64,000 nt of DNA from a virus (Duplodnaviria; Caudoviricetes). The notes under the pieces are model-generated. The model was not told the DNA's origin, did no database searches, and saw only the letters and a list, made by a program, of their open reading frames with translations. The translations under genes and the position numbers were made by a program. This document shows, one piece after another, positions 1 through 64,000 of this stretch; within the stretch, counting starts at the first letter, position 1, and each line of letters begins with the position of its first letter. The DNA is taken from the IMG/VR virus record IMGVR_UViG_3300044846_003474, positions 32,001-96,000 of that record; one strand, written 5' to 3'.

Positions 1-552
1 CCGGGTCTTATTAATTTACCATCTTGTCAGGTAACAAAAGGTGTATATGAGATAACAATACCACCATTACTTGGATATAAAACACCATGTATCTTTACTG
101 ATACTTGGTCAAACATTTTATTAAATGGTTTTTCATTACCTAATGTAATTAATGAATTTGTAATATACCCATTACAGAAATCAATTCAAATAGGAACAAC
201 AACTAATGATCCTGCGGTATATGGTTTTGATTATTATGGAATTAAACAAGATGAAAAAATATTAAATACCGATATTAGAAAAGTTGGTGTTATAATCAAG
301 AAAGCATATACGACCAATCAACAATTACCAAAAATTGAAGGTCAATATAGAGTGTATGTTAGAGAAGGTCAAACCGAAGTACAAGTACAAGATTGGACCA
401 AACTTAATAGAACTCCAAATGAGTACTATTTTATATTTGACACAAGGGATAAGATTCCAAATGAATATTATATAGATTTAAAAGTCATTTCTAGTGGAGA
501 AGTAAATACTTATAAGAGACAGATTAAATTTCAAATCGTAAATAAAAAATAA
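1..552 (+). CDS. 5'-truncated hypothetical protein (likely virion structural, Ig-like C-terminus)
   Basis: Frame 1 is open from base 1 to TAA at 550-552; the track ORF 352..552 is only its tail. Confidence 0.7.
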   Translation, partial: PGLINLPSCQVTKGVYEITIPPLLGYKTPCIFTDTWSNILLNGFSLPNVINEFVIYPLQKSIQIGTTTNDPAVYGFDYYGIKQDEKILNTDIRKVGVIIKKAYTTNQQLPKIEGQYRVYVREGQTEVQVQDWTKLNRTPNEYYFIFDTRDKIPNEYYIDLKVISSGEVNTYKRQIKFQIVNKK

Positions 553-573
553 AGATATTTATTAAATAAAGAT

Positions 574-960
574 ATGGCAAATTTTATATTAGAACAATGT
601 TCATCATCAAATCAATTCACAGTTGGTTTTGGTGTAAGTTTTACCCCAATAACGGGACAAACTTATTCATTTAGTAATGGACTAACAGGAGAAACTATTT
701 GTGGTACCATATTAACTGGCACCACTGGAGCAACAACATATTCGGCAATCACCCAATATGATAATTGTAATGAATGTATTATTGATATACCAAGAAGTGC
801 AAATACAGCATATGATATATGTGAAGTTTGTTCTGATGAAACAGTAATTACGGTTTATAATTTAACACCACCTCACCCTGTTTATACTGACGGATATGGT
901 ACTCCAGTCACTCAATTAAACATGGTCGTAATAGGAGGACCTAACGGATTAAATTCATAA
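574..960 (+). CDS. Cys/Thr/Gly-rich hypothetical protein (possible virion protein)
   Basis: 128 aa with CNEC and CEVC motifs; TATTTAT motif at 556-562. Confidence 0.6.
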   Translation: MANFILEQCSSSNQFTVGFGVSFTPITGQTYSFSNGLTGETICGTILTGTTGATTYSAITQYDNCNECIIDIPRSANTAYDICEVCSDETVITVYNLTPPHPVYTDGYGTPVTQLNMVVIGGPNGLNS

Positions 961-964
961 TACA

Positions 965-1447
965 ATGAAAAGAGTAATAAGATTAAATGAAACGGACATT
1001 ACCAATTTGGTAAAAAGAGTCCTTAATGAACAGAAAAGTGAACGATATATGTTCTTTTCTAATTTAGAACAAATGAGAAGACAATGTGATTTATTATTAG
1101 ATTTTGATCGTAGTACGGTTGAATCTATTTTAGATAATGGACATGATTGGGCTCAAGATCATATTTCTGAAGCTAAAAACAATATGGATCAAGTATTTGA
1201 TTTCATGATGAATGAAACCACAAGAGACGGTATGAAATCATCTACGAATATTGATGATGAAGATATGGTAATGTCGGAAGGAGATAAAAAAGTTGGCACA
1301 CCTCTTTGTGCGAGAGGTATTGCATCCGCAAAATCTAAATATGATGTATACCCTTCAGCATATGCAAATGGACACGCAGTACAAGTATGTAAAGGTACGA
1401 TTAAAGGTCTTGATGGTAAAAAACATTGTTCAGGAGCATATTGTTAA
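965..1447 (+). CDS. leader-bearing hypothetical protein with C-terminal YPSAYAN motif (DUF5872-like part)
   Basis: N-term MKRVIRLNETDITNLVKRVLNEQ; C-term CARG..AK.KY.VYPSAYAN..AVQVCKG. Confidence 0.65.
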   Translation: MKRVIRLNETDITNLVKRVLNEQKSERYMFFSNLEQMRRQCDLLLDFDRSTVESILDNGHDWAQDHISEAKNNMDQVFDFMMNETTRDGMKSSTNIDDEDMVMSEGDKKVGTPLCARGIASAKSKYDVYPSAYANGHAVQVCKGTIKGLDGKKHCSGAYC

Positions 1448-1518
1448 AAATTTTTTAAAAATATTTTTTTATTCAAATAATTTATATATATTTGTAGACA
1501 CATAAACTTTATACAAAT

Positions 1519-1947
1519 ATGAAAAACAGAGTAAAAAGATTCTTAAGTAGATTAAAACTTAAATTTTATATTTGGTCAAAAAAATCTTCAAATATTATAC
1601 CAACTTATCAAAATGAAATCCTATCATATGAAAAGACCTGTTTTAAAATATGTCTTAAAATAATTCAACATAAAGATACGGAATTTATGATCGCCCCAAT
1701 GTCTGATAAACGTTATCTTAAAAATGACGATATGAAAATTTTCATAACAATGACAGATCATAGAGTTGAGATCACTAATCACATTTACAATTATAATGTT
1801 AAACTACATGAAAGAGATTGGGAAAGATTAACGTATATTTTTGATCTTGAGGCAGATAAGAGAAGGCTTAATTATGAGGGAGAGGTTAATTCACAGATTA
1901 CTAACTCTCTACACAATATCTTAGACCGAGTTTCTAATTTCAAATAA
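1519..1947 (+). CDS. hypothetical protein
   Basis: 142 aa ORF with TATATTTG (-7 box) upstream. Confidence 0.65.
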   Translation: MKNRVKRFLSRLKLKFYIWSKKSSNIIPTYQNEILSYEKTCFKICLKIIQHKDTEFMIAPMSDKRYLKNDDMKIFITMTDHRVEITNHIYNYNVKLHERDWERLTYIFDLEADKRRLNYEGEVNSQITNSLHNILDRVSNFK

Positions 1948-2862
1948 AATATTATCAACTAAGGAATCTACGGATTCCTTTTTTGTTTTATATGATGTCA
2001 TAATAGGTTTTTGTCCTTTTCCTGTCTGAGTGTCTTTTTTTTCTGCGGTTCTTTTTTGTTGACAGGCAGATCTTTTTTGTGAATCACTCATTTTACCTGC
2101 AACTCCAGCCGCCCTACATTTAGGGTAAGATCCTTTAGAAGTATCCTGTCGTCCACATGGAGGATGTTTACCGTCAACTTTACTACAAATGTTAACCCAA
2201 GGTCCTTTTGGTTGAGAAGACCCTTTAGGTTTCTTCTTTTTACCAAACCAAACTCCTAAATCTTCATTTATTGTATGAACATCGTGAGTATTAACGTTAT
2301 GAGTTCCATCTTTACCTTTTTCCCAAACACCAACAATTCTTTTTAAATTATTTTTTAAACTTTTTTTAATTGCAATATCATTTAATTTATTGTCTATAAA
2401 TTCGTAAAAAGGACCTAACTCACTTTTACTCCATTTTTTTAAACCTATTTCAATTGGACCACTATATTCACCGGCAGTTATACTTGTACTTGCTTCAGTT
2501 ATTTCAACCCATTCATTTACAGGTACAATTTTTTTATTTTTACCAGGTGTTTGGTTAATATTATTACCATCATCATCACTAAATGTTGAGTTCGGGTGTT
2601 TCTTAATATAATTTGTAACTTTTTTTGCTTTAGACTCTATTTTTTTGATTTGTTTTTTTGTTTCATCCATTGACCCATCATAACTATCAAATTCTAACAT
2701 TGGACTATCGTATTTTGATACAGGTATTGTGAATGGTCCGTTTTGAGAATTTTTAAATTTTCTAACACCTAACTGCATTGGTGCAATATATGAACCTCTA
2801 CTCCCACCACTATCTGAAGTTGCTTCAGATAAAACTTTCTTTATTATTTGATTTAAATCCAT
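1921..2862 (-). CDS. leader-bearing head-associated candidate with C-terminal basic Cys domain (DUF5872-like part)
   Basis: Likely start MDLNQIIKKVLSE at 2862 after the TATTTAT motif; several [ILV]xE sites; C-term WF..WVNIC..PCGR..YPKCR. Confidence 0.65.
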   Translation of the reverse strand: MDLNQIIKKVLSEATSDSGGSRGSYIAPMQLGVRKFKNSQNGPFTIPVSKYDSPMLEFDSYDGSMDETKKQIKKIESKAKKVTNYIKKHPNSTFSDDDGNNINQTPGKNKKIVPVNEWVEITEASTSITAGEYSGPIEIGLKKWSKSELGPFYEFIDNKLNDIAIKKSLKNNLKRIVGVWEKGKDGTHNVNTHDVHTINEDLGVWFGKKKKPKGSSQPKGPWVNICSKVDGKHPPCGRQDTSKGSYPKCRAAGVAGKMSDSQKRSACQQKRTAEKKDTQTGKGQKPIMTSYKTKKESVDSLVDNILFEIRNSV

Positions 2863-2899
2863 AATTTGTCTACTATTATAAATATCAACACAATACAAA

Positions 2900-3142
2900 A
2901 TGGAAGAACAAGAAAATGAATTATTTGGTAACCTGTTTGGAACCATCAATTTACTAAGTGAAGAACATTTAGATGCAATTCTTATATCTATGAATAAAGA
3001 TCACGCATTATATTATTTAATTGAGTCAGTTAAAGCATCACATAAACGTGGAGCGTTTACAATTGGTGAATCTGAAGTTATATCAAAAGCCATTAGAGTG
3101 TTGTCAAAATTGGAAGAACCTAACCAAACTATTGATAAATAA
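2900..3142 (+). CDS. hypothetical protein
   Basis: 80 aa ORF ending at a hairpin terminator. Confidence 0.6.
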   Translation: MEEQENELFGNLFGTINLLSEEHLDAILISMNKDHALYYLIESVKASHKRGAFTIGESEVISKAIRVLSKLEEPNQTIDK

Positions 3143-3172
3143 AAAAAGGAGACAAGTAATTGTCTCCTTTCT
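3141..3172. terminator. bidirectional intrinsic terminator
   Basis: AAAGGAGACAA-gtaa-TTGTCTCCTTT between convergent genes. Confidence 0.7.
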
Positions 3173-3192
3173 CTTATTCGGTATTTAATTGA

Positions 3193-5022
3193 TTATCTCA
3201 ATTCTCTCAAGTCAAATGTTCTAACTCCATCAACTGTGATACGTCCGTAGAAACGGTTATTAACCATTTTCTTAGCGTATCTTGTCATTATACCTTTGAT
3301 AGGTGTAAAGTTGAATGGATTGTACATTGTAGGTGTCAATTGTAGAGGTACGTACGGTGCGTAGATGTAACCTGTGTCTAACAATGATGTTCCTTTGTGT
3401 CCTACTAACACTGTGTTAGCTGGGAAGTAAGGGTCACGGTAAACTTGGTAACGTCCTGCAAGAGTACCTACTCTTTCAATACCCATGTTATACTGATCTT
3501 GCTCAGGAGATGCGTTAGATACGTGGAAGTATTCTAAGTCATCAAAGATAGCTGAAATCTCAGAAGAAACTACGATCCAGTTAGCTCCACCTCTCAATGT
3601 AGATTTGTGGATTTGTGCTGACAATTGGTTAATCGCAGTAATCAAAGTTTGATTCCAATCTTTTTGAGTGTAAGATGTAGTTAAAGACAATCTTCTCCAT
3701 CCGTTGTAATCCCAACGTAAGTTCCAAGCCGCTCCTTTTCTCAAGTCACGTAAGATCTCACGGTCAATCTCAGCTGCAACTTGCTCAGATAACAATGCAG
3801 TTAACTCAGCTTCAGCGTCAATGTTATGGAATGCAGCAACGTCTTGAGCTAACTCAGGAGACCATTGTGCTCTTAGTTTTCTTTCAGTTACAGAAACAGT
3901 TACTGATTCTAAATCAAAAGAAACCTCACCGATTTTATCTTCAAACTCTAAGTTTTTGTATCTTCTGTAAACCGCAGTAAATGCAGTAGCTTGAGCGATA
4001 GCACTTAAAGTTGTTCCTGTGTATCCGTCTAATGTAGTACCACAAGTAGCACATACAGGACAAGATAAATCAACCTCTAAATAGATACATCCTTCTTCAT
4101 CACAGATATCGTAGTAAGAACCACCATTTCCTGTTGATGCGTAAGAAGTTTGAGCTTGACTACCGTATTTAACGATTCCTTTACCGTAGATTTGAGTAAC
4201 AACTCTAAACAATAATGGTGTTGATGCGTCAACAGTACAAGGTGATGTTTCAGCTACAGTTAAACCTGAACTTTTAATGATTTTAAGGTCAGATAAGAAA
4301 GTTTCAGTATCCATCTCGTTACCATCAGGTCCGATTAATTTACCTTCACCAGCTCTGTTAAAGTCACACATTTTGATAATAACTTTTCTTGTTCCTGTAG
4401 TTGCAGTGTATTGTGAATTATTATCACCCGCATTTTCTAAGGTACTACCACTCCAAACTTGTACGTTTGTTGCCGCAGTAACTGCAGTCCATTGACCTTT
4501 AGAGTAATCAAACAATCCTGGAGGATCTAACGCTGCTTCTGAACCTTCATAAAATAAATCATAAAGATTTTTAGCGTATGATGTACCTGTTCCACCTGGG
4601 TATCCTGCGTTGTCTGCCGGTGCAGGGCCATTTGGTGATCCGATTGGTGAATAATGTTCTCCACCGTTAGCGGTTGAATTATCATATCCTTGGATACGAG
4701 GTACAAAGAAGAACAATTTACCAATTGGTAAGTTCATTGCTTGTACAGAAACGATATCGTTAGCCAACAATTTAGAGAAAACTCTTCTTACGATAGGGAA
4801 AACAACTGTTTCAAATGCTCCGTTGGAACCTTCAGAAGTTGCTTCGTTAATCAAGAAAGAAGCTTGGTTTTCATACAACTGTGCTACGTTTTCTTTTAGG
4901 TGGCCTTTAAGGCCTTCAAGGAATCCTAATTTATCCCATTTGTTAATAGTATCTTCTTTGATAACTTTAAGGTGTTTTAACCCGATGTTACCAACAAGAC
5001 CTGATTCTAATAATGCTCCCAT
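3193..5022 (-). CDS. major capsid protein, T4 gp23-like
   Basis: P.VRRVF..L.ANDIVSVQAMNLP.G, RKLRA.WSPELAQD..AFH.IDAEAEL, G..YAPYVPL, F.P.KG.MTRY motifs. Confidence 0.95.
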   Translation of the reverse strand: MGALLESGLVGNIGLKHLKVIKEDTINKWDKLGFLEGLKGHLKENVAQLYENQASFLINEATSEGSNGAFETVVFPIVRRVFSKLLANDIVSVQAMNLPIGKLFFFVPRIQGYDNSTANGGEHYSPIGSPNGPAPADNAGYPGGTGTSYAKNLYDLFYEGSEAALDPPGLFDYSKGQWTAVTAATNVQVWSGSTLENAGDNNSQYTATTGTRKVIIKMCDFNRAGEGKLIGPDGNEMDTETFLSDLKIIKSSGLTVAETSPCTVDASTPLLFRVVTQIYGKGIVKYGSQAQTSYASTGNGGSYYDICDEEGCIYLEVDLSCPVCATCGTTLDGYTGTTLSAIAQATAFTAVYRRYKNLEFEDKIGEVSFDLESVTVSVTERKLRAQWSPELAQDVAAFHNIDAEAELTALLSEQVAAEIDREILRDLRKGAAWNLRWDYNGWRRLSLTTSYTQKDWNQTLITAINQLSAQIHKSTLRGGANWIVVSSEISAIFDDLEYFHVSNASPEQDQYNMGIERVGTLAGRYQVYRDPYFPANTVLVGHKGTSLLDTGYIYAPYVPLQLTPTMYNPFNFTPIKGIMTRYAKKMVNNRFYGRITVDGVRTFDLRELR

Positions 5023-5055
5023 TTTTTTGGTTTTTTATTTTTTTTTAGTTTATTT

Positions 5056-6507
5056 TTATTTTATTTTTACCATTAAATCTTTCATTCTCAAGAACTGAGG
5101 ATTCTCATAAGTTTTAGATTCAATCAAATTAACGGCCGATCCTGATACAGGAGTTTTAGTGACCGATTTTTCGAATGACTCATTAATAGAGTTTTCCTTA
5201 GTTTTTTCAGATGAGAATTCATCTTTTAATGATTTGTAAAGACTTTTAGATTCTTTAAGTGTTTCAACATTGTCGAATCGTCTAAGTATATTTATTTTTT
5301 CTTGTTTTGTTGTTGAATGTTCTGTAAACAGTCTAGTTGCGTAAGCCAAATTAGAGTTAAAGATTGCTACTTCATTTAATTTAGTTCTGAAAAGATTCAA
5401 AGCCTTTCTGTACTCTTCATTTTTAGACTTTAGTAATTCCACTTCAGTCTCACTAATGTGTTGAGGAGCTGCTTTTGGTTTTGGTAAACCTTTTCTTCCA
5501 AATTTTGTTCCCGCACCTAATGTACGTGAAGCTTCTGTAGTTTCTCTTCTCTTTTTAATTGGTCTGTATTCACCATCTAAATTTTCTCCATCTTTATAAG
5601 AGAATTTTTTAGCACTTCCTGTATTGATCATTTTTTTACCTTCTTTTTGTTTGGTAGTTTTATAATCCATAACTTGTCCGTACTTGAATTTAGGTGAACC
5701 CATTCCAACGCCTTTAGCTTTAAATTTTGATTCCATTACATGATCCAAATCTTCTTCATCTAATTCTTCATATTCTTCTTCATCAGACATACCGAAGTCA
5801 TCCATTTCAATTTCATACAAAGTTTCATCAACATTAGTTTCGTACATTGGAGTTTCATACATTTCTTCATTATGTCTACGACTCATGCGTCTTGGTCTTT
5901 CTTCAAAATCCATTTCTTCATCTTCATCTTCATCGGACATACCGAAGTCGTCCATTTCAATTTCGTACAAAGTTTCGTCTAATGTAAGATCTTCATCTTC
6001 ATATTCATCTTCATATTCATCTTCTTCATCAAGTTCATCTTGATATTGTTCAGAAAGTTGGATGAAATAATCGGCTCCTGTTTCACTATCCGATAATGTA
6101 ATGTTATTACTCGCATCTCTCTTTACGATAACTCCATCTTCGTCATCCATAGATTTGAAAACTTTAATTACATCTGACATATCTGCTCCAGTCATGTCAA
6201 TTGCATCATCATCATCCGTACCCATGTCAATGTCTTCCATGTCGTCATCTTCCATGTCATCATCAGTATCCATAGGTTCTGCACCTAAATCTACATCCTC
6301 GACATCATCTACTTGACCTTCAGGTTCAACAACCTCTTCTTCGTCTTCAACGTCAATCTCTTCTTGTTCTCTAAGAGATTCTTTTACTAATGAGCTGATT
6401 TCATTCTTCATTGTAGAAGAAAGTATTCCTTTTGCATTTTCTTTAAGAGCTTCTTCCAAACTTTGAATTTGGAATAATGCGTCTTCAACAACTGATTTTT
6501 TGTTCAT
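5056..6507 (-). CDS. prohead core/scaffolding protein (gp22-like)
   Basis: Very acidic, coiled-coil C-terminus, lies between protease and capsid genes, many [IL]xE sites. Confidence 0.75.
   Translation of the reverse strand: MNKKSVVEDALFQIQSLEEALKENAKGILSSTMKNEISSLVKESLREQEEIDVEDEEEVVEPEGQVDDVEDVDLGAEPMDTDDDMEDDDMEDIDMGTDDDDAIDMTGADMSDVIKVFKSMDDEDGVIVKRDASNNITLSDSETGADYFIQLSEQYQDELDEEDEYEDEYEDEDLTLDETLYEIEMDDFGMSDEDEDEEMDFEERPRRMSRRHNEEMYETPMYETNVDETLYEIEMDDFGMSDEEEYEELDEEDLDHVMESKFKAKGVGMGSPKFKYGQVMDYKTTKQKEGKKMINTGSAKKFSYKDGENLDGEYRPIKKRRETTEASRTLGAGTKFGRKGLPKPKAAPQHISETEVELLKSKNEEYRKALNLFRTKLNEVAIFNSNLAYATRLFTEHSTTKQEKINILRRFDNVETLKESKSLYKSLKDEFSSEKTKENSINESFEKSVTKTPVSGSAVNLIESKTYENPQFLRMKDLMVKIK
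5778..5979 (-). repeat. intragenic direct repeat encoding DETLYEIEMDDFGMSDE twice
   Basis: Two near-identical ~50 bp copies within the scaffold gene. Confidence 0.7.
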
Positions 6508-6626
6508 CTATAGTTTGTTTTACAATATAAATAGTAGGTAAATTAAAAAAATTCATTTTTTCTAATTTTTAAGCAAAAAAAATGGGTACAACTAATGTCA
6601 TACCCATCTTAAAAATTAATTAAAAA

Positions 6627-6842
6627 TTAACCAATCACCTCATCAATTTTACTTTCAGTGATTGACGTAATTCTCCAATCCATAGTATAGTGTTCATACA
6701 CTTTAGTTACTTTTGCCTCAACATCAGTTGGTGTATAACCCAATACTAATTTTTCTTCTCTTGTTTTTTTTACTTTGCCTGATTCAGTATCTAATAAATC
6801 AGATGTGATTTTAGCCACAAAATACTTTTCTCCTTGTTCCAT
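6627..6842 (-). CDS. small protein, DUF4494-like
   Basis: YF.AKI....E.GK.KK..E..LV....TD.EA pattern resembles Bacteroidota DUF4494. Confidence 0.5.
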   Translation of the reverse strand: MEQGEKYFVAKITSDLLDTESGKVKKTREEKLVLGYTPTDVEAKVTKVYEHYTMDWRITSITESKIDEVIG

Positions 6843-6850
6843 AGTTTTTT

Positions 6851-7579
6851 TTATTTATCTAAATAATCGGTTAATCTTTTCATTAAGTCAAGTGATTTGT
6901 TACCACTTTCACCAACATTTCTTTCTACCGCTATTTTTTTGTCTTCTTCTAAGCTTTCCTCATATTTCATTCTATCGTTCTTATCTTGGAAAAGATAAGC
7001 ACCAGGTGTTGATGGTGAGGACACTAAGTCAAAACAAATAAGTTCAAAATCATCTTGTACTTCATTTTGTTCTCCAACTTTTTTAAGGGATCCTACACCA
7101 CGAGAAGATATACCTAAAGTAACTCCTTGTCGTAAGTAGTTTGCTGCCAAATCACCTTTAGTAGAAACAATCCCTCTTTCATGAAAACCAGGACTTGTTA
7201 ACAATTTAAGTTTACCTAACAATACAGGACCTTCCCACCATATATCTGTTATTAGGTGTGATACACGATCTAAATCAATTAAAGAAGACTCAGGGTGGTT
7301 TAATTCAGATAATGAGGTTCCTTTCTCAATCATCTTTCTATAATTTTCTGATTCTCTCTTTAATATCTTCTCAGGGTATACTCTACCATTTCTGTTAGGT
7401 GTATTGTATTTTTGTAGAACGGCATAAAATTCAAATGGTTTTGAATGGTCCAAATGATTTGATGATTCTTTTAATATCTCGTAATTACGACCTTCTTTTG
7501 GGTTAATATATCCTGCATCGTACTCAATAAGAATTCCTTTACCTGTATCTCTAGGTCCTAAAATTTTATATTCACTCAT
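6851..7579 (-). CDS. prohead maturation protease, T4 gp21-like (S77/U9)
   Basis: NRNGRVYP, ELNHP, VSH, GISSRGVGS, FDLVSSPSTPGA motifs. Confidence 0.93.
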   Translation of the reverse strand: MSEYKILGPRDTGKGILIEYDAGYINPKEGRNYEILKESSNHLDHSKPFEFYAVLQKYNTPNRNGRVYPEKILKRESENYRKMIEKGTSLSELNHPESSLIDLDRVSHLITDIWWEGPVLLGKLKLLTSPGFHERGIVSTKGDLAANYLRQGVTLGISSRGVGSLKKVGEQNEVQDDFELICFDLVSSPSTPGAYLFQDKNDRMKYEESLEEDKKIAVERNVGESGNKSLDLMKRLTDYLDK

Positions 7580-7600
7580 AATAAGTTTTAGTTATAAATA

Positions 7601-8068
7601 TTAGGCCGTTTCCGTTTTTACTTTAATTGGTTTAACATTACCTGTTTTTGTTAAATAAAATTTAAAATTAGGGTTGTTTATCAAAACATCTGAATAAATT
7701 TCTTTTACTAATAATTTAAGTGTTTTCTTTAATTTTAAGGATTTGAAATCTATTGGTTCATTTAAAAATAGATTAATTTCTAAATTCATAAATGATTTCT
7801 TTTTTAGGTGTAGACCGCTTGTTCTAAGATCTAAGTCTACTATAAATTTATCGTCAAACATTGTCTTATCTAATTTGTGATAGACCGTATGTTTAATTGA
7901 TCTGCTCATATTAAGGACAACTCTTGTCCAATTTTCGGAGTCTTTTTTTGGTTCAACCCAAGTTTGGATGTTTAGGTAAAGAGATTTAAACTCTTTTGAA
8001 TCTACCGTCCCATAGACTATTTTAGATGTTCTAAAGCCATTGATTTTTTCGGTTTTGCCTTTTTTCAT
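7601..8068 (-). CDS. conserved phage hypothetical protein
   Basis: 155 aa ORF within the head module. Confidence 0.7.
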   Translation of the reverse strand: MKKGKTEKINGFRTSKIVYGTVDSKEFKSLYLNIQTWVEPKKDSENWTRVVLNMSRSIKHTVYHKLDKTMFDDKFIVDLDLRTSGLHLKKKSFMNLEINLFLNEPIDFKSLKLKKTLKLLVKEIYSDVLINNPNFKFYLTKTGNVKPIKVKTETA

Positions 8069-8158
8069 AAATTTTTTTCATACTGATATTGTTTATTTTA
8101 GATAATAATAACTAATTTTGTAGTATATATCAAATATATAAACTAATAACAAAAAAAT

Positions 8159-8347
8159 ATGCTGATCGTAAAAGTTAATAAAAATGGGGGGATTGAAAAA
8201 GCTCTAAAAGAATTAAAAAGTAAAGTTATTAAAACAAGACAAAACACCCATCTTAATAACAGAAAAGAACATACAAAAAAATCTGTCCTTAAGAGACAGA
8301 TTTTAAATAAAGCTATTTACAGACAAAAACAAATACTTAACAATTAA
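8159..8347 (+). CDS. rpsU: phage-encoded 30S ribosomal protein bS21
   Basis: 62 aa basic protein: IVKV....IEKALK..K.K..KT......RKE.TK.S..KR....KAIY; embedded among head genes. Confidence 0.85.
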   Translation: MLIVKVNKNGGIEKALKELKSKVIKTRQNTHLNNRKEHTKKSVLKRQILNKAIYRQKQILNN

Positions 8348-9060
8348 ATGTTTTCATTTAATTGTTTTAATTTGAAATAATTTAATTTGTCGTAATTTTC
8401 TATTTGTAATTTTTCTATTGTTTCGTTAATTTTTTGATTAGTTTCGGAATCTTCATTTTTAGATAATAAAGTTTCTAATTTTTCAATCACATCTTCTTTA
8501 AGAAATCCATATTTTTGATTAAGTTTTTCATCGGAAGTGTTTAATAAAATATTAAGTTGTTTTTTCTCACCTTCGGTTAAACTATCAATATGTGATTTAA
8601 TTGTATTGTTAGCCACCTCAACCATAGATTTTAATGGAACCTCAATCACTTTTTTTTCTTTTGATGGATCTTTTTTAAGATTTTCAGAAATAGTTTTTTT
8701 ACTTCTTAATTTTTCTTCGATTGTAGATGCGTTAGATGAAAATAAATTATCAATGTCTTGATACCTATTTTCTGAAACAATATGACCTACCCACATATTA
8801 AGATCTTTAAGGTCGTTTTTTTCTACCTTAGAGATTGTATTTTCAAATAATATAATACTTTCGTTAATATATTCATTTATAAAAGATTCATTTAAACCTT
8901 TGTTTTTACTAAGTTCATCATATAAAAAATAAAGTGTACTTAGAGATTTGTTTTTTAATACAAGTTCTTCAAAAACAAACATATTTTTTTTTAGAGAATC
9001 TTTTCTATAAGATTCAACTAAACAATCTTCAATCCTTGATTTTAATATTCCAAATTTCAT
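8344..9060 (-). CDS. hypothetical head-module protein
   Basis: 238 aa helical protein downstream of portal; TATTTAT motif upstream. Confidence 0.7.
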   Translation of the reverse strand: MKFGILKSRIEDCLVESYRKDSLKKNMFVFEELVLKNKSLSTLYFLYDELSKNKGLNESFINEYINESIILFENTISKVEKNDLKDLNMWVGHIVSENRYQDIDNLFSSNASTIEEKLRSKKTISENLKKDPSKEKKVIEVPLKSMVEVANNTIKSHIDSLTEGEKKQLNILLNTSDEKLNQKYGFLKEDVIEKLETLLSKNEDSETNQKINETIEKLQIENYDKLNYFKLKQLNENI

Positions 9061-9081
9061 AATTTTTTTTTATTATAAATA

Positions 9082-10893
9082 TCAATCATTTAGTAATTTG
9101 TTTAATTGATCTTCCATAGATCCCAAAGAATTTCTACCTTTTGATAAATCAATAAACGTATCTCCCAATATATTATCATTTTCCAATAGTATATTTAAGT
9201 TATCTTTTTTTGATTCTCCTACAGGCATTTCACCTCCCATATCAGGTGGTGGTGGTGGCATTGCTCCTCCCATATCAGGTGCCGCACCAGGTGCAGGTGG
9301 TGCTCCTCCCGCATTTTGTGTTGCTCCTGTTGATGTGTGATAAAGTTTATCAACATTATCAAATAACCCCGTATGTGTGATTATAGTTGCGGTGTTATCT
9401 AACTCAGCAGATACCGCTCTTTCTAATCTTATTTGTTGTACTTCAAGTTTAATATCTTCATCAGAGAAACCAAATATATGTTTCTTAGCCCAAGTAGCAG
9501 ATGTTGGTTGAATTGATTTAGCAATCTCAGTAACCATATCCTTATACAATGTTACTTTTTCTTTCCATACGTCAATCATTAATAGATCGGCTTGTTTAGA
9601 TGGATTTGTTAAACCTAAGGTAAAGTTGTGTAATTCATCCTCAAACCCTAATAAGAATAGGTGAATAATTGCAATTTTATTTAATTCGGCAATAATTGCC
9701 TTTTGTATTTTATTGATTGTTCTTGCAAATCTAATGTCCAATAAAGATAGATTTTTACCATCACCAACAACTTCCTCAAACCCTAAATACGCTTTTGGAA
9801 TTCTTAGTGCGGTTAATAATTTCTTTTGGATGTACTCAATATCGGCAATCTCCGATAAGTTTTGAGCTCCCGCCAATGTCTCAATAGGCATTGTTTGGGC
9901 CACATCACGAACAGGAACAAAATAATCTTGATCTACCGCCATTTGATTGAAACGTAAATCCACATTACCTGTTTTACTATCCACAACTTGTTCTCTTTTA
10001 AACTTGTTTGCAACACGTTGTACATATGCCTCAACATCTTTGTCATCCATGTTACCAACAAACACTTTGAAAACTCGTCTTTCAGGTGCTCTTGATGTTC
10101 TATAGATTAACATTGCATCTTCAGCCAATACCAATTGTTTCCAAATACGACGAGCCTTTTCTAACATTGATGTACCATAAGGTAATTTTCTATCATCACC
10201 AAGTAATCTAAAGTGCGCAATTTCCCAAGTATTAAATTCCATGTCTTTTACTTTCCAATTGAATCTTAATCCTTTGTCGTTTGGATTTGGAGTTGCATTT
10301 ACGGTTCTTGATTCCATACCCCTCTCTAATCTTTCAATTTCAATATTAGGTAATTGGATACATCCCGTAACACCTTTTTCGGTATCTAATTTAAGGTAAA
10401 CAAAGTTGTCACCATATTTACAAGTATTTCTAACCCACATAGGTAAGTTAGTATTGATATCTAAGTTGTTAACAAATAAATCAACCAAGATACTTTTAAT
10501 TCTTTTTGATTCGGAGTAAATTTGTAATAAATAACCATCTTGATTAGGTGTTGTAGATTCTTCAGAATAAATGTCTAATGCCGTTGAAATCTCAGGTGTA
10601 AATTCCATTGATTCATAATCATAGAATGAGGCAATTCTATTTGGTTCATAATAAATTGCTTGAGTATATAAATTGTTTTCAATTTTTGCCCATTGATTAT
10701 TTAAAAATACTGATTGTTGATATTGTAGTTTTTCTTTTTCGTACTCTTTCTTATCAGTAGTTTTAAGAAGGACTTGTTTGTCCAACTTATATGTTGGATA
10801 ATCCATCCCTAATAACGAGTTAGGTCCAAAAGTCTTTGATAACCTCTGCCATATCGTTAAATTATTCATGTTGTTATTATTATTTTGTTCCAT
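9082..10893 (-). CDS. portal protein, T4 gp20-like
   Basis: PYGTSMLE.ARRIWKQL.L.EDAMLIYR..RAPERRVF..VGNM, DYF.P, IETL.G.QNL motifs. Confidence 0.93.
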   Translation of the reverse strand: MEQNNNNNMNNLTIWQRLSKTFGPNSLLGMDYPTYKLDKQVLLKTTDKKEYEKEKLQYQQSVFLNNQWAKIENNLYTQAIYYEPNRIASFYDYESMEFTPEISTALDIYSEESTTPNQDGYLLQIYSESKRIKSILVDLFVNNLDINTNLPMWVRNTCKYGDNFVYLKLDTEKGVTGCIQLPNIEIERLERGMESRTVNATPNPNDKGLRFNWKVKDMEFNTWEIAHFRLLGDDRKLPYGTSMLEKARRIWKQLVLAEDAMLIYRTSRAPERRVFKVFVGNMDDKDVEAYVQRVANKFKREQVVDSKTGNVDLRFNQMAVDQDYFVPVRDVAQTMPIETLAGAQNLSEIADIEYIQKKLLTALRIPKAYLGFEEVVGDGKNLSLLDIRFARTINKIQKAIIAELNKIAIIHLFLLGFEDELHNFTLGLTNPSKQADLLMIDVWKEKVTLYKDMVTEIAKSIQPTSATWAKKHIFGFSDEDIKLEVQQIRLERAVSAELDNTATIITHTGLFDNVDKLYHTSTGATQNAGGAPPAPGAAPDMGGAMPPPPPDMGGEMPVGESKKDNLNILLENDNILGDTFIDLSKGRNSLGSMEDQLNKLLND

Positions 10894-10940
10894 ATTAAAA
10901 ATCTAATAATTTTTTGTCAATACTAAACATTTCACTCATT

Positions 10941-11111
10941 TTACTTTTTATCAGTATTATTTGTGGTATTAGGTTGTTTACCATTACTTTTATCCCCCTT
11001 ACTATTAAATGCCGGATCATTTACTTTTACATTATAAATAGGTTGGCCGGTAACCACAAGTCGTGATCCTCCAATTATATTCCCTGATTTTTTTCTTGTA
11101 GTAAGTCCCAT
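10941..11111 (-). CDS. small hypothetical protein (56 aa, not in ORF track)
   Basis: MGLTTRKKSGNIIGG...; TATTTAT motif at 11116-11122; fills the gap between terminase and portal. Confidence 0.5.
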   Translation of the reverse strand: MGLTTRKKSGNIIGGSRLVVTGQPIYNVKVNDPAFNSKGDKSNGKQPNTTNNTDKK

Positions 11112-11122
11112 GTCTATAAATA

Positions 11123-12892
11123 TTATCTATTACCAAATAACCAATTATATTTAATATAATCATCTTTAGATGGTCCTGAATCTCTTGACCATCTGTCATT
11201 TCTTACATTATTATTTGGGATAAGTGGGTCAAAATGTGTTTGTTGTCTTGCCGTGTTATCATTAACTACCGTCCAAGATTCTAACATTATTTTTGTTCTT
11301 TCAACAACCTTTTCTAATTTATTAAAAGATGACTCCCCAACATATATTGCCATAGAAATACCCATAATAAGGTCATCATGTTGACCTCTTTGGTGGTCAG
11401 GTCTACCATTAAGGTAAATAAAAGTGTTCATTTCGTTATATAACCTTACACTACGTATCTTAAACTTATGTCTCACATATTCTTCAAATGCCGCAATAAT
11501 CTGCACACGTTTATTGTTAAAGTTTAATCCCGGTATTTTATCCGCCAATTTTGCATTGTATGACCATATACTTGTAGAATCAATTCCCTCAATGTATAAA
11601 TTTTTATATCCAAGTTCTTGTAGTTTTCTAACTGTTGTAATACCCATACCACCAGTTATATCCACAACAATGAATGCGTTATACATCATTCCCCATTTAT
11701 ATGCAATTTCAGCAAGAGCGTCAGGTGGAATTTTTCCAACATATTCAAATACTTGTTCTCTATCGTCAAAATCAATAATTTGTATGGAAGAAAAGTCTTC
11801 ACTATCCCCACGAGAAACGTCAACACCCATAATATACTTATGTTCAGGTATAGGTTCTTTCCACATCCATAATGAATTACCCATCAATTTACCTGTTGGG
11901 TCCATAAGGGTGTTATTTTTAATATATTCTAATTGTGTATTCTCAAATACGTTATCACCCGAACCTAAAAATTCACAATTTAACTCTTGGTTAATCTTTC
12001 TTTTATCGTATTTAAGTTTTTTAACCATTTTCTCATACCAAGTAGAACATGGTTTATATCCTTTCTTGAAATATGAGTCTAATTCATCATAATCCCTTTT
12101 ATATGGGTCAATGTGAGCAAAGGATATGTGTTTACTCTCATCCTGTTCTTCTTTATTAAGAAGATATTTAACTAAATCTTCAGTTGGAACTAAAAATAAA
12201 TCTTTTGAATATCTTGGATCTCTATACCAAAACATCTCAGAGATTTTGAAGTTATTCATTCCCTTTAATGCTTGATCATATATATCATAATAAATCGGGT
12301 CATAACCATTTGGTGTTGAAACCACAATTACTTTACCCCCTGTGGATAAAGACGCCATACAAGCCGCCCAAAAATCACCATCCGCTTCAATAAATGCGGC
12401 TTCATCAAATACAAGAATTGTGGGGGTAAAACCACGCAAGGCATCTTTTGATGTTGCTACCGCCTTTACCTCAGACCCATTTGTTAATTTATAGTGTTTT
12501 TGTGAATTTTTATCATTTGAGAATCCCGCACCAACCCAACTTGGCCATTGATCAACAAACGTACGTATTTTATTTGCCATTTCCATTGATGTATCCAATT
12601 TGTTGGCAATAATAAGGATTTTTTCAGGTTGTGTTTTTTTAGCAAATACCAACCTTTTTGATATCCACGCACCTGTTACCGTAGACACACCCGCCTGACG
12701 ATATTTTAACGCAATATTCTCTTCATATTCCTCATAGTCATTTAATAACGATATCTGATCGGGAAATAACTCCAATGGTACGTATTTTGAAACTGTATTA
12801 TCGTATGTTTGTAGATATGTTTTTAATGCGTATGGAGTATCTTTCATACACTTCACATATTCCAACATTACCTGTTCTTTAGTTAAACCCAT
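11123..12892 (-). CDS. terminase large subunit, gp17-like
   Basis: KYRQAGVST Walker A, ILVFDEAAF Walker B, STPNG coupling motif, GVDVSRG.S.D and HDDL nuclease motifs; start moved to ATG 12892. Confidence 0.93.
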   Translation of the reverse strand: MGLTKEQVMLEYVKCMKDTPYALKTYLQTYDNTVSKYVPLELFPDQISLLNDYEEYEENIALKYRQAGVSTVTGAWISKRLVFAKKTQPEKILIIANKLDTSMEMANKIRTFVDQWPSWVGAGFSNDKNSQKHYKLTNGSEVKAVATSKDALRGFTPTILVFDEAAFIEADGDFWAACMASLSTGGKVIVVSTPNGYDPIYYDIYDQALKGMNNFKISEMFWYRDPRYSKDLFLVPTEDLVKYLLNKEEQDESKHISFAHIDPYKRDYDELDSYFKKGYKPCSTWYEKMVKKLKYDKRKINQELNCEFLGSGDNVFENTQLEYIKNNTLMDPTGKLMGNSLWMWKEPIPEHKYIMGVDVSRGDSEDFSSIQIIDFDDREQVFEYVGKIPPDALAEIAYKWGMMYNAFIVVDITGGMGITTVRKLQELGYKNLYIEGIDSTSIWSYNAKLADKIPGLNFNNKRVQIIAAFEEYVRHKFKIRSVRLYNEMNTFIYLNGRPDHQRGQHDDLIMGISMAIYVGESSFNKLEKVVERTKIMLESWTVVNDNTARQQTHFDPLIPNNNVRNDRWSRDSGPSKDDYIKYNWLFGNR

Positions 12893-12914
12893 AAGACATT
12901 TATATATAAATATC

Positions 12915-12948
12915 AAAACCCCCAGTTATTTTAATAAAAGGGGGTTTT
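12915..12948. terminator. intrinsic terminator
   Basis: AAAACCCCC...GGGGGTTTT inverted repeat. Confidence 0.6.
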
Positions 12949-12966
12949 AAGTATTTGTAGTTTAAT

Positions 12967-14337
12967 TTAGAAACCTAATTTAGATAAGATATCATCATCT
13001 TCATCCTCATCTTCATAGTCTTCATCGTCCCCATCACCTTTATATTTTTTGTAATCTTCTTTCGCCTTAACTAATAATTCATTGAATTTTCGTTTTGCTT
13101 TATCATTATCTCTTGGGTCTTCAGAAACAACATTAGCCATAATTTCTTTTAAGAATTCTTCAGCAGGAACTGCATAAAGTAATCTTTCAAAGAATGGTAA
13201 TAAATCTCTATTTTCAATATTTATCGTTAAATCGTCAGGTAAAAGGAATCTTAATTTTGTGATTAATTCTCCACCTACTCTAAATTGCATTGGTTCATTT
13301 GAAAATACATCTGTTTGTCCCATCACATCTTGAGCCTTTCCTGGTTCCATACCTCTCCATTGTTCTCTTGTTGGTATTGCGGCAAAACCTTTAACTAACT
13401 CATGTAATAAAATAGGAAATATAACACCATTTGCAATAACTAAGTCTTTGTCTTCATCTTCACCATCTTCATCAACACCTGATGATCCAGCGGCACTACC
13501 ACCCATAGCTTCAATTAAATCCTCATCGGTAAAATACATTAAGTCATTTGCCGACATAATTTTATTATAAAGTGGGTATAAACGAGGATCAATTTCATCT
13601 AATCTATCTTTAAATGCTTGGAAAGCAAATTGACCTTTTTTACCTTTACCTTGAATAATTGCGTTAATAACATTTCTTTTTTCAACCTCAAGTTGGAATT
13701 CTTCTTGTGGAGTTAACTCATCAACATCAAACGAGAAATTTGAAGGAATTTCAAATTCAGGCTCCTCTTCCTTTTCCATTTGGAATTCGTTAGGGTTAAT
13801 TCTTTTTTCGTTTAAAAATACCTCAACGTTAATAAATTCAAATTTATACTTTGTTCCAGCTCCGTTTGATGGTTCTTTTTCAATCAATCCCTCATCCATT
13901 GCATCTTCCAAAGTTTTACTATATGGTAACCAACCTTCTTCTTTAGCCGAAATTTCTAAGGCTAAATCTTTTAATTCGTCTTTTTTAGGTGATTCAATTC
14001 CCATAACTTCTCTTACCGCATTCAATTGTTCAACTTGAATCCCGTGTTTAACTCTTGGATCAGTAATATTAATACCCTTATTTGGTCTACCTTGATCATC
14101 AACCATACCATAATAACGTTTAACGTAATCTACAATATCTTTAAATCGTTTTGATGTTATTTTTTCAACATCAGACGTACCACCTCTAAAGGCTTTATTT
14201 TTACCATATAAGTTTTTTTCAGGATTCTCAATATTACTTTGAGTTTTTGGATCCATTCTTTCAGGATAATCTCCATAATCAACAGGAGCTTCTTTAATAA
14301 CCTTATTAATTAAATGTTGTATATATTTATCTTTCAT
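12967..14337 (-). CDS. hypothetical protein (leader ends VIKE; probable virion protein)
   Basis: 456 aa, acidic C-tail, contains HELVKG. Confidence 0.7.
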   Translation of the reverse strand: MKDKYIQHLINKVIKEAPVDYGDYPERMDPKTQSNIENPEKNLYGKNKAFRGGTSDVEKITSKRFKDIVDYVKRYYGMVDDQGRPNKGINITDPRVKHGIQVEQLNAVREVMGIESPKKDELKDLALEISAKEEGWLPYSKTLEDAMDEGLIEKEPSNGAGTKYKFEFINVEVFLNEKRINPNEFQMEKEEEPEFEIPSNFSFDVDELTPQEEFQLEVEKRNVINAIIQGKGKKGQFAFQAFKDRLDEIDPRLYPLYNKIMSANDLMYFTDEDLIEAMGGSAAGSSGVDEDGEDEDKDLVIANGVIFPILLHELVKGFAAIPTREQWRGMEPGKAQDVMGQTDVFSNEPMQFRVGGELITKLRFLLPDDLTINIENRDLLPFFERLLYAVPAEEFLKEIMANVVSEDPRDNDKAKRKFNELLVKAKEDYKKYKGDGDDEDYEDEDEDDDILSKLGF

Positions 14338-14339
14338 TA

Positions 14340-15221
14340 TTATTTAGTTAAAGCCTGTTTAATTAATCCAATAAAATCTTTTTTCATTTCATCCTTAGTT
14401 TTTATTTGTCCTCTTGGTTTTTCTTTTGTACCAGGGTTTGGATTCTTAAATGGATTGTCTCTTCTTTTTGGTGGAGTTTTAATTCCAGGATCTTTTACGG
14501 GAGCCTCTCTTTCTTTAGTATTCTCCTCCATTGTTCCCATAATTGGCATTCCCATTGTTGGTCTTTTCATACGTTTCATTTCAATTCCTGATTCTTTTGA
14601 AAACATAGTATTTTTTAATGGTTTTCTCAATATCATAGAATCTTGTGATTTTTCATTAATAGTACGAATTAAATCACCTTTACTCATTCTAGGACTAATA
14701 TTTTTTTCAATCAATCTAACAATACTTTCTTCTATAAATTTTTCATCAGATTCATTTTTTTCTTTTTTTTCAGGTGTTGTTTCATAGTCGGTTTTTTTAG
14801 AAGATTCTTTTGCCCATTTACACCATTTTTTTTCTGTTTTTGTTTTACCATTACCACATCTTGCGTAGAACAATCTTTGTTGTGATTTGGATTCAAATTT
14901 TTCAAAAATACCCATACCATCTTCGGTAGCATCTGGGTCGTTAACAACATCTAATGTTGCGTCTTCACCAATTTCAGTCGCTTTAACCATTCCAGTTGGG
15001 TCAACTTTTATATTAACATTACCAATATCGGCTCCTGTTGTTTTTGCGGTTTCAGGAGAAATCTCATAAGTTGTTGCCACTTTTTTTGTGACTTGTTCTT
15101 TATTTTCCTCTTTAGAAATTTTCTCAGATAACACTCTTACCTGTGCCTCATTTAATCTTGCAACGGTGTCAAATTTAAACCCGTGAGATAATAAGTTTAA
15201 AACGTGATCTTTAGTTTTCAT
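14340..15221 (-). CDS. hypothetical protein
   Basis: Likely ATG 15221 overlaps the upstream stop; many xxE sites. Confidence 0.65.
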   Translation of the reverse strand: MKTKDHVLNLLSHGFKFDTVARLNEAQVRVLSEKISKEENKEQVTKKVATTYEISPETAKTTGADIGNVNIKVDPTGMVKATEIGEDATLDVVNDPDATEDGMGIFEKFESKSQQRLFYARCGNGKTKTEKKWCKWAKESSKKTDYETTPEKKEKNESDEKFIEESIVRLIEKNISPRMSKGDLIRTINEKSQDSMILRKPLKNTMFSKESGIEMKRMKRPTMGMPIMGTMEENTKEREAPVKDPGIKTPPKRRDNPFKNPNPGTKEKPRGQIKTKDEMKKDFIGLIKQALTK

Positions 15222-15618
15222 ATACCACTTTTTTTTCAAATTCAAGAACGATATCTCGTTCATATAGTTTATCTTTTACGTCTTGTTCTGAATCACCAAA
15301 TTTAAATACTAATCTTTTGACGATTGAGAAATCAACATTGTTATTCTCTTTTTCCCACCCTAATGCTAATACACCATCCATTGAGTCTATAACTGAAAAA
15401 ACATCAGAGTCTTGTACTAACTCCAATGTTATCTCCCCGTTAGTCAAAATCCCAACTCGTTTAATATATTCAACATCAGGAGGAAGTGGGTAACCATTTG
15501 CAGGTTTTGACTCCCAATTTTCACCCCAAACTTCTAATGTGTCTGAGAATATAAATTCATAAAGGTTGTCACCCTTATAATTAGGACCCATACCATTTAT
15601 GTAAATTAATTTATTCAT
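15211..15618 (-). CDS. conserved phage hypothetical protein
   Basis: 135 aa, ATGA overlap with the upstream gene. Confidence 0.7.
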   Translation of the reverse strand: MNKLIYINGMGPNYKGDNLYEFIFSDTLEVWGENWESKPANGYPLPPDVEYIKRVGILTNGEITLELVQDSDVFSVIDSMDGVLALGWEKENNNVDFSIVKRLVFKFGDSEQDVKDKLYERDIVLEFEKKVVYEN

Positions 15619-17066
15619 ATAACTTGTCCGTTTGGTGTTATTCTAAATTCTTTAATTCCTTCTTTAAATACCAAATTTTTCTTAACGGTAGATCCAACTA
15701 AAATTGCTTTTGGATTTTCTTCCATAAACTTTAAAGAAGATCTTTCTTGTTTAATAGATTCTGATAATTTATAAACTTCTTTTTCGTTTAATTTTTTTAA
15801 AGTTTGTTTTTGTTTTTGTTCTTTTATTAATTTTTCATTTTTGTCAACCGAAAAATAGTTTGAAATAATTTTATCTACTTTAGACTCAGTAAAAAGATCC
15901 TCAAATGTTTCTTCATCATCATATCTTCTAAATTTTTCTCTTGATCCGTGTCTTGGGTATTCATTTTCATACTCATTATATTCTTCATCATCAAATTCAT
16001 TCATTAAATTATCTGACATTTTTGATGTGTATGCCGCTCCAAGATAATCATTAAATGCTCCTCCGAAGTTATCATATTCTTCACCCATCTCAGTTTCAGG
16101 TTGTGGTTCAGTTACTTCACCTTCCATTCCTTCTCCTTCTGTGTCCATTTCTTCACCTTCCATTCCTTCTTCCTCACCATCAATTTCTTCTTCTTCACCT
16201 TCCAATCTTGAGATTATATCTTCAACATCATCTTCTTCCAATGTTGTTAAATCAAGTGCCGATAAAATTGAATTGATTACGTATTTTGTATCATTTGAAC
16301 TCATTTCTTCTTGACCAGTATAAGTTCTAATTTTTTGAGCTAATTTACCTGTAAGTTTTTGAATTATTTTAAATGTAACTTCCTCTTCAGTTGCCGGTTC
16401 CTCTTCAGGTATTGGTACTTCATCAGTCATTGGTACTTCTTCAGGTGCAGGTGCCGCAGCAGGATCAGGGGCAGGTGCCGCAGCGGGATCAGGAGCAGGT
16501 GCAGGTTGTGGCGCTAATAAAGGATCTAATGCGGGGTCACCTTGTTCTTCCATTGGTTGTGGAGTTGGTGGTGCCGCAACAGGAGGTGCCGCAACAGGAG
16601 GTGCCGCAACAGGAGGTGCCGCAACAGGAGGTGCCGCAATTGTTGTTGTGGTAGTTGTTACAGGTTGTTTAGATGTGGAAATTACGTATTTAGTGTCTTT
16701 TTTTTTTTCACCCTCTTGTTCAAAAAGAGAAGTACCACTTTCGTTACCGTGTAGTTGATTGAACTCCCTCGCCATCAAGTTCATTTTCTTCAACGCTTGA
16801 GAATAAGAAGAATAATATCTTCTATTTTTCATAGGTGCAATATAATCAGAAACTGATTCAGATATCGTTTGTTTAATAATATACCCTTGTCTTTCTTTAA
16901 TTATTTCATATGTGTTACCATCAGACAAAGACAACTTATATTCAGATGATTTGTCTTCATTTCTTGGTGTTGGTATATTTTCTTTGTATCTGGCAATTTC
17001 CATAATTCTACGGATCTTGTCCATACCGTCTAATTTCTCACTTCCAATAGGTTTTAATCCTCCCAT
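15615..17066 (-). CDS. acidic Pro/Ala-rich hypothetical protein (probable head core/internal protein)
   Basis: 483 aa with PPVAA repeats and acidic tracts; TATTTAT motif upstream. Confidence 0.7.
   Translation of the reverse strand: MGGLKPIGSEKLDGMDKIRRIMEIARYKENIPTPRNEDKSSEYKLSLSDGNTYEIIKERQGYIIKQTISESVSDYIAPMKNRRYYSSYSQALKKMNLMAREFNQLHGNESGTSLFEQEGEKKKDTKYVISTSKQPVTTTTTTIAAPPVAAPPVAAPPVAAPPVAAPPTPQPMEEQGDPALDPLLAPQPAPAPDPAAAPAPDPAAAPAPEEVPMTDEVPIPEEEPATEEEVTFKIIQKLTGKLAQKIRTYTGQEEMSSNDTKYVINSILSALDLTTLEEDDVEDIISRLEGEEEEIDGEEEGMEGEEMDTEGEGMEGEVTEPQPETEMGEEYDNFGGAFNDYLGAAYTSKMSDNLMNEFDDEEYNEYENEYPRHGSREKFRRYDDEETFEDLFTESKVDKIISNYFSVDKNEKLIKEQKQKQTLKKLNEKEVYKLSESIKQERSSLKFMEENPKAILVGSTVKKNLVFKEGIKEFRITPNGQVI
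16570..16638 (-). repeat. 15-bp tandem repeat (PPVAA)x4, coding
   Basis: gtgccgcaacaggag repeated in frame. Confidence 0.8.
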
Positions 17067-17142
17067 ATCATATTTGTTTTTAAAATATTATTTTTCTATA
17101 TAAATATATCGATAAATAGGTTTATTTGTTGGTTTTATTTTA

Positions 17143-17880
17143 TTATTGTTTCATTGATAGTTTTTTATCAATAATTTTAGTTGGTAGGTCGTATAATTTT
17201 TCAATATAACCATTTCTTCTAAGGAGTTTAAATACCAAATTTTCTAAAGACATTTCACCACCTTTTTCTAATCCACAATTTCTAAAATTTTTTAATTTTT
17301 CTTTATATTTTTTTACAATATTTTTTATTTCTTCAGGGTCTTCGTCTTCTATGTTGTCAACAACACCATCAATAATTCTCATCCATTGTTTGGATCTTTC
17401 TTTAATTAATTCTTTGTCTATAGTTTCTTTATTAATTTTTTTAGGTTCATTAATCCACATATCATAAAGAATTGAATATACCCCACTACTAAATGCTTCT
17501 GTGTTTTCATCTTGAACAAAACACTCAACATCATACCCAAACATATTTATATTATGTTTTTGGTTAAAAATAATTTTTTTCAAATCAAAAAATTCTAAAT
17601 ACAAATCTTTGGTGTTTTCAGAAAATTGATTAAAATTTACAACAATATGTAAATCTATATCTGAATATTTTGACCAATTATAGTTAACAAGAGACCCAAT
17701 CATAATTATGTCGGTGATAATAACATCAACACCTAATGAATCAATAAAAATATTTGAGGTTTCTAAAAGTTTTTTTCTAACTTCAGATTTTATAATATAA
17801 GATTTACCATCTTTTTCCCAAACTTTTGAGTTGAGGTTATCTTGTATTTTAAAACTGTTAATTAATTCTGCATCCATCAT
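17143..17880 (-). CDS. nucleotidyltransferase (Pol-beta superfamily)
   Basis: MIGSLVNYNWSKYSDIDLHI gives GS plus DxD; third acidic residue in DVECFV. Confidence 0.8.
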   Translation of the reverse strand: MMDAELINSFKIQDNLNSKVWEKDGKSYIIKSEVRKKLLETSNIFIDSLGVDVIITDIIMIGSLVNYNWSKYSDIDLHIVVNFNQFSENTKDLYLEFFDLKKIIFNQKHNINMFGYDVECFVQDENTEAFSSGVYSILYDMWINEPKKINKETIDKELIKERSKQWMRIIDGVVDNIEDEDPEEIKNIVKKYKEKLKNFRNCGLEKGGEMSLENLVFKLLRRNGYIEKLYDLPTKIIDKKLSMKQ

Positions 17881-17904
17881 ATATAAATACAACGTTATTA
17901 TAAA

Positions 17905-18150
17905 TTAACTTATCTTATTGTACTTGTATTTTTTTGCAATTTGTAAATTAAAGTAATTACCCTGAGATGGTGCGGATCTAAATTCCGTATATGATTGATG
18001 TGGTACATTATCATATTCATACTTAACCCCATTTTTAAATTCCACAATTAATTTTTTTGTTGCGGTATCATATTCACTTCTTACAACATTAGACGATTGA
18101 ACCTCGTTCAATATCTTTGTACCAATATATTCTTCTTTTAAGATTGCCAT
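17905..18150 (-). CDS. KTSC domain protein
   Basis: SSNV...YD.....L.VEFKNG..YEY.NVP...Y..F..A.S.G.YFN..I. Confidence 0.85.
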   Translation of the reverse strand: MAILKEEYIGTKILNEVQSSNVVRSEYDTATKKLIVEFKNGVKYEYDNVPHQSYTEFRSAPSQGNYFNLQIAKKYKYNKIS

Positions 18151-18184
18151 AATATTTTTATTTTAAATATATTTCTATAAATTA

Positions 18185-18211
18185 AAAAATCCACCCTTTT
18201 GGGTGGATCTT
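18185..18211. terminator. intrinsic terminator
   Basis: ATCCACCC-ttt-GGGTGGAT flanked by an A tract. Confidence 0.7.
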
Positions 18212-18213
18212 AA

Positions 18214-18585
18214 TTATTTTAACTTGTTTATCTGATCACGATACTCAATGGACTTTTCAAATTCTTGATTCTTTATTGATTCGTCTAATTTAGATTGTAG
18301 TTCAAATATTTTTTCTTTATTCTCCTCCAATTTTTTTATCTTATCTCGTAACTCAACAGCTTCCTCAAAATTTTGATCTTCTATTGCCAAAATTAATTTA
18401 TCTTTTAAATCAATCAAATCATCACCTTCAGTTTTACGAGTCATGTAGGTATAGGAAAAAGATCCATCTGAGGATTTATAGGTTTTTTTAGTCCAATTCT
18501 TATCATCTAAAAATGATGAACTTAAACTCATTCGTTCTGAGAACATTTCATTAAAAATTTTATCAAAATTTCTAAAATTAAACAT
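18214..18585 (-). CDS. tandem UVR (UvrB/C coiled-coil) domain protein, McsA-like ClpC adaptor candidate
   Basis: L..AIEDQNFEEAVELRDKI and L..SIKNQEFEKSIEYRDQI. Confidence 0.75.
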   Translation of the reverse strand: MFNFRNFDKIFNEMFSERMSLSSSFLDDKNWTKKTYKSSDGSFSYTYMTRKTEGDDLIDLKDKLILAIEDQNFEEAVELRDKIKKLEENKEKIFELQSKLDESIKNQEFEKSIEYRDQINKLK

Positions 18586-18625
18586 AGTATTATTTTTTAT
18601 AGTTTATTATTTATACTTTTTTTTA

Positions 18626-18695
18626 CTAAATATGTGCCAAACCATAAAATATGACAAAATGTCAGTTAGTATTTTTTTACCATGACAATTTGTCA
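18626..18695 (-). promoter_or_regulatory. sigma54-like -24 box plus two TGACA-N3-TGTCA palindromes
   Basis: Minus strand TTGGCACATATTTAG at 18626-18640; palindromes at 18652-18664 and 18683-18695. Confidence 0.45.
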
Positions 18696-18747
18696 AAAGG
18701 TATACTTTTTAAACTTGATTTACTATTTTTTAATAAAACAAAAAGAT

Positions 18748-20808
18748 ATGATTGAATTTATGGATGAAAACGATAAAGGTAAAAAAAAGACCGATGGGGG
18801 AACACCAGTTTTAGATAACTTTAGTAAGGACTTAAATAAATTGGCAAGTGAAGGAAAATTAGATCCTGTAATTGGTCGTGAAAAGGAAATTTTTAGAATT
18901 GCACAAGTATTATCTCGTAGAAAGAAAAATAACCCAATAATCATTGGTGAGCCAGGTGCGGGTAAAACTGCAATTGTTGAGGGACTTGCAATGATGATAC
19001 ATAATGGTCAATGTCCAAAAAATTTATCAGATAAAAGAATCGTATCTTTAGATATTAACTCTATTGTTGCGGGTACAAAATATAGAGGTCAATTTGAGGA
19101 AAGAATGAAGATTATCATTGAGGAACTTCAAATGGCCCCAAATATCATCATCTTCATTGATGAGATCCACACAATGGTTGGTGCTGGTAATAGTTCAGGT
19201 TCTTTAGACGCATCTAACATATTCAAACCTGCATTATCTCGTGGTGAACTTCAATGTATTGGGGCAACAACTTTAGATGAGTATCGTAGACATTTTGAAA
19301 AAGATGGAGCATTAGAAAGAAGATTCCAAAAAATTGTTATTGATCCATCTACCAAAGAAGAAACCTTTGAAATCCTTAAACAAAGTAAGGGTAAATATGA
19401 AGAACATCACAAAGTTAACTATACTGATGAGGCATTGTTATTATGTGTAGAATTGGCAGATCGTTATATCACAGATCGTGAATTTCCTGATAAGGCGTTT
19501 GATATTTTGGATGAGGTTGGATCAAGAATGCAAATTGACATTAAACTTCCTGAAATTATTGAAAAATTAAAACAGGATGCTCAAGACATTAAAAAAGAAA
19601 AGGTAAATGTCATTAAAAAACAAAACTACGAACAAGCAGCAGAATTACGTGATAAAGAACGTAAAATTTTAACTGATTTGGAAAACGAAAAGAAAAAATT
19701 TGACAATGAACTTAAAACAAGTAAACGTGGTATTCCAGAAGAGATAATTTATGAGGTAGTTTCAAATATGACTAAAATACCTGTAAGTAAGATAAATATT
19801 GATGAGAAAAATTCTTTAGTTAATTTAGAATCAACATTAAACACTAACGTTATTGGTCAAGAAGAAGCCGTTGGTAAAATATCTAAATCAATTAGAAGAA
19901 ATCGTGTTGGAATTAAAGATCCAAATAGACCTATCGGTTCATTCATCTTTTTAGGGTCTACAGGTGTTGGTAAAACATTCTTAGCAAAACAATTAGCAAA
20001 AGAAATATTCGGTAGTGAGGATAATCTTATCCGTGTGGATATGTCCGAATACCAAGAAAAACACACAATATCAAGATTAATTGGATCTCCTCCAGGATAT
20101 GTAGGACACGAAGAAGGTGGACAACTTACAGAACAAGTTAAAAACAAACCTTATTGTGTTATTTTATTTGATGAGATTGAGAAGGCAAATAAAGATATAT
20201 TTTCAACGTTATTACAGATGTTAGATGATGGACATCTAACTGATGGGTTAGGTAGAAAGATCAATTTCAAGAATTGTTTGATTATCATGACATCTAACAT
20301 TGGTGTTAGAAAATTACAAGACTTTGGTACAGGTGTTGGTTTCAAATCAAGTAACTCAAGTGAAGTTGTCCAAGAAGAACAAAAAAGAGATGTTCTTAAA
20401 AAAGAACTTAGTAAATTTTTCGCCCCTGAATTTTTAAATAGAATTGATGATGTTGTTATATTTAACTCTCTAAATAAAGATAACATTGATAAAATTGTAA
20501 AATTAGAAATTGATATTTTAGTTAAAAGACTAAAATCTATGAAGTATAATTTCACATATGAAAATTCAATAATTGATTTAATTTCAAAAGTTGGTTTTGA
20601 TGAGATATTTGGGGCAAGACCAATTAAAAGAGCAATTCAAAATAAAATAGAAGATTTAATATCTGAAAAAATCTTAACAGGTGAAGTTACAGAAAACAAA
20701 GATTATAGGTTATTTGTTAAAACAGAAAATGATGAACAAATAATTGATCTTGAAGAAAAAGTAATAATGGAACCTAAGAAAAAAGTTAGAAAGAAAAAGG
20801 GAGAATAA
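18748..20808 (+). CDS. clpC: ClpC/ClpA-family AAA+ chaperone lacking the N-terminal Clp-repeat domain
   Basis: GEPGAGKT and GSTGVGKT Walker A motifs, FIDEIH and LFDEIEK Walker B motifs, UVR middle domain QNYEQAAELRD, VGF ClpP-docking loop. Confidence 0.9.
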   Translation: MIEFMDENDKGKKKTDGGTPVLDNFSKDLNKLASEGKLDPVIGREKEIFRIAQVLSRRKKNNPIIIGEPGAGKTAIVEGLAMMIHNGQCPKNLSDKRIVSLDINSIVAGTKYRGQFEERMKIIIEELQMAPNIIIFIDEIHTMVGAGNSSGSLDASNIFKPALSRGELQCIGATTLDEYRRHFEKDGALERRFQKIVIDPSTKEETFEILKQSKGKYEEHHKVNYTDEALLLCVELADRYITDREFPDKAFDILDEVGSRMQIDIKLPEIIEKLKQDAQDIKKEKVNVIKKQNYEQAAELRDKERKILTDLENEKKKFDNELKTSKRGIPEEIIYEVVSNMTKIPVSKINIDEKNSLVNLESTLNTNVIGQEEAVGKISKSIRRNRVGIKDPNRPIGSFIFLGSTGVGKTFLAKQLAKEIFGSEDNLIRVDMSEYQEKHTISRLIGSPPGYVGHEEGGQLTEQVKNKPYCVILFDEIEKANKDIFSTLLQMLDDGHLTDGLGRKINFKNCLIIMTSNIGVRKLQDFGTGVGFKSSNSSEVVQEEQKRDVLKKELSKFFAPEFLNRIDDVVIFNSLNKDNIDKIVKLEIDILVKRLKSMKYNFTYENSIIDLISKVGFDEIFGARPIKRAIQNKIEDLISEKILTGEVTENKDYRLFVKTENDEQIIDLEEKVIMEPKKKVRKKKGE

Positions 20809-20821
20809 CCTCCCTTTTTTT
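20794..20821. terminator. bidirectional intrinsic terminator
   Basis: AAAAAGGGAG-aataac-CTCCCTTTTT between convergent genes. Confidence 0.7.
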
Positions 20822-20823
20822 AT

Positions 20824-21609
20824 TTAGTGTTTTTCGTAACCTAATTCCTCAATCATCATCTTACCAACTTTAATTCCATTGTAAGTGTCCTCTACGACCA
20901 CATATTCGTTTCTTGTATGGTAGTTGTAGTATCCAATAGATATATTGAAACACGGGATGTTAAACATAGTTCTAATTGGGTAAATGTCTGTGTAAGGATG
21001 TTTGTGATATTTCGTATCAGATGGAAAGTGTTCTGTAATCAATCGTCCACCAACTTCAAAGAATTTACTATCACGATCAAACATACTTCTTCCCATCAAG
21101 AACTCAGAAATCATATTATTCTCAGGAGCGTCAAATTGAATCCCATAACCAACATTTGTGAAAAACTCAGGATCCGCCTTAAATGAACCTTTACAACCTG
21201 TTTCCTCAGATACAAAAAACGCAGCTTTTAAATTAGGTAGTTCATTCAACAATTCCAAACAACCGTACACACCACATTTATCGTCACCACCAATACCTGT
21301 TGGTTCGTCATTGTCGTTATACGCTTTTAATGATAATTTTACATTGCCCTGAGCGTCAGGTAACATTTCTTCAAATACATTAATTGTATCAATGTTATGT
21401 ACCGTATCGGTATGTGCCATCACACAAGGGAAATATGATACGTTTTCATCGGTTTGTTTTGTTGCATAAATGTTTGACATTTCGTCAACATAAAAGGGAA
21501 TATTGTTTTTGGTCAACCAATTTGTGATAAATTGAACCATTCTTTCTTCCTGATAAGTTTTAGTGGGTACAGATAATACCTCCTTCAATAATTCATAATT
21601 TCGTTCCAT
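20824..21609 (-). CDS. M20/M28/M42-type zinc peptidase
   Basis: AHTDTV, GGDDKCG, SEETGCKGS, QFD and C-terminal H; TATATTTG upstream. Confidence 0.8.
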   Translation of the reverse strand: MERNYELLKEVLSVPTKTYQEERMVQFITNWLTKNNIPFYVDEMSNIYATKQTDENVSYFPCVMAHTDTVHNIDTINVFEEMLPDAQGNVKLSLKAYNDNDEPTGIGGDDKCGVYGCLELLNELPNLKAAFFVSEETGCKGSFKADPEFFTNVGYGIQFDAPENNMISEFLMGRSMFDRDSKFFEVGGRLITEHFPSDTKYHKHPYTDIYPIRTMFNIPCFNISIGYYNYHTRNEYVVVEDTYNGIKVGKMMIEELGYEKH

Positions 21610-21636
21610 AACACAAATATAGACAATTAATTTGAA

Positions 21637-23010
21637 TTATAAAAATTTTTTTCTTACTATTCTTCTTTCATTAAATAATTCTGGTTGATTGTCCAATTGA
21701 TATAAACCATCAACATCCAAAAGTCTTTGATGGTATTTACCGGTCTTATCGTTATGAACGTTAACTAAAACTTTATTAGTTTCAGGTTGGACCTTTAAAA
21801 TTAAAAATTGTAGGTTTGGATCCTTTTCTGTATGTCTCCATTCATACCCATATGTTTTTTCAACATGATCTAACATTTCATTGTAATCATCAATATTAAT
21901 AAAACGATCATCCTCTTGTACTTTTTCTAACATTGAGTCCAAACTTTTTGAATAATACTCTTGCATAACATTATCGTCCCAATCATCACAATTTACCTCA
22001 TACATTAACTCATTCCAATAACCTCTATCTTTCTTATCATAAAGTTTAATTAATTTATTTAATAACTCACTTAACGTAAATTTATCATTTTCAACATCAC
22101 TATACCAATGTAATAATACTCCAACAGTTGTTTCAAATCTATATCCTCTATGTATTTCTTTTATTCCGAATTTATCAAATGGTTTAGCAATCTCACCTAA
22201 GATTATATCTTTAACCACATCATCAATACAATCTTGCCATTTGGATGCGTACTCATAAATTAAATCATCAACAATTCTTCCAAAGTGTTCACTTAAAATA
22301 GCCGCAATACCTCTTTTACTACTAAGTTCAGCTCTATTTCCATAAAATTTGGCAACTTGGATAGCTTTACGTTGGTTTTCAGTGTTAAAATGGTATTCAA
22401 TAAATTCACCCTCTTTCCATCTATCCTCCTCACCATATGTGTCAGTATCACGACCTGAGTAATTACCAACAAACGTTCTATAAGTATATACATCATCAAT
22501 AGACTCAACATTAATGGTGTCTAAAAAAACTTCATCATCTTCAAATTTAATAATAACCTTAGAATTACTTGGGTTCCTTTCATTGAAGTTTATCCCATCA
22601 ATTATTGGATCGTCACCATTATCATTCCATTTAGGGTCATAACCTTTGGAAACCTCTTTTAAAAATTCATATGTTTTACCACCTTTAATCAACGGTGATA
22701 ATATCTTTAATGAAGATAAAAATGCACGTTTTAAATCGTTTACAGTAACAATTTCATTGTTTTTATTAAGGTCTCTAATAACACTACCATCCTTATCATT
22801 AAAAATAGAATATATATTTTTATCCTTTTTACTAATTATAAAATATAGATCACCATTTCTATAGTGACTATTCCAATTATCATTACCATAAAAATCAGTT
22901 CCAAAATATTGGGCAGATTTTAAATTTAATGTTTTAACAACTTTAACGTTCTCATCATCCTGTATTATATCAACATCCTCATCGTATGGGTTATATTTTC
23001 CCTTTTCCAT
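21637..23010 (-). CDS. hypothetical protein
   Basis: 457 aa ORF; TATTTAT motif at 23016-23022. Confidence 0.7.
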   Translation of the reverse strand: MEKGKYNPYDEDVDIIQDDENVKVVKTLNLKSAQYFGTDFYGNDNWNSHYRNGDLYFIISKKDKNIYSIFNDKDGSVIRDLNKNNEIVTVNDLKRAFLSSLKILSPLIKGGKTYEFLKEVSKGYDPKWNDNGDDPIIDGINFNERNPSNSKVIIKFEDDEVFLDTINVESIDDVYTYRTFVGNYSGRDTDTYGEEDRWKEGEFIEYHFNTENQRKAIQVAKFYGNRAELSSKRGIAAILSEHFGRIVDDLIYEYASKWQDCIDDVVKDIILGEIAKPFDKFGIKEIHRGYRFETTVGVLLHWYSDVENDKFTLSELLNKLIKLYDKKDRGYWNELMYEVNCDDWDDNVMQEYYSKSLDSMLEKVQEDDRFINIDDYNEMLDHVEKTYGYEWRHTEKDPNLQFLILKVQPETNKVLVNVHNDKTGKYHQRLLDVDGLYQLDNQPELFNERRIVRKKFL

Positions 23011-23031
23011 ATAAAATAAATATCAAAAAAT

Positions 23032-23062
23032 TTTGATTATTGTAGGTTTACACTTATCTTTG
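23032..23062 (+). promoter_or_regulatory. Bacteroidota sigma-A promoter for tmRNA
   Basis: TTTG-N19-TATCTTTG. Confidence 0.75.
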
Positions 23063-23093
23063 TATTTATAATATAATAAGTTATTTGACATAT

Positions 23094-23503
23094 GGGGGTG
23101 TTTTTGGATTTGACAGGTATTGGCTGAAGACAAAGGGCACGTGGAGACTGAATTAATCTCCTTAAAAACTGATTCACAAAAACAATCGGCGACGTTTTAT
23201 CGAAAATGGAAACTCTTGGTTTACTAAGAGAATCTGAAGTTACTGTAGCCTAAGAGGTTTACGGAAACGGGGGGTCGGTGGACACATAACCTAGCAACAG
23301 AAGTCTTTATGGTGGAATACGATTGAACCATAAATCGAGTCGTCCATTGGTTGTTGATTTACGATGGTGAAGAACAAATCAACTTTGTTTTTGGTCAAAT
23401 TAAAACCAAATATTTTGGGGTATTAGAAAATACCAACCTAAACGTGTAGTCCTTATCTGACAGGATATTATGGACCGGAGTTCGAGCCTCCGCACCTCCA
23501 CCA
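23094..23503 (+). ncRNA. ssrA: tmRNA
   Basis: 5' GGGGGTG..GGATTTGAC; 3' CGGAG-TTCGAGC-CTCCG T-arm then CACCTCC-A-CCA; G3.U70 alanine determinant; tag ORF 23188-23253. Confidence 0.93.
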
Positions 23504-23507
23504 AATG

Positions 23508-23537
23508 TAAACCTCATCTTCGGATGGGGTTTTTTTA
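23508..23537 (+). terminator. intrinsic terminator after tmRNA
   Basis: AAACCTCATC-TTCG-GATGGGGTTT followed by a T tract. Confidence 0.8.
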
Positions 23538-23611
23538 TGTGTTAATATTATATTTTAGTGCATAAAAAAAGGGACTAATTGTCCCTGAATGTCTTATATA
23601 TGTTTTAATAA

Positions 23612-24490
23612 AAAAAACCTGAGATTACAGTTTTCGTAAGTGTCTTTCGAGTCATTATTGGTTCTACTCTTATCCACAGGATTTTGTCCTGTAACACTCA
23701 TTACCGATTGGTTAGACCAATCACTCCTTGACGATACAACTACTCTCTTACTACTCCTGTCTCCCCAAGATTGCGTCCTGGTTCGGTCTTCGACGACCTA
23801 GAGATTTTTCATAAAAATACGGTCAAACTTGCGGTTATCACGTTCCACTGACAGCCAGTGAATAGGTGGGTAACTTCCGTTATATCGTGACGGACACTTT
23901 TGCTTTATAGTTTATAAATGTTACTTCATTAACATTAAAGTTTTTGTGTCGTGGATTGATCAAAGTTGTGGTCCGTCTTAAGCTTCATTATCTTTTGAAT
24001 AACAAAATACCAAACAACTCCGTGAAATGTCCCCATTTCAATATTTCAAGACTACTTCAAGATTAATCTCTTGGTAGAGATTTATCAAGGACAATGTCAG
24101 CACCACCTGTTTGTTGTCATACCTTTCGGTTTTAAGTACCCTATCGTACTGGGATCCGCAATAACAACATTGGAAATATTGATTCTTGCATTATCCCTAC
24201 GAGTTATTCCTATTGGAGTTCCCTCCTCAACAAGATGACCCACATCACCTCGTCATAAAATCACTTTCCCTACACCGTTGGCCTCGGTACTAAAGATCTT
24301 ATGGTATCTCGCCTGTGTACTTGACCTCAATGATCCGAAGATCACTAAGACGCAAACCCGTTACACTTGGGGGTTCACTTTATCCTACTTTCGTAGTTTA
24401 TTTTATGGACTATACACGGCCCAATATCTTTATCAGTTTCACTTTTAAACCCAAAGGTTCTTAACTTAATCCTGAACGGATAATATCTAA
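23612..24490 (-). ncRNA. large structured ncRNA (~870 nt), GOLLD-like candidate
   Basis: No ORF >=60 aa, GC above background, many hairpins including GAAA tetraloops, own promoter (24531-24561) and terminator-like hairpin (23564-23586); ends boundaries approximate. Confidence 0.6.
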
Positions 24491-24530
24491 AATTTCAAAG
24501 AACGTTATCGGACGTTTCCGATTTGTTTTA

Positions 24531-24561
24531 CAAATATAGGACTTTTTTTTAATTTGTCAAA
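24531..24561 (-). promoter_or_regulatory. Bacteroidota sigma-A promoter for the large ncRNA
   Basis: Minus strand TTTG-N19-TATATTTG. Confidence 0.75.
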
Positions 24562-24578
24562 TACTTTGTGAATTTTTT

Positions 24579-24725
24579 TTAATGTTTTTCTATGTATACT
24601 GCTTCCGTACCGTAGTAATACGCTCTTGCTTCAGCAAAAGATGAGTTTGGTGTTGTATATTTCTTACCATTATTATCATAATAGTAGAAAGTATAGTTAA
24701 CCAATACTTGAGTTTCATCACTCAT
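24579..24725 (-). CDS. small hypothetical protein (48 aa, not in track)
   Basis: MSDETQVLVNYTFYYYDNNGKKYTTP...; TTTG-N20-TATCTTTG promoter upstream. Confidence 0.55.
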   Translation of the reverse strand: MSDETQVLVNYTFYYYDNNGKKYTTPNSSFAEARAYYYGTEAVYIEKH

Positions 24726-24818
24726 TTGTGGAGTTTTAAAGGTTAATAAATTAATGAACTTTTTAATTATACCACAAAGATAGTATATTTATTCCGATAA
24801 GACAAATGGGTTTAGTAA

Positions 24819-25685
24819 TTATTTTAATAAATTTTTAATTCGTTGTACGTCTTCTTGTATTTTTGACACTTCTTCTTCTTCTTTAAATATACCTCCAAAG
24901 TTTTTAAAAAAGTCAAGAAAACCACCTTTTTTGGGATTAGTTTTATCATCATCATTAGTGGAAGTATCAGTAGTTGTAGTGGTTACATTGTCTTTTTTGT
25001 CTTCTTTATCTTCTTTATCTTTTTGATCTTTTTGATCTTTTTGATCTTCTTTATCTTTTTGATCAACTGATACGTCTACGTTATCATTACCTCCGGGTAA
25101 TTCGTCTTCAGGTGTGTCCCAATACTTAGTAGCGTATGTCTTACATTTTTTACCTTCAGTTGCCTGTTTATTTGTGGATACCTCTCCATGACCAAACACA
25201 TTTGATAGTGAATACCCTAAACTTTTAATTAATAATAATGCCGTTTTACATTGTTTAATTGTAATATCATCATCGTTTAATCCAATAATTTCAACACCTT
25301 CTGAGCTTGAATTATTTATGTGTCCCATACCTGATTTTTGATGGGCAACATGAGCACCCTTAGATCCTTTTGGTAACGCTTGATATAATTTACCATCTCT
25401 ATCTATAATCCATTGAATTCCTAAAGTAGTACATTTTGAACTACCCTTGTAATGTCTACAATTTAAAATTTTAACAACTTGAGAAGGAGTTCCTTTACCT
25501 GCAGTATGATGTATTAAAAAATATTTAGGACTAAATTGTTTTCCTTTGAATTTTGATTCTCCAGATATATTTGTAATTTGTAAAGAAGACTCATTTAGAT
25601 ATTTAGGTCTATTGGGTACATCAGTGGATGAAAGTTTTTGTTGTAAAACTTTTAAATGTTCTAATAAAATAAAATCATTTTTCAT
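24819..25685 (-). CDS. N-acetylmuramoyl-L-alanine amidase (Amidase_2) with N- and C-terminal extensions
   Basis: IHHTAG, GAHVA, GVEIIG, FGHGEV Zn-amidase motifs; DQK/DKE repeat linker. Confidence 0.8.
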   Translation of the reverse strand: MKNDFILLEHLKVLQQKLSSTDVPNRPKYLNESSLQITNISGESKFKGKQFSPKYFLIHHTAGKGTPSQVVKILNCRHYKGSSKCTTLGIQWIIDRDGKLYQALPKGSKGAHVAHQKSGMGHINNSSSEGVEIIGLNDDDITIKQCKTALLLIKSLGYSLSNVFGHGEVSTNKQATEGKKCKTYATKYWDTPEDELPGGNDNVDVSVDQKDKEDQKDQKDQKDKEDKEDKKDNVTTTTTDTSTNDDDKTNPKKGGFLDFFKNFGGIFKEEEEVSKIQEDVQRIKNLLK

Positions 25686-25704
25686 AAGTAAGTCATTTTT
25701 TATA

Positions 25705-26319
25705 TTATTGTTCTAAGTGTGTCATAAGAACACCACCCAAAGAGGTTGCGTGAACTTGTAGGTGATTAATAGATTCCATGTCCAATTTCTTCTTACGTTT
25801 TGTATAATCCAAACCTAAAGTTCCAATAAACTTATCGTCAATTGTTTTAATTGCAAATAAATAACCTGATTTACATCCTGTGTCTTCAGCGATATATTTT
25901 AACCCAAAAGTTGCAATAGTTTCGTCTTTATAATCTGAAATTTCAATAATGTCATTACTTAATAATTCATTTATTGATTTTGAAAATAAATTAACGGGAA
26001 TATTATGAAAATTACTTTGTACCGATGGTACTCCAGGATGAACCGTTTCATACATTACTGAGAACTTTGCCATTGATTTACCCGTTGGATAGAAATTACC
26101 ACCATTGTGGAATTGGGTTATCCAAACACGATCGGCATCAAATTCTTCCTTTATGTGTTCTATTTTTGTTGTTACCAACTCACTAACACGAAGAGTTTCT
26201 CTAACCATATCTGGTTTTTCTTTTTTCTTATCTAATTTACTTTTTATGTAAAGTAAAAGGATCGGACCTAAAACACCTGTTATAAACGCAATAATAATTC
26301 CTGTCATATTTTCAAACAT
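25705..26319 (-). CDS. single-TM plus GAF-like domain protein (T4 holin T-like architecture)
   Basis: N-terminal TM GIIIAFITGVLGPILLLYI; ADRVWITQFHNG...FIGTLGLDY; directly upstream of the amidase. Confidence 0.55.
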   Translation of the reverse strand: MFENMTGIIIAFITGVLGPILLLYIKSKLDKKKEKPDMVRETLRVSELVTTKIEHIKEEFDADRVWITQFHNGGNFYPTGKSMAKFSVMYETVHPGVPSVQSNFHNIPVNLFSKSINELLSNDIIEISDYKDETIATFGLKYIAEDTGCKSGYLFAIKTIDDKFIGTLGLDYTKRKKKLDMESINHLQVHATSLGGVLMTHLEQ

Positions 26320-26370
26320 ATAATTAATAAATACCCAACAATTTAAAAAAATAACCAAGTATTTATTATT

Positions 26371-27294
26371 ATGAGAAATTTAATCCATGAATGTCTAATT
26401 GAGGAGTTTAGACCTGATCTAATAAAAGAGTGTACAATCGCTGCGGTAAGGTTAGATAATGGTGTTGTTTTAGCGAAAAATAGAGACAGAGGATACAAAT
26501 CAAACGTTGAGGTTATACACGAATTAATAGATGATGTGGAAATTCTTTATTGGAGAGACGTTGACACCGATTGGAGTGAAGGAATGAACGAATATGGTAT
26601 TGGGATTGTTAATTCAAGTCTTATGGTTTCTCAGGACGAAAAAGAAGGTAAAGAAGTGGCAAAAAATAGGAAAGATAAAACCGCAAAAAAAAGACTGTCA
26701 TACGATGGTAATAAAATTAGAAAAGCGTTAACATATAAAACATTACCTAAAGTAATTAAATCAATTGTTGGTTATTCAGGTGAGGATAAGAAAGATGTCG
26801 GTTTAAAAGGAGAAACATTTGTTTCAGATTCAAACAACATATATGTTGTTGAGATGACATCAAAACATTCACCAATAATAAAAAAATTGAAAAAAGAACA
26901 AAAAGTTCTTGTTAGAACAAATCACGGTGTTTACCATAAGGAAGCCGGTTATACAAAAGGTGAGAAAAAAAAATCATCACATTCAAGGATGAATTTAGCA
27001 AAAAAACATTTAAAAGATGTTAAAACACCACAAGAAGTTATTGATAGGTTAAAGGAAAAATATAAAGAGGATCCGTTTTTAAATCCATATAGAACCGATA
27101 ATATGTACCATATGCAAACAACAGGTCAAATTATGATGGATCTTGAAAAAAAAGAAATTGTAATTAGAATGGATAATGAAATGGGGAACTTAGTTGGGAT
27201 CAAGAATAAATTACCTAAAGATTATACTCCCAAATTAAAAGTAAAAATTGAGAACGAAAAAACTCACAATAAAGGTAAAAAATTACCAACATAA
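26371..27294 (+). CDS. Cys-type Ntn hydrolase (C45/C59-like) with 20-aa propeptide
   Basis: CT.......VLAKNRD, EGMNEYGIGI, VRTNH, S..R motifs. Confidence 0.7.
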   Translation: MRNLIHECLIEEFRPDLIKECTIAAVRLDNGVVLAKNRDRGYKSNVEVIHELIDDVEILYWRDVDTDWSEGMNEYGIGIVNSSLMVSQDEKEGKEVAKNRKDKTAKKRLSYDGNKIRKALTYKTLPKVIKSIVGYSGEDKKDVGLKGETFVSDSNNIYVVEMTSKHSPIIKKLKKEQKVLVRTNHGVYHKEAGYTKGEKKKSSHSRMNLAKKHLKDVKTPQEVIDRLKEKYKEDPFLNPYRTDNMYHMQTTGQIMMDLEKKEIVIRMDNEMGNLVGIKNKLPKDYTPKLKVKIENEKTHNKGKKLPT

Positions 27295-27320
27295 AAAAAC
27301 CCACCTTGTGAGTGGGTTTA
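27295..27320. terminator. bidirectional terminator
   Basis: AAACCCAC-cttgtga-GTGGGTTT. Confidence 0.65.
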
Positions 27321-27323
27321 AAT

Positions 27324-28001
27324 TTAAAAATTGTTTACATCTGTACTATTTTCTTCTTCATCTTCTCTTTCTACAGATCCAAGGTTTAAGTCAATAGCTG
27401 GTATCGGAGGAGTTTTAGTGGCAAATGTTGTTTTAGCAAAAGATATTACTTGTAAAGTTGTAAGTGCTATGTTAATCCATTCTTTTACGTTCATTTGGTT
27501 TCCTTTCTTTTCTTCCGCCTTCTGTTTCAGTCCCTGCAATACTAACTGTTGTTGATTTAAAGATTTAAATTTCTCCGTCAACACTTTACATCTTTGTTTA
27601 TTTGCCCTGTCGCCAAATATTTTTAATTTCTGGCATTTCTTGTCTATTTCGTCCGATGTCGTCTGTATATTTTTGACTATTGCTTCAACTTGCATTTTAG
27701 TATTTTCTATTGCCTGTTGTTGTTTAATTGCACTAATATTAGTATTTAGTTCCGATTGAAGCGATTTAATATTCTGTAGTTGTGATTCAAGTTTTGATAA
27801 AATAGTATTATTTTCAGAATTTGAAATCACTGGTGTCGAAATCTCAGGTTCAGGTTCAGGTCCAAGTCCAGGTCCAGATTTTTTAATCGGAACTGGTGTT
27901 GGGTCTGGTGTATTGTATTCAAATAAAAATTCTTTTTTTATTGCATTCCTATGCATCCCCAATATTCTTTCTTTTTCACTTTCGCTAATTATTAAATTCA
28001 T
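27324..28001 (-). CDS. leader-bearing coiled-coil hypothetical protein
   Basis: N-term IISESEKERILGMH...LFE. Confidence 0.65.
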   Translation of the reverse strand: MNLIISESEKERILGMHRNAIKKEFLFEYNTPDPTPVPIKKSGPGLGPEPEPEISTPVISNSENNTILSKLESQLQNIKSLQSELNTNISAIKQQQAIENTKMQVEAIVKNIQTTSDEIDKKCQKLKIFGDRANKQRCKVLTEKFKSLNQQQLVLQGLKQKAEEKKGNQMNVKEWINIALTTLQVISFAKTTFATKTPPIPAIDLNLGSVEREDEEENSTDVNNF

Positions 28002-28011
28002 TTTTATATTA

Positions 28012-28182
28012 TTACTTTTTTTTGTTTATAATTGACCAAATAGCTCCCGTTAAAGTTAAAATACCACCTGTTAATTCAGTAAACAGACTTTCGTCTATAA
28101 GGCCTTTTGTAATTAAAATACCACCGATAAATGTTAATGAGTGTCTTACAATACCTAAAAGTTGTTCTTTAGAAAATTTCAT
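28012..28182 (-). CDS. small 2-TM membrane protein, putative holin (56 aa, not in track)
   Basis: MKFSKEQLLGIVRHSLTFIGGILITKGLID....ELTGGILTLTGAIWSIINKKK; TATTTAT motif upstream. Confidence 0.6.
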   Translation of the reverse strand: MKFSKEQLLGIVRHSLTFIGGILITKGLIDESLFTELTGGILTLTGAIWSIINKKK

Positions 28183-28450
28183 AATTTTGTTTTTTATAGT
28201 TTATTTATAACAATAAATATATCAAAAACATTATTTAGACCATTTATCTTTTAAAAATAAATAAGTATATATTGATAATATAATAATTGGAGTAAGGATT
28301 GAGACAATTATTTCTGATGTCATAATTATTGTTTTTATATAAACGTAAATAAAATTTTAAAGTTTTAGTTAATTAATATTGATGTAAAAATAGTTTTTAT
28401 TAACCAAGCATTAATTAATATTGTGGACCATATGAGATAAAAGCCCTAAG

Positions 28451-28540
28451 TAATCAAAAAAGGATTCGAACCAATACAACCGTTTTTAACTCGGTCTCCC
28501 CAATAAGATGGGTAGCGTCTACCAATTCCGCCATTTGATT
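28451..28540 (-). pseudogene. tRNA-Leu-like element with aberrant anticodon and T arms
   Basis: AATCAAA/TTTGATT acceptor, Leu-type D arm TGGCGGAATTGGTAGACGC, GGTTCGAATCC; anticodon arm does not fold canonically. Confidence 0.55.
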
Positions 28541-28546
28541 ATAACA

Positions 28547-28819
28547 TTATTTTAACTCCTGAACTTGTTCCATAATGTTGGTAACTTCTTCTCGGCTCAA
28601 GTACCCAATAACATCATTTGTTACAGGAGTATCATAAGTTAAGTCACCATCTTTACCAAGAACCGCAATCTCAAACAAACCATTTTTACTACCATATGAA
28701 TGTGTGTGACATACAACAGATACACCGTATCCATTTTCAAACACCATTTTACACTTCACCCCAATTTGGTATGGAGAATCTTTAATTTCTTCAAACTCTA
28801 AATCTTCAAATTTTTTCAT
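28547..28819 (-). CDS. conserved phage hypothetical protein
   Basis: FENGYGVSVV..SYG...GLFEIAVL. Confidence 0.7.
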   Translation of the reverse strand: MKKFEDLEFEEIKDSPYQIGVKCKMVFENGYGVSVVCHTHSYGSKNGLFEIAVLGKDGDLTYDTPVTNDVIGYLSREEVTNIMEQVQELK

Positions 28820-28831
28820 AATACTTATTTT

Positions 28832-29356
28832 TTATTTTACTAAATATCTGTAGTGTGGTCTTTGGATCTCACCTGATGCGATGATCGTGAATGCTCTTAC
28901 CGTTTTCTCACCGTCAGTCAATGTGGTGTTGATGTTAACACCGATGTGAGAAGTCTCAACAACAAGTTTCTCTACGATCAAACCTTTTTTCTCAATTCGG
29001 TTTGCAAGTTTCACGATAGATCCTTCGTAGTGTAACTCAGCTTTTTTCTCTTCAGCCAACATGAATCCCTCAACACCCATTTGTTTAACTTTTGACGCTT
29101 TGTCTTTGAAGTTATTGTACTCACGACTTTGTTTAGAGTTGTAAAACCCTCTTGGGAATGACTTGAACTCAGAAGGTCTTCCTTCGTTATAAACATCTTG
29201 TGTCAATCCAAAAAAGTTACACCATTGAAGGTTGTCCCAACCTGATCTCACCATAATTGCGTCGAACTGATCTTTCGCCCACTCTTTAGTTTTAGCAATG
29301 TACTGAACTTTTAATGTTTCAGTCTCTGTCTTCAAAATGTTTATCAAGTTTTCCAT
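28832..29356 (-). CDS. hypothetical protein
   Basis: 174 aa; TATCTTTG box upstream. Confidence 0.7.
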   Translation of the reverse strand: MENLINILKTETETLKVQYIAKTKEWAKDQFDAIMVRSGWDNLQWCNFFGLTQDVYNEGRPSEFKSFPRGFYNSKQSREYNNFKDKASKVKQMGVEGFMLAEEKKAELHYEGSIVKLANRIEKKGLIVEKLVVETSHIGVNINTTLTDGEKTVRAFTIIASGEIQRPHYRYLVK

Positions 29357-29427
29357 ATCTCTCGTTGTTTGTTTAACAAAGATATAACTTTTAATTCAAT
29401 TAGCAATGAAAATTATTCATTATTTTG

Positions 29428-29500
29428 CGGTCCCGACGGGATTCGAACCCGTATCTCGCACCGTGACAGGGTGGAATTGTAACCATTCAACCACGGGACC
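29428..29500 (-). tRNA. tRNA-Asp(GTC)
   Basis: GGTCCCG/CGGGACC acceptor, anticodon loop CTGTCAC, GGTTCGAATCC. Confidence 0.92.
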
Positions 29501-29580
29501 AAGTTTATCAGTCTTTCCTGATCGTCACCCCTAACCCACAGGTATGAACCCGTATCGTAGTAAAGCTTGGTTGGCTATAG

Positions 29581-29652
29581 TAGTCCCACCGGGAATCGAA
29601 CCCGACTTTCCAGGATGAAAACCTGACGACCTAACCGATAGTCGATGGGACC
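29581..29652 (-). tRNA. tRNA-Glu(TTC)
   Basis: GGTCCCA/TGGGACT acceptor, loop TTTTCAT, GGTTCGATTCC. Confidence 0.92.
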
Positions 29653-29724
29653 AAAAATAAGGGTAGACACGGGCCTAGCTAGCCATCTTTCAGGAAAGTC
29701 CCTTACGAATATTCTACCCTTTTG

Positions 29725-29798
29725 TAGTTAATACTGGACTCGAACCAATGACCTATTCCGTATCAGGGAATCGCTCTAACCAACTGAGCTAATTAACT
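29725..29798 (-). tRNA. tRNA-Ile(GAT)
   Basis: AGTTAAT/ATTAACT acceptor, ATTCC-CTGATAC-GGAAT anticodon arm. Confidence 0.9.
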
Positions 29799-29874
29799 AT
29801 ATTTTCGTCTTTCCGAAGTGTCAATACGGATATTTTGTGTACAATTCAGGACTCTCGTATTGCTTCCTTAGTTG

Positions 29875-30028
29875 TAGTCAGGACAGGAATCGAACCTGTA
29901 TGAACACTTTGAATTTTACCTACGCACTGTGAGGTAGTGTTCTTCATCATTCGCATTGCCTTTTCAAAATGCACTTATTCAAGGATGCCGTGCGTGTCAC
30001 TATGTGTCTACCATTCCACCACCTGACT
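29875..30028 (-). ncRNA. 154-nt tRNA-like RNA with an expanded central region
   Basis: Perfect AGTCAGG/CCTGACT acceptor, Leu-type D arm and ACAGG-TTCGATT-CCTGT T arm, with ~100 nt where the anticodon/variable arms should be. Confidence 0.65.
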
Positions 30029-30038
30029 ATTTCTTTTG

Positions 30039-30112
30039 GGTGAATGGTGGGTTACGATCCCACTACCTTCGGTTCCACAAACCGACACTCTTCCGATTGA
30101 GCTACACACACC
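30039..30112 (-). tRNA. tRNA-His(GTG)
   Basis: G-1 and C73, TCGGT-TTGTGGA-ACCGA anticodon arm; atypical T-loop ATCGTAA. Confidence 0.85.
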
Positions 30113-30218
30113 ATTTATTTGTGATACATAGTTGACACACACTCTCGTTTCACCATCTTGTGCCAACAGGTTAATGTACTTTACGAGTTTCCCGTTTCTT
30201 ACTCTCACTTGTCTCCTA

Positions 30219-30251
30219 CAAAGATATGTAATTACTTTTGATTTGCCAAAC
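30219..30251 (-). promoter_or_regulatory. Bacteroidota sigma-A promoter for the tRNA cluster
   Basis: Minus strand TTTG-N20-TATCTTTG. Confidence 0.75.
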
Positions 30252-30271
30252 AATTTGTAAAATATTTTTTA

Positions 30272-30769
30272 TTATTTTACTTCAAACGCATGAAGTAATA
30301 TACGTTTTTTCTTGGTTGAATCCTCGTGGTTACCGATCACCACACCATCTTTGATTGTGAAGGCGTGACGGCTAACTAACATAAAGAATGTCCCAACAGG
30401 GTTTTGTTTTGTAAACGTACCCACAGTCATTTTACGGTTAACTTTTTCACCCTTTACGTTAACAGTATACTCCAAAGTGTGTCTACTACGGTAATTGTTT
30501 AATTTACCAATACATTTAACTTTTTTGTAATTTACTTGATTTCTATTTTCTGCAAGTTTGGTCATTTTATCTACGGTACCATACGTCCCTTTACGATCTC
30601 TACGACCAAAATTTTCTCTAACGTATTTGTGAGCGTAATCGTAAGACACATCAAAACAAGATGCAAATGCTCTTACAACACAGTCGTTGGTTTCACGTTT
30701 TGCAATTACGGATTCTTCATAACCTTTGATTGCTTTTTCTGTAGTACAATATGGTAGTGTGTCTTTCAT
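30272..30769 (-). CDS. hypothetical protein (DCVVRA...HAF, possible papain-like/C39 fold)
   Basis: Start likely ATG 30769 right after a promoter-like box; Cys and His candidates. Confidence 0.6.
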   Translation of the reverse strand: MKDTLPYCTTEKAIKGYEESVIAKRETNDCVVRAFASCFDVSYDYAHKYVRENFGRRDRKGTYGTVDKMTKLAENRNQVNYKKVKCIGKLNNYRSRHTLEYTVNVKGEKVNRKMTVGTFTKQNPVGTFFMLVSRHAFTIKDGVVIGNHEDSTKKKRILLHAFEVK

Positions 30770-30969
30770 ACTGTAAAGATACGAAATCTTTTTCAATTGG
30801 CAAAATGGTTAATCATTTTGTTATATATAATTTTTCTTCTGATTCCATCATTTCTTTAATGTATGCTATAAATTCCTCAGAGTTGATAAACTCATTGTGG
30901 ATCTCTTCAAATATATCTTCCATATAATTTTATTTAATATAAAAACCCCCATTTTACAGGGGGTGTTTT

Positions 30970-31689
30970 TTAGTTGTACAACATTTGGATCAACTCTTTG
31001 TCAATCTCTGTGTATTCAGTAGTCTCAGTCCACCCTTGAAAGAAGATACTCTCAGGGTAGTCATAAGAGTCGTTACACAAACCCAATGATTGGGTTAACT
31101 CCTCACGTAACAAGTGTTTTTGACCGTCATTAGTACTTGTTCTATTAACATCAACATACATTGTGGCTTTTGTTAAATTTTCACCTCCGTATGCAATAAA
31201 TAAACCTTGATTGTTTTCAGTATATCCAATAGACTCTTTATCGTAGTTGTTATAATCTTGTTGAGACCCAAAAAGAATGAAAAAATTAGCGTCAGACTCA
31301 TTATCCACAATATTGATATTGATAGTAGAAATAAGTCCGTTCAACTCACTAACAATATCGTTTAATTCTGACATCAAATAATCACGTTTTTCACCAACAA
31401 CATAGATATTAATGTCTTGATTCCACTTTTTTAATGAAGTATTTCCACCATCAAACTCACTTCCGTAAGCCACTTTATTGAAGTACTCTTTTGCCTCAGG
31501 AGAAAATTCTTTTGTTTGGTCACCACCAGAACCAACCGAATTATCCTCGGCAAGAGATTTGTTAATTTCTTTAGAAACTTCTTCTTTAAGATCTGAAAAT
31601 TCATGTCTCATACCTTTGTTGACATCACTGTTAACAAAGAAACAATAGATACTGAAGATTGCGATTGAAACGACTAATAATTTTTTCAT
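30970..31689 (-). CDS. DUF2927-like exported protein (zincin-like)
   Basis: N-terminal signal/TM; HLLREELTQSLGL.ND...ESIF; TTTG-N19-TATCTTTG promoter. Confidence 0.7.
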   Translation of the reverse strand: MKKLLVVSIAIFSIYCFFVNSDVNKGMRHEFSDLKEEVSKEINKSLAEDNSVGSGGDQTKEFSPEAKEYFNKVAYGSEFDGGNTSLKKWNQDINIYVVGEKRDYLMSELNDIVSELNGLISTININIVDNESDANFFILFGSQQDYNNYDKESIGYTENNQGLFIAYGGENLTKATMYVDVNRTSTNDGQKHLLREELTQSLGLCNDSYDYPESIFFQGWTETTEYTEIDKELIQMLYN

Positions 31690-31773
31690 AATTTTTTGGG
31701 GGGGTTTTAAATGAGTACTCTACAAAGATACAAAATTAATTGGGTCTGCCAAACATATTTTAAAAAAAAATAG

Positions 31774-31847
31774 TACACCCGCCAGGATTCAAACCTGGGG
31801 CCTAATCATTAGAAGTGATTTGCTCTATTCGGCTGAGCTACGGGTGC
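31774..31847 (-). tRNA. tRNA-Arg(TCT)
   Basis: GCACCCG/CGGGTGT acceptor, AATCA-CTTCTAA-TGATT arm; variant T-loop TTTGAAT. Confidence 0.82.
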
Positions 31848-31853
31848 ATATTG

Positions 31854-32030
31854 TTAAACTTTTTTAACTTCGTATTTGTGACCTGAATCGGTATTAGTGT
31901 TAAAAATATTAACCATATCTTGAGCCTTATCTTTATTGTCAAATTCCCACACTTCTCCTTGGGTGTCTAATAGAATTACAGGTAATTTCCTGTCATTATG
32001 TGTTTTTACGTGTTTGATTATTATATACAT
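31854..32030 (-). CDS. small hypothetical protein (58 aa, not in track)
   Basis: MYIIIKHVKT..RKLPVILLDTQGEVWEFD...YEVKKV. Confidence 0.6.
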   Translation of the reverse strand: MYIIIKHVKTHNDRKLPVILLDTQGEVWEFDNKDKAQDMVNIFNTNTDSGHKYEVKKV

Positions 32031-32066
32031 AAACCAATCATAAAATAAACAAATTATTATGTCAAA

Positions 32067-33209
32067 TTATTTATTAATTTTTCTAAAAAAAGTCATCGTA
32101 GGATCATTACTCCTCCTATTTTTTTTACCTGGGAAATTTAACTTAACCATTTCTTTATTTGTGATAATTTTTTTATTCTCAGGAGTATTAGTCACCTGTT
32201 TTACTTTAGGTATTGGTTTTGGTATAACTTTATTATTAAGTAAGTTATTAATTTTTTCATAATTAATAGATGAAACTTTCTTTTCTATTTTTTCAACGGG
32301 AGTTTTGACTCTATAATTTTTTTGGTTAAAAACCTTATCCAAAGATTCTTTACGTAATTCTCTAATGTACTTTTCTTGTAACTCTTCTTCACTTTCAACA
32401 TAAGTTTTATCTTCTATTGGTTTGTAAGATAAAATTTGGACTAATTCAGAAATACTTAACGTTTGTGAATTTCCGTCCCCTGGTTTGTAATATAAAATTG
32501 GGACAAATTCAGAAATACTTAACGTTTGTGGATTTCCGTCCCCTTTTTTGTTTTTACTAATTTCCCAATATAATGACCTAAGTTTTGATCCCAAACCTGT
32601 ATCCTCTCTTTTTGTTAAATTTTCAGAATGAATTCTTCGATAAAATAATATTTCATTTGTAAAATGAATTTTTAATTTTTTCTTATATAATCTACCCATA
32701 AAATCTGAATCAGCCGCGCACATCCATGGTTCAAAACCATTCATAGATAAAAACAATGATTTTTTAATAAAAAAAACACCTTCAGCAAACATGGATTTAC
32801 CTTTAACATTATTAACATTAAAATCACCAACAAAGTTTACTAACCTAAACTTAATAACATCAAAATCATTAGATAAATTATTTAAAAATGATATGGAACC
32901 TTTTAATATAACATCATCAGAATCAAAAAATAAAATATTTTCAGAAGACGCAATATTCAACAAACTATTTTTAATTAAGTATGGCCCTTTATTTTCTTTG
33001 AAATAAAATATTTTAATGTTCCCAGGATATAATTTATTTTTGATGTGATCGTATGTTTTTTGACATCCATCAATACCGATTAAAATTTCATATGACAAAC
33101 CACTTGAACTTTCCATAAGTGAGCTTATACATTCATCAATATAGTGAGTGTTATTAAATGTTGGTACTATTATTGAAATGTCGTAATTTTGTTCTTTTTC
33201 CTCCCACAT
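32067..33209 (-). CDS. glycosyltransferase family 2 with basic C-terminal extension
   Basis: ISIIVPTFN, EILIGIDG, FFDSDD, ADSDF motifs. Confidence 0.85.
   Translation of the reverse strand: MWEEKEQNYDISIIVPTFNNTHYIDECISSLMESSSGLSYEILIGIDGCQKTYDHIKNKLYPGNIKIFYFKENKGPYLIKNSLLNIASSENILFFDSDDVILKGSISFLNNLSNDFDVIKFRLVNFVGDFNVNNVKGKSMFAEGVFFIKKSLFLSMNGFEPWMCAADSDFMGRLYKKKLKIHFTNEILFYRRIHSENLTKREDTGLGSKLRSLYWEISKNKKGDGNPQTLSISEFVPILYYKPGDGNSQTLSISELVQILSYKPIEDKTYVESEEELQEKYIRELRKESLDKVFNQKNYRVKTPVEKIEKKVSSINYEKINNLLNNKVIPKPIPKVKQVTNTPENKKIITNKEMVKLNFPGKKNRRSNDPTMTFFRKINK
32417..32542 (-). repeat. ~60-bp intragenic duplication (GDGN.QTLSISE.V.IL.YKP twice)
   Basis: Visible in DNA and protein. Confidence 0.7.
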
Positions 33210-33212
33210 AGA

Positions 33213-33851
33213 TTACTTAATTAATGTATCTGTTTTAAATATTGTCGATAATTTGTTATCGTTATGTATTACTAAATGACAAGATCCCTCGTCTAACATA
33301 AATACCTTTTCTCCCATTTTTCCAATATCTTTATGGTTTGCACCTAATAACGATTCGTTACAATGTCTTTGACATAACGACGCAAACATAGACGTTTGAT
33401 TATCCCCATATCTTAAGGACATACGGTATTTTTCATTTTTTAGAAAATCGTATTTATATGGTTGTACGTGTATAACAAATGAATTGTATTTATTGATATT
33501 ATCAACATAAATTTTCTGAATGTTGTCAACGTATTTATTACACATCCAGTCATCACAATCGTGTCTTGTTTGAATGTTTATGTTTTCTTTCTTTACGTAT
33601 CTCACATAATCAGTTAATTTATTCTCAAAAAATATTATTGATGGTCTTTCTTTATTTAATCCCAAACATACTTCATTAATTGTTGAACTTATTAAATCTC
33701 TATGTTCTTCATTTGCAATAACACCTAACGTGAAGTTTTTATTTGTTTGCAATAAAATAGACGGTATAAAAGTTTTTTTTGAGACCTCAAGATATTTTTT
33801 TAATAATTCGTAGTCTGTAAATTTTATTCTCGTTGATATTAAATGTTTCAT
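33213..33851 (-). CDS. putative glycosyl (rhamnosyl)transferase, GT-A like
   Basis: TF.PSI..QTNKNF and TRHDCDD (DxDD) motifs. Confidence 0.6.
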   Translation of the reverse strand: MKHLISTRIKFTDYELLKKYLEVSKKTFIPSILLQTNKNFTLGVIANEEHRDLISSTINEVCLGLNKERPSIIFFENKLTDYVRYVKKENINIQTRHDCDDWMCNKYVDNIQKIYVDNINKYNSFVIHVQPYKYDFLKNEKYRMSLRYGDNQTSMFASLCQRHCNESLLGANHKDIGKMGEKVFMLDEGSCHLVIHNDNKLSTIFKTDTLIK

Positions 33852-34726
33852 ATTATAATTTTAATTTCTTTTTTTTCATTATAAACAAAACACCCAAAAA
33901 TTCTTTCCATTGCATGATTAGGAGATGGTTCAGGTACATATCCATATGGTAACACATCAAGTATTTTATCGATATTTTCATTTGTGAAATATTTTTTCAT
34001 AACTATGTTGCTAACCCAAAATGTTGTACCACCAACAAAAAAAGGATTCTTTCCTGTTGGATGTACGTTAATTAGATCATATATTTTCCCCATTTCCATA
34101 TGATTAATATCATAATTATTATTTAATTTAAATCCAATCATTCCACATTTAGGATTTAAAGTAAATTCATTAATAATGTTGTTAACCTGATTTTTATTTT
34201 TTAATACACCATTCATTAAATTTTTAAACCAATCTTCACCTATTTTTTTTGCCTTATCAATACCATATCGTTTTAAGGTGTTAGAAGGGTTTGCCGTATC
34301 ACCTAAACCTTTTTTGGTATGTATTTTAAGTATTATGTCGGTATCAGCATCTACGTGTTTGTAGGTATATAGAAATCCTCCGATGTCCATACCTCTATTT
34401 GGGGATTTTATTATAACAGAATTATCTTTATACAATTTTATTTTATCTATAATATCAATTTGGGTTTGTTTGTAATTTCTTTCTTCTCTTATTCCAAATC
34501 TTAAGAAATGTTTGGTTACCTTATCCTTTGTAAGTAAATTATTTAATGATAAGTCAGGGTATAATCTTAAATATTCTTCCCAATTAAAGTCAGATGGTAA
34601 TTCATTTGGAATGTATCCACCAATATTAACATATAATTTATATGGGTGATCAATATTATTTAAATATTCTTTTATTTCATCCCACATATCATAATGATAT
34701 AGATGAACGCATACGGCAATCTTCAT
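33848..34726 (-). CDS. rhamnan synthesis protein F (RgpF)-like
   Basis: IAV.VHLYH.D.W.EI, NRGMDIGGF, LKIHTKK, FVGGT.FW, HAMERIFG motifs. Confidence 0.8.
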   Translation of the reverse strand: MKIAVCVHLYHYDMWDEIKEYLNNIDHPYKLYVNIGGYIPNELPSDFNWEEYLRLYPDLSLNNLLTKDKVTKHFLRFGIREERNYKQTQIDIIDKIKLYKDNSVIIKSPNRGMDIGGFLYTYKHVDADTDIILKIHTKKGLGDTANPSNTLKRYGIDKAKKIGEDWFKNLMNGVLKNKNQVNNIINEFTLNPKCGMIGFKLNNNYDINHMEMGKIYDLINVHPTGKNPFFVGGTTFWVSNIVMKKYFTNENIDKILDVLPYGYVPEPSPNHAMERIFGCFVYNEKKEIKIII

Positions 34727-34757
34727 AAATTCATTTACAATAAATACACATAAAAAC

Positions 34758-34784
34758 AAAATAGGAACCGAAGTTCCTATTTTG
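34758..34784 (-). terminator. intrinsic terminator
   Basis: AAAATAGGAAC-cgaa-GTTCCTATTTT. Confidence 0.75.
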
Positions 34785-34863
34785 ATAGATAATTGAACGC
34801 CCCCCCTTTCTTTAGATGGTTTATCCTTATTCGGTATCTACACCAAACAAGTGTTTTCAAGTA

Positions 34864-36291
34864 TTACCTAATGTATCTACGTAAATTCTTTTTGATAATT
34901 GAATCTAAGTTTTTGTTGTTGTTTTTATTAATTGTTTCACTAATAACACTTTTAATTGAGTTGTTTAATGACTCTTCTAATGATCTTGGTGTTTGTGTTA
35001 CCGGTTCTCTTATACCATAAGGACTTGTTGATCCTTGTAATTGAGATAATTGAGCTTCAAGGTTTTTTGAGAACATACCTAAACCAACTTTGTTTCGAAC
35101 ACAGGTTCTTACTAATTGTTTAGTTTGTTCCAATTTTTGTGCATATGACGCATCAACTCCAGCCAAATCTAACGCTTCCGCACAATCTTCATCCGTACCA
35201 TATTTTTCACAATTTGATAATTGTTGTATTGCCGCTTGACAAGCCGGTTTATTTGCCTTTTGTTTGTCAAGATCTTTCAATCCTTGTTTTGCTCCACCTC
35301 TTCCTAATTCTTTTTGTTGTGCAACTATATCTTTATATGAAACATTTTTAGCCGCCTTTGCTTGTTCTGGACTCATTTTCCAAATACGTCTTCCTCCATC
35401 AGTTTTAATATATTCCATAACTGCCGAATCACAATATGCTTTTCCTTGTCCATCACATAATGCTTTTAATGTTGTTTCGCTTCTAATTTCCGCAGTACCT
35501 GGTAATGGTCTTGTTCTTGTGAAACCAAGAGTTGATAAGAATGACTCAACCTCTACTGGAATATCATAAAGTTTTTCTTGTGTTCCAACATCTGACCATA
35601 TAAAGAATTTATTTGGTTGTGATTTAAACGGTCCTATTCTTGTCGACAAATTAAATTTATCAATGTAATTAACACCATCATCACCAGTACCTGTTGCCAA
35701 ATCTATTTTCACATAGTTTCTTCCATCTTCAGGTTTTGTTTTGAAAAAACTATATCCAGTGTCTTGAGTACCTAAATCACTTAACAAAGTGTCAATTTGT
35801 TGTTGTTGATCAGCAGTTAAATTATTTCGTTGTGATGCTAAATTTTGAGTTACCTCAAATTCATCGCAATACCAACCATGTGCCGCTAAATAATTTAAAT
35901 TTGGATCGGGACTTGCTTTAACTGCAGTTCTATTAATCGCTAAATAAGCCTTAGGGTTTTTTGCAAGTGCTACGGGATCCGTAGACGGTCTTTCAAACAT
36001 ATAAAGGTCTCTTCCGTCGGGAGTTAATATTTTCATAAAACTATCTCCAGCTTGAACGCTAGGGGCAACTTTACTAAAGGCGTAAAGATAATCTTTACCT
36101 AACTGGTATATTTTGGGGTCACTAACAGTATATCCTTTCTTTGTCCAACAACCAACATTAACAGCTCTTTTTAATGGACTATCAGATACTTCAATAGGTA
36201 GTTCACCTTGTTCAGTTATTAAAGGTTTTACGTTACCCAACTCAGACTCAAGTAGGGACATCATTCTTTTTATTTCGTTATTAATACTCAT
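34864..36291 (-). CDS. leader-bearing hypothetical protein
   Basis: N-term INNEIKRMMSLLESE..LITEQ; C-term LEES..IKSVISE. Confidence 0.7.
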   Translation of the reverse strand: MSINNEIKRMMSLLESELGNVKPLITEQGELPIEVSDSPLKRAVNVGCWTKKGYTVSDPKIYQLGKDYLYAFSKVAPSVQAGDSFMKILTPDGRDLYMFERPSTDPVALAKNPKAYLAINRTAVKASPDPNLNYLAAHGWYCDEFEVTQNLASQRNNLTADQQQQIDTLLSDLGTQDTGYSFFKTKPEDGRNYVKIDLATGTGDDGVNYIDKFNLSTRIGPFKSQPNKFFIWSDVGTQEKLYDIPVEVESFLSTLGFTRTRPLPGTAEIRSETTLKALCDGQGKAYCDSAVMEYIKTDGGRRIWKMSPEQAKAAKNVSYKDIVAQQKELGRGGAKQGLKDLDKQKANKPACQAAIQQLSNCEKYGTDEDCAEALDLAGVDASYAQKLEQTKQLVRTCVRNKVGLGMFSKNLEAQLSQLQGSTSPYGIREPVTQTPRSLEESLNNSIKSVISETINKNNNKNLDSIIKKNLRRYIR

Positions 36292-36314
36292 ATTGCTTTG
36301 TTTTATTTTTAATT

Positions 36315-37205
36315 TTAATATAATGCGATTTCGCCAGGTATTTCATTTTTACACAACGTCCAAACTTCTCTTTCGTCAATAGATGTATTACCAGTTTTTT
36401 CTTTTAATGATGATTCAGTGTTAGGACCAAATTTACCTGTTTGTTTAATACCTAAACAACCTTGTAGTTGCCACACCACATTATTATCTACGTCTTTACA
36501 ACCAAGTTTATAAGTACCTGAACAACTTTTATATTCAATAGTGTCACCATCTGAAGTTTTTGTTCCTTCTTCATCACCCTTATTACCACCATCACCCTCA
36601 TTACCACCACCACCTTCTGTAGACCCATCATCATTAGCCTTTTCAGTTGCTTTAATTGCATTTGTTAAGGGTTGTCTAATATATGTGTCCCATTTTGTTG
36701 TGGAAAATTTAGAAAAATCACCCACAAACCCGTCATATAAATCTTCACCATATATTGACTCATATTCTGAGGCAACTTTACAATAATCAGGTATTGATTT
36801 AATTTTTAATAATGAACTTTTAATCCCTTCATTATCTGTATCACCAAAAATAAGTAATGTTTTTCTTCTAAGAGCATCCCCAAGTTCTTTTGCAATTTTT
36901 TCATGTTCGCCATTAGGTTGAACTGGGTTACCCAATTTAGACGTATCACAAGAATTATGTAATAATTTAACTGATTGTTGAGCGTCTCCACCTTCCCATT
37001 TGTAAGCCTGAACACCACCAGCAATAACTGCCGCTCCTACCACAACCAATCCAGCCTTTTTTAAAAGACTCATTGGTTTTTTATCGTCTTCTTCAATTTC
37101 ACTTTCGTTAATTAAATTAAGGTATTGTCTACCTGTAGATTTTTGGTGCATTTCCAAGATTCGATTCTTTTCTTCTCCTGAACTATCAAATGATATTTTT
37201 TTCAT
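36315..37205 (-). CDS. leader + TM + annexin-like repeat + peptidoglycan-binding domain protein
   Basis: EEKNRILEMH leader; A..L..A....GDTD.EGI...L......Y...YGEDL; LQGCLGI.QTGKFGPNTE. Confidence 0.6.
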   Translation of the reverse strand: MKKISFDSSGEEKNRILEMHQKSTGRQYLNLINESEIEEDDKKPMSLLKKAGLVVVGAAVIAGGVQAYKWEGGDAQQSVKLLHNSCDTSKLGNPVQPNGEHEKIAKELGDALRRKTLLIFGDTDNEGIKSSLLKIKSIPDYCKVASEYESIYGEDLYDGFVGDFSKFSTTKWDTYIRQPLTNAIKATEKANDDGSTEGGGGNEGDGGNKGDEEGTKTSDGDTIEYKSCSGTYKLGCKDVDNNVVWQLQGCLGIKQTGKFGPNTESSLKEKTGNTSIDEREVWTLCKNEIPGEIALY

Positions 37206-37217
37206 ATTTTTTTACTT

Positions 37218-37448
37218 TTAAATTAAGGTATTACCTTTACCTCTTGTTATTTTATATAATGATGACCAAGTAACTTTAGCGTCAAGAGTATTCGCAACAC
37301 TTCTTGATAACCCTGTTTCCCATTTTGTTACGGTTGGGTATGTTGATCCACCACCCGCAGGTGCCGCATCTTGTTCTCCTAATTCACCATTCCTATCACT
37401 ATAAGTAAATTTTTTCATTAACATTATAAGATCATCAAGACGTTCCAA
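37218..37448 (-). CDS. small hypothetical protein
   Basis: TTG start after the TATTTAT motif; LGEQ site; KWETG and TRGKGN motifs. Confidence 0.6.
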   Translation of the reverse strand: MERLDDLIMLMKKFTYSDRNGELGEQDAAPAGGGSTYPTVTKWETGLSRSVANTLDAKVTWSSLYKITRGKGNTLI

Positions 37449-37554
37449 AGTAATAAGTTTTATAATAAATATTCAAATAAGCAAAAAAAGTAAAATATAA
37501 TCATTAATGTTATCGTACTTTAAAAAATATTTGTATATTTGTAAAAAAAGATAT

Positions 37555-38052
37555 ATGAAAAGATTAGTTTTTATTTTAGCGATTATACCATTTATTACTT
37601 CTTGTTTGAAGTATTCTGAACCTAAATCTTTAAGTTTGAGTGGTGAGTATGTGATTGATAAAATCACTTACCAAGAAACTGATGGTGAACCATCTCCACA
37701 AGATAGTACTTACTTGACAGGATCAGTATATAACGATAATACAGAAATACCCGTATTAAGTACAATTATTGTTGGTGAGACTAAATTACATATGGATTAT
37801 AGTATGATTCGTTTTGACCCTGTTCAAAATCAATTTGGGGGTACTAATTGGCAAACAGAGTATTACTATTTTGTACAAGGACAACGTACCGCATATGATT
37901 TGGGTAATATTGTGTTTGATTGTGAGAGCACAAGACGTATTTGGAAGATCCTTGATGACTCTAACGAATCATTAACTGTAAGAACATCAGGTCAGTGGGT
38001 TAATGGTACCAGAAAATCAGTGGTATATTCATTAACAAGAATAGGTCCTTAA
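37555..38052 (+). CDS. lipoprotein (lipocalin-like)
   Basis: MKRLVFILAIIPFITSC signal II peptide; LSGEY..; TATATTTG upstream. Confidence 0.7.
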   Translation: MKRLVFILAIIPFITSCLKYSEPKSLSLSGEYVIDKITYQETDGEPSPQDSTYLTGSVYNDNTEIPVLSTIIVGETKLHMDYSMIRFDPVQNQFGGTNWQTEYYYFVQGQRTAYDLGNIVFDCESTRRIWKILDDSNESLTVRTSGQWVNGTRKSVVYSLTRIGP

Positions 38053-38068
38053 TGGGACCTATTTTCTT

Positions 38069-38368
38069 TTATAATATTTCTGTTTTTGGTAATTTAGTTG
38101 GATTTACAATATAATACTCATTTAAGAAATTTATTAATAAATCTTCATCCATATCAATAAAATCGTCAAAATCTTCTTCTTCTTCATCATCAAATTGGAA
38201 GAAATCATTATTATCATTTATTAGTTTATATCCGAATTCCTCGGCTTCTTCTAAATTAATAATATCATTTCTGACTTCATCTTCAGAATCAAGTGTTAAT
38301 CTAAACGTCACCTCAATTCTTTTTGTGTCTTCATAAACATAATATGACACCAATTCCCTAATTTCCAT
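38069..38368 (-). CDS. acidic hypothetical protein
   Basis: 99 aa; start overlaps the upstream stop. Confidence 0.65.
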   Translation of the reverse strand: MEIRELVSYYVYEDTKRIEVTFRLTLDSEDEVRNDIINLEEAEEFGYKLINDNNDFFQFDDEEEEDFDDFIDMDEDLLINFLNEYYIVNPTKLPKTEIL

Positions 38369-38988
38369 TAGTTATATTTTTTAAATCTCCTAAACATATC
38401 TAAAGATTCGTTTAACTTATTCAAGAAACCATCTTTTTCTTCTTCATCAACCTCATCAAAATTGTCATTATAAATATCATTAACAATACCTTCTTCTTCA
38501 TCAGACCATTCAGGTTTAAGATCTAAGATTGTATCATCAACCTCATCTAATTCAATATCAAAAGATTCTTCATCATCAAAATCAAAGTTTTTATCACCAT
38601 CATATGGGTTATACATACTTAAATCTCTATGATCGTATTCATCTTCATCATCATCGTTAGTCATACCTAATGATATATAACTATCATCTTCATCATTGTC
38701 AATACTTGAGAAATCAACGGTACCATTTCTTAGATCGTCATCCCCATCTCCAATCATATCCAATCTACCATCTATAGATTCATTGATTCCCACATTTGTA
38801 TAAGGTTTAACCTCACCTTTGTTGTTCACCGTGATCCCACCTTTATCATTTGCGAAATCCTGAACATATAAAGGTTGTTTGTTTTCACCTTGTGCATATT
38901 CTGTGACATACCCATCATAAATTGTTTTATGTTGGTCAAGGATATTAGTTCTTTCCTCATTTGTCATCTTAAAAAAATATTGTGCCAT
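38368..38988 (-). CDS. leader-bearing acidic hypothetical protein
   Basis: MTNEERTNILDQH leader; C-term LNESLDMFRRF. Confidence 0.65.
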   Translation of the reverse strand: MAQYFFKMTNEERTNILDQHKTIYDGYVTEYAQGENKQPLYVQDFANDKGGITVNNKGEVKPYTNVGINESIDGRLDMIGDGDDDLRNGTVDFSSIDNDEDDSYISLGMTNDDDEDEYDHRDLSMYNPYDGDKNFDFDDEESFDIELDEVDDTILDLKPEWSDEEEGIVNDIYNDNFDEVDEEEKDGFLNKLNESLDMFRRFKKYN

Positions 38989-39016
38989 AATTTTGTTTTT
39001 ATTATAAATAGTTTAA

Positions 39017-39697
39017 TTATCTCAATCTTGCCGAATTACCCTTTAATTGCATCCAAAGAGTTAAAAGATCTTGAGAGTCTCTTCTCATTTTAGTTTCCAC
39101 ACTACCTAAATATCTACGATCAAGTTCGTCTTCGTCATCATTATCATTACCTTGATTTATATTATCAATAGAACTAAATGCCCCTCGTATCATTTCATCT
39201 CTAACCTCTTCTGCCATATCTAAGACTTCATCAAATGCTTCCTGAGTATCATCACTAAATTCATTATATTTGTGTTCGTGTTCAATTCTTTCTTTACCTA
39301 AATAAAGATACTGGCCCGCTTGGAACATATTAGTAACACTTGAGAGTCTTAAAGCGTCAAGGAATTTTTTAATCAATCGTATGTCGTAATACTCAGATAA
39401 ATCATTAAACTTTTCAGATGCTTTTTTTGATTCTTTTATTAGACCTTTTTTAGTCATAAAAAAACTTTCTTCTATTGTGTCATCTTGGACAACTCTCATC
39501 CATTTATCAACACCTTCAATTAAAGCCAATTTAGAACCATTGTCCCATTCAACATAATATTGCATATCTCCCATTACATTTGCAACAGATTTAACAACCC
39601 CCGGTACTCCACCAGGAACACCATATTCATCTTGCATTTTAATACAGACAACCGTGTCTCCTTTTTCTAATGGTGCGTTTTTTACGTATTTTTCCAT
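39017..39697 (-). CDS. DUF4314-like domain protein
   Basis: GD.V..I.M.D....P.G..G.V..V....Q..V.WDNGS.LAL. Confidence 0.6.
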   Translation of the reverse strand: MEKYVKNAPLEKGDTVVCIKMQDEYGVPGGVPGVVKSVANVMGDMQYYVEWDNGSKLALIEGVDKWMRVVQDDTIEESFFMTKKGLIKESKKASEKFNDLSEYYDIRLIKKFLDALRLSSVTNMFQAGQYLYLGKERIEHEHKYNEFSDDTQEAFDEVLDMAEEVRDEMIRGAFSSIDNINQGNDNDDEDELDRRYLGSVETKMRRDSQDLLTLWMQLKGNSARLR

Positions 39698-39731
39698 AAT
39701 AATAAATATATCGTAATATTTATTATTCAGT

Positions 39732-40349
39732 ATGAAGATTGTAATAACTGAACATCAATATGAAAAATTATTATTAGAGAGTAGTAAATCTATAATCGGT
39801 GATGAAATTAAACGTTCTAAAGAGTTTATTAAGAAGATAGTTAGATCTGTAAAAGAAGATACTAAATTGGATTTTAGTTTCTTATTTACATGGGGGGCAG
39901 CAATTGGAGGATTCTCAAGACCTGTTTTTAATTATTTTGAAGGTAAGAACCCTGAACTGACTAATCAAGATTTGGCTTTATTGTCAATTGCTTGTGCGGT
40001 TACTTACTACACATCTAATAAAGAAAAATTAAGTAAATTATTAGGTATCATTAAAGAACGTGGTTTAGTTACTTCTTTTAACGAAATGTTAGAAAAAACA
40101 GATGAATTAAAAAATACTTTCTTATCGTTTGTTGATAGTTTAAAAGTTACAGGTCATAAAATATCTAGTATGTTAGCATACACATTTATTATTCCTTTTT
40201 TATCAAAATTATTGGATATGAGTGGTGGAGCAACAAGTTCCGATATAACGGTCTTATCTAAAATAATATTAGGTTACTTGGCGGTTAAAATATCTTCTAC
40301 GACTTTAACAGAATTAATTACAAAGATTATTGAAAGGTTCAGATCTTAA
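39732..40349 (+). CDS. leader-bearing protein with hydrophobic helices
   Basis: MKIVITEHQYEKLLLE leader; TATTTAT at 39717-39723. Confidence 0.65.
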   Translation: MKIVITEHQYEKLLLESSKSIIGDEIKRSKEFIKKIVRSVKEDTKLDFSFLFTWGAAIGGFSRPVFNYFEGKNPELTNQDLALLSIACAVTYYTSNKEKLSKLLGIIKERGLVTSFNEMLEKTDELKNTFLSFVDSLKVTGHKISSMLAYTFIIPFLSKLLDMSGGATSSDITVLSKIILGYLAVKISSTTLTELITKIIERFRS

Positions 40350-40972
40350 AGTCCTTTTTCTTTTTTAAAATCCATAATTTTTTTAATCACATATTTTACA
40401 TCTTTATCATCCATTTGATGTAAATTATGGTGAGTATTAAACCATCTTTTTACAACAACATCAAATGGAGTTTTAGTTAATTTAGATATTCTTTTAAATC
40501 CAAATATTTGAGCGTCTAACTCATGTGGTTTTGTGTAATATTTTCTTTCTGTTTTTAGTAATTTACTAACTTTTGTATTATATGACCCTGTTGTATCTTG
40601 ATCAATGTGCCTAATTTCGTGTGCGATAATTTCATTTAATTCACCAATTAAATCATATAATAATCTTTTTTTATTTTCAGAATTATATTCTATTTTAAGT
40701 TCTATAACATCATCTTTTGAAATCCAATCCGCATCAACCTCAAAAGTATCAATTTCATCATTAATAGTAATTTTTAATTCAATTGTTAAAAGTGCATCAA
40801 TTTTATCAAAATCATAAAAGTGTTCATCAGTTATCTCTTCAGGTAAATAAAAATCACCCTCATCGTTTTTTTTAAAGATTGAAATAATGTCTCTAACGAT
40901 TTTTCTAATTTCTTCTCTCTTGTTATTATTCTCATTTAATAACGACTTTATTTTTAAATCTAAAAAACTCAT
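40346..40972 (-). CDS. HExxH zinc metallopeptidase-like protein
   Basis: IAHEIRHIDQ...YY..PHELDA. Confidence 0.65.
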   Translation of the reverse strand: MSFLDLKIKSLLNENNNKREEIRKIVRDIISIFKKNDEGDFYLPEEITDEHFYDFDKIDALLTIELKITINDEIDTFEVDADWISKDDVIELKIEYNSENKKRLLYDLIGELNEIIAHEIRHIDQDTTGSYNTKVSKLLKTERKYYTKPHELDAQIFGFKRISKLTKTPFDVVVKRWFNTHHNLHQMDDKDVKYVIKKIMDFKKEKGL

Positions 40973-41071
40973 ATCAATAAATATTATATAATGTTGATTA
41001 TACTAATCAATTTAAGTGTCTTTTACAAAAAAGTATATGGAATTATTATATACTTGTTTTTGTGGTGAAAA

Positions 41072-41686
41072 TTAAAACCTTTTTGGTGGTAACGGGGGAT
41101 CAAGTAAGAATTTATCGTTAAGCCAATGTCTTAATTCATTTTCAACAAAGTATTCAGGTACTTCTTGATCGTCAGGCATTTCTGAAGCTAATTCAGCAAC
41201 GTATCTTGCAAATTTAACTTTAACTTTATCGTCCATTAATGTTAATAGACCATCTGAGATAAAGAATATTTGTGTTAATGGATCTGTAACCCCTAATTCC
41301 CCTTCAGCTAAATCAAAAGATCTCATAATAGTCTTACCCCACCAAGTTCTATAGCTTGTAGTTTCTTCTAAAGTTGGTCTTAATATTTTATTTGCAGCTC
41401 TAATAATTGATCCTGTAAAACCAGCGATAGATAATTGAGGTAAAAACCAAGGCAATAATCTTAACACTGCCTTATAACCCCCTTCTCCAATATGTTTATA
41501 TAATCGTTTCTTAGTTGCAGATTCAACTAATAATCTTAATTGACCAAACGTTATTTTACCTTGAGCACTACAAAACTTTTCAGCATCACAAATATTCTTA
41601 ACTGCCGACTCAGAAGGTTTGATTTCAGTTTCGTTAATATATTGTATAAGATTTTTCCTTACGATTCTTTCAATTATCACTGACAT
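41072..41686 (-). CDS. leader-bearing hypothetical protein
   Basis: Likely start MSVIIERIVRKNLIQYINE. Confidence 0.65.
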   Translation of the reverse strand: MSVIIERIVRKNLIQYINETEIKPSESAVKNICDAEKFCSAQGKITFGQLRLLVESATKKRLYKHIGEGGYKAVLRLLPWFLPQLSIAGFTGSIIRAANKILRPTLEETTSYRTWWGKTIMRSFDLAEGELGVTDPLTQIFFISDGLLTLMDDKVKVKFARYVAELASEMPDDQEVPEYFVENELRHWLNDKFLLDPPLPPKRF

Positions 41687-41690
41687 ATCA

Positions 41691-42101
41691 TTACCAAGTT
41701 CTACACGCCCAATATCTTGGTTTCCATCTTGGGCCGGGATTATCACAATTGTGTCTTGCTCTAAATGATCTTCTTCTTTCAGGATTATTCTTCTTAATCC
41801 TCATTATTTTACCTTTGGCTGATTTTCCACCAAAACCAAAGTTTACCTTAACAACCTTACCTTTATCATTTTTAACATATACTTTGGACTTTTTAATGTC
41901 ACCTTGCATTATCTTACCCAACTGAACTTTTCTTCCCTGATATTCCGCTTCGGTTATTAAATCGCCAATAATAAAGTTGGTTTCTTCTACTGAACCATAT
42001 TCATCTTCATATAAAAAATTTGATTCATTAGTTTCTTTTAATATACTTAAAACAATTCTTTGTATGTCTGACTCGGTTAAAACAACAATATTTTTTGACA
42101 T
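41691..42101 (-). CDS. leader plus basic C-terminal domain (DUF5754-like)
   Basis: VVLTESDIQRIV..ILKE; ITE|AEYQG..KKSKVYV..VNFG..RR.SFRARH.C..RYW.C..W. Confidence 0.65.
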   Translation of the reverse strand: MSKNIVVLTESDIQRIVLSILKETNESNFLYEDEYGSVEETNFIIGDLITEAEYQGRKVQLGKIMQGDIKKSKVYVKNDKGKVVKVNFGFGGKSAKGKIMRIKKNNPERRRSFRARHNCDNPGPRWKPRYWACRTW

Positions 42102-42181
42102 TAGTATAAATTTATATATTTATTTATATAAATACCTGTAAACTTTACAATTGAAATATATTTATAGAAAAACTTTTCACT

Positions 42182-42709
42182 ATGAAAAAAATTAATTTAA
42201 ACGAGAATACCATTAAAAGGTTAATAAGAAGTATTCTATTGGAGAACGACTCTGAAATAAAAGATAAGAAAAAAGCTAGACCCACTTGTTTACCTGAAAA
42301 CACAATTTCATTAGATGAGATGGTTGGTCAGTCAGATGAATTTACCAGATACTCACCTGGAGTAAGTAAAAGAAGAAATGGGGTTAATTCAATGGTAGAT
42401 ACTTTAGGTATATTAAATAACATTAGATTATTTAAAGATGTAAAAGATGGTGGTAGTCATTTAGCATATGAAATGATGAATAATTTGAATAAATTCAGAA
42501 ATAAAAACTATTTTGATGAAACAAATCAAAAATGTAATAAAGCAATGGATAAAGTAATTGAGTTATATAAAGAAAATGAACACGGAACAGAATTAGTTAA
42601 GGACATTGAACGAGTTTTAAACCTCCAAACAAGGGACGATGAGTATACACCATCACCAAGAACTAAAGAATACCTTAAACAATGTATTAACTTAGCTAAA
42701 GGAGAGTAA
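42182..42709 (+). CDS. leader-bearing hypothetical protein
   Basis: MKKINLNENTIKRLIRSILLE. Confidence 0.65.
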   Translation: MKKINLNENTIKRLIRSILLENDSEIKDKKKARPTCLPENTISLDEMVGQSDEFTRYSPGVSKRRNGVNSMVDTLGILNNIRLFKDVKDGGSHLAYEMMNNLNKFRNKNYFDETNQKCNKAMDKVIELYKENEHGTELVKDIERVLNLQTRDDEYTPSPRTKEYLKQCINLAKGE

Positions 42710-42746
42710 GATTTTGCTTAGGATCGTTACCGTTAAGGTAACAAAC

Positions 42747-42777
42747 TAAAGGGACAATTCGCTACTGTCCCTTTTTT
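42747..42777 (+). terminator. intrinsic terminator
   Basis: AAAGGGACA-attcgctac-TGTCCCTTT followed by T tract. Confidence 0.7.
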
Positions 42778-42800
42778 ATTGCATTAAGATATTTATAAGT

Positions 42801-43118
42801 ATGAAAAACAAAAAATATTTCTTTGGATGGACAAATATTAAGAGATTTATCATGGAGATCCTTAAATTATACTCAACCACACCTTCTTTTTTTGCCAAAA
42901 AACGTGTTGAATCAGGTATTGCGTTCATTATTGCTGAATGGGGTATGGTTTTTTTCCTATTAAAGAAGTATCCTGACCTCACAATGACCGATATTATAAT
43001 GTGGGCATCAATACAATTCACTATTTCAGGTTATATTCTTCACCAAATACAAAAAGAGAAGAAAAATGGGGAGTCCAAAACGGTAAATGAAGAAGATCCA
43101 ACGGAAAATAAAGAATAA
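42801..43118 (+). CDS. 2-TM membrane protein (holin-like candidate)
   Basis: Two hydrophobic segments and a charged C-tail; TATTTAT upstream. Confidence 0.55.
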   Translation: MKNKKYFFGWTNIKRFIMEILKLYSTTPSFFAKKRVESGIAFIIAEWGMVFFLLKKYPDLTMTDIIMWASIQFTISGYILHQIQKEKKNGESKTVNEEDPTENKE

Positions 43119-43153
43119 ATTTGCCAATTTAAATAATTTTTGTATATTTGTAT

Positions 43154-43303
43154 ATGCCAGAAAAGAAAACCCCCATAGAAACTAAGAAATACGAAAGAAT
43201 TTACGAAACTGAAGACTCAATTAGTATTTGGAAATATGATACTAGTAAGTCAACCACAGGTCCTTATGAGGTTGAGATAAAACCTAAGAAGAAACAGTCA
43301 TAA
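43154..43303 (+). CDS. small hypothetical protein (49 aa, not in track), near-leaderless mRNA
   Basis: TTTG-N19-TATATTTG ends 3 nt before the ATG; MPEKKTPIETKKYERIYE..SIWKYD..GPYEVEIK. Confidence 0.6.
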   Translation: MPEKKTPIETKKYERIYETEDSISIWKYDTSKSTTGPYEVEIKPKKKQS

Positions 43304-43306
43304 AAT

Positions 43307-43732
43307 ATGAATATTTTACCTATTTTAAGTGAGATAATACACAAAAAAGTCCTATTAAACGACCTAAAAACGATGGATTTTAGTGAAAAAGACGCTGAAA
43401 ATGAGTTAGAATACCACATAAATAGGGTAAAAAACCTACCAGAAACGATAAAAGCGTACCGAATTGTGTCTGTAAATGATAAAAAAGACATAAATATGAC
43501 CAAAATTGGGTCACATTTTGCTCTAAATAGGTCAAATTTGGTCAAAAACCACTCATTTTCAACAGGATCGGGTGAAAAATACTACATAATTACCGCAAAT
43601 ATACCTAAAAAAGAGGTAAATCAACAAGAAACCATACATAATAACATACTTTATCCCCAAGAAAACGAGATCACGGTCAAAAATAAGGGTAAAAACGTAG
43701 AAATAATATATATTAAAGAAATAAAACCCTAA
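43307..43732 (+). CDS. hypothetical protein, possible ADP-ribosyltransferase-like fold
   Basis: YR...GSHF...YIITA...QENEI pattern. Confidence 0.45.
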   Translation: MNILPILSEIIHKKVLLNDLKTMDFSEKDAENELEYHINRVKNLPETIKAYRIVSVNDKKDINMTKIGSHFALNRSNLVKNHSFSTGSGEKYYIITANIPKKEVNQQETIHNNILYPQENEITVKNKGKNVEIIYIKEIKP

Positions 43733-43743
43733 TTAATAGGGTT

Positions 43744-43974
43744 TTATTGTTTTTTCTTAAAGAAATCTTGGATTATTTTCATTTGTTGAGTAATATCTCC
43801 CATATTACTCATATTACCCATATTTTTAGGGTTAAGCATGGTTTTATTCATATTAGTTAGGTTTTTGGCCATCTCAAAGAACGATTTACCAAATTTTTTC
43901 CACCAAATGTACAAACCAACACCAAAAACTATTAAAACTAGTGTAAAAACACATAAAACTACTGTAAAAAACAT
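43744..43974 (-). CDS. small membrane protein
   Basis: N-terminal TM; Met/Asn-rich tail. Confidence 0.55.
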   Translation of the reverse strand: MFFTVVLCVFTLVLIVFGVGLYIWWKKFGKSFFEMAKNLTNMNKTMLNPKNMGNMSNMGDITQQMKIIQDFFKKKQ

Positions 43975-44024
43975 ATTATTAAGATTTATACTTAATTTTA
44001 ATCTATTTTATGGTGTATGTCAAG

Positions 44025-44849
44025 TTATTTAAGTAAATTATAGTACTCTTTGAAGTGTTTAATACGATCAGGTAGTCCAATTGTGCCTCCATTCACTCTT
44101 TTTGTTACTGCAGTTACCGTTGCATCGTCAGATCCCTTGTCACAGATAGACCATAACTTGTTTGAGTCAAAAAAGAACGCCGCAGAAGCCAATGGATACT
44201 TAGTTGCAACCAAATCGGGGTTAGAAATACAATCTTCACCAATAAATTTGGTAAAATTTGTGTAATTTGACTTACCTGTCAACTGAATATACCCTCTACC
44301 TCTGAATTTGAACCCTTCTTTAGTGGTTTCATCCCCATTTCCCATTCTACTAGCGTAAACACGAGCTGCAATCTTTTCAGGTTGACGAGCATATGATTCA
44401 TTTAGGTTACCAGGGAAGTATTTTCCGAATATTTTCTTCAAACCATCCGCAGAATAGTTTAAATTCTCAGAAACCGCCTTAAAACCTCCTGATTCGTGAC
44501 CACATTGAGCCAAAAAGTGAGCCAAACGTAGATTATTTGTAATATTGAACTTTTTTGCAGTCTCAGGTATCTGTGCAATCACTGCATCAGGTATATGTCC
44601 CTTTAATTTTTCAATATTTAATGATCCACCTGAAGGAATTACCACATCTTCTTTGATAATTTTAGTAGATCCGAACATTTTTGACCATGTTCCATCACCA
44701 ACAATACCATCTGCGGTTAATCCATTGGTAGATTGCCATTGTTTTACTGCTTTTTCTGTTCCAGGTCCAAATGCACCGTCAGCAGTAAGTCCTAATTTTG
44801 TTTGGAGTGTTTTTACATCCTCTCCTTTAGATCCATTTTTTAATAACAT
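44025..44849 (-). CDS. endolysin: PG-binding domain plus GH19 lysozyme/chitinase
   Basis: LQ.KLGL.ADG.FGPGTE.AV..WQ; AHFLAQCGHESGGF..ENLNYS; FRGRGYIQLTG; VTKRVNGG..GL.DR. Confidence 0.9.
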   Translation of the reverse strand: MLLKNGSKGEDVKTLQTKLGLTADGAFGPGTEKAVKQWQSTNGLTADGIVGDGTWSKMFGSTKIIKEDVVIPSGGSLNIEKLKGHIPDAVIAQIPETAKKFNITNNLRLAHFLAQCGHESGGFKAVSENLNYSADGLKKIFGKYFPGNLNESYARQPEKIAARVYASRMGNGDETTKEGFKFRGRGYIQLTGKSNYTNFTKFIGEDCISNPDLVATKYPLASAAFFFDSNKLWSICDKGSDDATVTAVTKRVNGGTIGLPDRIKHFKEYYNLLK

Positions 44850-44954
44850 AATATATAATTTTATTATAAATATAAAATTAAATTGAAAGTAAACACTTTA
44901 ACAAAAAAAAATGAAATTTTTAAAGTAAAATGATACTTATTATATAAAAGAGTT

Positions 44955-45551
44955 ATGGGACACGATAAAGAACAGGTTGAGGCTGCCGTAAAAGCCAAAG
45001 GTTACGTTTGGTTTGAAGACGTAAACAACAAAGGATACGATGTTAACATCGTTGGTATTAGGAACTCGTCTACGGGTGATAAAGTTACAAATTTGTTTGA
45101 TGATTTATTAACTATTTCGTACAAAGAAAATGGTGAATGGAAATTTCATTCTTGGCCGGCAACTACAGATCCAGGAACAAAGGGGGTTAAACAATTTGGT
45201 AATAAATCTGGAGTTGCTAGACTTGTTGAAGGTCAATACAGAGGTTCTCACATTATTAGATTACATGGAGGAAAATACGAAGCTTTAGGACAAAACAAAC
45301 CAGTTAAAGTTTATAGAGATGCAAACCGTGATATGGTATATGACGAAAAACTAATTCAAGAAGGTGTTTTTGGAATAAATATTCACAAAGCAGGTGCCGA
45401 TTCTACATATGTGGAAAATTGGTCTGAAGGATGTCAAGTATTTAAAAAATCTGCCGACTTTGAGGAATTTATGAAAATTTGTAGAAAGTCAAAAGATATT
45501 CACGGTAATTCTTTCACTTATACATTAATAGAATCTTCGGATATAAAATAA
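44955..45551 (+). CDS. YkuD/L,D-transpeptidase-like cell-wall enzyme candidate
   Basis: GINIHKAG....VENWSEGCQV fits the H...SxGC catalytic pattern. Confidence 0.55.
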   Translation: MGHDKEQVEAAVKAKGYVWFEDVNNKGYDVNIVGIRNSSTGDKVTNLFDDLLTISYKENGEWKFHSWPATTDPGTKGVKQFGNKSGVARLVEGQYRGSHIIRLHGGKYEALGQNKPVKVYRDANRDMVYDEKLIQEGVFGINIHKAGADSTYVENWSEGCQVFKKSADFEEFMKICRKSKDIHGNSFTYTLIESSDIK

Positions 45552-45571
45552 CTAAACAAAAACAACACATA

Positions 45572-47482
45572 ATGAAAAATTTATTTAGATTTATTCTAAC
45601 TTTACTTTTATTTATCCCATTTATTGGGTTTTCACAAGTACCTGCAGCACCATCTAATGGTTTATGGGGTATTATCGCATCACAATACCAAGTAGGGACT
45701 ACTGCTCAGGGTACAACTACCGCTAAAATTACGTTACAAAACACTACACTAACAAAATTTGCGGGAGTTCAATTCAGAGTATTCTATGATAAGGTAGCTT
45801 TTACAAATGCAACTGTATCATTGATAGGATCAACAACAAACTTAGACCTTCAATATATAACTAACACAACAAATGGTTATATTACTGTTACTTTAAGTTA
45901 TACAGGACCAAGTGCGACGTACACAATACCAAATGGTGAGAATTTTTTAATCACATTTACTCACGCACCGGCATCCACATTCAATAACTTAGCTTCTATA
46001 AGTAATTTAACTTGGACAGGGGTTCAAACTTTCACACCATATGCCGCAAAACAAGATGGTATGGATACTACTTTAAGTGTTCATAACTACGGTGGTGTAT
46101 TTACACCTGTAAACTTTGCATATCACGGAACATTTACAAACGTAACGGGTACGGGAGCAAAAACCTTAACCTTATCTTTAGAAAAGAAACCATTAGGTGG
46201 TAATACTTGGACACAACACTCTATATACACAACAGATAATGATGGTGATTTTGCCATTTCAGTTCCATTGGATACAACTTTTTGGGATGTTCGTTTATCC
46301 GTTCAAGGTGATACTATGGGTGTAGGTAACGTTATCTCATCAACAGATGCTCAATTAATTAATCAGTGGGTATTGGGTAACGGTACTATGACAGGATTTA
46401 ACTACTACACTGCAGATGTTAATGGATCGTATAGTACTACAATATCTGATGTATGGGGTGTGTTTGGTAGAGTTTCGGGTAGATTTACTCAATGGCCTAA
46501 CAACACTAAAGATGTTAAATTCTTTACATCATCAGAATACACAACAATTAACGGATCACCAACTAACTACACATCAACAATTGGTGGTGTTACTAACTTT
46601 ACATTTGATATATTACCGGGTCAACCTGATTCAGTTGTTTATTATGTAATGGTATCGGGTGATGCAAATGGCACAGGTTATCATATGGCTCGTGTTACTC
46701 CTATTGAAGTAGTTGTTGGACCGGCTCCTGGTTTAGAGAACCAAATCTATAATGTTATTGACACTAAAGTTGAATACGATTTCCCTACACAATCTATTGA
46801 GGTAAACGTACCACACATTTCAGTACAAGCTGGAAATTTGGTTGAACTTCCTGTTAAAGTTAATACTAACGGGGTGGAGTTAAGTTCATTACAGTTTGGT
46901 TTTAAATATGACGACACATTATTAGAATTTAAAGGTATTATTTCTTCGGCAGGTGCTATGAAATGGATTTCATATGTTAATGCTAACGATAGTGAAATTG
47001 ATTGGGGTGGATTTGACCCAACAAATAATACAAATACATTAAAAGATGGTGACCAAGTAGTTACATTACAATTCTTGGCTTTACAACCACAAAATTTATG
47101 GGAGGCAAGTCCATTATATACTACAAGAAAATTTGCAGGTAATACTTTATCAAAAGACTTAACCTTAACTCCCACAAATGGTATTCTTCAAGTGTTAAAA
47201 ATGGAAGGTGGTGAAATTCTAAATGGTAATAACATGGAAGTTTATCCTAACCCATATCAAGATGAGGTAACAATTACATTCAAAGTTGAAGAAACTACAA
47301 ACGCTACGTTATCAATTTATGATATTGTAGGTAGAAAATTAGTTACAATTTTGGATACGCAAATCCCTAATGGGGTTTATAACTACACTAAAGATTTAGG
47401 GCAATTAGTTCCTGGTGTATATGTAGTTAAACTTACTGTAGAAAATGGTGTTTCATCATTTGAAAGAATAGTAAAACAATAA
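45572..47482 (+). CDS. secreted cohesin/dockerin-like protein with T9SS type A C-terminal sorting domain
   Basis: Signal peptide; AGVQFRVFYD and SSLQFGFKYD cohesin-like strands; ADVNGS..TISD dockerin-like; VYPNP..IYDIVGR..GVYVVKL..IVK. Confidence 0.8.
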   Translation: MKNLFRFILTLLLFIPFIGFSQVPAAPSNGLWGIIASQYQVGTTAQGTTTAKITLQNTTLTKFAGVQFRVFYDKVAFTNATVSLIGSTTNLDLQYITNTTNGYITVTLSYTGPSATYTIPNGENFLITFTHAPASTFNNLASISNLTWTGVQTFTPYAAKQDGMDTTLSVHNYGGVFTPVNFAYHGTFTNVTGTGAKTLTLSLEKKPLGGNTWTQHSIYTTDNDGDFAISVPLDTTFWDVRLSVQGDTMGVGNVISSTDAQLINQWVLGNGTMTGFNYYTADVNGSYSTTISDVWGVFGRVSGRFTQWPNNTKDVKFFTSSEYTTINGSPTNYTSTIGGVTNFTFDILPGQPDSVVYYVMVSGDANGTGYHMARVTPIEVVVGPAPGLENQIYNVIDTKVEYDFPTQSIEVNVPHISVQAGNLVELPVKVNTNGVELSSLQFGFKYDDTLLEFKGIISSAGAMKWISYVNANDSEIDWGGFDPTNNTNTLKDGDQVVTLQFLALQPQNLWEASPLYTTRKFAGNTLSKDLTLTPTNGILQVLKMEGGEILNGNNMEVYPNPYQDEVTITFKVEETTNATLSIYDIVGRKLVTILDTQIPNGVYNYTKDLGQLVPGVYVVKLTVENGVSSFERIVKQ

Positions 47483-47507
47483 ACAAATAAATAAAAACAA
47501 AAAAACA

Positions 47508-47843
47508 ATGAGTGAAGAAACACAAGAGGCAAATGACGGAACTTGGTCAGGTCTAAAAAAAACAATCATCGGAACACTTACTACTGTTATTGCAGGTGGT
47601 GGAGTGTGGGTTAGTACGATAATATTTGGTGGTCATGAAGAACCAAAAGAAGAAACTAAAACAGAACAAAATGGAGGTCAAGCACCAATCACTATTAATG
47701 TACAACAAAACCAAGAAAATAAACAAAAAACTGAAAACAATGGTGGTGGTACCGTAATTCGTGAAAGAATTATTGAGAAACCTACATCCAATCCTCAACC
47801 AACTCAACCTCAACCTAAAAAAGAGGAAGAAGAATCTTGGTAA
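47508..47843 (+). CDS. single-TM membrane protein
   Basis: IIGTLTTVIAGGGVWVSTIIFG TM followed by a Q/N/E-rich tail. Confidence 0.65.
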   Translation: MSEETQEANDGTWSGLKKTIIGTLTTVIAGGGVWVSTIIFGGHEEPKEETKTEQNGGQAPITINVQQNQENKQKTENNGGGTVIRERIIEKPTSNPQPTQPQPKKEEEESW

Positions 47844-47878
47844 TAAACAATTAAAATAAACAAATAAAAAAAAACAAA

Positions 47879-48166
47879 ATGTCAGAAAAGAAAACAAAAA
47901 AGAAATCATTCTTAGTAAGAATGTTTATGGATCAAAATGATATAAACGAAAAATCAATAGTAGGTTTTGGTTCATTTTTAATGATGGTGGTGTGTCTTGG
48001 TGTTGATATTTGGACAGGATTTCACGGACAAAAAATGCCAATTAACCAATTCATTTATGATGGGTTTTTATGGATCACTTTAGGTTGTTTTGGTATTGCA
48101 TCTGTTGACAAATACTTTGCCGGTAAAAACAAATCTAAATACGAAGAAGAAGAAGTAGAAGGATAA
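47879..48166 (+). CDS. 2-TM membrane protein
   Basis: Two hydrophobic helices, basic N-terminus, acidic C-terminus. Confidence 0.65.
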   Translation: MSEKKTKKKSFLVRMFMDQNDINEKSIVGFGSFLMMVVCLGVDIWTGFHGQKMPINQFIYDGFLWITLGCFGIASVDKYFAGKNKSKYEEEEVEG

Positions 48167-48906
48167 TGAAAAAAATATTTTACATATTACCATTGTTATT
48201 AATTGGGTGTAAAACTTTACAGGCCCAGCCCCCTCAAAATGGAGGGGGTATTGGTTCTGTTAAGACTGAACAATATCAAGCTGAATTTGAGAAAAAACAA
48301 TCAATTAATGATGTTGCAAATTATACTGATACAATACAAGTTCCTATCCAATTATTAAAGATTGGTATTAACGAAGAATTGTATGAATTATATCCTGAAC
48401 TTAAAGATAAAAGAGTAGGTTTAGGTGTGACAAACATTGTAATTGAGTATTTGGAGTACACAGGTAGATTTGTATTTACCGAAGAAAAGGAAGACATCAA
48501 ACAACGAATGATTGCTCAGGACAAAGCGTCTGATAAAGGAATTTCAGTTAATAAAATTGATGTAAAAGGAAATGTAATCTTGGCTAAGTATTTTGTATAC
48601 ATAGAAGTTTATGACTTTAGTGTATCGGAGGATGAGGTAGTTAAGGTTAATGGTCAACAAACAACAACACAAACAACACGTTTAGGATTACAAATTAAAT
48701 TTGTAGATGCTGAAACAAGTCAAGTGATCGTAGGTTCAGGATTAGGTGAAGCAAGTACAGTAAAAACCTCAAATATTTTGGGGGACATCTCTGATGATGT
48801 TAAATTCAACCAATCAACTATTGGTATAACAACAAAGAAAGCGTTAGAAACCGCATCTTCAAGAGTGGTGAGTCGCCTTATCACGAAAGGAGTATTTAAA
48901 AATTGA
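48166..48906 (+). CDS. CsgG/HfaB-like lipoprotein
   Basis: LLIGC lipobox; L..TGRF...E; V.DF.V; LQIKFVDAETSQV..GSG.G; ALE.A. Confidence 0.7.
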   Translation: MKKIFYILPLLLIGCKTLQAQPPQNGGGIGSVKTEQYQAEFEKKQSINDVANYTDTIQVPIQLLKIGINEELYELYPELKDKRVGLGVTNIVIEYLEYTGRFVFTEEKEDIKQRMIAQDKASDKGISVNKIDVKGNVILAKYFVYIEVYDFSVSEDEVVKVNGQQTTTQTTRLGLQIKFVDAETSQVIVGSGLGEASTVKTSNILGDISDDVKFNQSTIGITTKKALETASSRVVSRLITKGVFKN

Positions 48907-50468
48907 GACTAAATGTTATCATATTTATATTGTTCTGTTTGTTTAATTTTTTTAAGTTAAACGCACAAACATATAATTATAGTTACTCTGATCCCTGTAC
49001 GGGAAATATTAAAACCATAGTGGTACCAATAAATGGTAATGTTACAGTAGGATACTATGGCGAAATTGGGTCATTTAGTCAAAACGATTTTACAAACGGG
49101 ACTTTTGATGCTTGGACTAATAACATATTTTCACAATATGGGACAAATAGTCCTTGTTCTGAAATAGTAGGTTTAGGTACGGCAATAAATGTTACTCAAG
49201 GAACTGCGTTAAATGTTATCGGAATTCTAAACTCATTATCATCAATATCTGATTTAGCTTCAGGATCCACTAATATATTAGGAGGATCTGTTAGTTCTTT
49301 AAGTAATGGGGGATCTGGTAATAACAACAAAAAAGGGAATAATTCTCAAAATGGAAGTGGGAATGTCACAACCAATAATACTCAAAATCAAACGAATGGA
49401 ACAAGTAACTCTACTCAAGGAGGTTCAACCACTTCTGGATCAAATGAAGGAACTACAAACGGAGGAAATGGAACCACTAATCAAAATGTTGGAACTCAAA
49501 ATTCAACACAAGCAGGAGGAACTACAACTGAAGGTGGATCAAATGAAACAGGAACTCAGTCGTCTGAATCGTCTGTAAATGGTGGTACAGGAGAAACTAA
49601 TGGAAACGGGGAAACACCAATAAACAATCAAACAACAACTGAAAATGGAAATAATAGTAGTGGGGGTGGGAATGTCTCTAATAGTGGGGGTGGGAGTGGT
49701 GAATCTACTTCAGGAAATAACCAAACGCAAGAAACTCAAACAACGGAAGAAGGGGGAGGACAAACAAATATAACAGGGGGAGCAACCACAACAATAAAAT
49801 CAACACCATCAAGTAAAGAAGGTGGGAAACCAACAATTGTTGCGAATGGTGATTTTGTTGGTTTTAACTTTAGAAACTCTGATGTTAGAACAGGTTTAAA
49901 GTTAACAGGTGGATATACTGCAATGAGATGGGACGGTAAAAGAAGTTCAGGGTGTTTAGTTGATTATACATCAGCACTTAGAGGACCTAACATAACAGGA
50001 TTTTACGCATTCATTAAACCTAAATCAATTATAATAGGTTCAGGTACATTGACCGTAGGATTTGAGGGTAATAAATCATTATATGGAACAATAGCGGTAG
50101 GTCAAATGTTCACATTTAAAAAACCTAAATCACTTAAACTTATATATATGGGTACAGTATCTTATGGTCAAGTATATAGAGAATCTTTTTTAGGTACTGC
50201 GTTAATTGTGGGAGCAACTTATGATATGAATATAGGAAAACGATTAGATATTAAATTAATGAACTTAATGGTTTATGCGCCTTATGTTAGTTATTATAAT
50301 GATGTTGTATTAAAATCTCCTTATGTAATGTTACCAAGTATTGGTACAAATATTAAAATTACAAAAAAGTTTAAATTTAACATAAACGCAGGTGGCGCTT
50401 GGGATTTAAAAACAAGTGCTTTAAATTATACAGTAACGTGTGGAGCAAGAATGTTAGTAGGACAATAA
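48903..50468 (+). CDS. secreted protein with G/N/S/T linker and C-terminal outer-membrane beta-barrel
   Basis: Signal peptide, ~170 aa low-complexity linker, alternating amphipathic strands. Confidence 0.65.
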   Translation: MRLNVIIFILFCLFNFFKLNAQTYNYSYSDPCTGNIKTIVVPINGNVTVGYYGEIGSFSQNDFTNGTFDAWTNNIFSQYGTNSPCSEIVGLGTAINVTQGTALNVIGILNSLSSISDLASGSTNILGGSVSSLSNGGSGNNNKKGNNSQNGSGNVTTNNTQNQTNGTSNSTQGGSTTSGSNEGTTNGGNGTTNQNVGTQNSTQAGGTTTEGGSNETGTQSSESSVNGGTGETNGNGETPINNQTTTENGNNSSGGGNVSNSGGGSGESTSGNNQTQETQTTEEGGGQTNITGGATTTIKSTPSSKEGGKPTIVANGDFVGFNFRNSDVRTGLKLTGGYTAMRWDGKRSSGCLVDYTSALRGPNITGFYAFIKPKSIIIGSGTLTVGFEGNKSLYGTIAVGQMFTFKKPKSLKLIYMGTVSYGQVYRESFLGTALIVGATYDMNIGKRLDIKLMNLMVYAPYVSYYNDVVLKSPYVMLPSIGTNIKITKKFKFNINAGGAWDLKTSALNYTVTCGARMLVGQ

Positions 50469-51445
50469 TAACTTTAATGTTATTTGTATTTCCGTTTATG
50501 GGGTTTACTCAAAACTTTACATATTCGGGATACATTTATAATGCAGATGGAACAGGCGCAATTAATGTACCTGTTAAATTATATAAAAGAACTACACCCG
50601 TAATGAATGGGTTTACATCACAAAATAATTTTAATGGGCATTCATACTATAGATCAACAGGGTCAATGACTTGGACTGCAGCTAAACAAGCCTGTATTAA
50701 TATGGGGGGACATCTTGTTACCTCAACTACATTGGCTGAAAATAATTTTTTATTCGGATTATGGCCAAGTGGGTGGATTGGATTAACCGATGAAGTTACC
50801 GAAGGTGTTTGGCAATGGGTAACAGGAGAACCATATTCATGGTCTTATTGGAATGGGGGTGAGCCAAACAACGCTGGTAACGAAGACTACGTCCAATTTG
50901 TTGGTGCAGGTAGATGGAATGACTTACCTAATTCATCATTACCATACGTGTTAGAGTTTGAATATGTGGTTACATATACCGAATGGGTTTTATTTCAAAC
51001 CGTATATACTAACTCATCAGGATATTATTCAATATCTCAACCTACAAGCCCTGCGGTTGAGTGGTACTTACAATACGATGCTACAACACCTGTAACCGCA
51101 TTACAAATAACAGATATGGTAGAGGTTTCTAAAATAGTATTAGGTACAACCCCAATTAAAAGTATTCATTACCACAGATATGATGTTAACTACGATGGTA
51201 AGATAAACATTGCGGATCAAAATTTTATTAACTTAAGGAGGTATAACATATTAACAAATTGGATTACAATGACTCCATCTAAATTATATACTTCAGCACA
51301 ATATACGACATTAACGACAAATACATCTGACATGAGATCAACAATTCCTGGTGTATCATCTATAACAATAAACTCACCTGTAAGTGGTGGATCACAAAAC
51401 TATTATTTGATTGCTCCTGGGTATAAAACAACCGTAAATTATTAA
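50399..51445 (+). CDS. secreted C-type lectin plus dockerin-like protein (start uncertain)
   Basis: HSYY..W.AAK.AC..GGHLV, WIGLTD..EG.WQW..GE, W..GEPNN..EDY..WND; YDVNYDGKINIAD. Confidence 0.8.
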   Translation: MGFKNKCFKLYSNVWSKNVSRTIITLMLFVFPFMGFTQNFTYSGYIYNADGTGAINVPVKLYKRTTPVMNGFTSQNNFNGHSYYRSTGSMTWTAAKQACINMGGHLVTSTTLAENNFLFGLWPSGWIGLTDEVTEGVWQWVTGEPYSWSYWNGGEPNNAGNEDYVQFVGAGRWNDLPNSSLPYVLEFEYVVTYTEWVLFQTVYTNSSGYYSISQPTSPAVEWYLQYDATTPVTALQITDMVEVSKIVLGTTPIKSIHYHRYDVNYDGKINIADQNFINLRRYNILTNWITMTPSKLYTSAQYTTLTTNTSDMRSTIPGVSSITINSPVSGGSQNYYLIAPGYKTTVNY

Positions 51446-51446
51446 A

Positions 51447-52040
51447 ATGAAAAAATTATTACTAACACTATTATTAACATTACCATTATTTGTTTTTAGT
51501 CAGAAAACATTAAGAGATTCAATCTACATTAAAACAAATATGTTTGAGATTGTTTACTCCGAAAAATTACAACAACCAAAGTTTATTCGTTATACGGTAC
51601 AATGTCCTAATGGATCCGCACCAAGAAAAGGTATGGATTTCTATACTTGTGATTCAATCCTTACCTCTGATGATAAAGATTATTTTAATAATCCATACGA
51701 TAAAGGTCATATGGCACCTGCTGCCGACTTTAATTGTACAAAAGATTTGTTATTTAAAACGTTCACATATCTAAATTGTTCATTACAACAAGAAAACCTT
51801 AACAGAACTACTTGGAGATTGTTAGAGGTTAGGGAAAGAGAATTGGCAAAAACAAATAAAACCGTAATCGTTGAGATCCGTTGTATATATAGTACTAAAT
51901 CAATTGTATTACCAACAGGTGCAACAGTGCCTGATGGATATATTAAAACAATAAAATATAGTAATAAAATTGAAAAATATTACTTCAAAAATGAAAAACC
52001 TTTATTCACTGACTTTACTAAATACATTATTAAAGGTTAG
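51447..52040 (+). CDS. secreted DNA/RNA non-specific endonuclease (NucA/EndA type)
   Basis: Signal peptide; YDKGHMAPAADF, TF.YLN..LQ..LNR..W..LE. Confidence 0.85.
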   Translation: MKKLLLTLLLTLPLFVFSQKTLRDSIYIKTNMFEIVYSEKLQQPKFIRYTVQCPNGSAPRKGMDFYTCDSILTSDDKDYFNNPYDKGHMAPAADFNCTKDLLFKTFTYLNCSLQQENLNRTTWRLLEVRERELAKTNKTVIVEIRCIYSTKSIVLPTGATVPDGYIKTIKYSNKIEKYYFKNEKPLFTDFTKYIIKG

Positions 52041-52066
52041 TGAGTATTTATATATAAACAAATATC

Positions 52067-52351
52067 ATGGCAGAGAATACAAACCCAATTTCAGGATTCG
52101 CAGATACGTTCTTATCTAAACTTAAAGAACAATCTTTTACCATTATTATTATGGTGGGAATCATTTGGTATCAAGGTAGAATGATGGAAGAAAGAGTTGT
52201 TTATTGGCAAAAGCTATATGAAGAAAGTAAGGATTATATCCAACAAACAACGAAGGATGATAGGGAAGAATTGTTAGAAAGAATAAACTATCTTCAAGAT
52301 CAAAGAGACAAATATGTTGAGGATGCAATAAATGAATTAAAAGATAAATAA
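52067..52351 (+). CDS. single-TM coiled-coil membrane protein
   Basis: FTIIIMVGIIWY TM; TATTTAT upstream. Confidence 0.6.
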   Translation: MAENTNPISGFADTFLSKLKEQSFTIIIMVGIIWYQGRMMEERVVYWQKLYEESKDYIQQTTKDDREELLERINYLQDQRDKYVEDAINELKDK

Positions 52352-52354
52352 ATT

Positions 52355-52504
52355 ATGGAAACAAACACAAATTTTGAAAACAATCAATCAGCAGAGGTAC
52401 ATTCAGATGAAATTAATAGACAGGCAAGAGAGACACAAGACGCATTAGATAGAGCGGCAAGAGACGCAGAAAAATCAAAATGGAATCCTAAAAATTGGTT
52501 TTAA
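52355..52504 (+). CDS. small hypothetical protein (49 aa, not in track)
   Basis: METNTNFENN...KWNPKNWF; fits exactly between neighbours. Confidence 0.5.
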   Translation: METNTNFENNQSAEVHSDEINRQARETQDALDRAARDAEKSKWNPKNWF

Positions 52505-52506
52505 TA

Positions 52507-52962
52507 ATGAAAAAACTAATATTACTTTTTAGTATTATTTTGTTTAGTATGATCACATATTCACAAGAATGTGTTCATGTTGATTCGGTATATTCTACGG
52601 CAAAACTAAAAGAACTTGGAAAAAGAGATATAAGATTTGGTATTAAACAAATTGTTGAGGATGAACTATCTGAGAAATATTGTTTATCGGATCAAGGAAG
52701 TGATATTGGTGTTGAAGTTTATTATTTTGGATTACCTAAAACAACCGTGAGAGTTGTTGGTGTTGAGAAAACAAATACAACAACTCAGATCGGAGTTAAA
52801 CTTCATTACAAAGGTAATTGTTATCAAGGTATCGGTGAATCAGATACTGAGATAAGGGCAATTATGATTGAGGTACAAGAAGGATCAATTCCATTTGAAA
52901 AGATGACTGTTTCATCGGCACTTAAAAAGGCAATTCACGACGCAGTTATTAAATTACCATGA
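52507..52962 (+). CDS. secreted protein, distant CsgG-like paralog
   Basis: Signal peptide; FGIKQIVE..L, TQIGVKL, G.GES, SALKKA parallel to 48166..48906. Confidence 0.55.
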   Translation: MKKLILLFSIILFSMITYSQECVHVDSVYSTAKLKELGKRDIRFGIKQIVEDELSEKYCLSDQGSDIGVEVYYFGLPKTTVRVVGVEKTNTTTQIGVKLHYKGNCYQGIGESDTEIRAIMIEVQEGSIPFEKMTVSSALKKAIHDAVIKLP

Positions 52963-53414
52963 AAATATGTACACTTTTATTGTGTATGTTCACTTTTACC
53001 TCACTATTTGGTCAAATAAAAATAACTGATGTTGGTGATGGATGGAAAGGTAAAGTAGAACAAGCTTTAGATACAATAAAAAAATACGATACCGAAAAGT
53101 ATAATTTAGTTATTGGATCTTGTATGTTAGTTGGTTATTGGAACGAATCATTCTCCACAACTGAAGGGGACACAACTATTCTGATATCAACAAAAGATAT
53201 GGACTTCAATAACATCTATAATATCGCATCAATACTTGTTCATGAATCAATACATCTTTACATCAAACAATTATATATTAAAGTTCCACCAAACAAAGAG
53301 GAAGTCCTTGCGTATCAATACGAGTTGGACTTCCTTAAAAAAATTCCTAATGTGGATCAATGGTTAATTGATAATTCAATTAAAAAAATCATTTATTATT
53401 CAGGTGAAAATTAA
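52959..53414 (+). CDS. secreted HExxH metallopeptidase-like protein
   Basis: Signal peptide; ILVHESIH...EE..AY.YE. Confidence 0.7.
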   Translation: MKICTLLLCMFTFTSLFGQIKITDVGDGWKGKVEQALDTIKKYDTEKYNLVIGSCMLVGYWNESFSTTEGDTTILISTKDMDFNNIYNIASILVHESIHLYIKQLYIKVPPNKEEVLAYQYELDFLKKIPNVDQWLIDNSIKKIIYYSGEN

Positions 53415-53519
53415 TTATCGTATTAAATTTACGTTTTTAAATTTTATTGGTTGTCTTTAACTATATTAAATGAACATCTAATCTATTTCTTTTAACAATC
53501 GTTAGATTATTTTTATCTT

Positions 53520-53798
53520 ATGAAGAAAAATGAATTACTTGAGGACATAATTAACTCATCATTATGTGGTCAACTTGACCTGATGTTTGGTGATGGCAGT
53601 TATGTTAAAGTTACCCATTTAAGTTATGTTCAAGGTCAAAAGAAATATATGGCTCACGTCAATTTATATATTTCAAATATTGAGGACGGTATGACATTTT
53701 ATCCTGACGGTCTTGAGACTATAGTAAGATTGGGATGGAAAGTTATCGGTAGAAAACAACCACTTATGATCTTACCATCCGTAGACATTAAAGATTAA
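53520..53798 (+). CDS. hypothetical protein
   Basis: 92 aa ORF. Confidence 0.55.
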   Translation: MKKNELLEDIINSSLCGQLDLMFGDGSYVKVTHLSYVQGQKKYMAHVNLYISNIEDGMTFYPDGLETIVRLGWKVIGRKQPLMILPSVDIKD

Positions 53799-54385
53799 TC
53801 CCACCACCCTCTCATTCTTTCTTTCAATACTTTATGTAGAAGATCGTGAGCCTTTTCTTCATTATGTTGTGCAACCCAAAAACATAAATCTTTTTTGTTA
53901 AGGTCAGGTTTTTCCTTTAATACTTTACGAACACTTGACGGATATTTTTTTATATATTCATCGTAATTTTCTGAAATAACATCTTGTTCCAATGAGTAAT
54001 GTTCGTTATCTCCTTCAATTGGTTCAAATCTAAATTTTGATTTAGAGTAATCAAGATATTCAATCCCATAATAATCTTCCTTAACTCTCTCAATTAAATT
54101 AAGAACAATTGTCATATCACGATTATCAAGGTCAACTTGTGTATGTCTATTAGAGTAGATTATTTCTTGTCTTTGGAACTGAATTTTTTTTTGTAAGATG
54201 TTATAGATATGCCAGTGATCCCAATCTCTATCTTTAAAAATAGTTGGTGACCATTTAATAACATTTTTACAACCTGTAAGGAACGATCTAATTCTCCAAT
54301 GTAAGATTCTCCATATTCTTGCCGATAATGTTTTTCTACCCCAAGCGGAGTCTTTAGGTATAATTAAGGGTTTAAAATTTCTCAT
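53795..54385 (-). CDS. conserved phage hypothetical protein
   Basis: W...I.KDRDWD...WWD motifs; TATCTTTG just upstream. Confidence 0.7.
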   Translation of the reverse strand: MRNFKPLIIPKDSAWGRKTLSARIWRILHWRIRSFLTGCKNVIKWSPTIFKDRDWDHWHIYNILQKKIQFQRQEIIYSNRHTQVDLDNRDMTIVLNLIERVKEDYYGIEYLDYSKSKFRFEPIEGDNEHYSLEQDVISENYDEYIKKYPSSVRKVLKEKPDLNKKDLCFWVAQHNEEKAHDLLHKVLKERMRGWWD

Positions 54386-54456
54386 ACTACAAAGATATAT
54401 AAAAAATAATAGAATAATAGTTTTTTAATGTCAAATAAAATTGTATATTTGTTATA

Positions 54457-54819
54457 GTGAGTAATCAAACAAAATATACTACGATGTCAAAAATTAGAAA
54501 AGAGGCTGAGTCATATAAAAACTCTTCATATAAAGAATTAAAAAAAGCAATTAGACAATATAAGTTTTTATCTATTGCTAATACAGAAATTTTTAATTTT
54601 TTGTTTTACATAGTAACATTTGGTATACCTTTCTTATGTCTTTTTGGAATCACGGTTAATACCTTATTTTTTATGTTATTAATTCACTTTTCATTTTTTT
54701 GGGTATTTCTTTTTAAATACAAAAATTTTAAATTGGTTAGTGATGAAGATAGATATGAGATTGATGAAATTGTAAAAATTTTAGAAGAATATCTAAAAGA
54801 AAATAAAAAAACCCCTTGA
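54457..54819 (+). CDS. 2-TM membrane protein
   Basis: Hydrophobic core; TATATTTG upstream. Confidence 0.6.
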   Translation: MSNQTKYTTMSKIRKEAESYKNSSYKELKKAIRQYKFLSIANTEIFNFLFYIVTFGIPFLCLFGITVNTLFFMLLIHFSFFWVFLFKYKNFKLVSDEDRYEIDEIVKILEEYLKENKKTP

Positions 54820-54870
54820 GTTAAGGGGTTTTTTCTGTCTATTTATAATCTAATATATTTCCGATATAAA

Positions 54871-55452
54871 TCAATACGAGTTGAATCCATCCCCACGTTT
54901 ACCTTTTGTATATGGAGTATCTAATCTGTTTGCTCTATCTGAATAACCTTTTAACGCCACTACTAATCCTGCCGCAATCATTGCAACAGTTAGTGGACCC
55001 GTATATTCAGCGTATCCAAAAGATTGAAAAAACTCGTGAAGTTTAGTCATAAGTTCACTTTGAGACCATCCTGAAATTTGACTAACAAATCCAACCATTC
55101 CCGTAACTGCCGCTGAAATTCCCCCACCAATCATAGTTTTTTCTTTAAAATTTTTAAATCTACTTTTTAAATCTTCGTTAAGATAGTGTTCATTAATTTC
55201 AGGACCTACTTCTCTTGCCATGTGTCTCAATTCAGATTTGTCTTCTGAACTTATGTTAGGCAATAATTCAGTTTTAAAGAAATCAGCAATAAGGTCAACC
55301 GCCTCAGGTTTAGACAATTCTTCTTGTTCCTCACCATATTCCATATCATCTTCTTCATTATATTCCATGCTCATGTCTTCTTGAGCTTGTTCTACCATTC
55401 TTTTAATTAAGGTAGTTAATTCACTTTCGGTTAATCTTATTTTTCTTTTCAT
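54871..55452 (-). CDS. leader-bearing protein with two C-terminal TM helices
   Basis: MKRKIRLTESELTTLIKRMVEQ. Confidence 0.7.
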   Translation of the reverse strand: MKRKIRLTESELTTLIKRMVEQAQEDMSMEYNEEDDMEYGEEQEELSKPEAVDLIADFFKTELLPNISSEDKSELRHMAREVGPEINEHYLNEDLKSRFKNFKEKTMIGGGISAAVTGMVGFVSQISGWSQSELMTKLHEFFQSFGYAEYTGPLTVAMIAAGLVVALKGYSDRANRLDTPYTKGKRGDGFNSY

Positions 55453-55501
55453 TTTTTTTGTTTTATTATAAATATTATGTTTTTATAAAAAAATTTATTT
55501 T

Positions 55502-56458
55502 TTATTGTTTAGGGGGAACATTTCCTTTAACTCCTTGTTGATATCCTTGAACAGCTCCTCGTACTCCTTGACCTAATCTTCCAAATGAGGTGTCAGCGGC
55601 CATTCCTAATGCGGTTCTAATATCTTTTTTAAGGTTTCTTGTTGTTTGATCACCACTTCTTTTTTCCAAATTATCTAAACCAGCTTCTCTTTGTTCAGCC
55701 GGTAGAGCTAAAATATATTTACCTGCCGGTGATTGAGACCAAGTTGCAACTTGAGATTGTTTTTGAAAATCTAAGTTTTTAATGTTTGGCATTAGTTTTT
55801 GTGCTTCACCAATTGCACCTAAGGCAAGTTGAGGAGGAGCTCCTCCACCACCTATTGTTGTTCCAGTAGGTGTTGTTCCAGTAGGTGTTGTTGATCCATT
55901 TGCGGTTACCGGGGTTATTGGTCCCGGTTTTAAAATTGGTGCCGGAGCCATAAGTTTAGTAAAACTACCATCACATAAAGCACTAACCAATTCTGTGTTA
56001 AATTGAGCTGATCCTTGTTGACAGTTTTTACTTCCATTACAATTCATTTGTTTCCATTGTTTTTGTGCGTTAACCAATGTCATTTTAGCCTTTGGGAGTA
56101 ATTGGAATGGTGGAGTTGCCTTACACGCTTTAATGTCCGCAAATCCCATTGATTTAAAATCAATCGCAGGTGCCGCAGGTGTGGGAGCTACAGTTGTTGT
56201 TGTAGTTGTGGATTTATCTTGTGGATTTTGTGCTTGTAAATAATCAGGAGTACCATTACCATCTGAATCAGCATTAAATCCAGACAAACCTGGACCTGCG
56301 GGTGTTGTTGCAGTTGCCACGACAGGTTGATTTGGAGGAGGAGTTTGTTCTGATATAATGACACCTTTTTTATAAGAAACAAGGTATTTCATCATATTTA
56401 ATTCTTCACTTAATATTCTTTCTCTTTCATTTTTGCTAATCACTAAATTTTTTTTCAT
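55502..56458 (-). CDS. leader-bearing Pro/Thr-rich hypothetical protein
   Basis: ISKNERERILSEELNMMKYLVSYKKGVIISEQ. Confidence 0.7.
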   Translation of the reverse strand: MKKNLVISKNERERILSEELNMMKYLVSYKKGVIISEQTPPPNQPVVATATTPAGPGLSGFNADSDGNGTPDYLQAQNPQDKSTTTTTTVAPTPAAPAIDFKSMGFADIKACKATPPFQLLPKAKMTLVNAQKQWKQMNCNGSKNCQQGSAQFNTELVSALCDGSFTKLMAPAPILKPGPITPVTANGSTTPTGTTPTGTTIGGGGAPPQLALGAIGEAQKLMPNIKNLDFQKQSQVATWSQSPAGKYILALPAEQREAGLDNLEKRSGDQTTRNLKKDIRTALGMAADTSFGRLGQGVRGAVQGYQQGVKGNVPPKQ

Positions 56459-56510
56459 TTTTTTCTAATTTTTATTGTTATATATAAATATATTAATCTT
56501 TAAAAAATTT

Positions 56511-57047
56511 TTAGTTTTTTAAAGATGGAATAACATCATCTTCAAAAAACATTTTTACTTCATGTTTCATACCTTCAATCTCATCTTGGAACCTTCCAAC
56601 ATTATCGTGAATACTTTTAGGGTCTTCATTTATATCGTAGAAATCAAAATCAATTAAGTATCCCATTTTGTTTAAAAATAAACCACCAATGTATTCCTTA
56701 TTTTTAAAATATATTGTACCATACAATGCCGTTTCATCTTCATTTTGTTCTTCGTAATCAAAAACAAATTCTATTTTTGGGATATGATTAAAAGAGGATG
56801 TGAATTTTTCACCTTCTCTATCATTATAACTTTTAAAAGGAGATCCTTCTTTATCATCATAACTTTCAGAAGGATCAACAAACTCATCAGGTCTTCCTTT
56901 ATGTTTAGAAAATGCATCTAAGTATCTTTTTTCATCAACACTTAAAGATTCGTACCCACCATCACCAATTTTATCTAATATCCTATCAACCTCTTCTTGA
57001 TTTTCAAGAAGAATACGATATTGACTCTCTGTGAGTATTATATTCAT
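56511..57047 (-). CDS. leader-bearing hypothetical protein
   Basis: Start MNIILTESQYRILLE; VDRILDKI...GYESLS..EK..L motif. Confidence 0.7.
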   Translation of the reverse strand: MNIILTESQYRILLENQEEVDRILDKIGDGGYESLSVDEKRYLDAFSKHKGRPDEFVDPSESYDDKEGSPFKSYNDREGEKFTSSFNHIPKIEFVFDYEEQNEDETALYGTIYFKNKEYIGGLFLNKMGYLIDFDFYDINEDPKSIHDNVGRFQDEIEGMKHEVKMFFEDDVIPSLKN

Positions 57048-57048
57048 T

Positions 57049-58137
57049 TTATTTACAAAGTTCTCCGTCTTGTGCTGATTCCAATGCGTCCGCAATAGCA
57101 TTTAATGTTTCAGGACCAACTTTACCATCTTCTCCAATTTTTTTAGAATAACAACTATTAATTTTCTTTTGAAGTTCTAAAACAGATCCTGATTTAAATG
57201 AACTTGAATTATTGTCAACAATATAATCAATAATTGCACCTGCGGTTTCTTTTCCTATCTGACCATCCGCTGATATATCATATCCTTCGTCAGTTAAAAA
57301 TTTTTGTATATCTTTTATTTTAGCATTTACAGGTTTTATATTACCGTTTCTATTTTCTTTATCTGCAAAATCAACATTAGCAAACTCTTTGTCTTCACAT
57401 GAATAATCTACTTCAACACCTTTACGTAATTTTTTACCATTACCCATATAGTAATCAGTTCCAATTCTAAAACGAGTTCTTTTACCGTCGGCAAATTTTT
57501 CACCCATTGCTTTTGGATGTTCAATAACACACATATACATATTCCAATTATCCTCAGTACCACCCCCACCAGGAGTAACTTTTATAGGGTCTACTTTAAC
57601 ATCAGATTTTTTTTCAATTAATTTAGTACTATATCTAATAACATCAACAACAGGTGATACTAAATATCGTCTATATTCCTCGTTTTTAAAAAAATCTGCA
57701 TCCATTGATTCGAAGAAGTCCTCATATTTAGCACTATAACTAGAAATCATATAACAGAAATCAGGAAAACTTTTAGTATTACGTATACCATTTGCTACTT
57801 TTTTCTCATTAGTTCCAGCACCAAAAGAAATAAACGAATCCCATTCTTCTATTGCATTATATATATTTTCAGCAATACCATCTAAAGCACTTTCACTTTG
57901 AGTTATTGGTCCTAACCCTTCTTTACCTGACGTACATACATTACAAATAGATTCAAATCTGTCTTCAGGATCTGTTTCATTTTCTGTGTATTTTAATTGA
58001 TCGGCAACGTCTTGTGTGATAGCACCAGGAGATAAACTATTAGTTACTTTATCTTCTTCATTAAGTCGTCTTTCATTAAGGACTTTAGTTACGATTCTTT
58101 TAAGATCGTTTTCGTTTAATTTAATTATTTTTGCCAT
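57049..58137 (-). CDS. leader + annexin-like repeat + two PG-binding domains
   Basis: IIKLNENDLKRIV..VLNE; A..IY.AI....GAGTNE..V; IQ.FL...GY....DG.IG.ET and LQ......EDGKVGPET. Confidence 0.65.
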   Translation of the reverse strand: MAKIIKLNENDLKRIVTKVLNERRLNEEDKVTNSLSPGAITQDVADQLKYTENETDPEDRFESICNVCTSGKEGLGPITQSESALDGIAENIYNAIEEWDSFISFGAGTNEKKVANGIRNTKSFPDFCYMISSYSAKYEDFFESMDADFFKNEEYRRYLVSPVVDVIRYSTKLIEKKSDVKVDPIKVTPGGGGTEDNWNMYMCVIEHPKAMGEKFADGKRTRFRIGTDYYMGNGKKLRKGVEVDYSCEDKEFANVDFADKENRNGNIKPVNAKIKDIQKFLTDEGYDISADGQIGKETAGAIIDYIVDNNSSSFKSGSVLELQKKINSCYSKKIGEDGKVGPETLNAIADALESAQDGELCK

Positions 58138-58143
58138 GTTTTT

Positions 58144-58527
58144 TTATTTTTTAGTTAGATATAATTGACCATATGTTTGTTTAGTTGTTGGTTCAATTGA
58201 TTTCCATAGTTTACCCAACGCATTATTACAAAATTTTGTTGGTGGATTTTTCCATCTTGGATCAGATAATTTAATACCACTAACCGCATTATTGGCGTAT
58301 GTGGTTTTTACCCATGTTCTAAATTTACCTTCATCTTCTAATGTTTTAAGTTCGGGCGCCGCAACACAAGTACTAACTTGTTGTGTTCCATCCACTGGCG
58401 CAATTGTTTCAGGGGGGATTTGCACCAAATCAAAAAATCCTTCATCTTCTTTTAGTAATGAAAATTTTTCATTGATATGCATTGATCGTATTCTTAATTT
58501 TTCTTCTTCAGTTATTAAACTTTTCAT
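58144..58527 (-). CDS. leader-bearing hypothetical protein
   Basis: LITEEEKLRIRSMH..LLKE. Confidence 0.65.
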   Translation of the reverse strand: MKSLITEEEKLRIRSMHINEKFSLLKEDEGFFDLVQIPPETIAPVDGTQQVSTCVAAPELKTLEDEGKFRTWVKTTYANNAVSGIKLSDPRWKNPPTKFCNNALGKLWKSIEPTTKQTYGQLYLTKK

Positions 58528-58612
58528 AATTTATAGTTTTATAATAAATATATCGTTATTTTGCTTTTACATTATTAAATATATAATATATACTTAAAAA
58601 AAAGAATATATT

Positions 58613-59038
58613 ATGAAAAAAGTTTTAAATGACAGTACCGTTACGGTACATTACACTGGAAAATTAGAAGATGGGACAATTTTTGACACATCTTTGGCTG
58701 AAGGTAGAGAACCATTAACAACAAATTTAGGTCAAGGACAACTTATTAAAGGGTTTGAGTCAGGTCTTATTGATATGTTAGAGGGTGATAAAAAAACAAT
58801 TGAGATTGAACCTATTGACGCTTATGGTGAGCATGTTGAAGATATGATCATTGAAGTTACTAAGGATAAAGTTCCTGAAGGAGTTGGGGTTGGTCAAGTT
58901 TTACAAACGGTAGGACCTATGGGGCCTAGTTTTGTAAAAGTTATGGAAATTAAAGATGAGGTTGTGGTAATTGATGCCAATCACCCATTGGCCGGTAAAA
59001 AATTAATTTTTGAACTTGAGGTTGTTGGTATTTCTTAA
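58613..59038 (+). CDS. FKBP-type peptidyl-prolyl isomerase (SlyD/SlpA-like)
   Basis: VTVHYTGKLEDG.IFDTS, G.GQLI.GFE, AYG, IDANHPLAGK.L.F. Confidence 0.9.
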   Translation: MKKVLNDSTVTVHYTGKLEDGTIFDTSLAEGREPLTTNLGQGQLIKGFESGLIDMLEGDKKTIEIEPIDAYGEHVEDMIIEVTKDKVPEGVGVGQVLQTVGPMGPSFVKVMEIKDEVVVIDANHPLAGKKLIFELEVVGIS

Positions 59039-59063
59039 TACCAACAACTTTTAAGTTGTTTAA

Positions 59064-59657
59064 TTACACTTCTCCCCATTTAAGGTTTTTTCTACATCCA
59101 CTTCCGTTACCGCTATCTTTCATTACAATAATAGCAATGATAGTTATAAGTATAATTGCACCAATCGCAATTAATGATGACCAACCTACCATAACGGTAC
59201 CAATCATAATTCCACCTGTCACAATTTGCTCATCAAGTTCTTCAGGTTCTGATGTGTCTCCAGATTTATTTTTTACAATAGCCATTTTGATACCTTTCTT
59301 AACATTCTTAAGAACTTCCCATAATGAGTTCGCCCCCTTTTCTTTTTTTAATCTAAGTAACTCAGACTTAACTTTTGACATGATATTATCATTTTCTTGG
59401 TTACCAGTAACAATATCACAAACCTGATCATTAGAAACAACATCATCAACACTTGGTACATTACTTGCAACCTCACCCAATGAAGAATCATTAACAACTT
59501 CTTTTTCAAATATGGATTGGATCTTTTCTTTTGACATAGAACCCATTCCCGACTCTTCTGAGTCTATATCCGTCTGTTCTGATATAATGACTCCTCTTTT
59601 ATAAGAAACGAGGTATTTCATCATATTTAATTCTTCATTTAATATTCGTCTTTCCAT
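59064..59657 (-). CDS. leader-bearing protein with C-terminal TM
   Basis: ILNEELNMMKYLVSYKRGVIISEQ; LDEQ precedes the hydrophobic tail. Confidence 0.7.
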   Translation of the reverse strand: MERRILNEELNMMKYLVSYKRGVIISEQTDIDSEESGMGSMSKEKIQSIFEKEVVNDSSLGEVASNVPSVDDVVSNDQVCDIVTGNQENDNIMSKVKSELLRLKKEKGANSLWEVLKNVKKGIKMAIVKNKSGDTSEPEELDEQIVTGGIMIGTVMVGWSSLIAIGAIILITIIAIIVMKDSGNGSGCRKNLKWGEV

Positions 59658-59959
59658 AATTTCATATTTTTAACATAAGCCTTTTCAGCATACTCAATAA
59701 AGTTATCACCATATATTCTTGCAAGTCTATCCATCATCAACTGAGGATTTTTTCTCATATATCTCAATACATCATTTGGAATCTGATCCTCGTATTTACC
59801 AAACATATTTTGTATTTGTTTTTCTCTTGGGATCATCCTAACGTTTGGTTCCACAGTAAATGAATTATCTCTTGGTTCATCCAAAAATTCATTTTCATTT
59901 AAAATGTTTTTGATAATCTTAGTTAAATTAGATTCTGTTAAGCGTACAACCTTATTCAT
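59639..59959 (-). CDS. leader-bearing hypothetical protein
   Basis: MNKVVRLTESNLTKIIKNILNE. Confidence 0.7.
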   Translation of the reverse strand: MNKVVRLTESNLTKIIKNILNENEFLDEPRDNSFTVEPNVRMIPREKQIQNMFGKYEDQIPNDVLRYMRKNPQLMMDRLARIYGDNFIEYAEKAYVKNMKLWKDEY

Positions 59960-60002
59960 ATAATTGATTTACTATATAAATATAAGTGATTTTGGAAAAT
60001 AT

Positions 60003-60182
60003 TTACAATTTAGAAGCTGACTCCATAATGAATCTCATTTTCTTTTCCAATTCATGGATACGTTGTCTTTGACTATCGTTAAGTTCAAAATTTTCACCTT
60101 TAATTGAAGATACTTGATTACTTAGTTGGTCGTACTCGTACATAAATCTGTCGTACTGTTGCGCTTTTTGATTTTCGTTCAT
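60003..60182 (-). CDS. small coiled-coil protein (59 aa, not in track)
   Basis: MNENQKAQQYDRFMYEYDQL...ESASKL. Confidence 0.6.
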   Translation of the reverse strand: MNENQKAQQYDRFMYEYDQLSNQVSSIKGENFELNDSQRQRIHELEKKMRFIMESASKL

Positions 60183-60245
60183 AATTAAATTATAGTTTTT
60201 GTTGTTAAAAAGGAAATAAAAAATCCCTCTTGTGGAGGGATTATG

Positions 60246-60824
60246 TTATTTTTTAACGGTTTTAAGTACATCCCAAATTGCTTTCATTGTCATTGGTCCG
60301 ATTTTACCATCAGCACCCATTGGCCCAATTTCTTTACCTAATTCTACTAATTTATTCTGTATATTTACTGAGGTAGAAGAAATTACATCATTTCGACCCT
60401 TTATATTGCATTTCCACCCTGAAGCCTCATATCCTTTCACATCAATTCCCCATCCACATTTCTTAGCATTAATCAATAAACGTTCTTTTGAGTCAGGTTT
60501 ACCAAATTTAAGGGTTCCATCCGCAGCGCAAAAATAATCAACCATTTTTATATTAATTGTATCCGTGTTACCAGGGACACCAGGTTGAAGTTGTGCTCTA
60601 TTGTTATTAAAGTACAAATTACCTTGCTTGTCTGTAATAGAAGATCCTCCACCATCACCAGTACCAACATCCCCTAAATTTTGTACACAAAGAGGATATT
60701 CTTCTTTAGTTTTACCATCGGACTCAGTTATTAATGAACCATTTTGTTCTGAAATTACTTTACCTTTTTTATAATCAAAAAGATATTTGATTAAATTTAA
60801 TTCTTCGTTTATTTGATTTTTCAT
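60246..60824 (-). CDS. leader plus C-terminal PG-binding domain protein
   Basis: INEELNLIKYLFDYKKGKVISEQ; IQNKLVELG....GADGKIGPMT.KAI. Confidence 0.7.
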   Translation of the reverse strand: MKNQINEELNLIKYLFDYKKGKVISEQNGSLITESDGKTKEEYPLCVQNLGDVGTGDGGGSSITDKQGNLYFNNNRAQLQPGVPGNTDTINIKMVDYFCAADGTLKFGKPDSKERLLINAKKCGWGIDVKGYEASGWKCNIKGRNDVISSTSVNIQNKLVELGKEIGPMGADGKIGPMTMKAIWDVLKTVKK

Positions 60825-60940
60825 TATTTTTTATTTTTTAGTCTTTTTATTACTTCTTCGGTTTTATTAATCCTTTTTAAATTTTTTGCAAGATTTCTAC
60901 GATTTCTTTTACCTTTACCTTCTTCTTTCGCTTTTGACAT
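60824..60940 (-). CDS. small basic protein (38 aa, not in track)
   Basis: MSKAKEEGKGKRNRRNLAKN...; TATTTAT upstream; TAATG overlap with the next gene. Confidence 0.45.
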   Translation of the reverse strand: MSKAKEEGKGKRNRRNLAKNLKRINKTEEVIKRLKNKK

Positions 60941-60961
60941 AGTTTTTTTATTATAAATATA

Positions 60962-61873
60962 TCAATGTATCCAATTACCATCCTCATCTATACAAAAATG
61001 TTTACTATCCTCATAGAATTCATGGATTCTATCTACAAAGTTTTCAGAAATCAAATCATATATATCTTGATAATATTCATTATGATTGTCGTCCCATTCT
61101 AATTTAAATAAGGATTCATATAAATTATCAGCGGTGTAATCCAACACACGATCCACAAAATCAATTACATCAGTATATAAACAAACATCATAACGTGAAA
61201 GAGCTCTATCAATAAACTCACTAATGTATTGGTATCGTCTTTGTAACATTCTTTTATCATAAGATTCATTGATGTTTTTACTGTCAGCCCAATAATGATT
61301 TCTATCCCAAAACTCTTTTAATTCCTCGTAGAAATTATTTTTAATGAAACGTATTAATTGATTTCTATACATAACATAATCATCTTCAGGTATATTCATT
61401 TTACTAACAACATCTTGAGCAACATCCCAACAAATTTCAGTTAAAAAACCATCAAAGGTGTCCATAACATTTAATTTATGGGTTAGTATAAAATCCTGAA
61501 TACCATCCTCAATTTCTTCATATCTTCGTTTGAATTTTAATTCATGTGTGGATTCATTAATTTTTTTATCCATACGAGAATAAAGATATTCTCTAATCAT
61601 ATCAATATATTCGGTCTCTATAAACCGTTGTATTTGTTTTTTTAATGCCTCTTTTTTATCGGGATCAAAAATTGATTCATTATTAATAATTTGATTTGAA
61701 ATCTTAGTGGATATAACGTGAATAAATGTATCATATTCACCCATATTTAAAGGGGTTGGATTACCAAATTGTAAATACTCATAAACATTATCCATTACAG
61801 GTCTAATTGAATTCTCCACTTGAGAAACTCTACGCATTAAACTGTACTGATTTTCTGTTATTATTATTTTCAT
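60962..61873 (-). CDS. paralog array member, three-unit polyprotein
   Basis: MKIIITENQ; three RR-led ~100 aa units separated by INES. Confidence 0.75.
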   Translation of the reverse strand: MKIIITENQYSLMRRVSQVENSIRPVMDNVYEYLQFGNPTPLNMGEYDTFIHVISTKISNQIINNESIFDPDKKEALKKQIQRFIETEYIDMIREYLYSRMDKKINESTHELKFKRRYEEIEDGIQDFILTHKLNVMDTFDGFLTEICWDVAQDVVSKMNIPEDDYVMYRNQLIRFIKNNFYEELKEFWDRNHYWADSKNINESYDKRMLQRRYQYISEFIDRALSRYDVCLYTDVIDFVDRVLDYTADNLYESLFKLEWDDNHNEYYQDIYDLISENFVDRIHEFYEDSKHFCIDEDGNWIH

Positions 61874-61874
61874 C

Positions 61875-62504
61875 TTAACAATGTTTTTTTGCCCAAGATT
61901 TAAAAGTTTTTTTTATCTGTTTACCAACCATATCGTTTAATGAAAAATATAAATCATCCCAATCCCAGTTATTTATATTATGTGTAAACATCATAACATC
62001 TGATACTTGTATAAGAATATGGTCTTTAAATTCATCAACGTCATCTGGATATTTATCACAATCAAGATTATTTGTCATTAAATGATCCATTTCTTGCATA
62101 ATAATATTATGTCTTCTAAGAAGTGCATTCCTCAAACTTGTATCATATTCTTTATCCCCATATGATTCCTGTAGGTTATATTCTTCGTCATCCACATCAT
62201 CAAATCTTTCATTACAATTAGAGTCGTACATTATTATCTCAAATTTTTCTAATATGTAAGTATCAAAATTATCCTTAACCCACTTGTGAACGTTTTCAAT
62301 CATTCCAACAGTATTGGTAGGTAAATTTAAATGTTCCATTTTATCACTTACTTGCCAACAAATTTCATTTAAAAACCCAAAAAAATCATAATCACATATA
62401 TCTGTTTCTTGACTTAACACATCAATCCCTTCATCAACAAGATCTTTGATTTTTTTATACCTACGTATAAACTCAATTTGGTTTTCAGTTAATATTATTT
62501 TCAT
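61875..62504 (-). CDS. paralog array member, two-unit polyprotein
   Basis: MKIILTENQ; units separated by LQES. Confidence 0.75.
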   Translation of the reverse strand: MKIILTENQIEFIRRYKKIKDLVDEGIDVLSQETDICDYDFFGFLNEICWQVSDKMEHLNLPTNTVGMIENVHKWVKDNFDTYILEKFEIIMYDSNCNERFDDVDDEEYNLQESYGDKEYDTSLRNALLRRHNIIMQEMDHLMTNNLDCDKYPDDVDEFKDHILIQVSDVMMFTHNINNWDWDDLYFSLNDMVGKQIKKTFKSWAKKHC

Positions 62505-62505
62505 C

Positions 62506-62826
62506 TTAACAATTTCCTTCTTCTTCCCACAATTTTACTAAATAATCATAGTACTCTTCGTTCATTAATTTTTCTATCTGTTCTCTACCGCTATCTTCAT
62601 TCTCATCCTCATCGGCAAAGGTATCATCCTCTCTCTCATAGTTTTCATCACCATAAAAGAAACTAATCCCTTCTCCAATACAAAAATCAGCATACTCCTC
62701 ACCATCCTCAAAATTACAAGGGTCTTGGATTTCAGTTTGGAAATCAATCGTGTCTCTAACTTCCTGTATCCTTCTTAATCTTTTAAGGAGAGTTTTGTTC
62801 TGTGTTTCTGTTATTATTATTTTCAT
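62506..62826 (-). CDS. paralog array member
   Basis: MKIIITETQ..LRR..DPC.F. Confidence 0.75.
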   Translation of the reverse strand: MKIIITETQNKTLLKRLRRIQEVRDTIDFQTEIQDPCNFEDGEEYADFCIGEGISFFYGDENYEREDDTFADEDENEDSGREQIEKLMNEEYYDYLVKLWEEEGNC

Positions 62827-62827
62827 A

Positions 62828-63079
62828 TTAACTAATTAAATCTTCAAAATTATTCTCAATGAATCGTCTTAACATATTTAAATTTTTATCTGTCCACTCA
62901 AGTTGTGTGTCAGGGTCATCCAAGTACGTCATTGCAGAATGATCTATTGTAATCTCTCTTGCATCATATGGTGATTTACCCTGATCCAATAAATAGTTAT
63001 AGTCAGACCTAACCCAATCTTTGAGTTCTTGGTATCTTCTAATAAATTTATGTTGAGATTCTGTTATAACAATCTTCAT
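62828..63079 (-). CDS. paralog array member
   Basis: Start MKIVITESQHKFIRRY. Confidence 0.7.
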   Translation of the reverse strand: MKIVITESQHKFIRRYQELKDWVRSDYNYLLDQGKSPYDAREITIDHSAMTYLDDPDTQLEWTDKNLNMLRRFIENNFEDLIS

Positions 63080-63151
63080 ATAAGATAAATATAACATAAG
63101 GGCAAAAATTACCCCCGTCTTTTGAACGAGGACAATCATTACTCCTGTATT

Positions 63152-63463
63152 TTACCTGTTTTCTTCATAATATCTTTTAGTCTCATCAAAAAAGATTAAA
63201 TCAAACTCTTTTGATAGTTTTTTACTGATTTCAACCTCATTTTCCTCATCAAGATCATAAAAATTTGGGATATCGTACATAATAAATTCTACAACCGAAT
63301 CTTTTACGGTGTCGTAATAACGTTCAAATCCTTCGTTTTTTCCATATTTATTGTTATAGAATGCCGGAACCTGATCTTTAAGTTCTCGTTCAAAGATTGG
63401 AAGTATATGTAGATACCTCCTTTTTATGTAATTATACTGTGATTCTGTTAGAATTATTACCAT
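63152..63463 (-). CDS. paralog array member
   Basis: Start MVIILTESQYNYIKRRY. Confidence 0.7.
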   Translation of the reverse strand: MVIILTESQYNYIKRRYLHILPIFERELKDQVPAFYNNKYGKNEGFERYYDTVKDSVVEFIMYDIPNFYDLDEENEVEISKKLSKEFDLIFFDETKRYYEENR

Positions 63464-63465
63464 AT

Positions 63466-63774
63466 TTACTCTCCAAAATATTTTGGACACCTTTTGTTAA
63501 TCTCTTTATCATAAAACACCTTTATTTCATCATTTAACATATAAGAAAGTTCATTTCTAAAATTTGTCCACGATCTTGGGTCAATTTCCAACCTTTCTTC
63601 CTCCGTAACCTCATCAATTGCGGCTTTTAACACATCTCTTTTGTACTTATCAAAATCATGGTAATCCCTATAATAACAAGGATTGGACCCATCCATACGA
63701 TTATGAACCTCATTTTTTATTTGGAAGTACCGTCTTGTTAATTTATTTTGATTTTCTGTTAGTATAATTTTCAT
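63466..63774 (-). CDS. paralog array member
   Basis: MKIILTENQNKLTRRY..NPC.Y; TATTTAT at 63780-63786. Confidence 0.75.
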   Translation of the reverse strand: MKIILTENQNKLTRRYFQIKNEVHNRMDGSNPCYYRDYHDFDKYKRDVLKAAIDEVTEEERLEIDPRSWTNFRNELSYMLNDEIKVFYDKEINKRCPKYFGE

Positions 63775-63797
63775 ATATTATAAATACCATATAAAAC

Positions 63798-63823
63798 AAA
63801 AAACCCCACTGATGAGGTGGGGT
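63798..63823 (-). terminator. intrinsic terminator
   Basis: ACCCCAC-tgatgag-GTGGGGT with an A tract on the plus strand. Confidence 0.6.
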
Positions 63824-64000
63824 CGTATTATTATTTTTAAATATTAATTAGTTTTTTTTAAAGTTTTTTATCACCTCATCTTTAGTGATATATCCTTTAT
63901 TTGGTTTTTTACTTCTAAATACATCATTTTTGGCATAATGTAACAGTTCTTCCAAAACTTCAACAAGATCGGAAGGTTTAATTTCAGAATAATGTTTATG

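Follow-up and report, generated by a model that had tools for sequence, protein, structure and literature searches.

The window analysed here comprises 64,000 nucleotides (positions 32,001 to 96,000) of the IMG/VR record IMGVR_UViG_3300044846_003474, a Caudoviricetes phage sampled from lake water. It contains a gene which the preliminary description had read as MRNLIHECLIEEFRPDLIKE|CTIAAV...AKNRD (vertical bars denote the junction before the putative catalytic Cys), and we recover exactly this open reading frame, 307 aa in length and on the plus strand, together with the following features:

26371..27294, plus strand: ORF of 307 aa, putative precursor of a Cys-Ntn hydrolase, C45/AAT-like
26371..26430, plus strand: 20-residue leader or propeptide MRNLIHECLIEEFRPDLIKE, read from the sequence
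26422..26433, plus strand: predicted scissile junction I18-K19-E20|C21 (P3-P1|P1'), marked by an invariant E and C, with I18-K19-E20 at 26422..26430 and C21, the predicted nucleophile, at 26431..26433
26360..26366, plus strand: promoter-like TATTTAT motif 4 nt before the hydrolase ATG, the most enriched upstream 7-mer
27297..27319, minus strand: terminator-like hairpin between the hydrolase gene and the convergent gene 27324..28001, found by a scan (a stem of 9 pairs and then, on the minus strand, a run of T)
27324..28001, minus strand: ORF adjoining the hydrolase, with the family-type leader MNLIISESEKERIL..., found by regular expression and by unbiased leader detection

The proposal that this gene encodes an Ntn hydrolase agrees with our profile searches, in which both Pfam and NCBIfam point to a C45/AAT-type Cys-Ntn enzyme. 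The Pfam AAT profile (PF03417), with a cutoff of 23.2, matches at 26.4 bits, aligning residues 149-235 only, and also matches 18 of 24 aligned homologs at E<=0.01. The NCBIfam model NF040521 (C45_proenzyme) covers residues 7-263, from profile position 73, with E=1.9e-14 and a score of 53.7 bits, below its cutoff of 85. Neighbours of the protein in the ESM Atlas are viral clusters with AAT and a single CBAH/AAT cluster. The window hydrolase, a single-domain protein, has no CBAH match in Pfam and was assigned no family in a search of PHROGs, and sequence and profile searches of the PDB (with the protein and with alignments A1 and A4) gave chance-level matches only.

The hydrolase has 1405 homologs, and its family numbers 470 representative clusters at E<=0.001. 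Across an alignment of 56 sequences that spans all classes of pre-Cys sequence considered below, and in which mean column identity is 26%, not only Cys21 but also K36, R38, D39, N184 and R206 are invariant. Moreover, in 13 of 149 representatives the Cys is residue 2, directly after Met, an arrangement which is an Ntn hallmark. The family is almost wholly viral: a scan of 185,579 bacterial and archaeal species genomes with patterns from alignment A1 found no relative, and so no form with Glu before the Cys (xE|C) outside phages, and a scan of bacterial and archaeal genomes with patterns from alignment A2 found one MAG contig. As for the substrate, the enzyme probably attacks an amide bond, be it of a small molecule of the host, a peptide or a component of the cell wall.

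We turn next to the sequence that precedes the putative nucleophile of the precursor. Cys21 follows I-K-E directly, as the preliminary description had noted, and the leader holds three [LI]-x-E motifs in all (I5-H-E7, L9-I-E11 and I18-K-E20). The conservation of this site, which that description had proposed as a check, is complete among close relatives: all 118 of the untruncated close homologs have [LIVM]-x-E before the Cys, and a 24-sequence alignment reaching down to 57% identity shows no variation at E20 or C21 and only L, I or V at P3. More widely, [LIVM]-x-E|C is found in 52/149 representatives and 218/239 viral loci; among 171 xE|C sequences P3 is I in 94, L in 57, V in 16, M in 3 and T in 1, and Asp never occurs at P1. 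The leaders themselves differ among homologs in both sequence and length, the shortest having 4 residues (MLNE|C, MINE|C) and the longest several hundred (with a maximum of about 430 among representatives), while the pre-Cys [LIVM]-x-E is kept. In other lineages of the hydrolase the Cys is residue 2 (M|C) or follows [KR]-x-[AGS], from which we conclude that [LIVM]-x-E is not a requirement of the fold. A tree built with FastTree only places 2-4 origins of M|C forms inside xE lineages; the forms with [KR]x[AGS]|C make up essentially one derived clade.

The preliminary description had regarded the site as one of prohead-protease type, and the window does contain a matching enzyme, an S77 protease of gp21 type whose gene lies 19 kb from the hydrolase within a T4-type head module:

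3193..5022, minus strand: major capsid protein (Gp23 family; PF07068, 248.8 bits), with the predicted maturation site ...ASFLINE60|ATSEG
5056..6507, minus strand: probable scaffold protein between protease and major capsid protein, assigned by position only
6851..7579, minus strand: prohead protease, Peptidase_S77 of T4 gp21 type (PF03420, 77.5 bits; phrog_207), the proposed activating enzyme
9082..10893, minus strand: T4-type portal protein (PF07230, 250 bits)

The protease looks intact, having LNHP and G[IV]SSRG[VL]GS blocks in common with T4 gp21, and the scaffold candidate has no family match in PHROGs or Pfam. Another gene of this genome codes for an AAA+ ATP-dependent protease homolog. 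T4 gp21 is reported to cleave after Glu (PMC9026906, PMC5694885), and CTS residues 8 and 10 (that is, P3 and P1) are described as governing processing, with Asp at P1 blocking it (PMC9026906). The T4 propeptides in record AF158101 (MKTYQEFIAE, MELITE of Alt, MEGLIE, MNEPQLLIE and MAKINELLRE) and the gp23 site in the same record (...GSFLTE65|AEIGG) end accordingly, and as judged by sequence the pre-Cys motif of the hydrolase equals this cleavage rule. The predicted maturation column reads [ILV]-x-E in 17 of 17 major capsid proteins of related phages, and in the window the capsid site LINE|A may be compared with LIKE|C of the hydrolase. A structure prediction for the complex of the protease core with the precursor scored 0.50, against 0.00 for the best of 3 controls, with at least 76% contact agreement between runs and a partner pLDDT of at least 78. 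Of 157 solved complexes, 116 attain the mark used for such predictions, as do 2 of 215 mismatches, and scores of 0.60 or less comprise only 18 of the 157 solved complexes plus both passing mismatches, counts which hold only roughly here given that a custom alignment was used. We take the prediction as weak support for the pairing of protease and precursor.

The TATTTAT motif noted upstream of the gene in the preliminary description is present at the position given, and is the top enriched 7-mer of the 80-nt upstream regions (38 of 140, where 5.7 are expected); its extended form TATTTATA occurs in 23 of 140 upstream regions against 2.1 expected. Among 112 unique related loci, 66 have TATTTAT no more than 60 nt upstream of the hydrolase start, compared with an expectation of about 2.9%, and neither this motif nor the pre-Cys motif is a product of chance. 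TATTTATA also stands 14 nt upstream of the S77 protease gene and 19 nt upstream of the scaffold gene; TATTTAT(A) is a promoter-like element common to the hydrolase, scaffold, protease and many leader genes. The T4 late promoter consensus, TATAAATA, has TATTTATA as its reverse complement; an identification of TATTTAT with that promoter was rejected, given that the motif is mainly in sense orientation (36 sense, 18 antisense). The gap of 4 nt between motif and ATG would leave no room for a 5' UTR if the motif were a -10 element. Four lake metatranscriptome runs show almost no cover over 26309-26975, and were available only as contigs in which starts and strand are invisible, so are uninformative. 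In related phages, a scaffold-like gene and the major capsid protein gene, and likewise the protease gene and its downstream gene, are reported to be co-transcribed late (PMC9723584).

We find that leaders are not confined to the hydrolase. Unbiased detection of common N-terminal 10-mers identified 29/143 ORFs in the window genome, 53/309 in a complete relative and 10/195 in a third lineage, compared with 0-2 in controls that used internal sequence. In the window, further leader-bearing genes include:

39732..40349, plus strand: leader-bearing ORF MKIVITEHQ..., with TATTTAT 8 nt upstream
57049..58137, minus strand: leader-bearing protein MAKIIKLNENDLKRIVTKVLNE... with a peptidoglycan-binding domain (leader search and domain match)
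59639..63774, minus strand: array of leader-bearing ORFs (MNKVVRLTESNL..., MKIIITENQ..., MKIILTENQ..., MKIIITETQ...) that runs past the end of the window

A neighbouring Amidase_2 protein also has a leader-like start. The downstream parts of leader-family members are unrelated in 28 of 30 cases, and 46% of identical leader residues are encoded by different codons, so conservation acts at the level of protein; on account of this synonymous diversity we reject DNA-level repeats or recombination as the source of the common leaders. The leaders are hydrophilic and amphipathic and are not signal peptides.

The hydrolase itself falls inside a leader family in the complete relative and in the third lineage (G004 and G014). 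On two leader profiles built without hydrolases, 15/125 and 38/125 hydrolase leaders reach the threshold of 8 bits, compared with 0.7% and 0.5% of shuffled sequences, and these relatives' leaders appear to resemble the capsid-targeting propeptides of T4. The two profiles give the leader of the window hydrolase -0.1 and -0.7 bits, values reached by 559 of 1000 shuffles, whereas the leaders of collinear orthologous hydrolases reach 17-20 bits on the leader-family profile for which the window copy scores the lower of these figures; the window leader thus seems to join the leader families by orthology only. In L210 and L216, the latter on a contig in which S77 is present, E10 is the last residue of a generic 10-residue leader and is followed directly by the Cys of the hydrolase at residue 11.

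Turning to the distribution of junction classes over genomes, S77 is present in 23/34 xE|C contigs, among them all 7 of those that are at least 90% complete; the 11 of 34 in which it was not found are all less than 90% complete, one of them at 89%. A cultured phage, Chryseobacterium phage MA9V-2, has both S77 and a hydrolase homolog that reads ...AFINE|CVIAAKK...; for the cultured phage MA9V-1, virion proteins are reported at the level of SDS-PAGE. None of 6 contigs with [KR]x[AGS]|C, which include contigs of 222, 266 and 288 kb, showed S77, and searches of these contigs for S80 and S78 proteases found none; S77 was likewise found in 0 of 5 M|C contigs, all of them fragments no more than 32% complete and hence uninformative. 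The large [KR]x[AGS]|C contigs have no Gp23 and no T4 portal and so are not T4-like. Ancestry confounds the association of junction class with S77, because [KR]x[AGS] is essentially one clade whose large contigs are not T4-like. The preliminary description had named homologs without Glu before the Cys as evidence that would speak against it. Such homologs do exist, yet only in lineages in which no S77 was found, and wherever T4-like phages have a leader the [LIV]-x-E|C junction is conserved. The restriction of Glu-less homologs to lineages without detected S77 fits the idea of a capsid protease acting on this site and does not speak against it.

On balance, we consider it probable that the protein is a packaged zymogen which the prohead protease cuts at E20|C21. 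The 20-residue leader would keep the catalytic alpha-amino group of Cys21 blocked in a precursor presumably made late, alongside the head proteins, and this precursor would enter the prohead as the internal proteins and Alt of T4 do. There the gp21-type S77 protease would cut it in trans after I18-K19-E20, such that one cut would both take off the leader and generate the N-terminal nucleophile; because of this, the enzyme would be active only inside the maturing capsid, from which it would pass in armed form, along with the DNA, into the next host. Several counterpoints exist. Leaders of 4-7 residues cannot alone be a T4-like 10-residue targeting signal, the lineages with M|C show by their sequences that the enzyme can exist ungated, and the hydrolase gene is 19 kb away from the head module.

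The closest precedent lies in T4, where Alt and IPI-III are late-made cargo that includes an enzyme (Alt is an ADP-ribosyltransferase), and where, as in the window phage, a conserved leader is joined to diverse proteins (PMC9026906, PMC3012670). These proteins bear N-terminal propeptides of 6-19 residues ending in [LI]-x-E (AF158101), and are described as being cut by the S77 protease while in the prohead and then injected together with the DNA (PMC9026906, PMC3012670). However, the T4 cut is not known to create a catalytic residue, whereas in the hydrolase P1' is the predicted Ntn nucleophile, and for this reason the cut would at the same time activate the enzyme. The leader families of the phages studied here are also far larger than those of T4, at 29/143 to 53/309 ORFs. 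Many head-internal proteins (ejection proteins) of phiKZ and SPN3US similarly have N-terminal propeptides, often with several cut sites each, that are cut after Glu at A/S/G-x-E, but their proteases are of family S80, so that protease family and P3 preference differ from those of the window phage; no Ntn hydrolase is reported among their substrates in the available parts of these sources (PMC10052503, PMC5694885). The [KR]x[AGS]|C relatives, which reach 2792 aa and in which the domain is internal in 27 of 74, resemble polyvalent proteins, described as packaged multidomain effectors with self-processing modules (PMC5512222). Polyvalent proteins have 2-15 effector domains, a multidomain design seen only in these relatives and not in the window hydrolase, and the portions of the survey at hand mention neither Ntn hydrolases nor a nucleophile (PMC5512222).

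With regard to its own family, the hydrolase shares with C45 enzymes (isopenicillin-N acyltransferase, AAT) a profile similarity, a Cys that removal of upstream residues would expose, and a conserved K/R-D after the first beta-hairpin, which presumably corresponds to the known C45 catalytic residues. It differs from them in a pro-region of about 20 residues, as opposed to some 85 positions in the C45 model, and in having Glu at P1 where AAT, with its Gly-Cys junction, has a small residue. The Met-Cys start of the penicillin V acylase/bile salt hydrolase type recurs in the 13 representatives noted above, but the window hydrolase, with its 20-residue leader and lack of a CBAH match, is unlike that type.

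The main rival to a zymogen armed in the capsid is ordinary autoproteolysis, under which an N-to-S acyl shift at E20-C21 would remove the leader without any capsid protease, [LIV]-x-E would serve self-cleavage, and the enzyme would act in the cytoplasm of the producing cell. Self-cleavage is the default of the family, as the name of the best profile match ('C45 family autoproteolytic acyltransferase/hydrolase') indicates; related Ntn enzymes also shed short propeptides autocatalytically, and the Asp-Thr junction of glycosylasparaginase makes an acidic P1 compatible with autoprocessing. Moreover, leaders as short as that of MLNE|C are reminiscent of the tripeptide-type propeptides found in penicillin V acylase-like enzymes, the gene is situated outside the head module, and the correlation of class with protease could be pure phylogeny. 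Yet autoprocessing sites usually have a small P1, as in [KR]x[AGS]|C, and a swap of sister lineages to that junction or to M|C is left unexplained. So too are the presence of the same leaders, ending in [IL]-x-E, on dozens of unrelated non-Ntn proteins, the abutment of E10 of a generic leader on the Cys in L210 and L216, and the match of P3 and P1 to the gp21 determinants, which are reported to have been defined experimentally (PMC9026906). We regard autoproteolysis as unlikely, albeit with a likelihood that is far from trivial.

A different possibility, and one we hold to be improbable, is that the leader system is real but has another role (export, targeting to another assembly, a tag for degradation or regulation, or optimisation of translation start), with the hydrolase matured by a host protease or another phage protease, or its Cys exposed after delivery, and with no packaging in the capsid. 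The leader protein with a peptidoglycan-binding domain and the leader-like Amidase_2 neighbour hint at action outside the cytoplasm, the AAA+ homolog would offer another protease, and one [KR]x[AGS]|C contig without S77 has N-terminal families too, of a different kind. However, hydrophilic, amphipathic leaders are unlike signal peptides, their length and terminal [LI]-x-E resemble the propeptides of T4 Alt, gp67 and the IP proteins, they are conserved at the protein level, and the maturation site of the major capsid protein bears the same motif; a cell-wall activity would in any case be compatible with packaged internal or ejected proteins. Finally, the protein might be a degenerate Ntn-like domain that serves as structural or cargo protein without enzyme function, given the restricted span of the Pfam match and the NCBIfam score under its cutoff. 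The six residues that stay invariant at such low column identity, and the sheer number of representative clusters, argue against this, and we judge it very improbable.

Taken more broadly, the preferred reading of a zymogen cut by the capsid protease may be part of a larger pattern, which we propose tentatively and with less than even confidence. Many T4-like Bacteroidetes phages, as a large group, may load tens of different cargoes (around a fifth of ORFs) by way of expanded families of capsid-targeting leaders, one conserved cargo being an Ntn hydrolase that owes its nucleophile to a cut made in trans by the prohead protease. It would then be the first Ntn enzyme to depend for its activation on another protease and not on itself, and the pre-Cys motif would have co-evolved with the way in which each lineage matures the enzyme ([LIV]xE alongside S77, and M|C or [KR]x[AGS]|C in other lineages). 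Among the papers listed by full-text searches, none describes cleavage of an Ntn or C45 protein by a prohead protease, or these leader motifs, the search for leader peptides giving irrelevant word matches only.

Ntn hydrolases are textbook examples of self-activating enzymes, and if the above is true, a nucleophile uncovered by the maturation protease of a virus would represent a new form of gating for the Ntn fold, as well as a clear case of a virus silencing a potentially self-harming enzyme until the capsid is sealed. The modular leaders suggest that abundant phages of freshwater Bacteroidetes have a very large and unexplored set of packaged and ejected proteins, a set likely to include counter-defence factors, and the combination of a leader family with [LI]-x-E would provide a simple sequence rule by which such packaged proteins may be found.

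The gene under consideration and its immediate flanks comprise the following features (the slash, here and below, marks the junction before the putative nucleophile or cleavage product):

26360..26366, TATTTAT, upstream of the hydrolase ATG
26371..27294, + strand, hydrolase ORF, 307 residues, start MRNLIHECLIEEFRPDLIKE/CTIAAVRLDNGVVLAKNRDRGY
27297..27319, terminator-like hairpin between the hydrolase gene and the convergent ORF 27324..28001

Re-reading of the sequence bears out the preliminary description of the ORF, its start and the TATTTAT motif, and the proposed membership of the Ntn hydrolases agrees with a match to Pfam AAT (PF03417) above the gathering score (26.4 against 23.2 bits; residues 149-235 only), a profile also matched by 18 of 24 aligned homologs. 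The NCBIfam model C45_proenzyme, titled 'C45 family autoproteolytic acyltransferase/hydrolase', aligns with residues 7-263 (profile positions 73-313, E=1.9e-14) at 53.7 bits, under its curated cutoff of 85, and ESM Atlas neighbours are viral clusters, some with AAT, plus one bacterial cluster with CBAH and AAT. A sequence search found no solved structure matching the hydrolase, and we infer its alpha-beta-beta-alpha fold. Across an alignment of 56 sequences (mean column identity 26%), no variation is seen at C21, K36, R38, D39, G71, N73, G147, N184, G193, S202 or R206. The family (1405 proteins at E<=1e-3; 470 clusters at 50% identity) is essentially viral.

Conservation of the proposed [IL]xE-C junction is borne out by close homologs, all 118 untruncated members of which carry [LIVM]-x-E/C; in an alignment of 24 sequences (identity down to 57%) E20 and C21 never vary and P3 is always L, I or V, but the leader outside the junction varies in length and sequence. 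The 149 representatives at 50% identity comprise 52 with [LIVM]-x-E/C, 74 with [KR]-x-[AGS]/C (median length 723 aa, up to 2792 aa; domain internal in 27), 13 with Cys at residue 2, right behind Met (M/C), as is classically seen in N-terminal-nucleophile enzymes, one T-x-E, one L-G-Q and 8 truncated. P3 in 171 xE/C sequences is I (94), L (57), V (16), M (3) or T (1), and P1 is never Asp. Across 239 viral loci, for which some contigs entered through more than one scan, we count 218 [LIVM]-x-E/C, 12 M/C, 6 [KR]x[AGS]/C, 2 F-N-E and 1 cut off; the shortest leaders are MLNE/C and MINE/C. In a FastTree phylogeny of 145 domain sequences, xE/C is a deep, paraphyletic state within which M/C emerges 2-4 times, and the [KR]x[AGS]/C sequences group in a single derived clade. 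Because these other forms arose within the tree, P3 and P1 are dispensable for folding or catalysis, yet leader-bearing members of these lineages strictly conserve both. Relatives P0139-P0266 carry the [KR]x[AGS]/C domain, N-terminal or internal, inside giant proteins (up to 2792 aa) that recall polyvalent packaged effectors; self-cleavage there would split a polyprotein.

The window belongs to a 108,260-bp viral contig, was found again in at least 18 lake-water metagenome runs, and contains a T4-type head module:

3193..5022, - strand, Gp23-family major capsid protein (MCP)
5056..6507, probable scaffold
6851..7579, Peptidase_S77 (gp21-type prohead protease)
8159..8347, + strand (opposite to the module, inside it), ribosomal protein bS21 gene (Pfam 32.3 bits, cutoff 27)
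9082..10893, T4-type portal
11123..12916, terminase

The bS21 gene inside the head module assigns this phage to the group of bS21-encoding myophages of Bacteroidetes that PMC9723584 describes. The S77 protein has LNHP and G[IV]SSRG[VL]GS blocks in common with T4 gp21 (record AF158101). The MCP has 609 aa, with its best stretch on Pfam Gp23 at residues 343-594 only and a Gly/Ser/Thr-rich insertion of ~230 residues after a conserved N-terminal segment. In the interval separating the packaging genes from the hydrolase region, 18682..20808 (+) codes for an AAA+ protein of 708 aa that is a homolog of an 'ATP-dependent protease' (phrog_4871, E=2.8e-235). An ORF-free stretch upstream of an Amidase_2 gene holds a full-length GOLLD RNA (23616..24022, -; Rfam RF02032, 292 bits, model 1-416) and a tmRNA (23094..23503, +; RF00023, 105.8 bits; absent from the ARAGORN list), and summed contig depth over 22974-24974 reaches thousands, against ~0-30 elsewhere, in four lake metatranscriptome runs. 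ARAGORN also places a tRNA, whose four-base anticodon (ctta) is unassigned, at 28450..28540 (-), at 31.2 bits just over the Rfam tRNA threshold.

In T4, according to PMC9026906, PMC5694885 and PMC3012670, gp21 cleaves after Glu; a 10-residue CTS directs IPIII as cargo into the prohead, its processing governed by residues 8 and 10 (P3 and P1) and blocked by Asp at 10; and Alt, an enzyme, is packaged and sheds a short propeptide. The T4 sites (record AF158101) read:

IPII and IPIII N-terminus, MKTYQEFIAE/A
Alt N-terminus, MELITE/L
gp67 N-terminus, MEGLIE/A
gp21 N-terminus, MNEPQLLIE/T
gp22 N-terminus, MLKEQLIAE/A
gp24 N-terminus, MAKINELLRE/S
gp23 site, ...GSFLTE65/AEIGG

The predicted maturation site of the window MCP is ...ASFLINE60/ATSEG, and the 17 MCPs compared from related contigs all have [ILV]-x-E in this column, which supports the view that the T4 cleavage rule would be retained in this phage clade. 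The MCP site L-I-N-E and the hydrolase site L-I-K-E are near-identical.

Unexpectedly, shared N-terminal leaders recur throughout the genome, where a regular expression finds that 30 of 140 ORFs start M-K-I-I-I-T-E-S-Q... or M-x-R-I-V-R-L-T-E-R-D-L-T-R-L-V-K-R-V-I-x-E..., and motif-free detection places 29 of 143 ORFs in N-terminal families (internal 10-mer controls 0 and 0). They include:

965..1447, 39732..40349, 41691..42101, 54871..63774 and genome 96-108 kb past the window, leader-bearing ORFs starting MKIIITESQ... or M.RIVRLTERDLTRLVKRVI.E...

The leader is a modular, protein-level element, since 28 of the 30 ORFs lack mutual similarity past residue 30 and identical leader residues use different codons in 46% of comparisons. 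The carriers, about a fifth of ORFs, are small proteins with no relation to each other outside the leader, many of them arranged in tandem, and may represent a much enlarged repertoire of capsid-targeted cargo. The motif-free test detects 53 of 309 ORFs (controls 2 and 0) in the complete close relative G004, whose hydrolase (MNLKDSIKNILRE...LVE/C) groups with the MNLQESIRRILREE... leader family, and 10 of 195 (controls 0 and 0) in a third lineage, G014, where all 10, among them the hydrolase (MIKLRNLLHELNE/C), start MIKLKDIL-x-E. Of 125 unique leaders on hydrolases, 15 and 38 score at least 8 bits with two profiles made from non-hydrolase leaders alone; shuffled sequences do so in 0.7% and 0.5% of cases. 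MIKL-type starts occur in 41 of 1374 neighbouring ORFs versus 5 of 4524 internal-Met controls, and in 24 of the 41 the first [LIVM]-x-E ends at residue 10, matching the geometry of T4 IPIII. At loci L210 and L216, MIKL...[IL]-x-E10 opens several neighbouring proteins that are unrelated to each other, and the hydrolases start MIKLLDLLKE/C or MIKLIDLLKE/C; the L216 contig encodes S77. The window hydrolase's own leader scores -0.1 and -0.7 bits against the leader profiles and is tied to the families only via collinear orthologs, e.g. MKELIKKILLEETSPKVIEE (20.5 bits). Two genes away, the Amidase_2 protein (N-acetylmuramoyl-L-alanine amidase; 24819..25685, -) begins in leader-like fashion with MKNDFILLEHLKVL... 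and ends in a repeat tail rich in acidic residues and lysine, DQKDKEDQKDQKDQKDKEDKEDKKD. The class-2 ([KR]x[AGS]/C) contig G018 has other N-terminal families, with [LIVM]-x-E in only 3 of 12 members. These families in G018 (L284-L298; 288 kb, without S77, Gp23 or T4 portal), such as MPKSLTASDRSSLIKLA.SLEKGS.ERKAI... and MKNLK.ILA.EGL..., are by eye rich in [KR]-x-[AGS] triplets, the pre-Cys motif of the hydrolase in that lineage, and might reflect another maturation protease specificity.

S77 is found in 23 of 34 xE/C contigs (12 of 16 and 11 of 18), including all 7 whose completeness is 90% or higher; one of 89% completeness gave no match. The complete genome of Chryseobacterium phage MA9V-2 has both S77 and a hydrolase homolog with ...AFINE/C. 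Its S77 match (L258, record positions 165584-168922) falls within a 1213-aa open frame, and the MA9V-1 paper gives a length of 4,044 nt for an ORF named 'prohead core protein serine protease'; the protease is therefore fused to a large extra region in MA9V phages. S77 was found in none of 6 class-2 contigs, including those of 266 kb and 288 kb and one of 222 kb that has terminal repeats, and in none of 5 M/C contigs, which at <=32% completeness each are uninformative. Because the three large class-2 contigs also gave no match to Gp23 or T4 portal (nor to S80 or S78), the association of junction class with S77 is confounded with phage lineage, and it cannot count as independent evidence. Folding the S77 core (residues 40-205) together with the hydrolase precursor (homolog alignment A1) gave 'weak support' (score 0.50; best of 3 controls 0.00; contact agreement between runs at least 76%, partner pLDDT at least 78), and the output listed no interface. 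Among solved complexes 116 of 157 reach the mark, as do 2 of 215 mismatches; at scores <=0.60 only 18 of the 157 do so, together with both passing mismatches. These counts are approximate here because our own alignment was used, and we give this predicted pairing little weight.

TATTTAT(A) is strongly enriched, the top upstream motif of the genome, and biased to the sense strand (36 sense, 18 antisense), preceding the scaffold (5056..6507), the protease (6851..7579), the head-module ORF 8344..9060, an endolysin, at least 11 leader genes, and ORFs in the structural-gene stretch upstream of the window. Its spacing to the ATG falls into two classes, 4-5 nt (nine genes, as in the hydrolase) and 11-19 nt, and in 66 of 112 unique loci it is conserved ahead of the hydrolase gene (~2.9% expected). 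The 8-mer is the reverse complement of the T4 late-promoter consensus, TATAAATA. In related phages, the units that PMC9723584 reports to be co-transcribed late begin at positions where the window has TATTTAT. The hydrolase gene, too, may be expressed late; RNA contigs provided no usable coverage of it.

The mechanism that we consider most likely, and on balance probable, is that the hydrolase is a packaged zymogen activated inside the capsid by S77 cleavage at E20/C21 in the prohead. The leader would take or accompany the precursor into the prohead, S77 would cut E20/C21 and probably L9-I10-E11 as well, and the freed amine and thiol of Cys1 would switch the enzyme on within the capsid, ready for delivery. 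Plain autoproteolysis is the less probable alternative, at perhaps one chance in four; it stays viable because it is the default of the family and cleavage here is only predicted. A terminal [IL]-x-E cannot be an autoprocessing requirement, since the other leader carriers are not Ntn enzymes, and the economical reading of that terminus is a putative shared protease site. As for the substrate of the hydrolase, a leader-bearing protein with a peptidoglycan-binding domain and the leader-like start of the neighbouring Amidase_2 hint weakly at the cell envelope.

Both gp21-processed capsid cargo and Ntn hydrolases are already known; a literature search returned no account of a protease site positioned so that cleavage makes the Ntn nucleophile, nor leader families on such a scale. 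If confirmed, the coupling of a prohead-protease site to an Ntn nucleophile would be of high interest.
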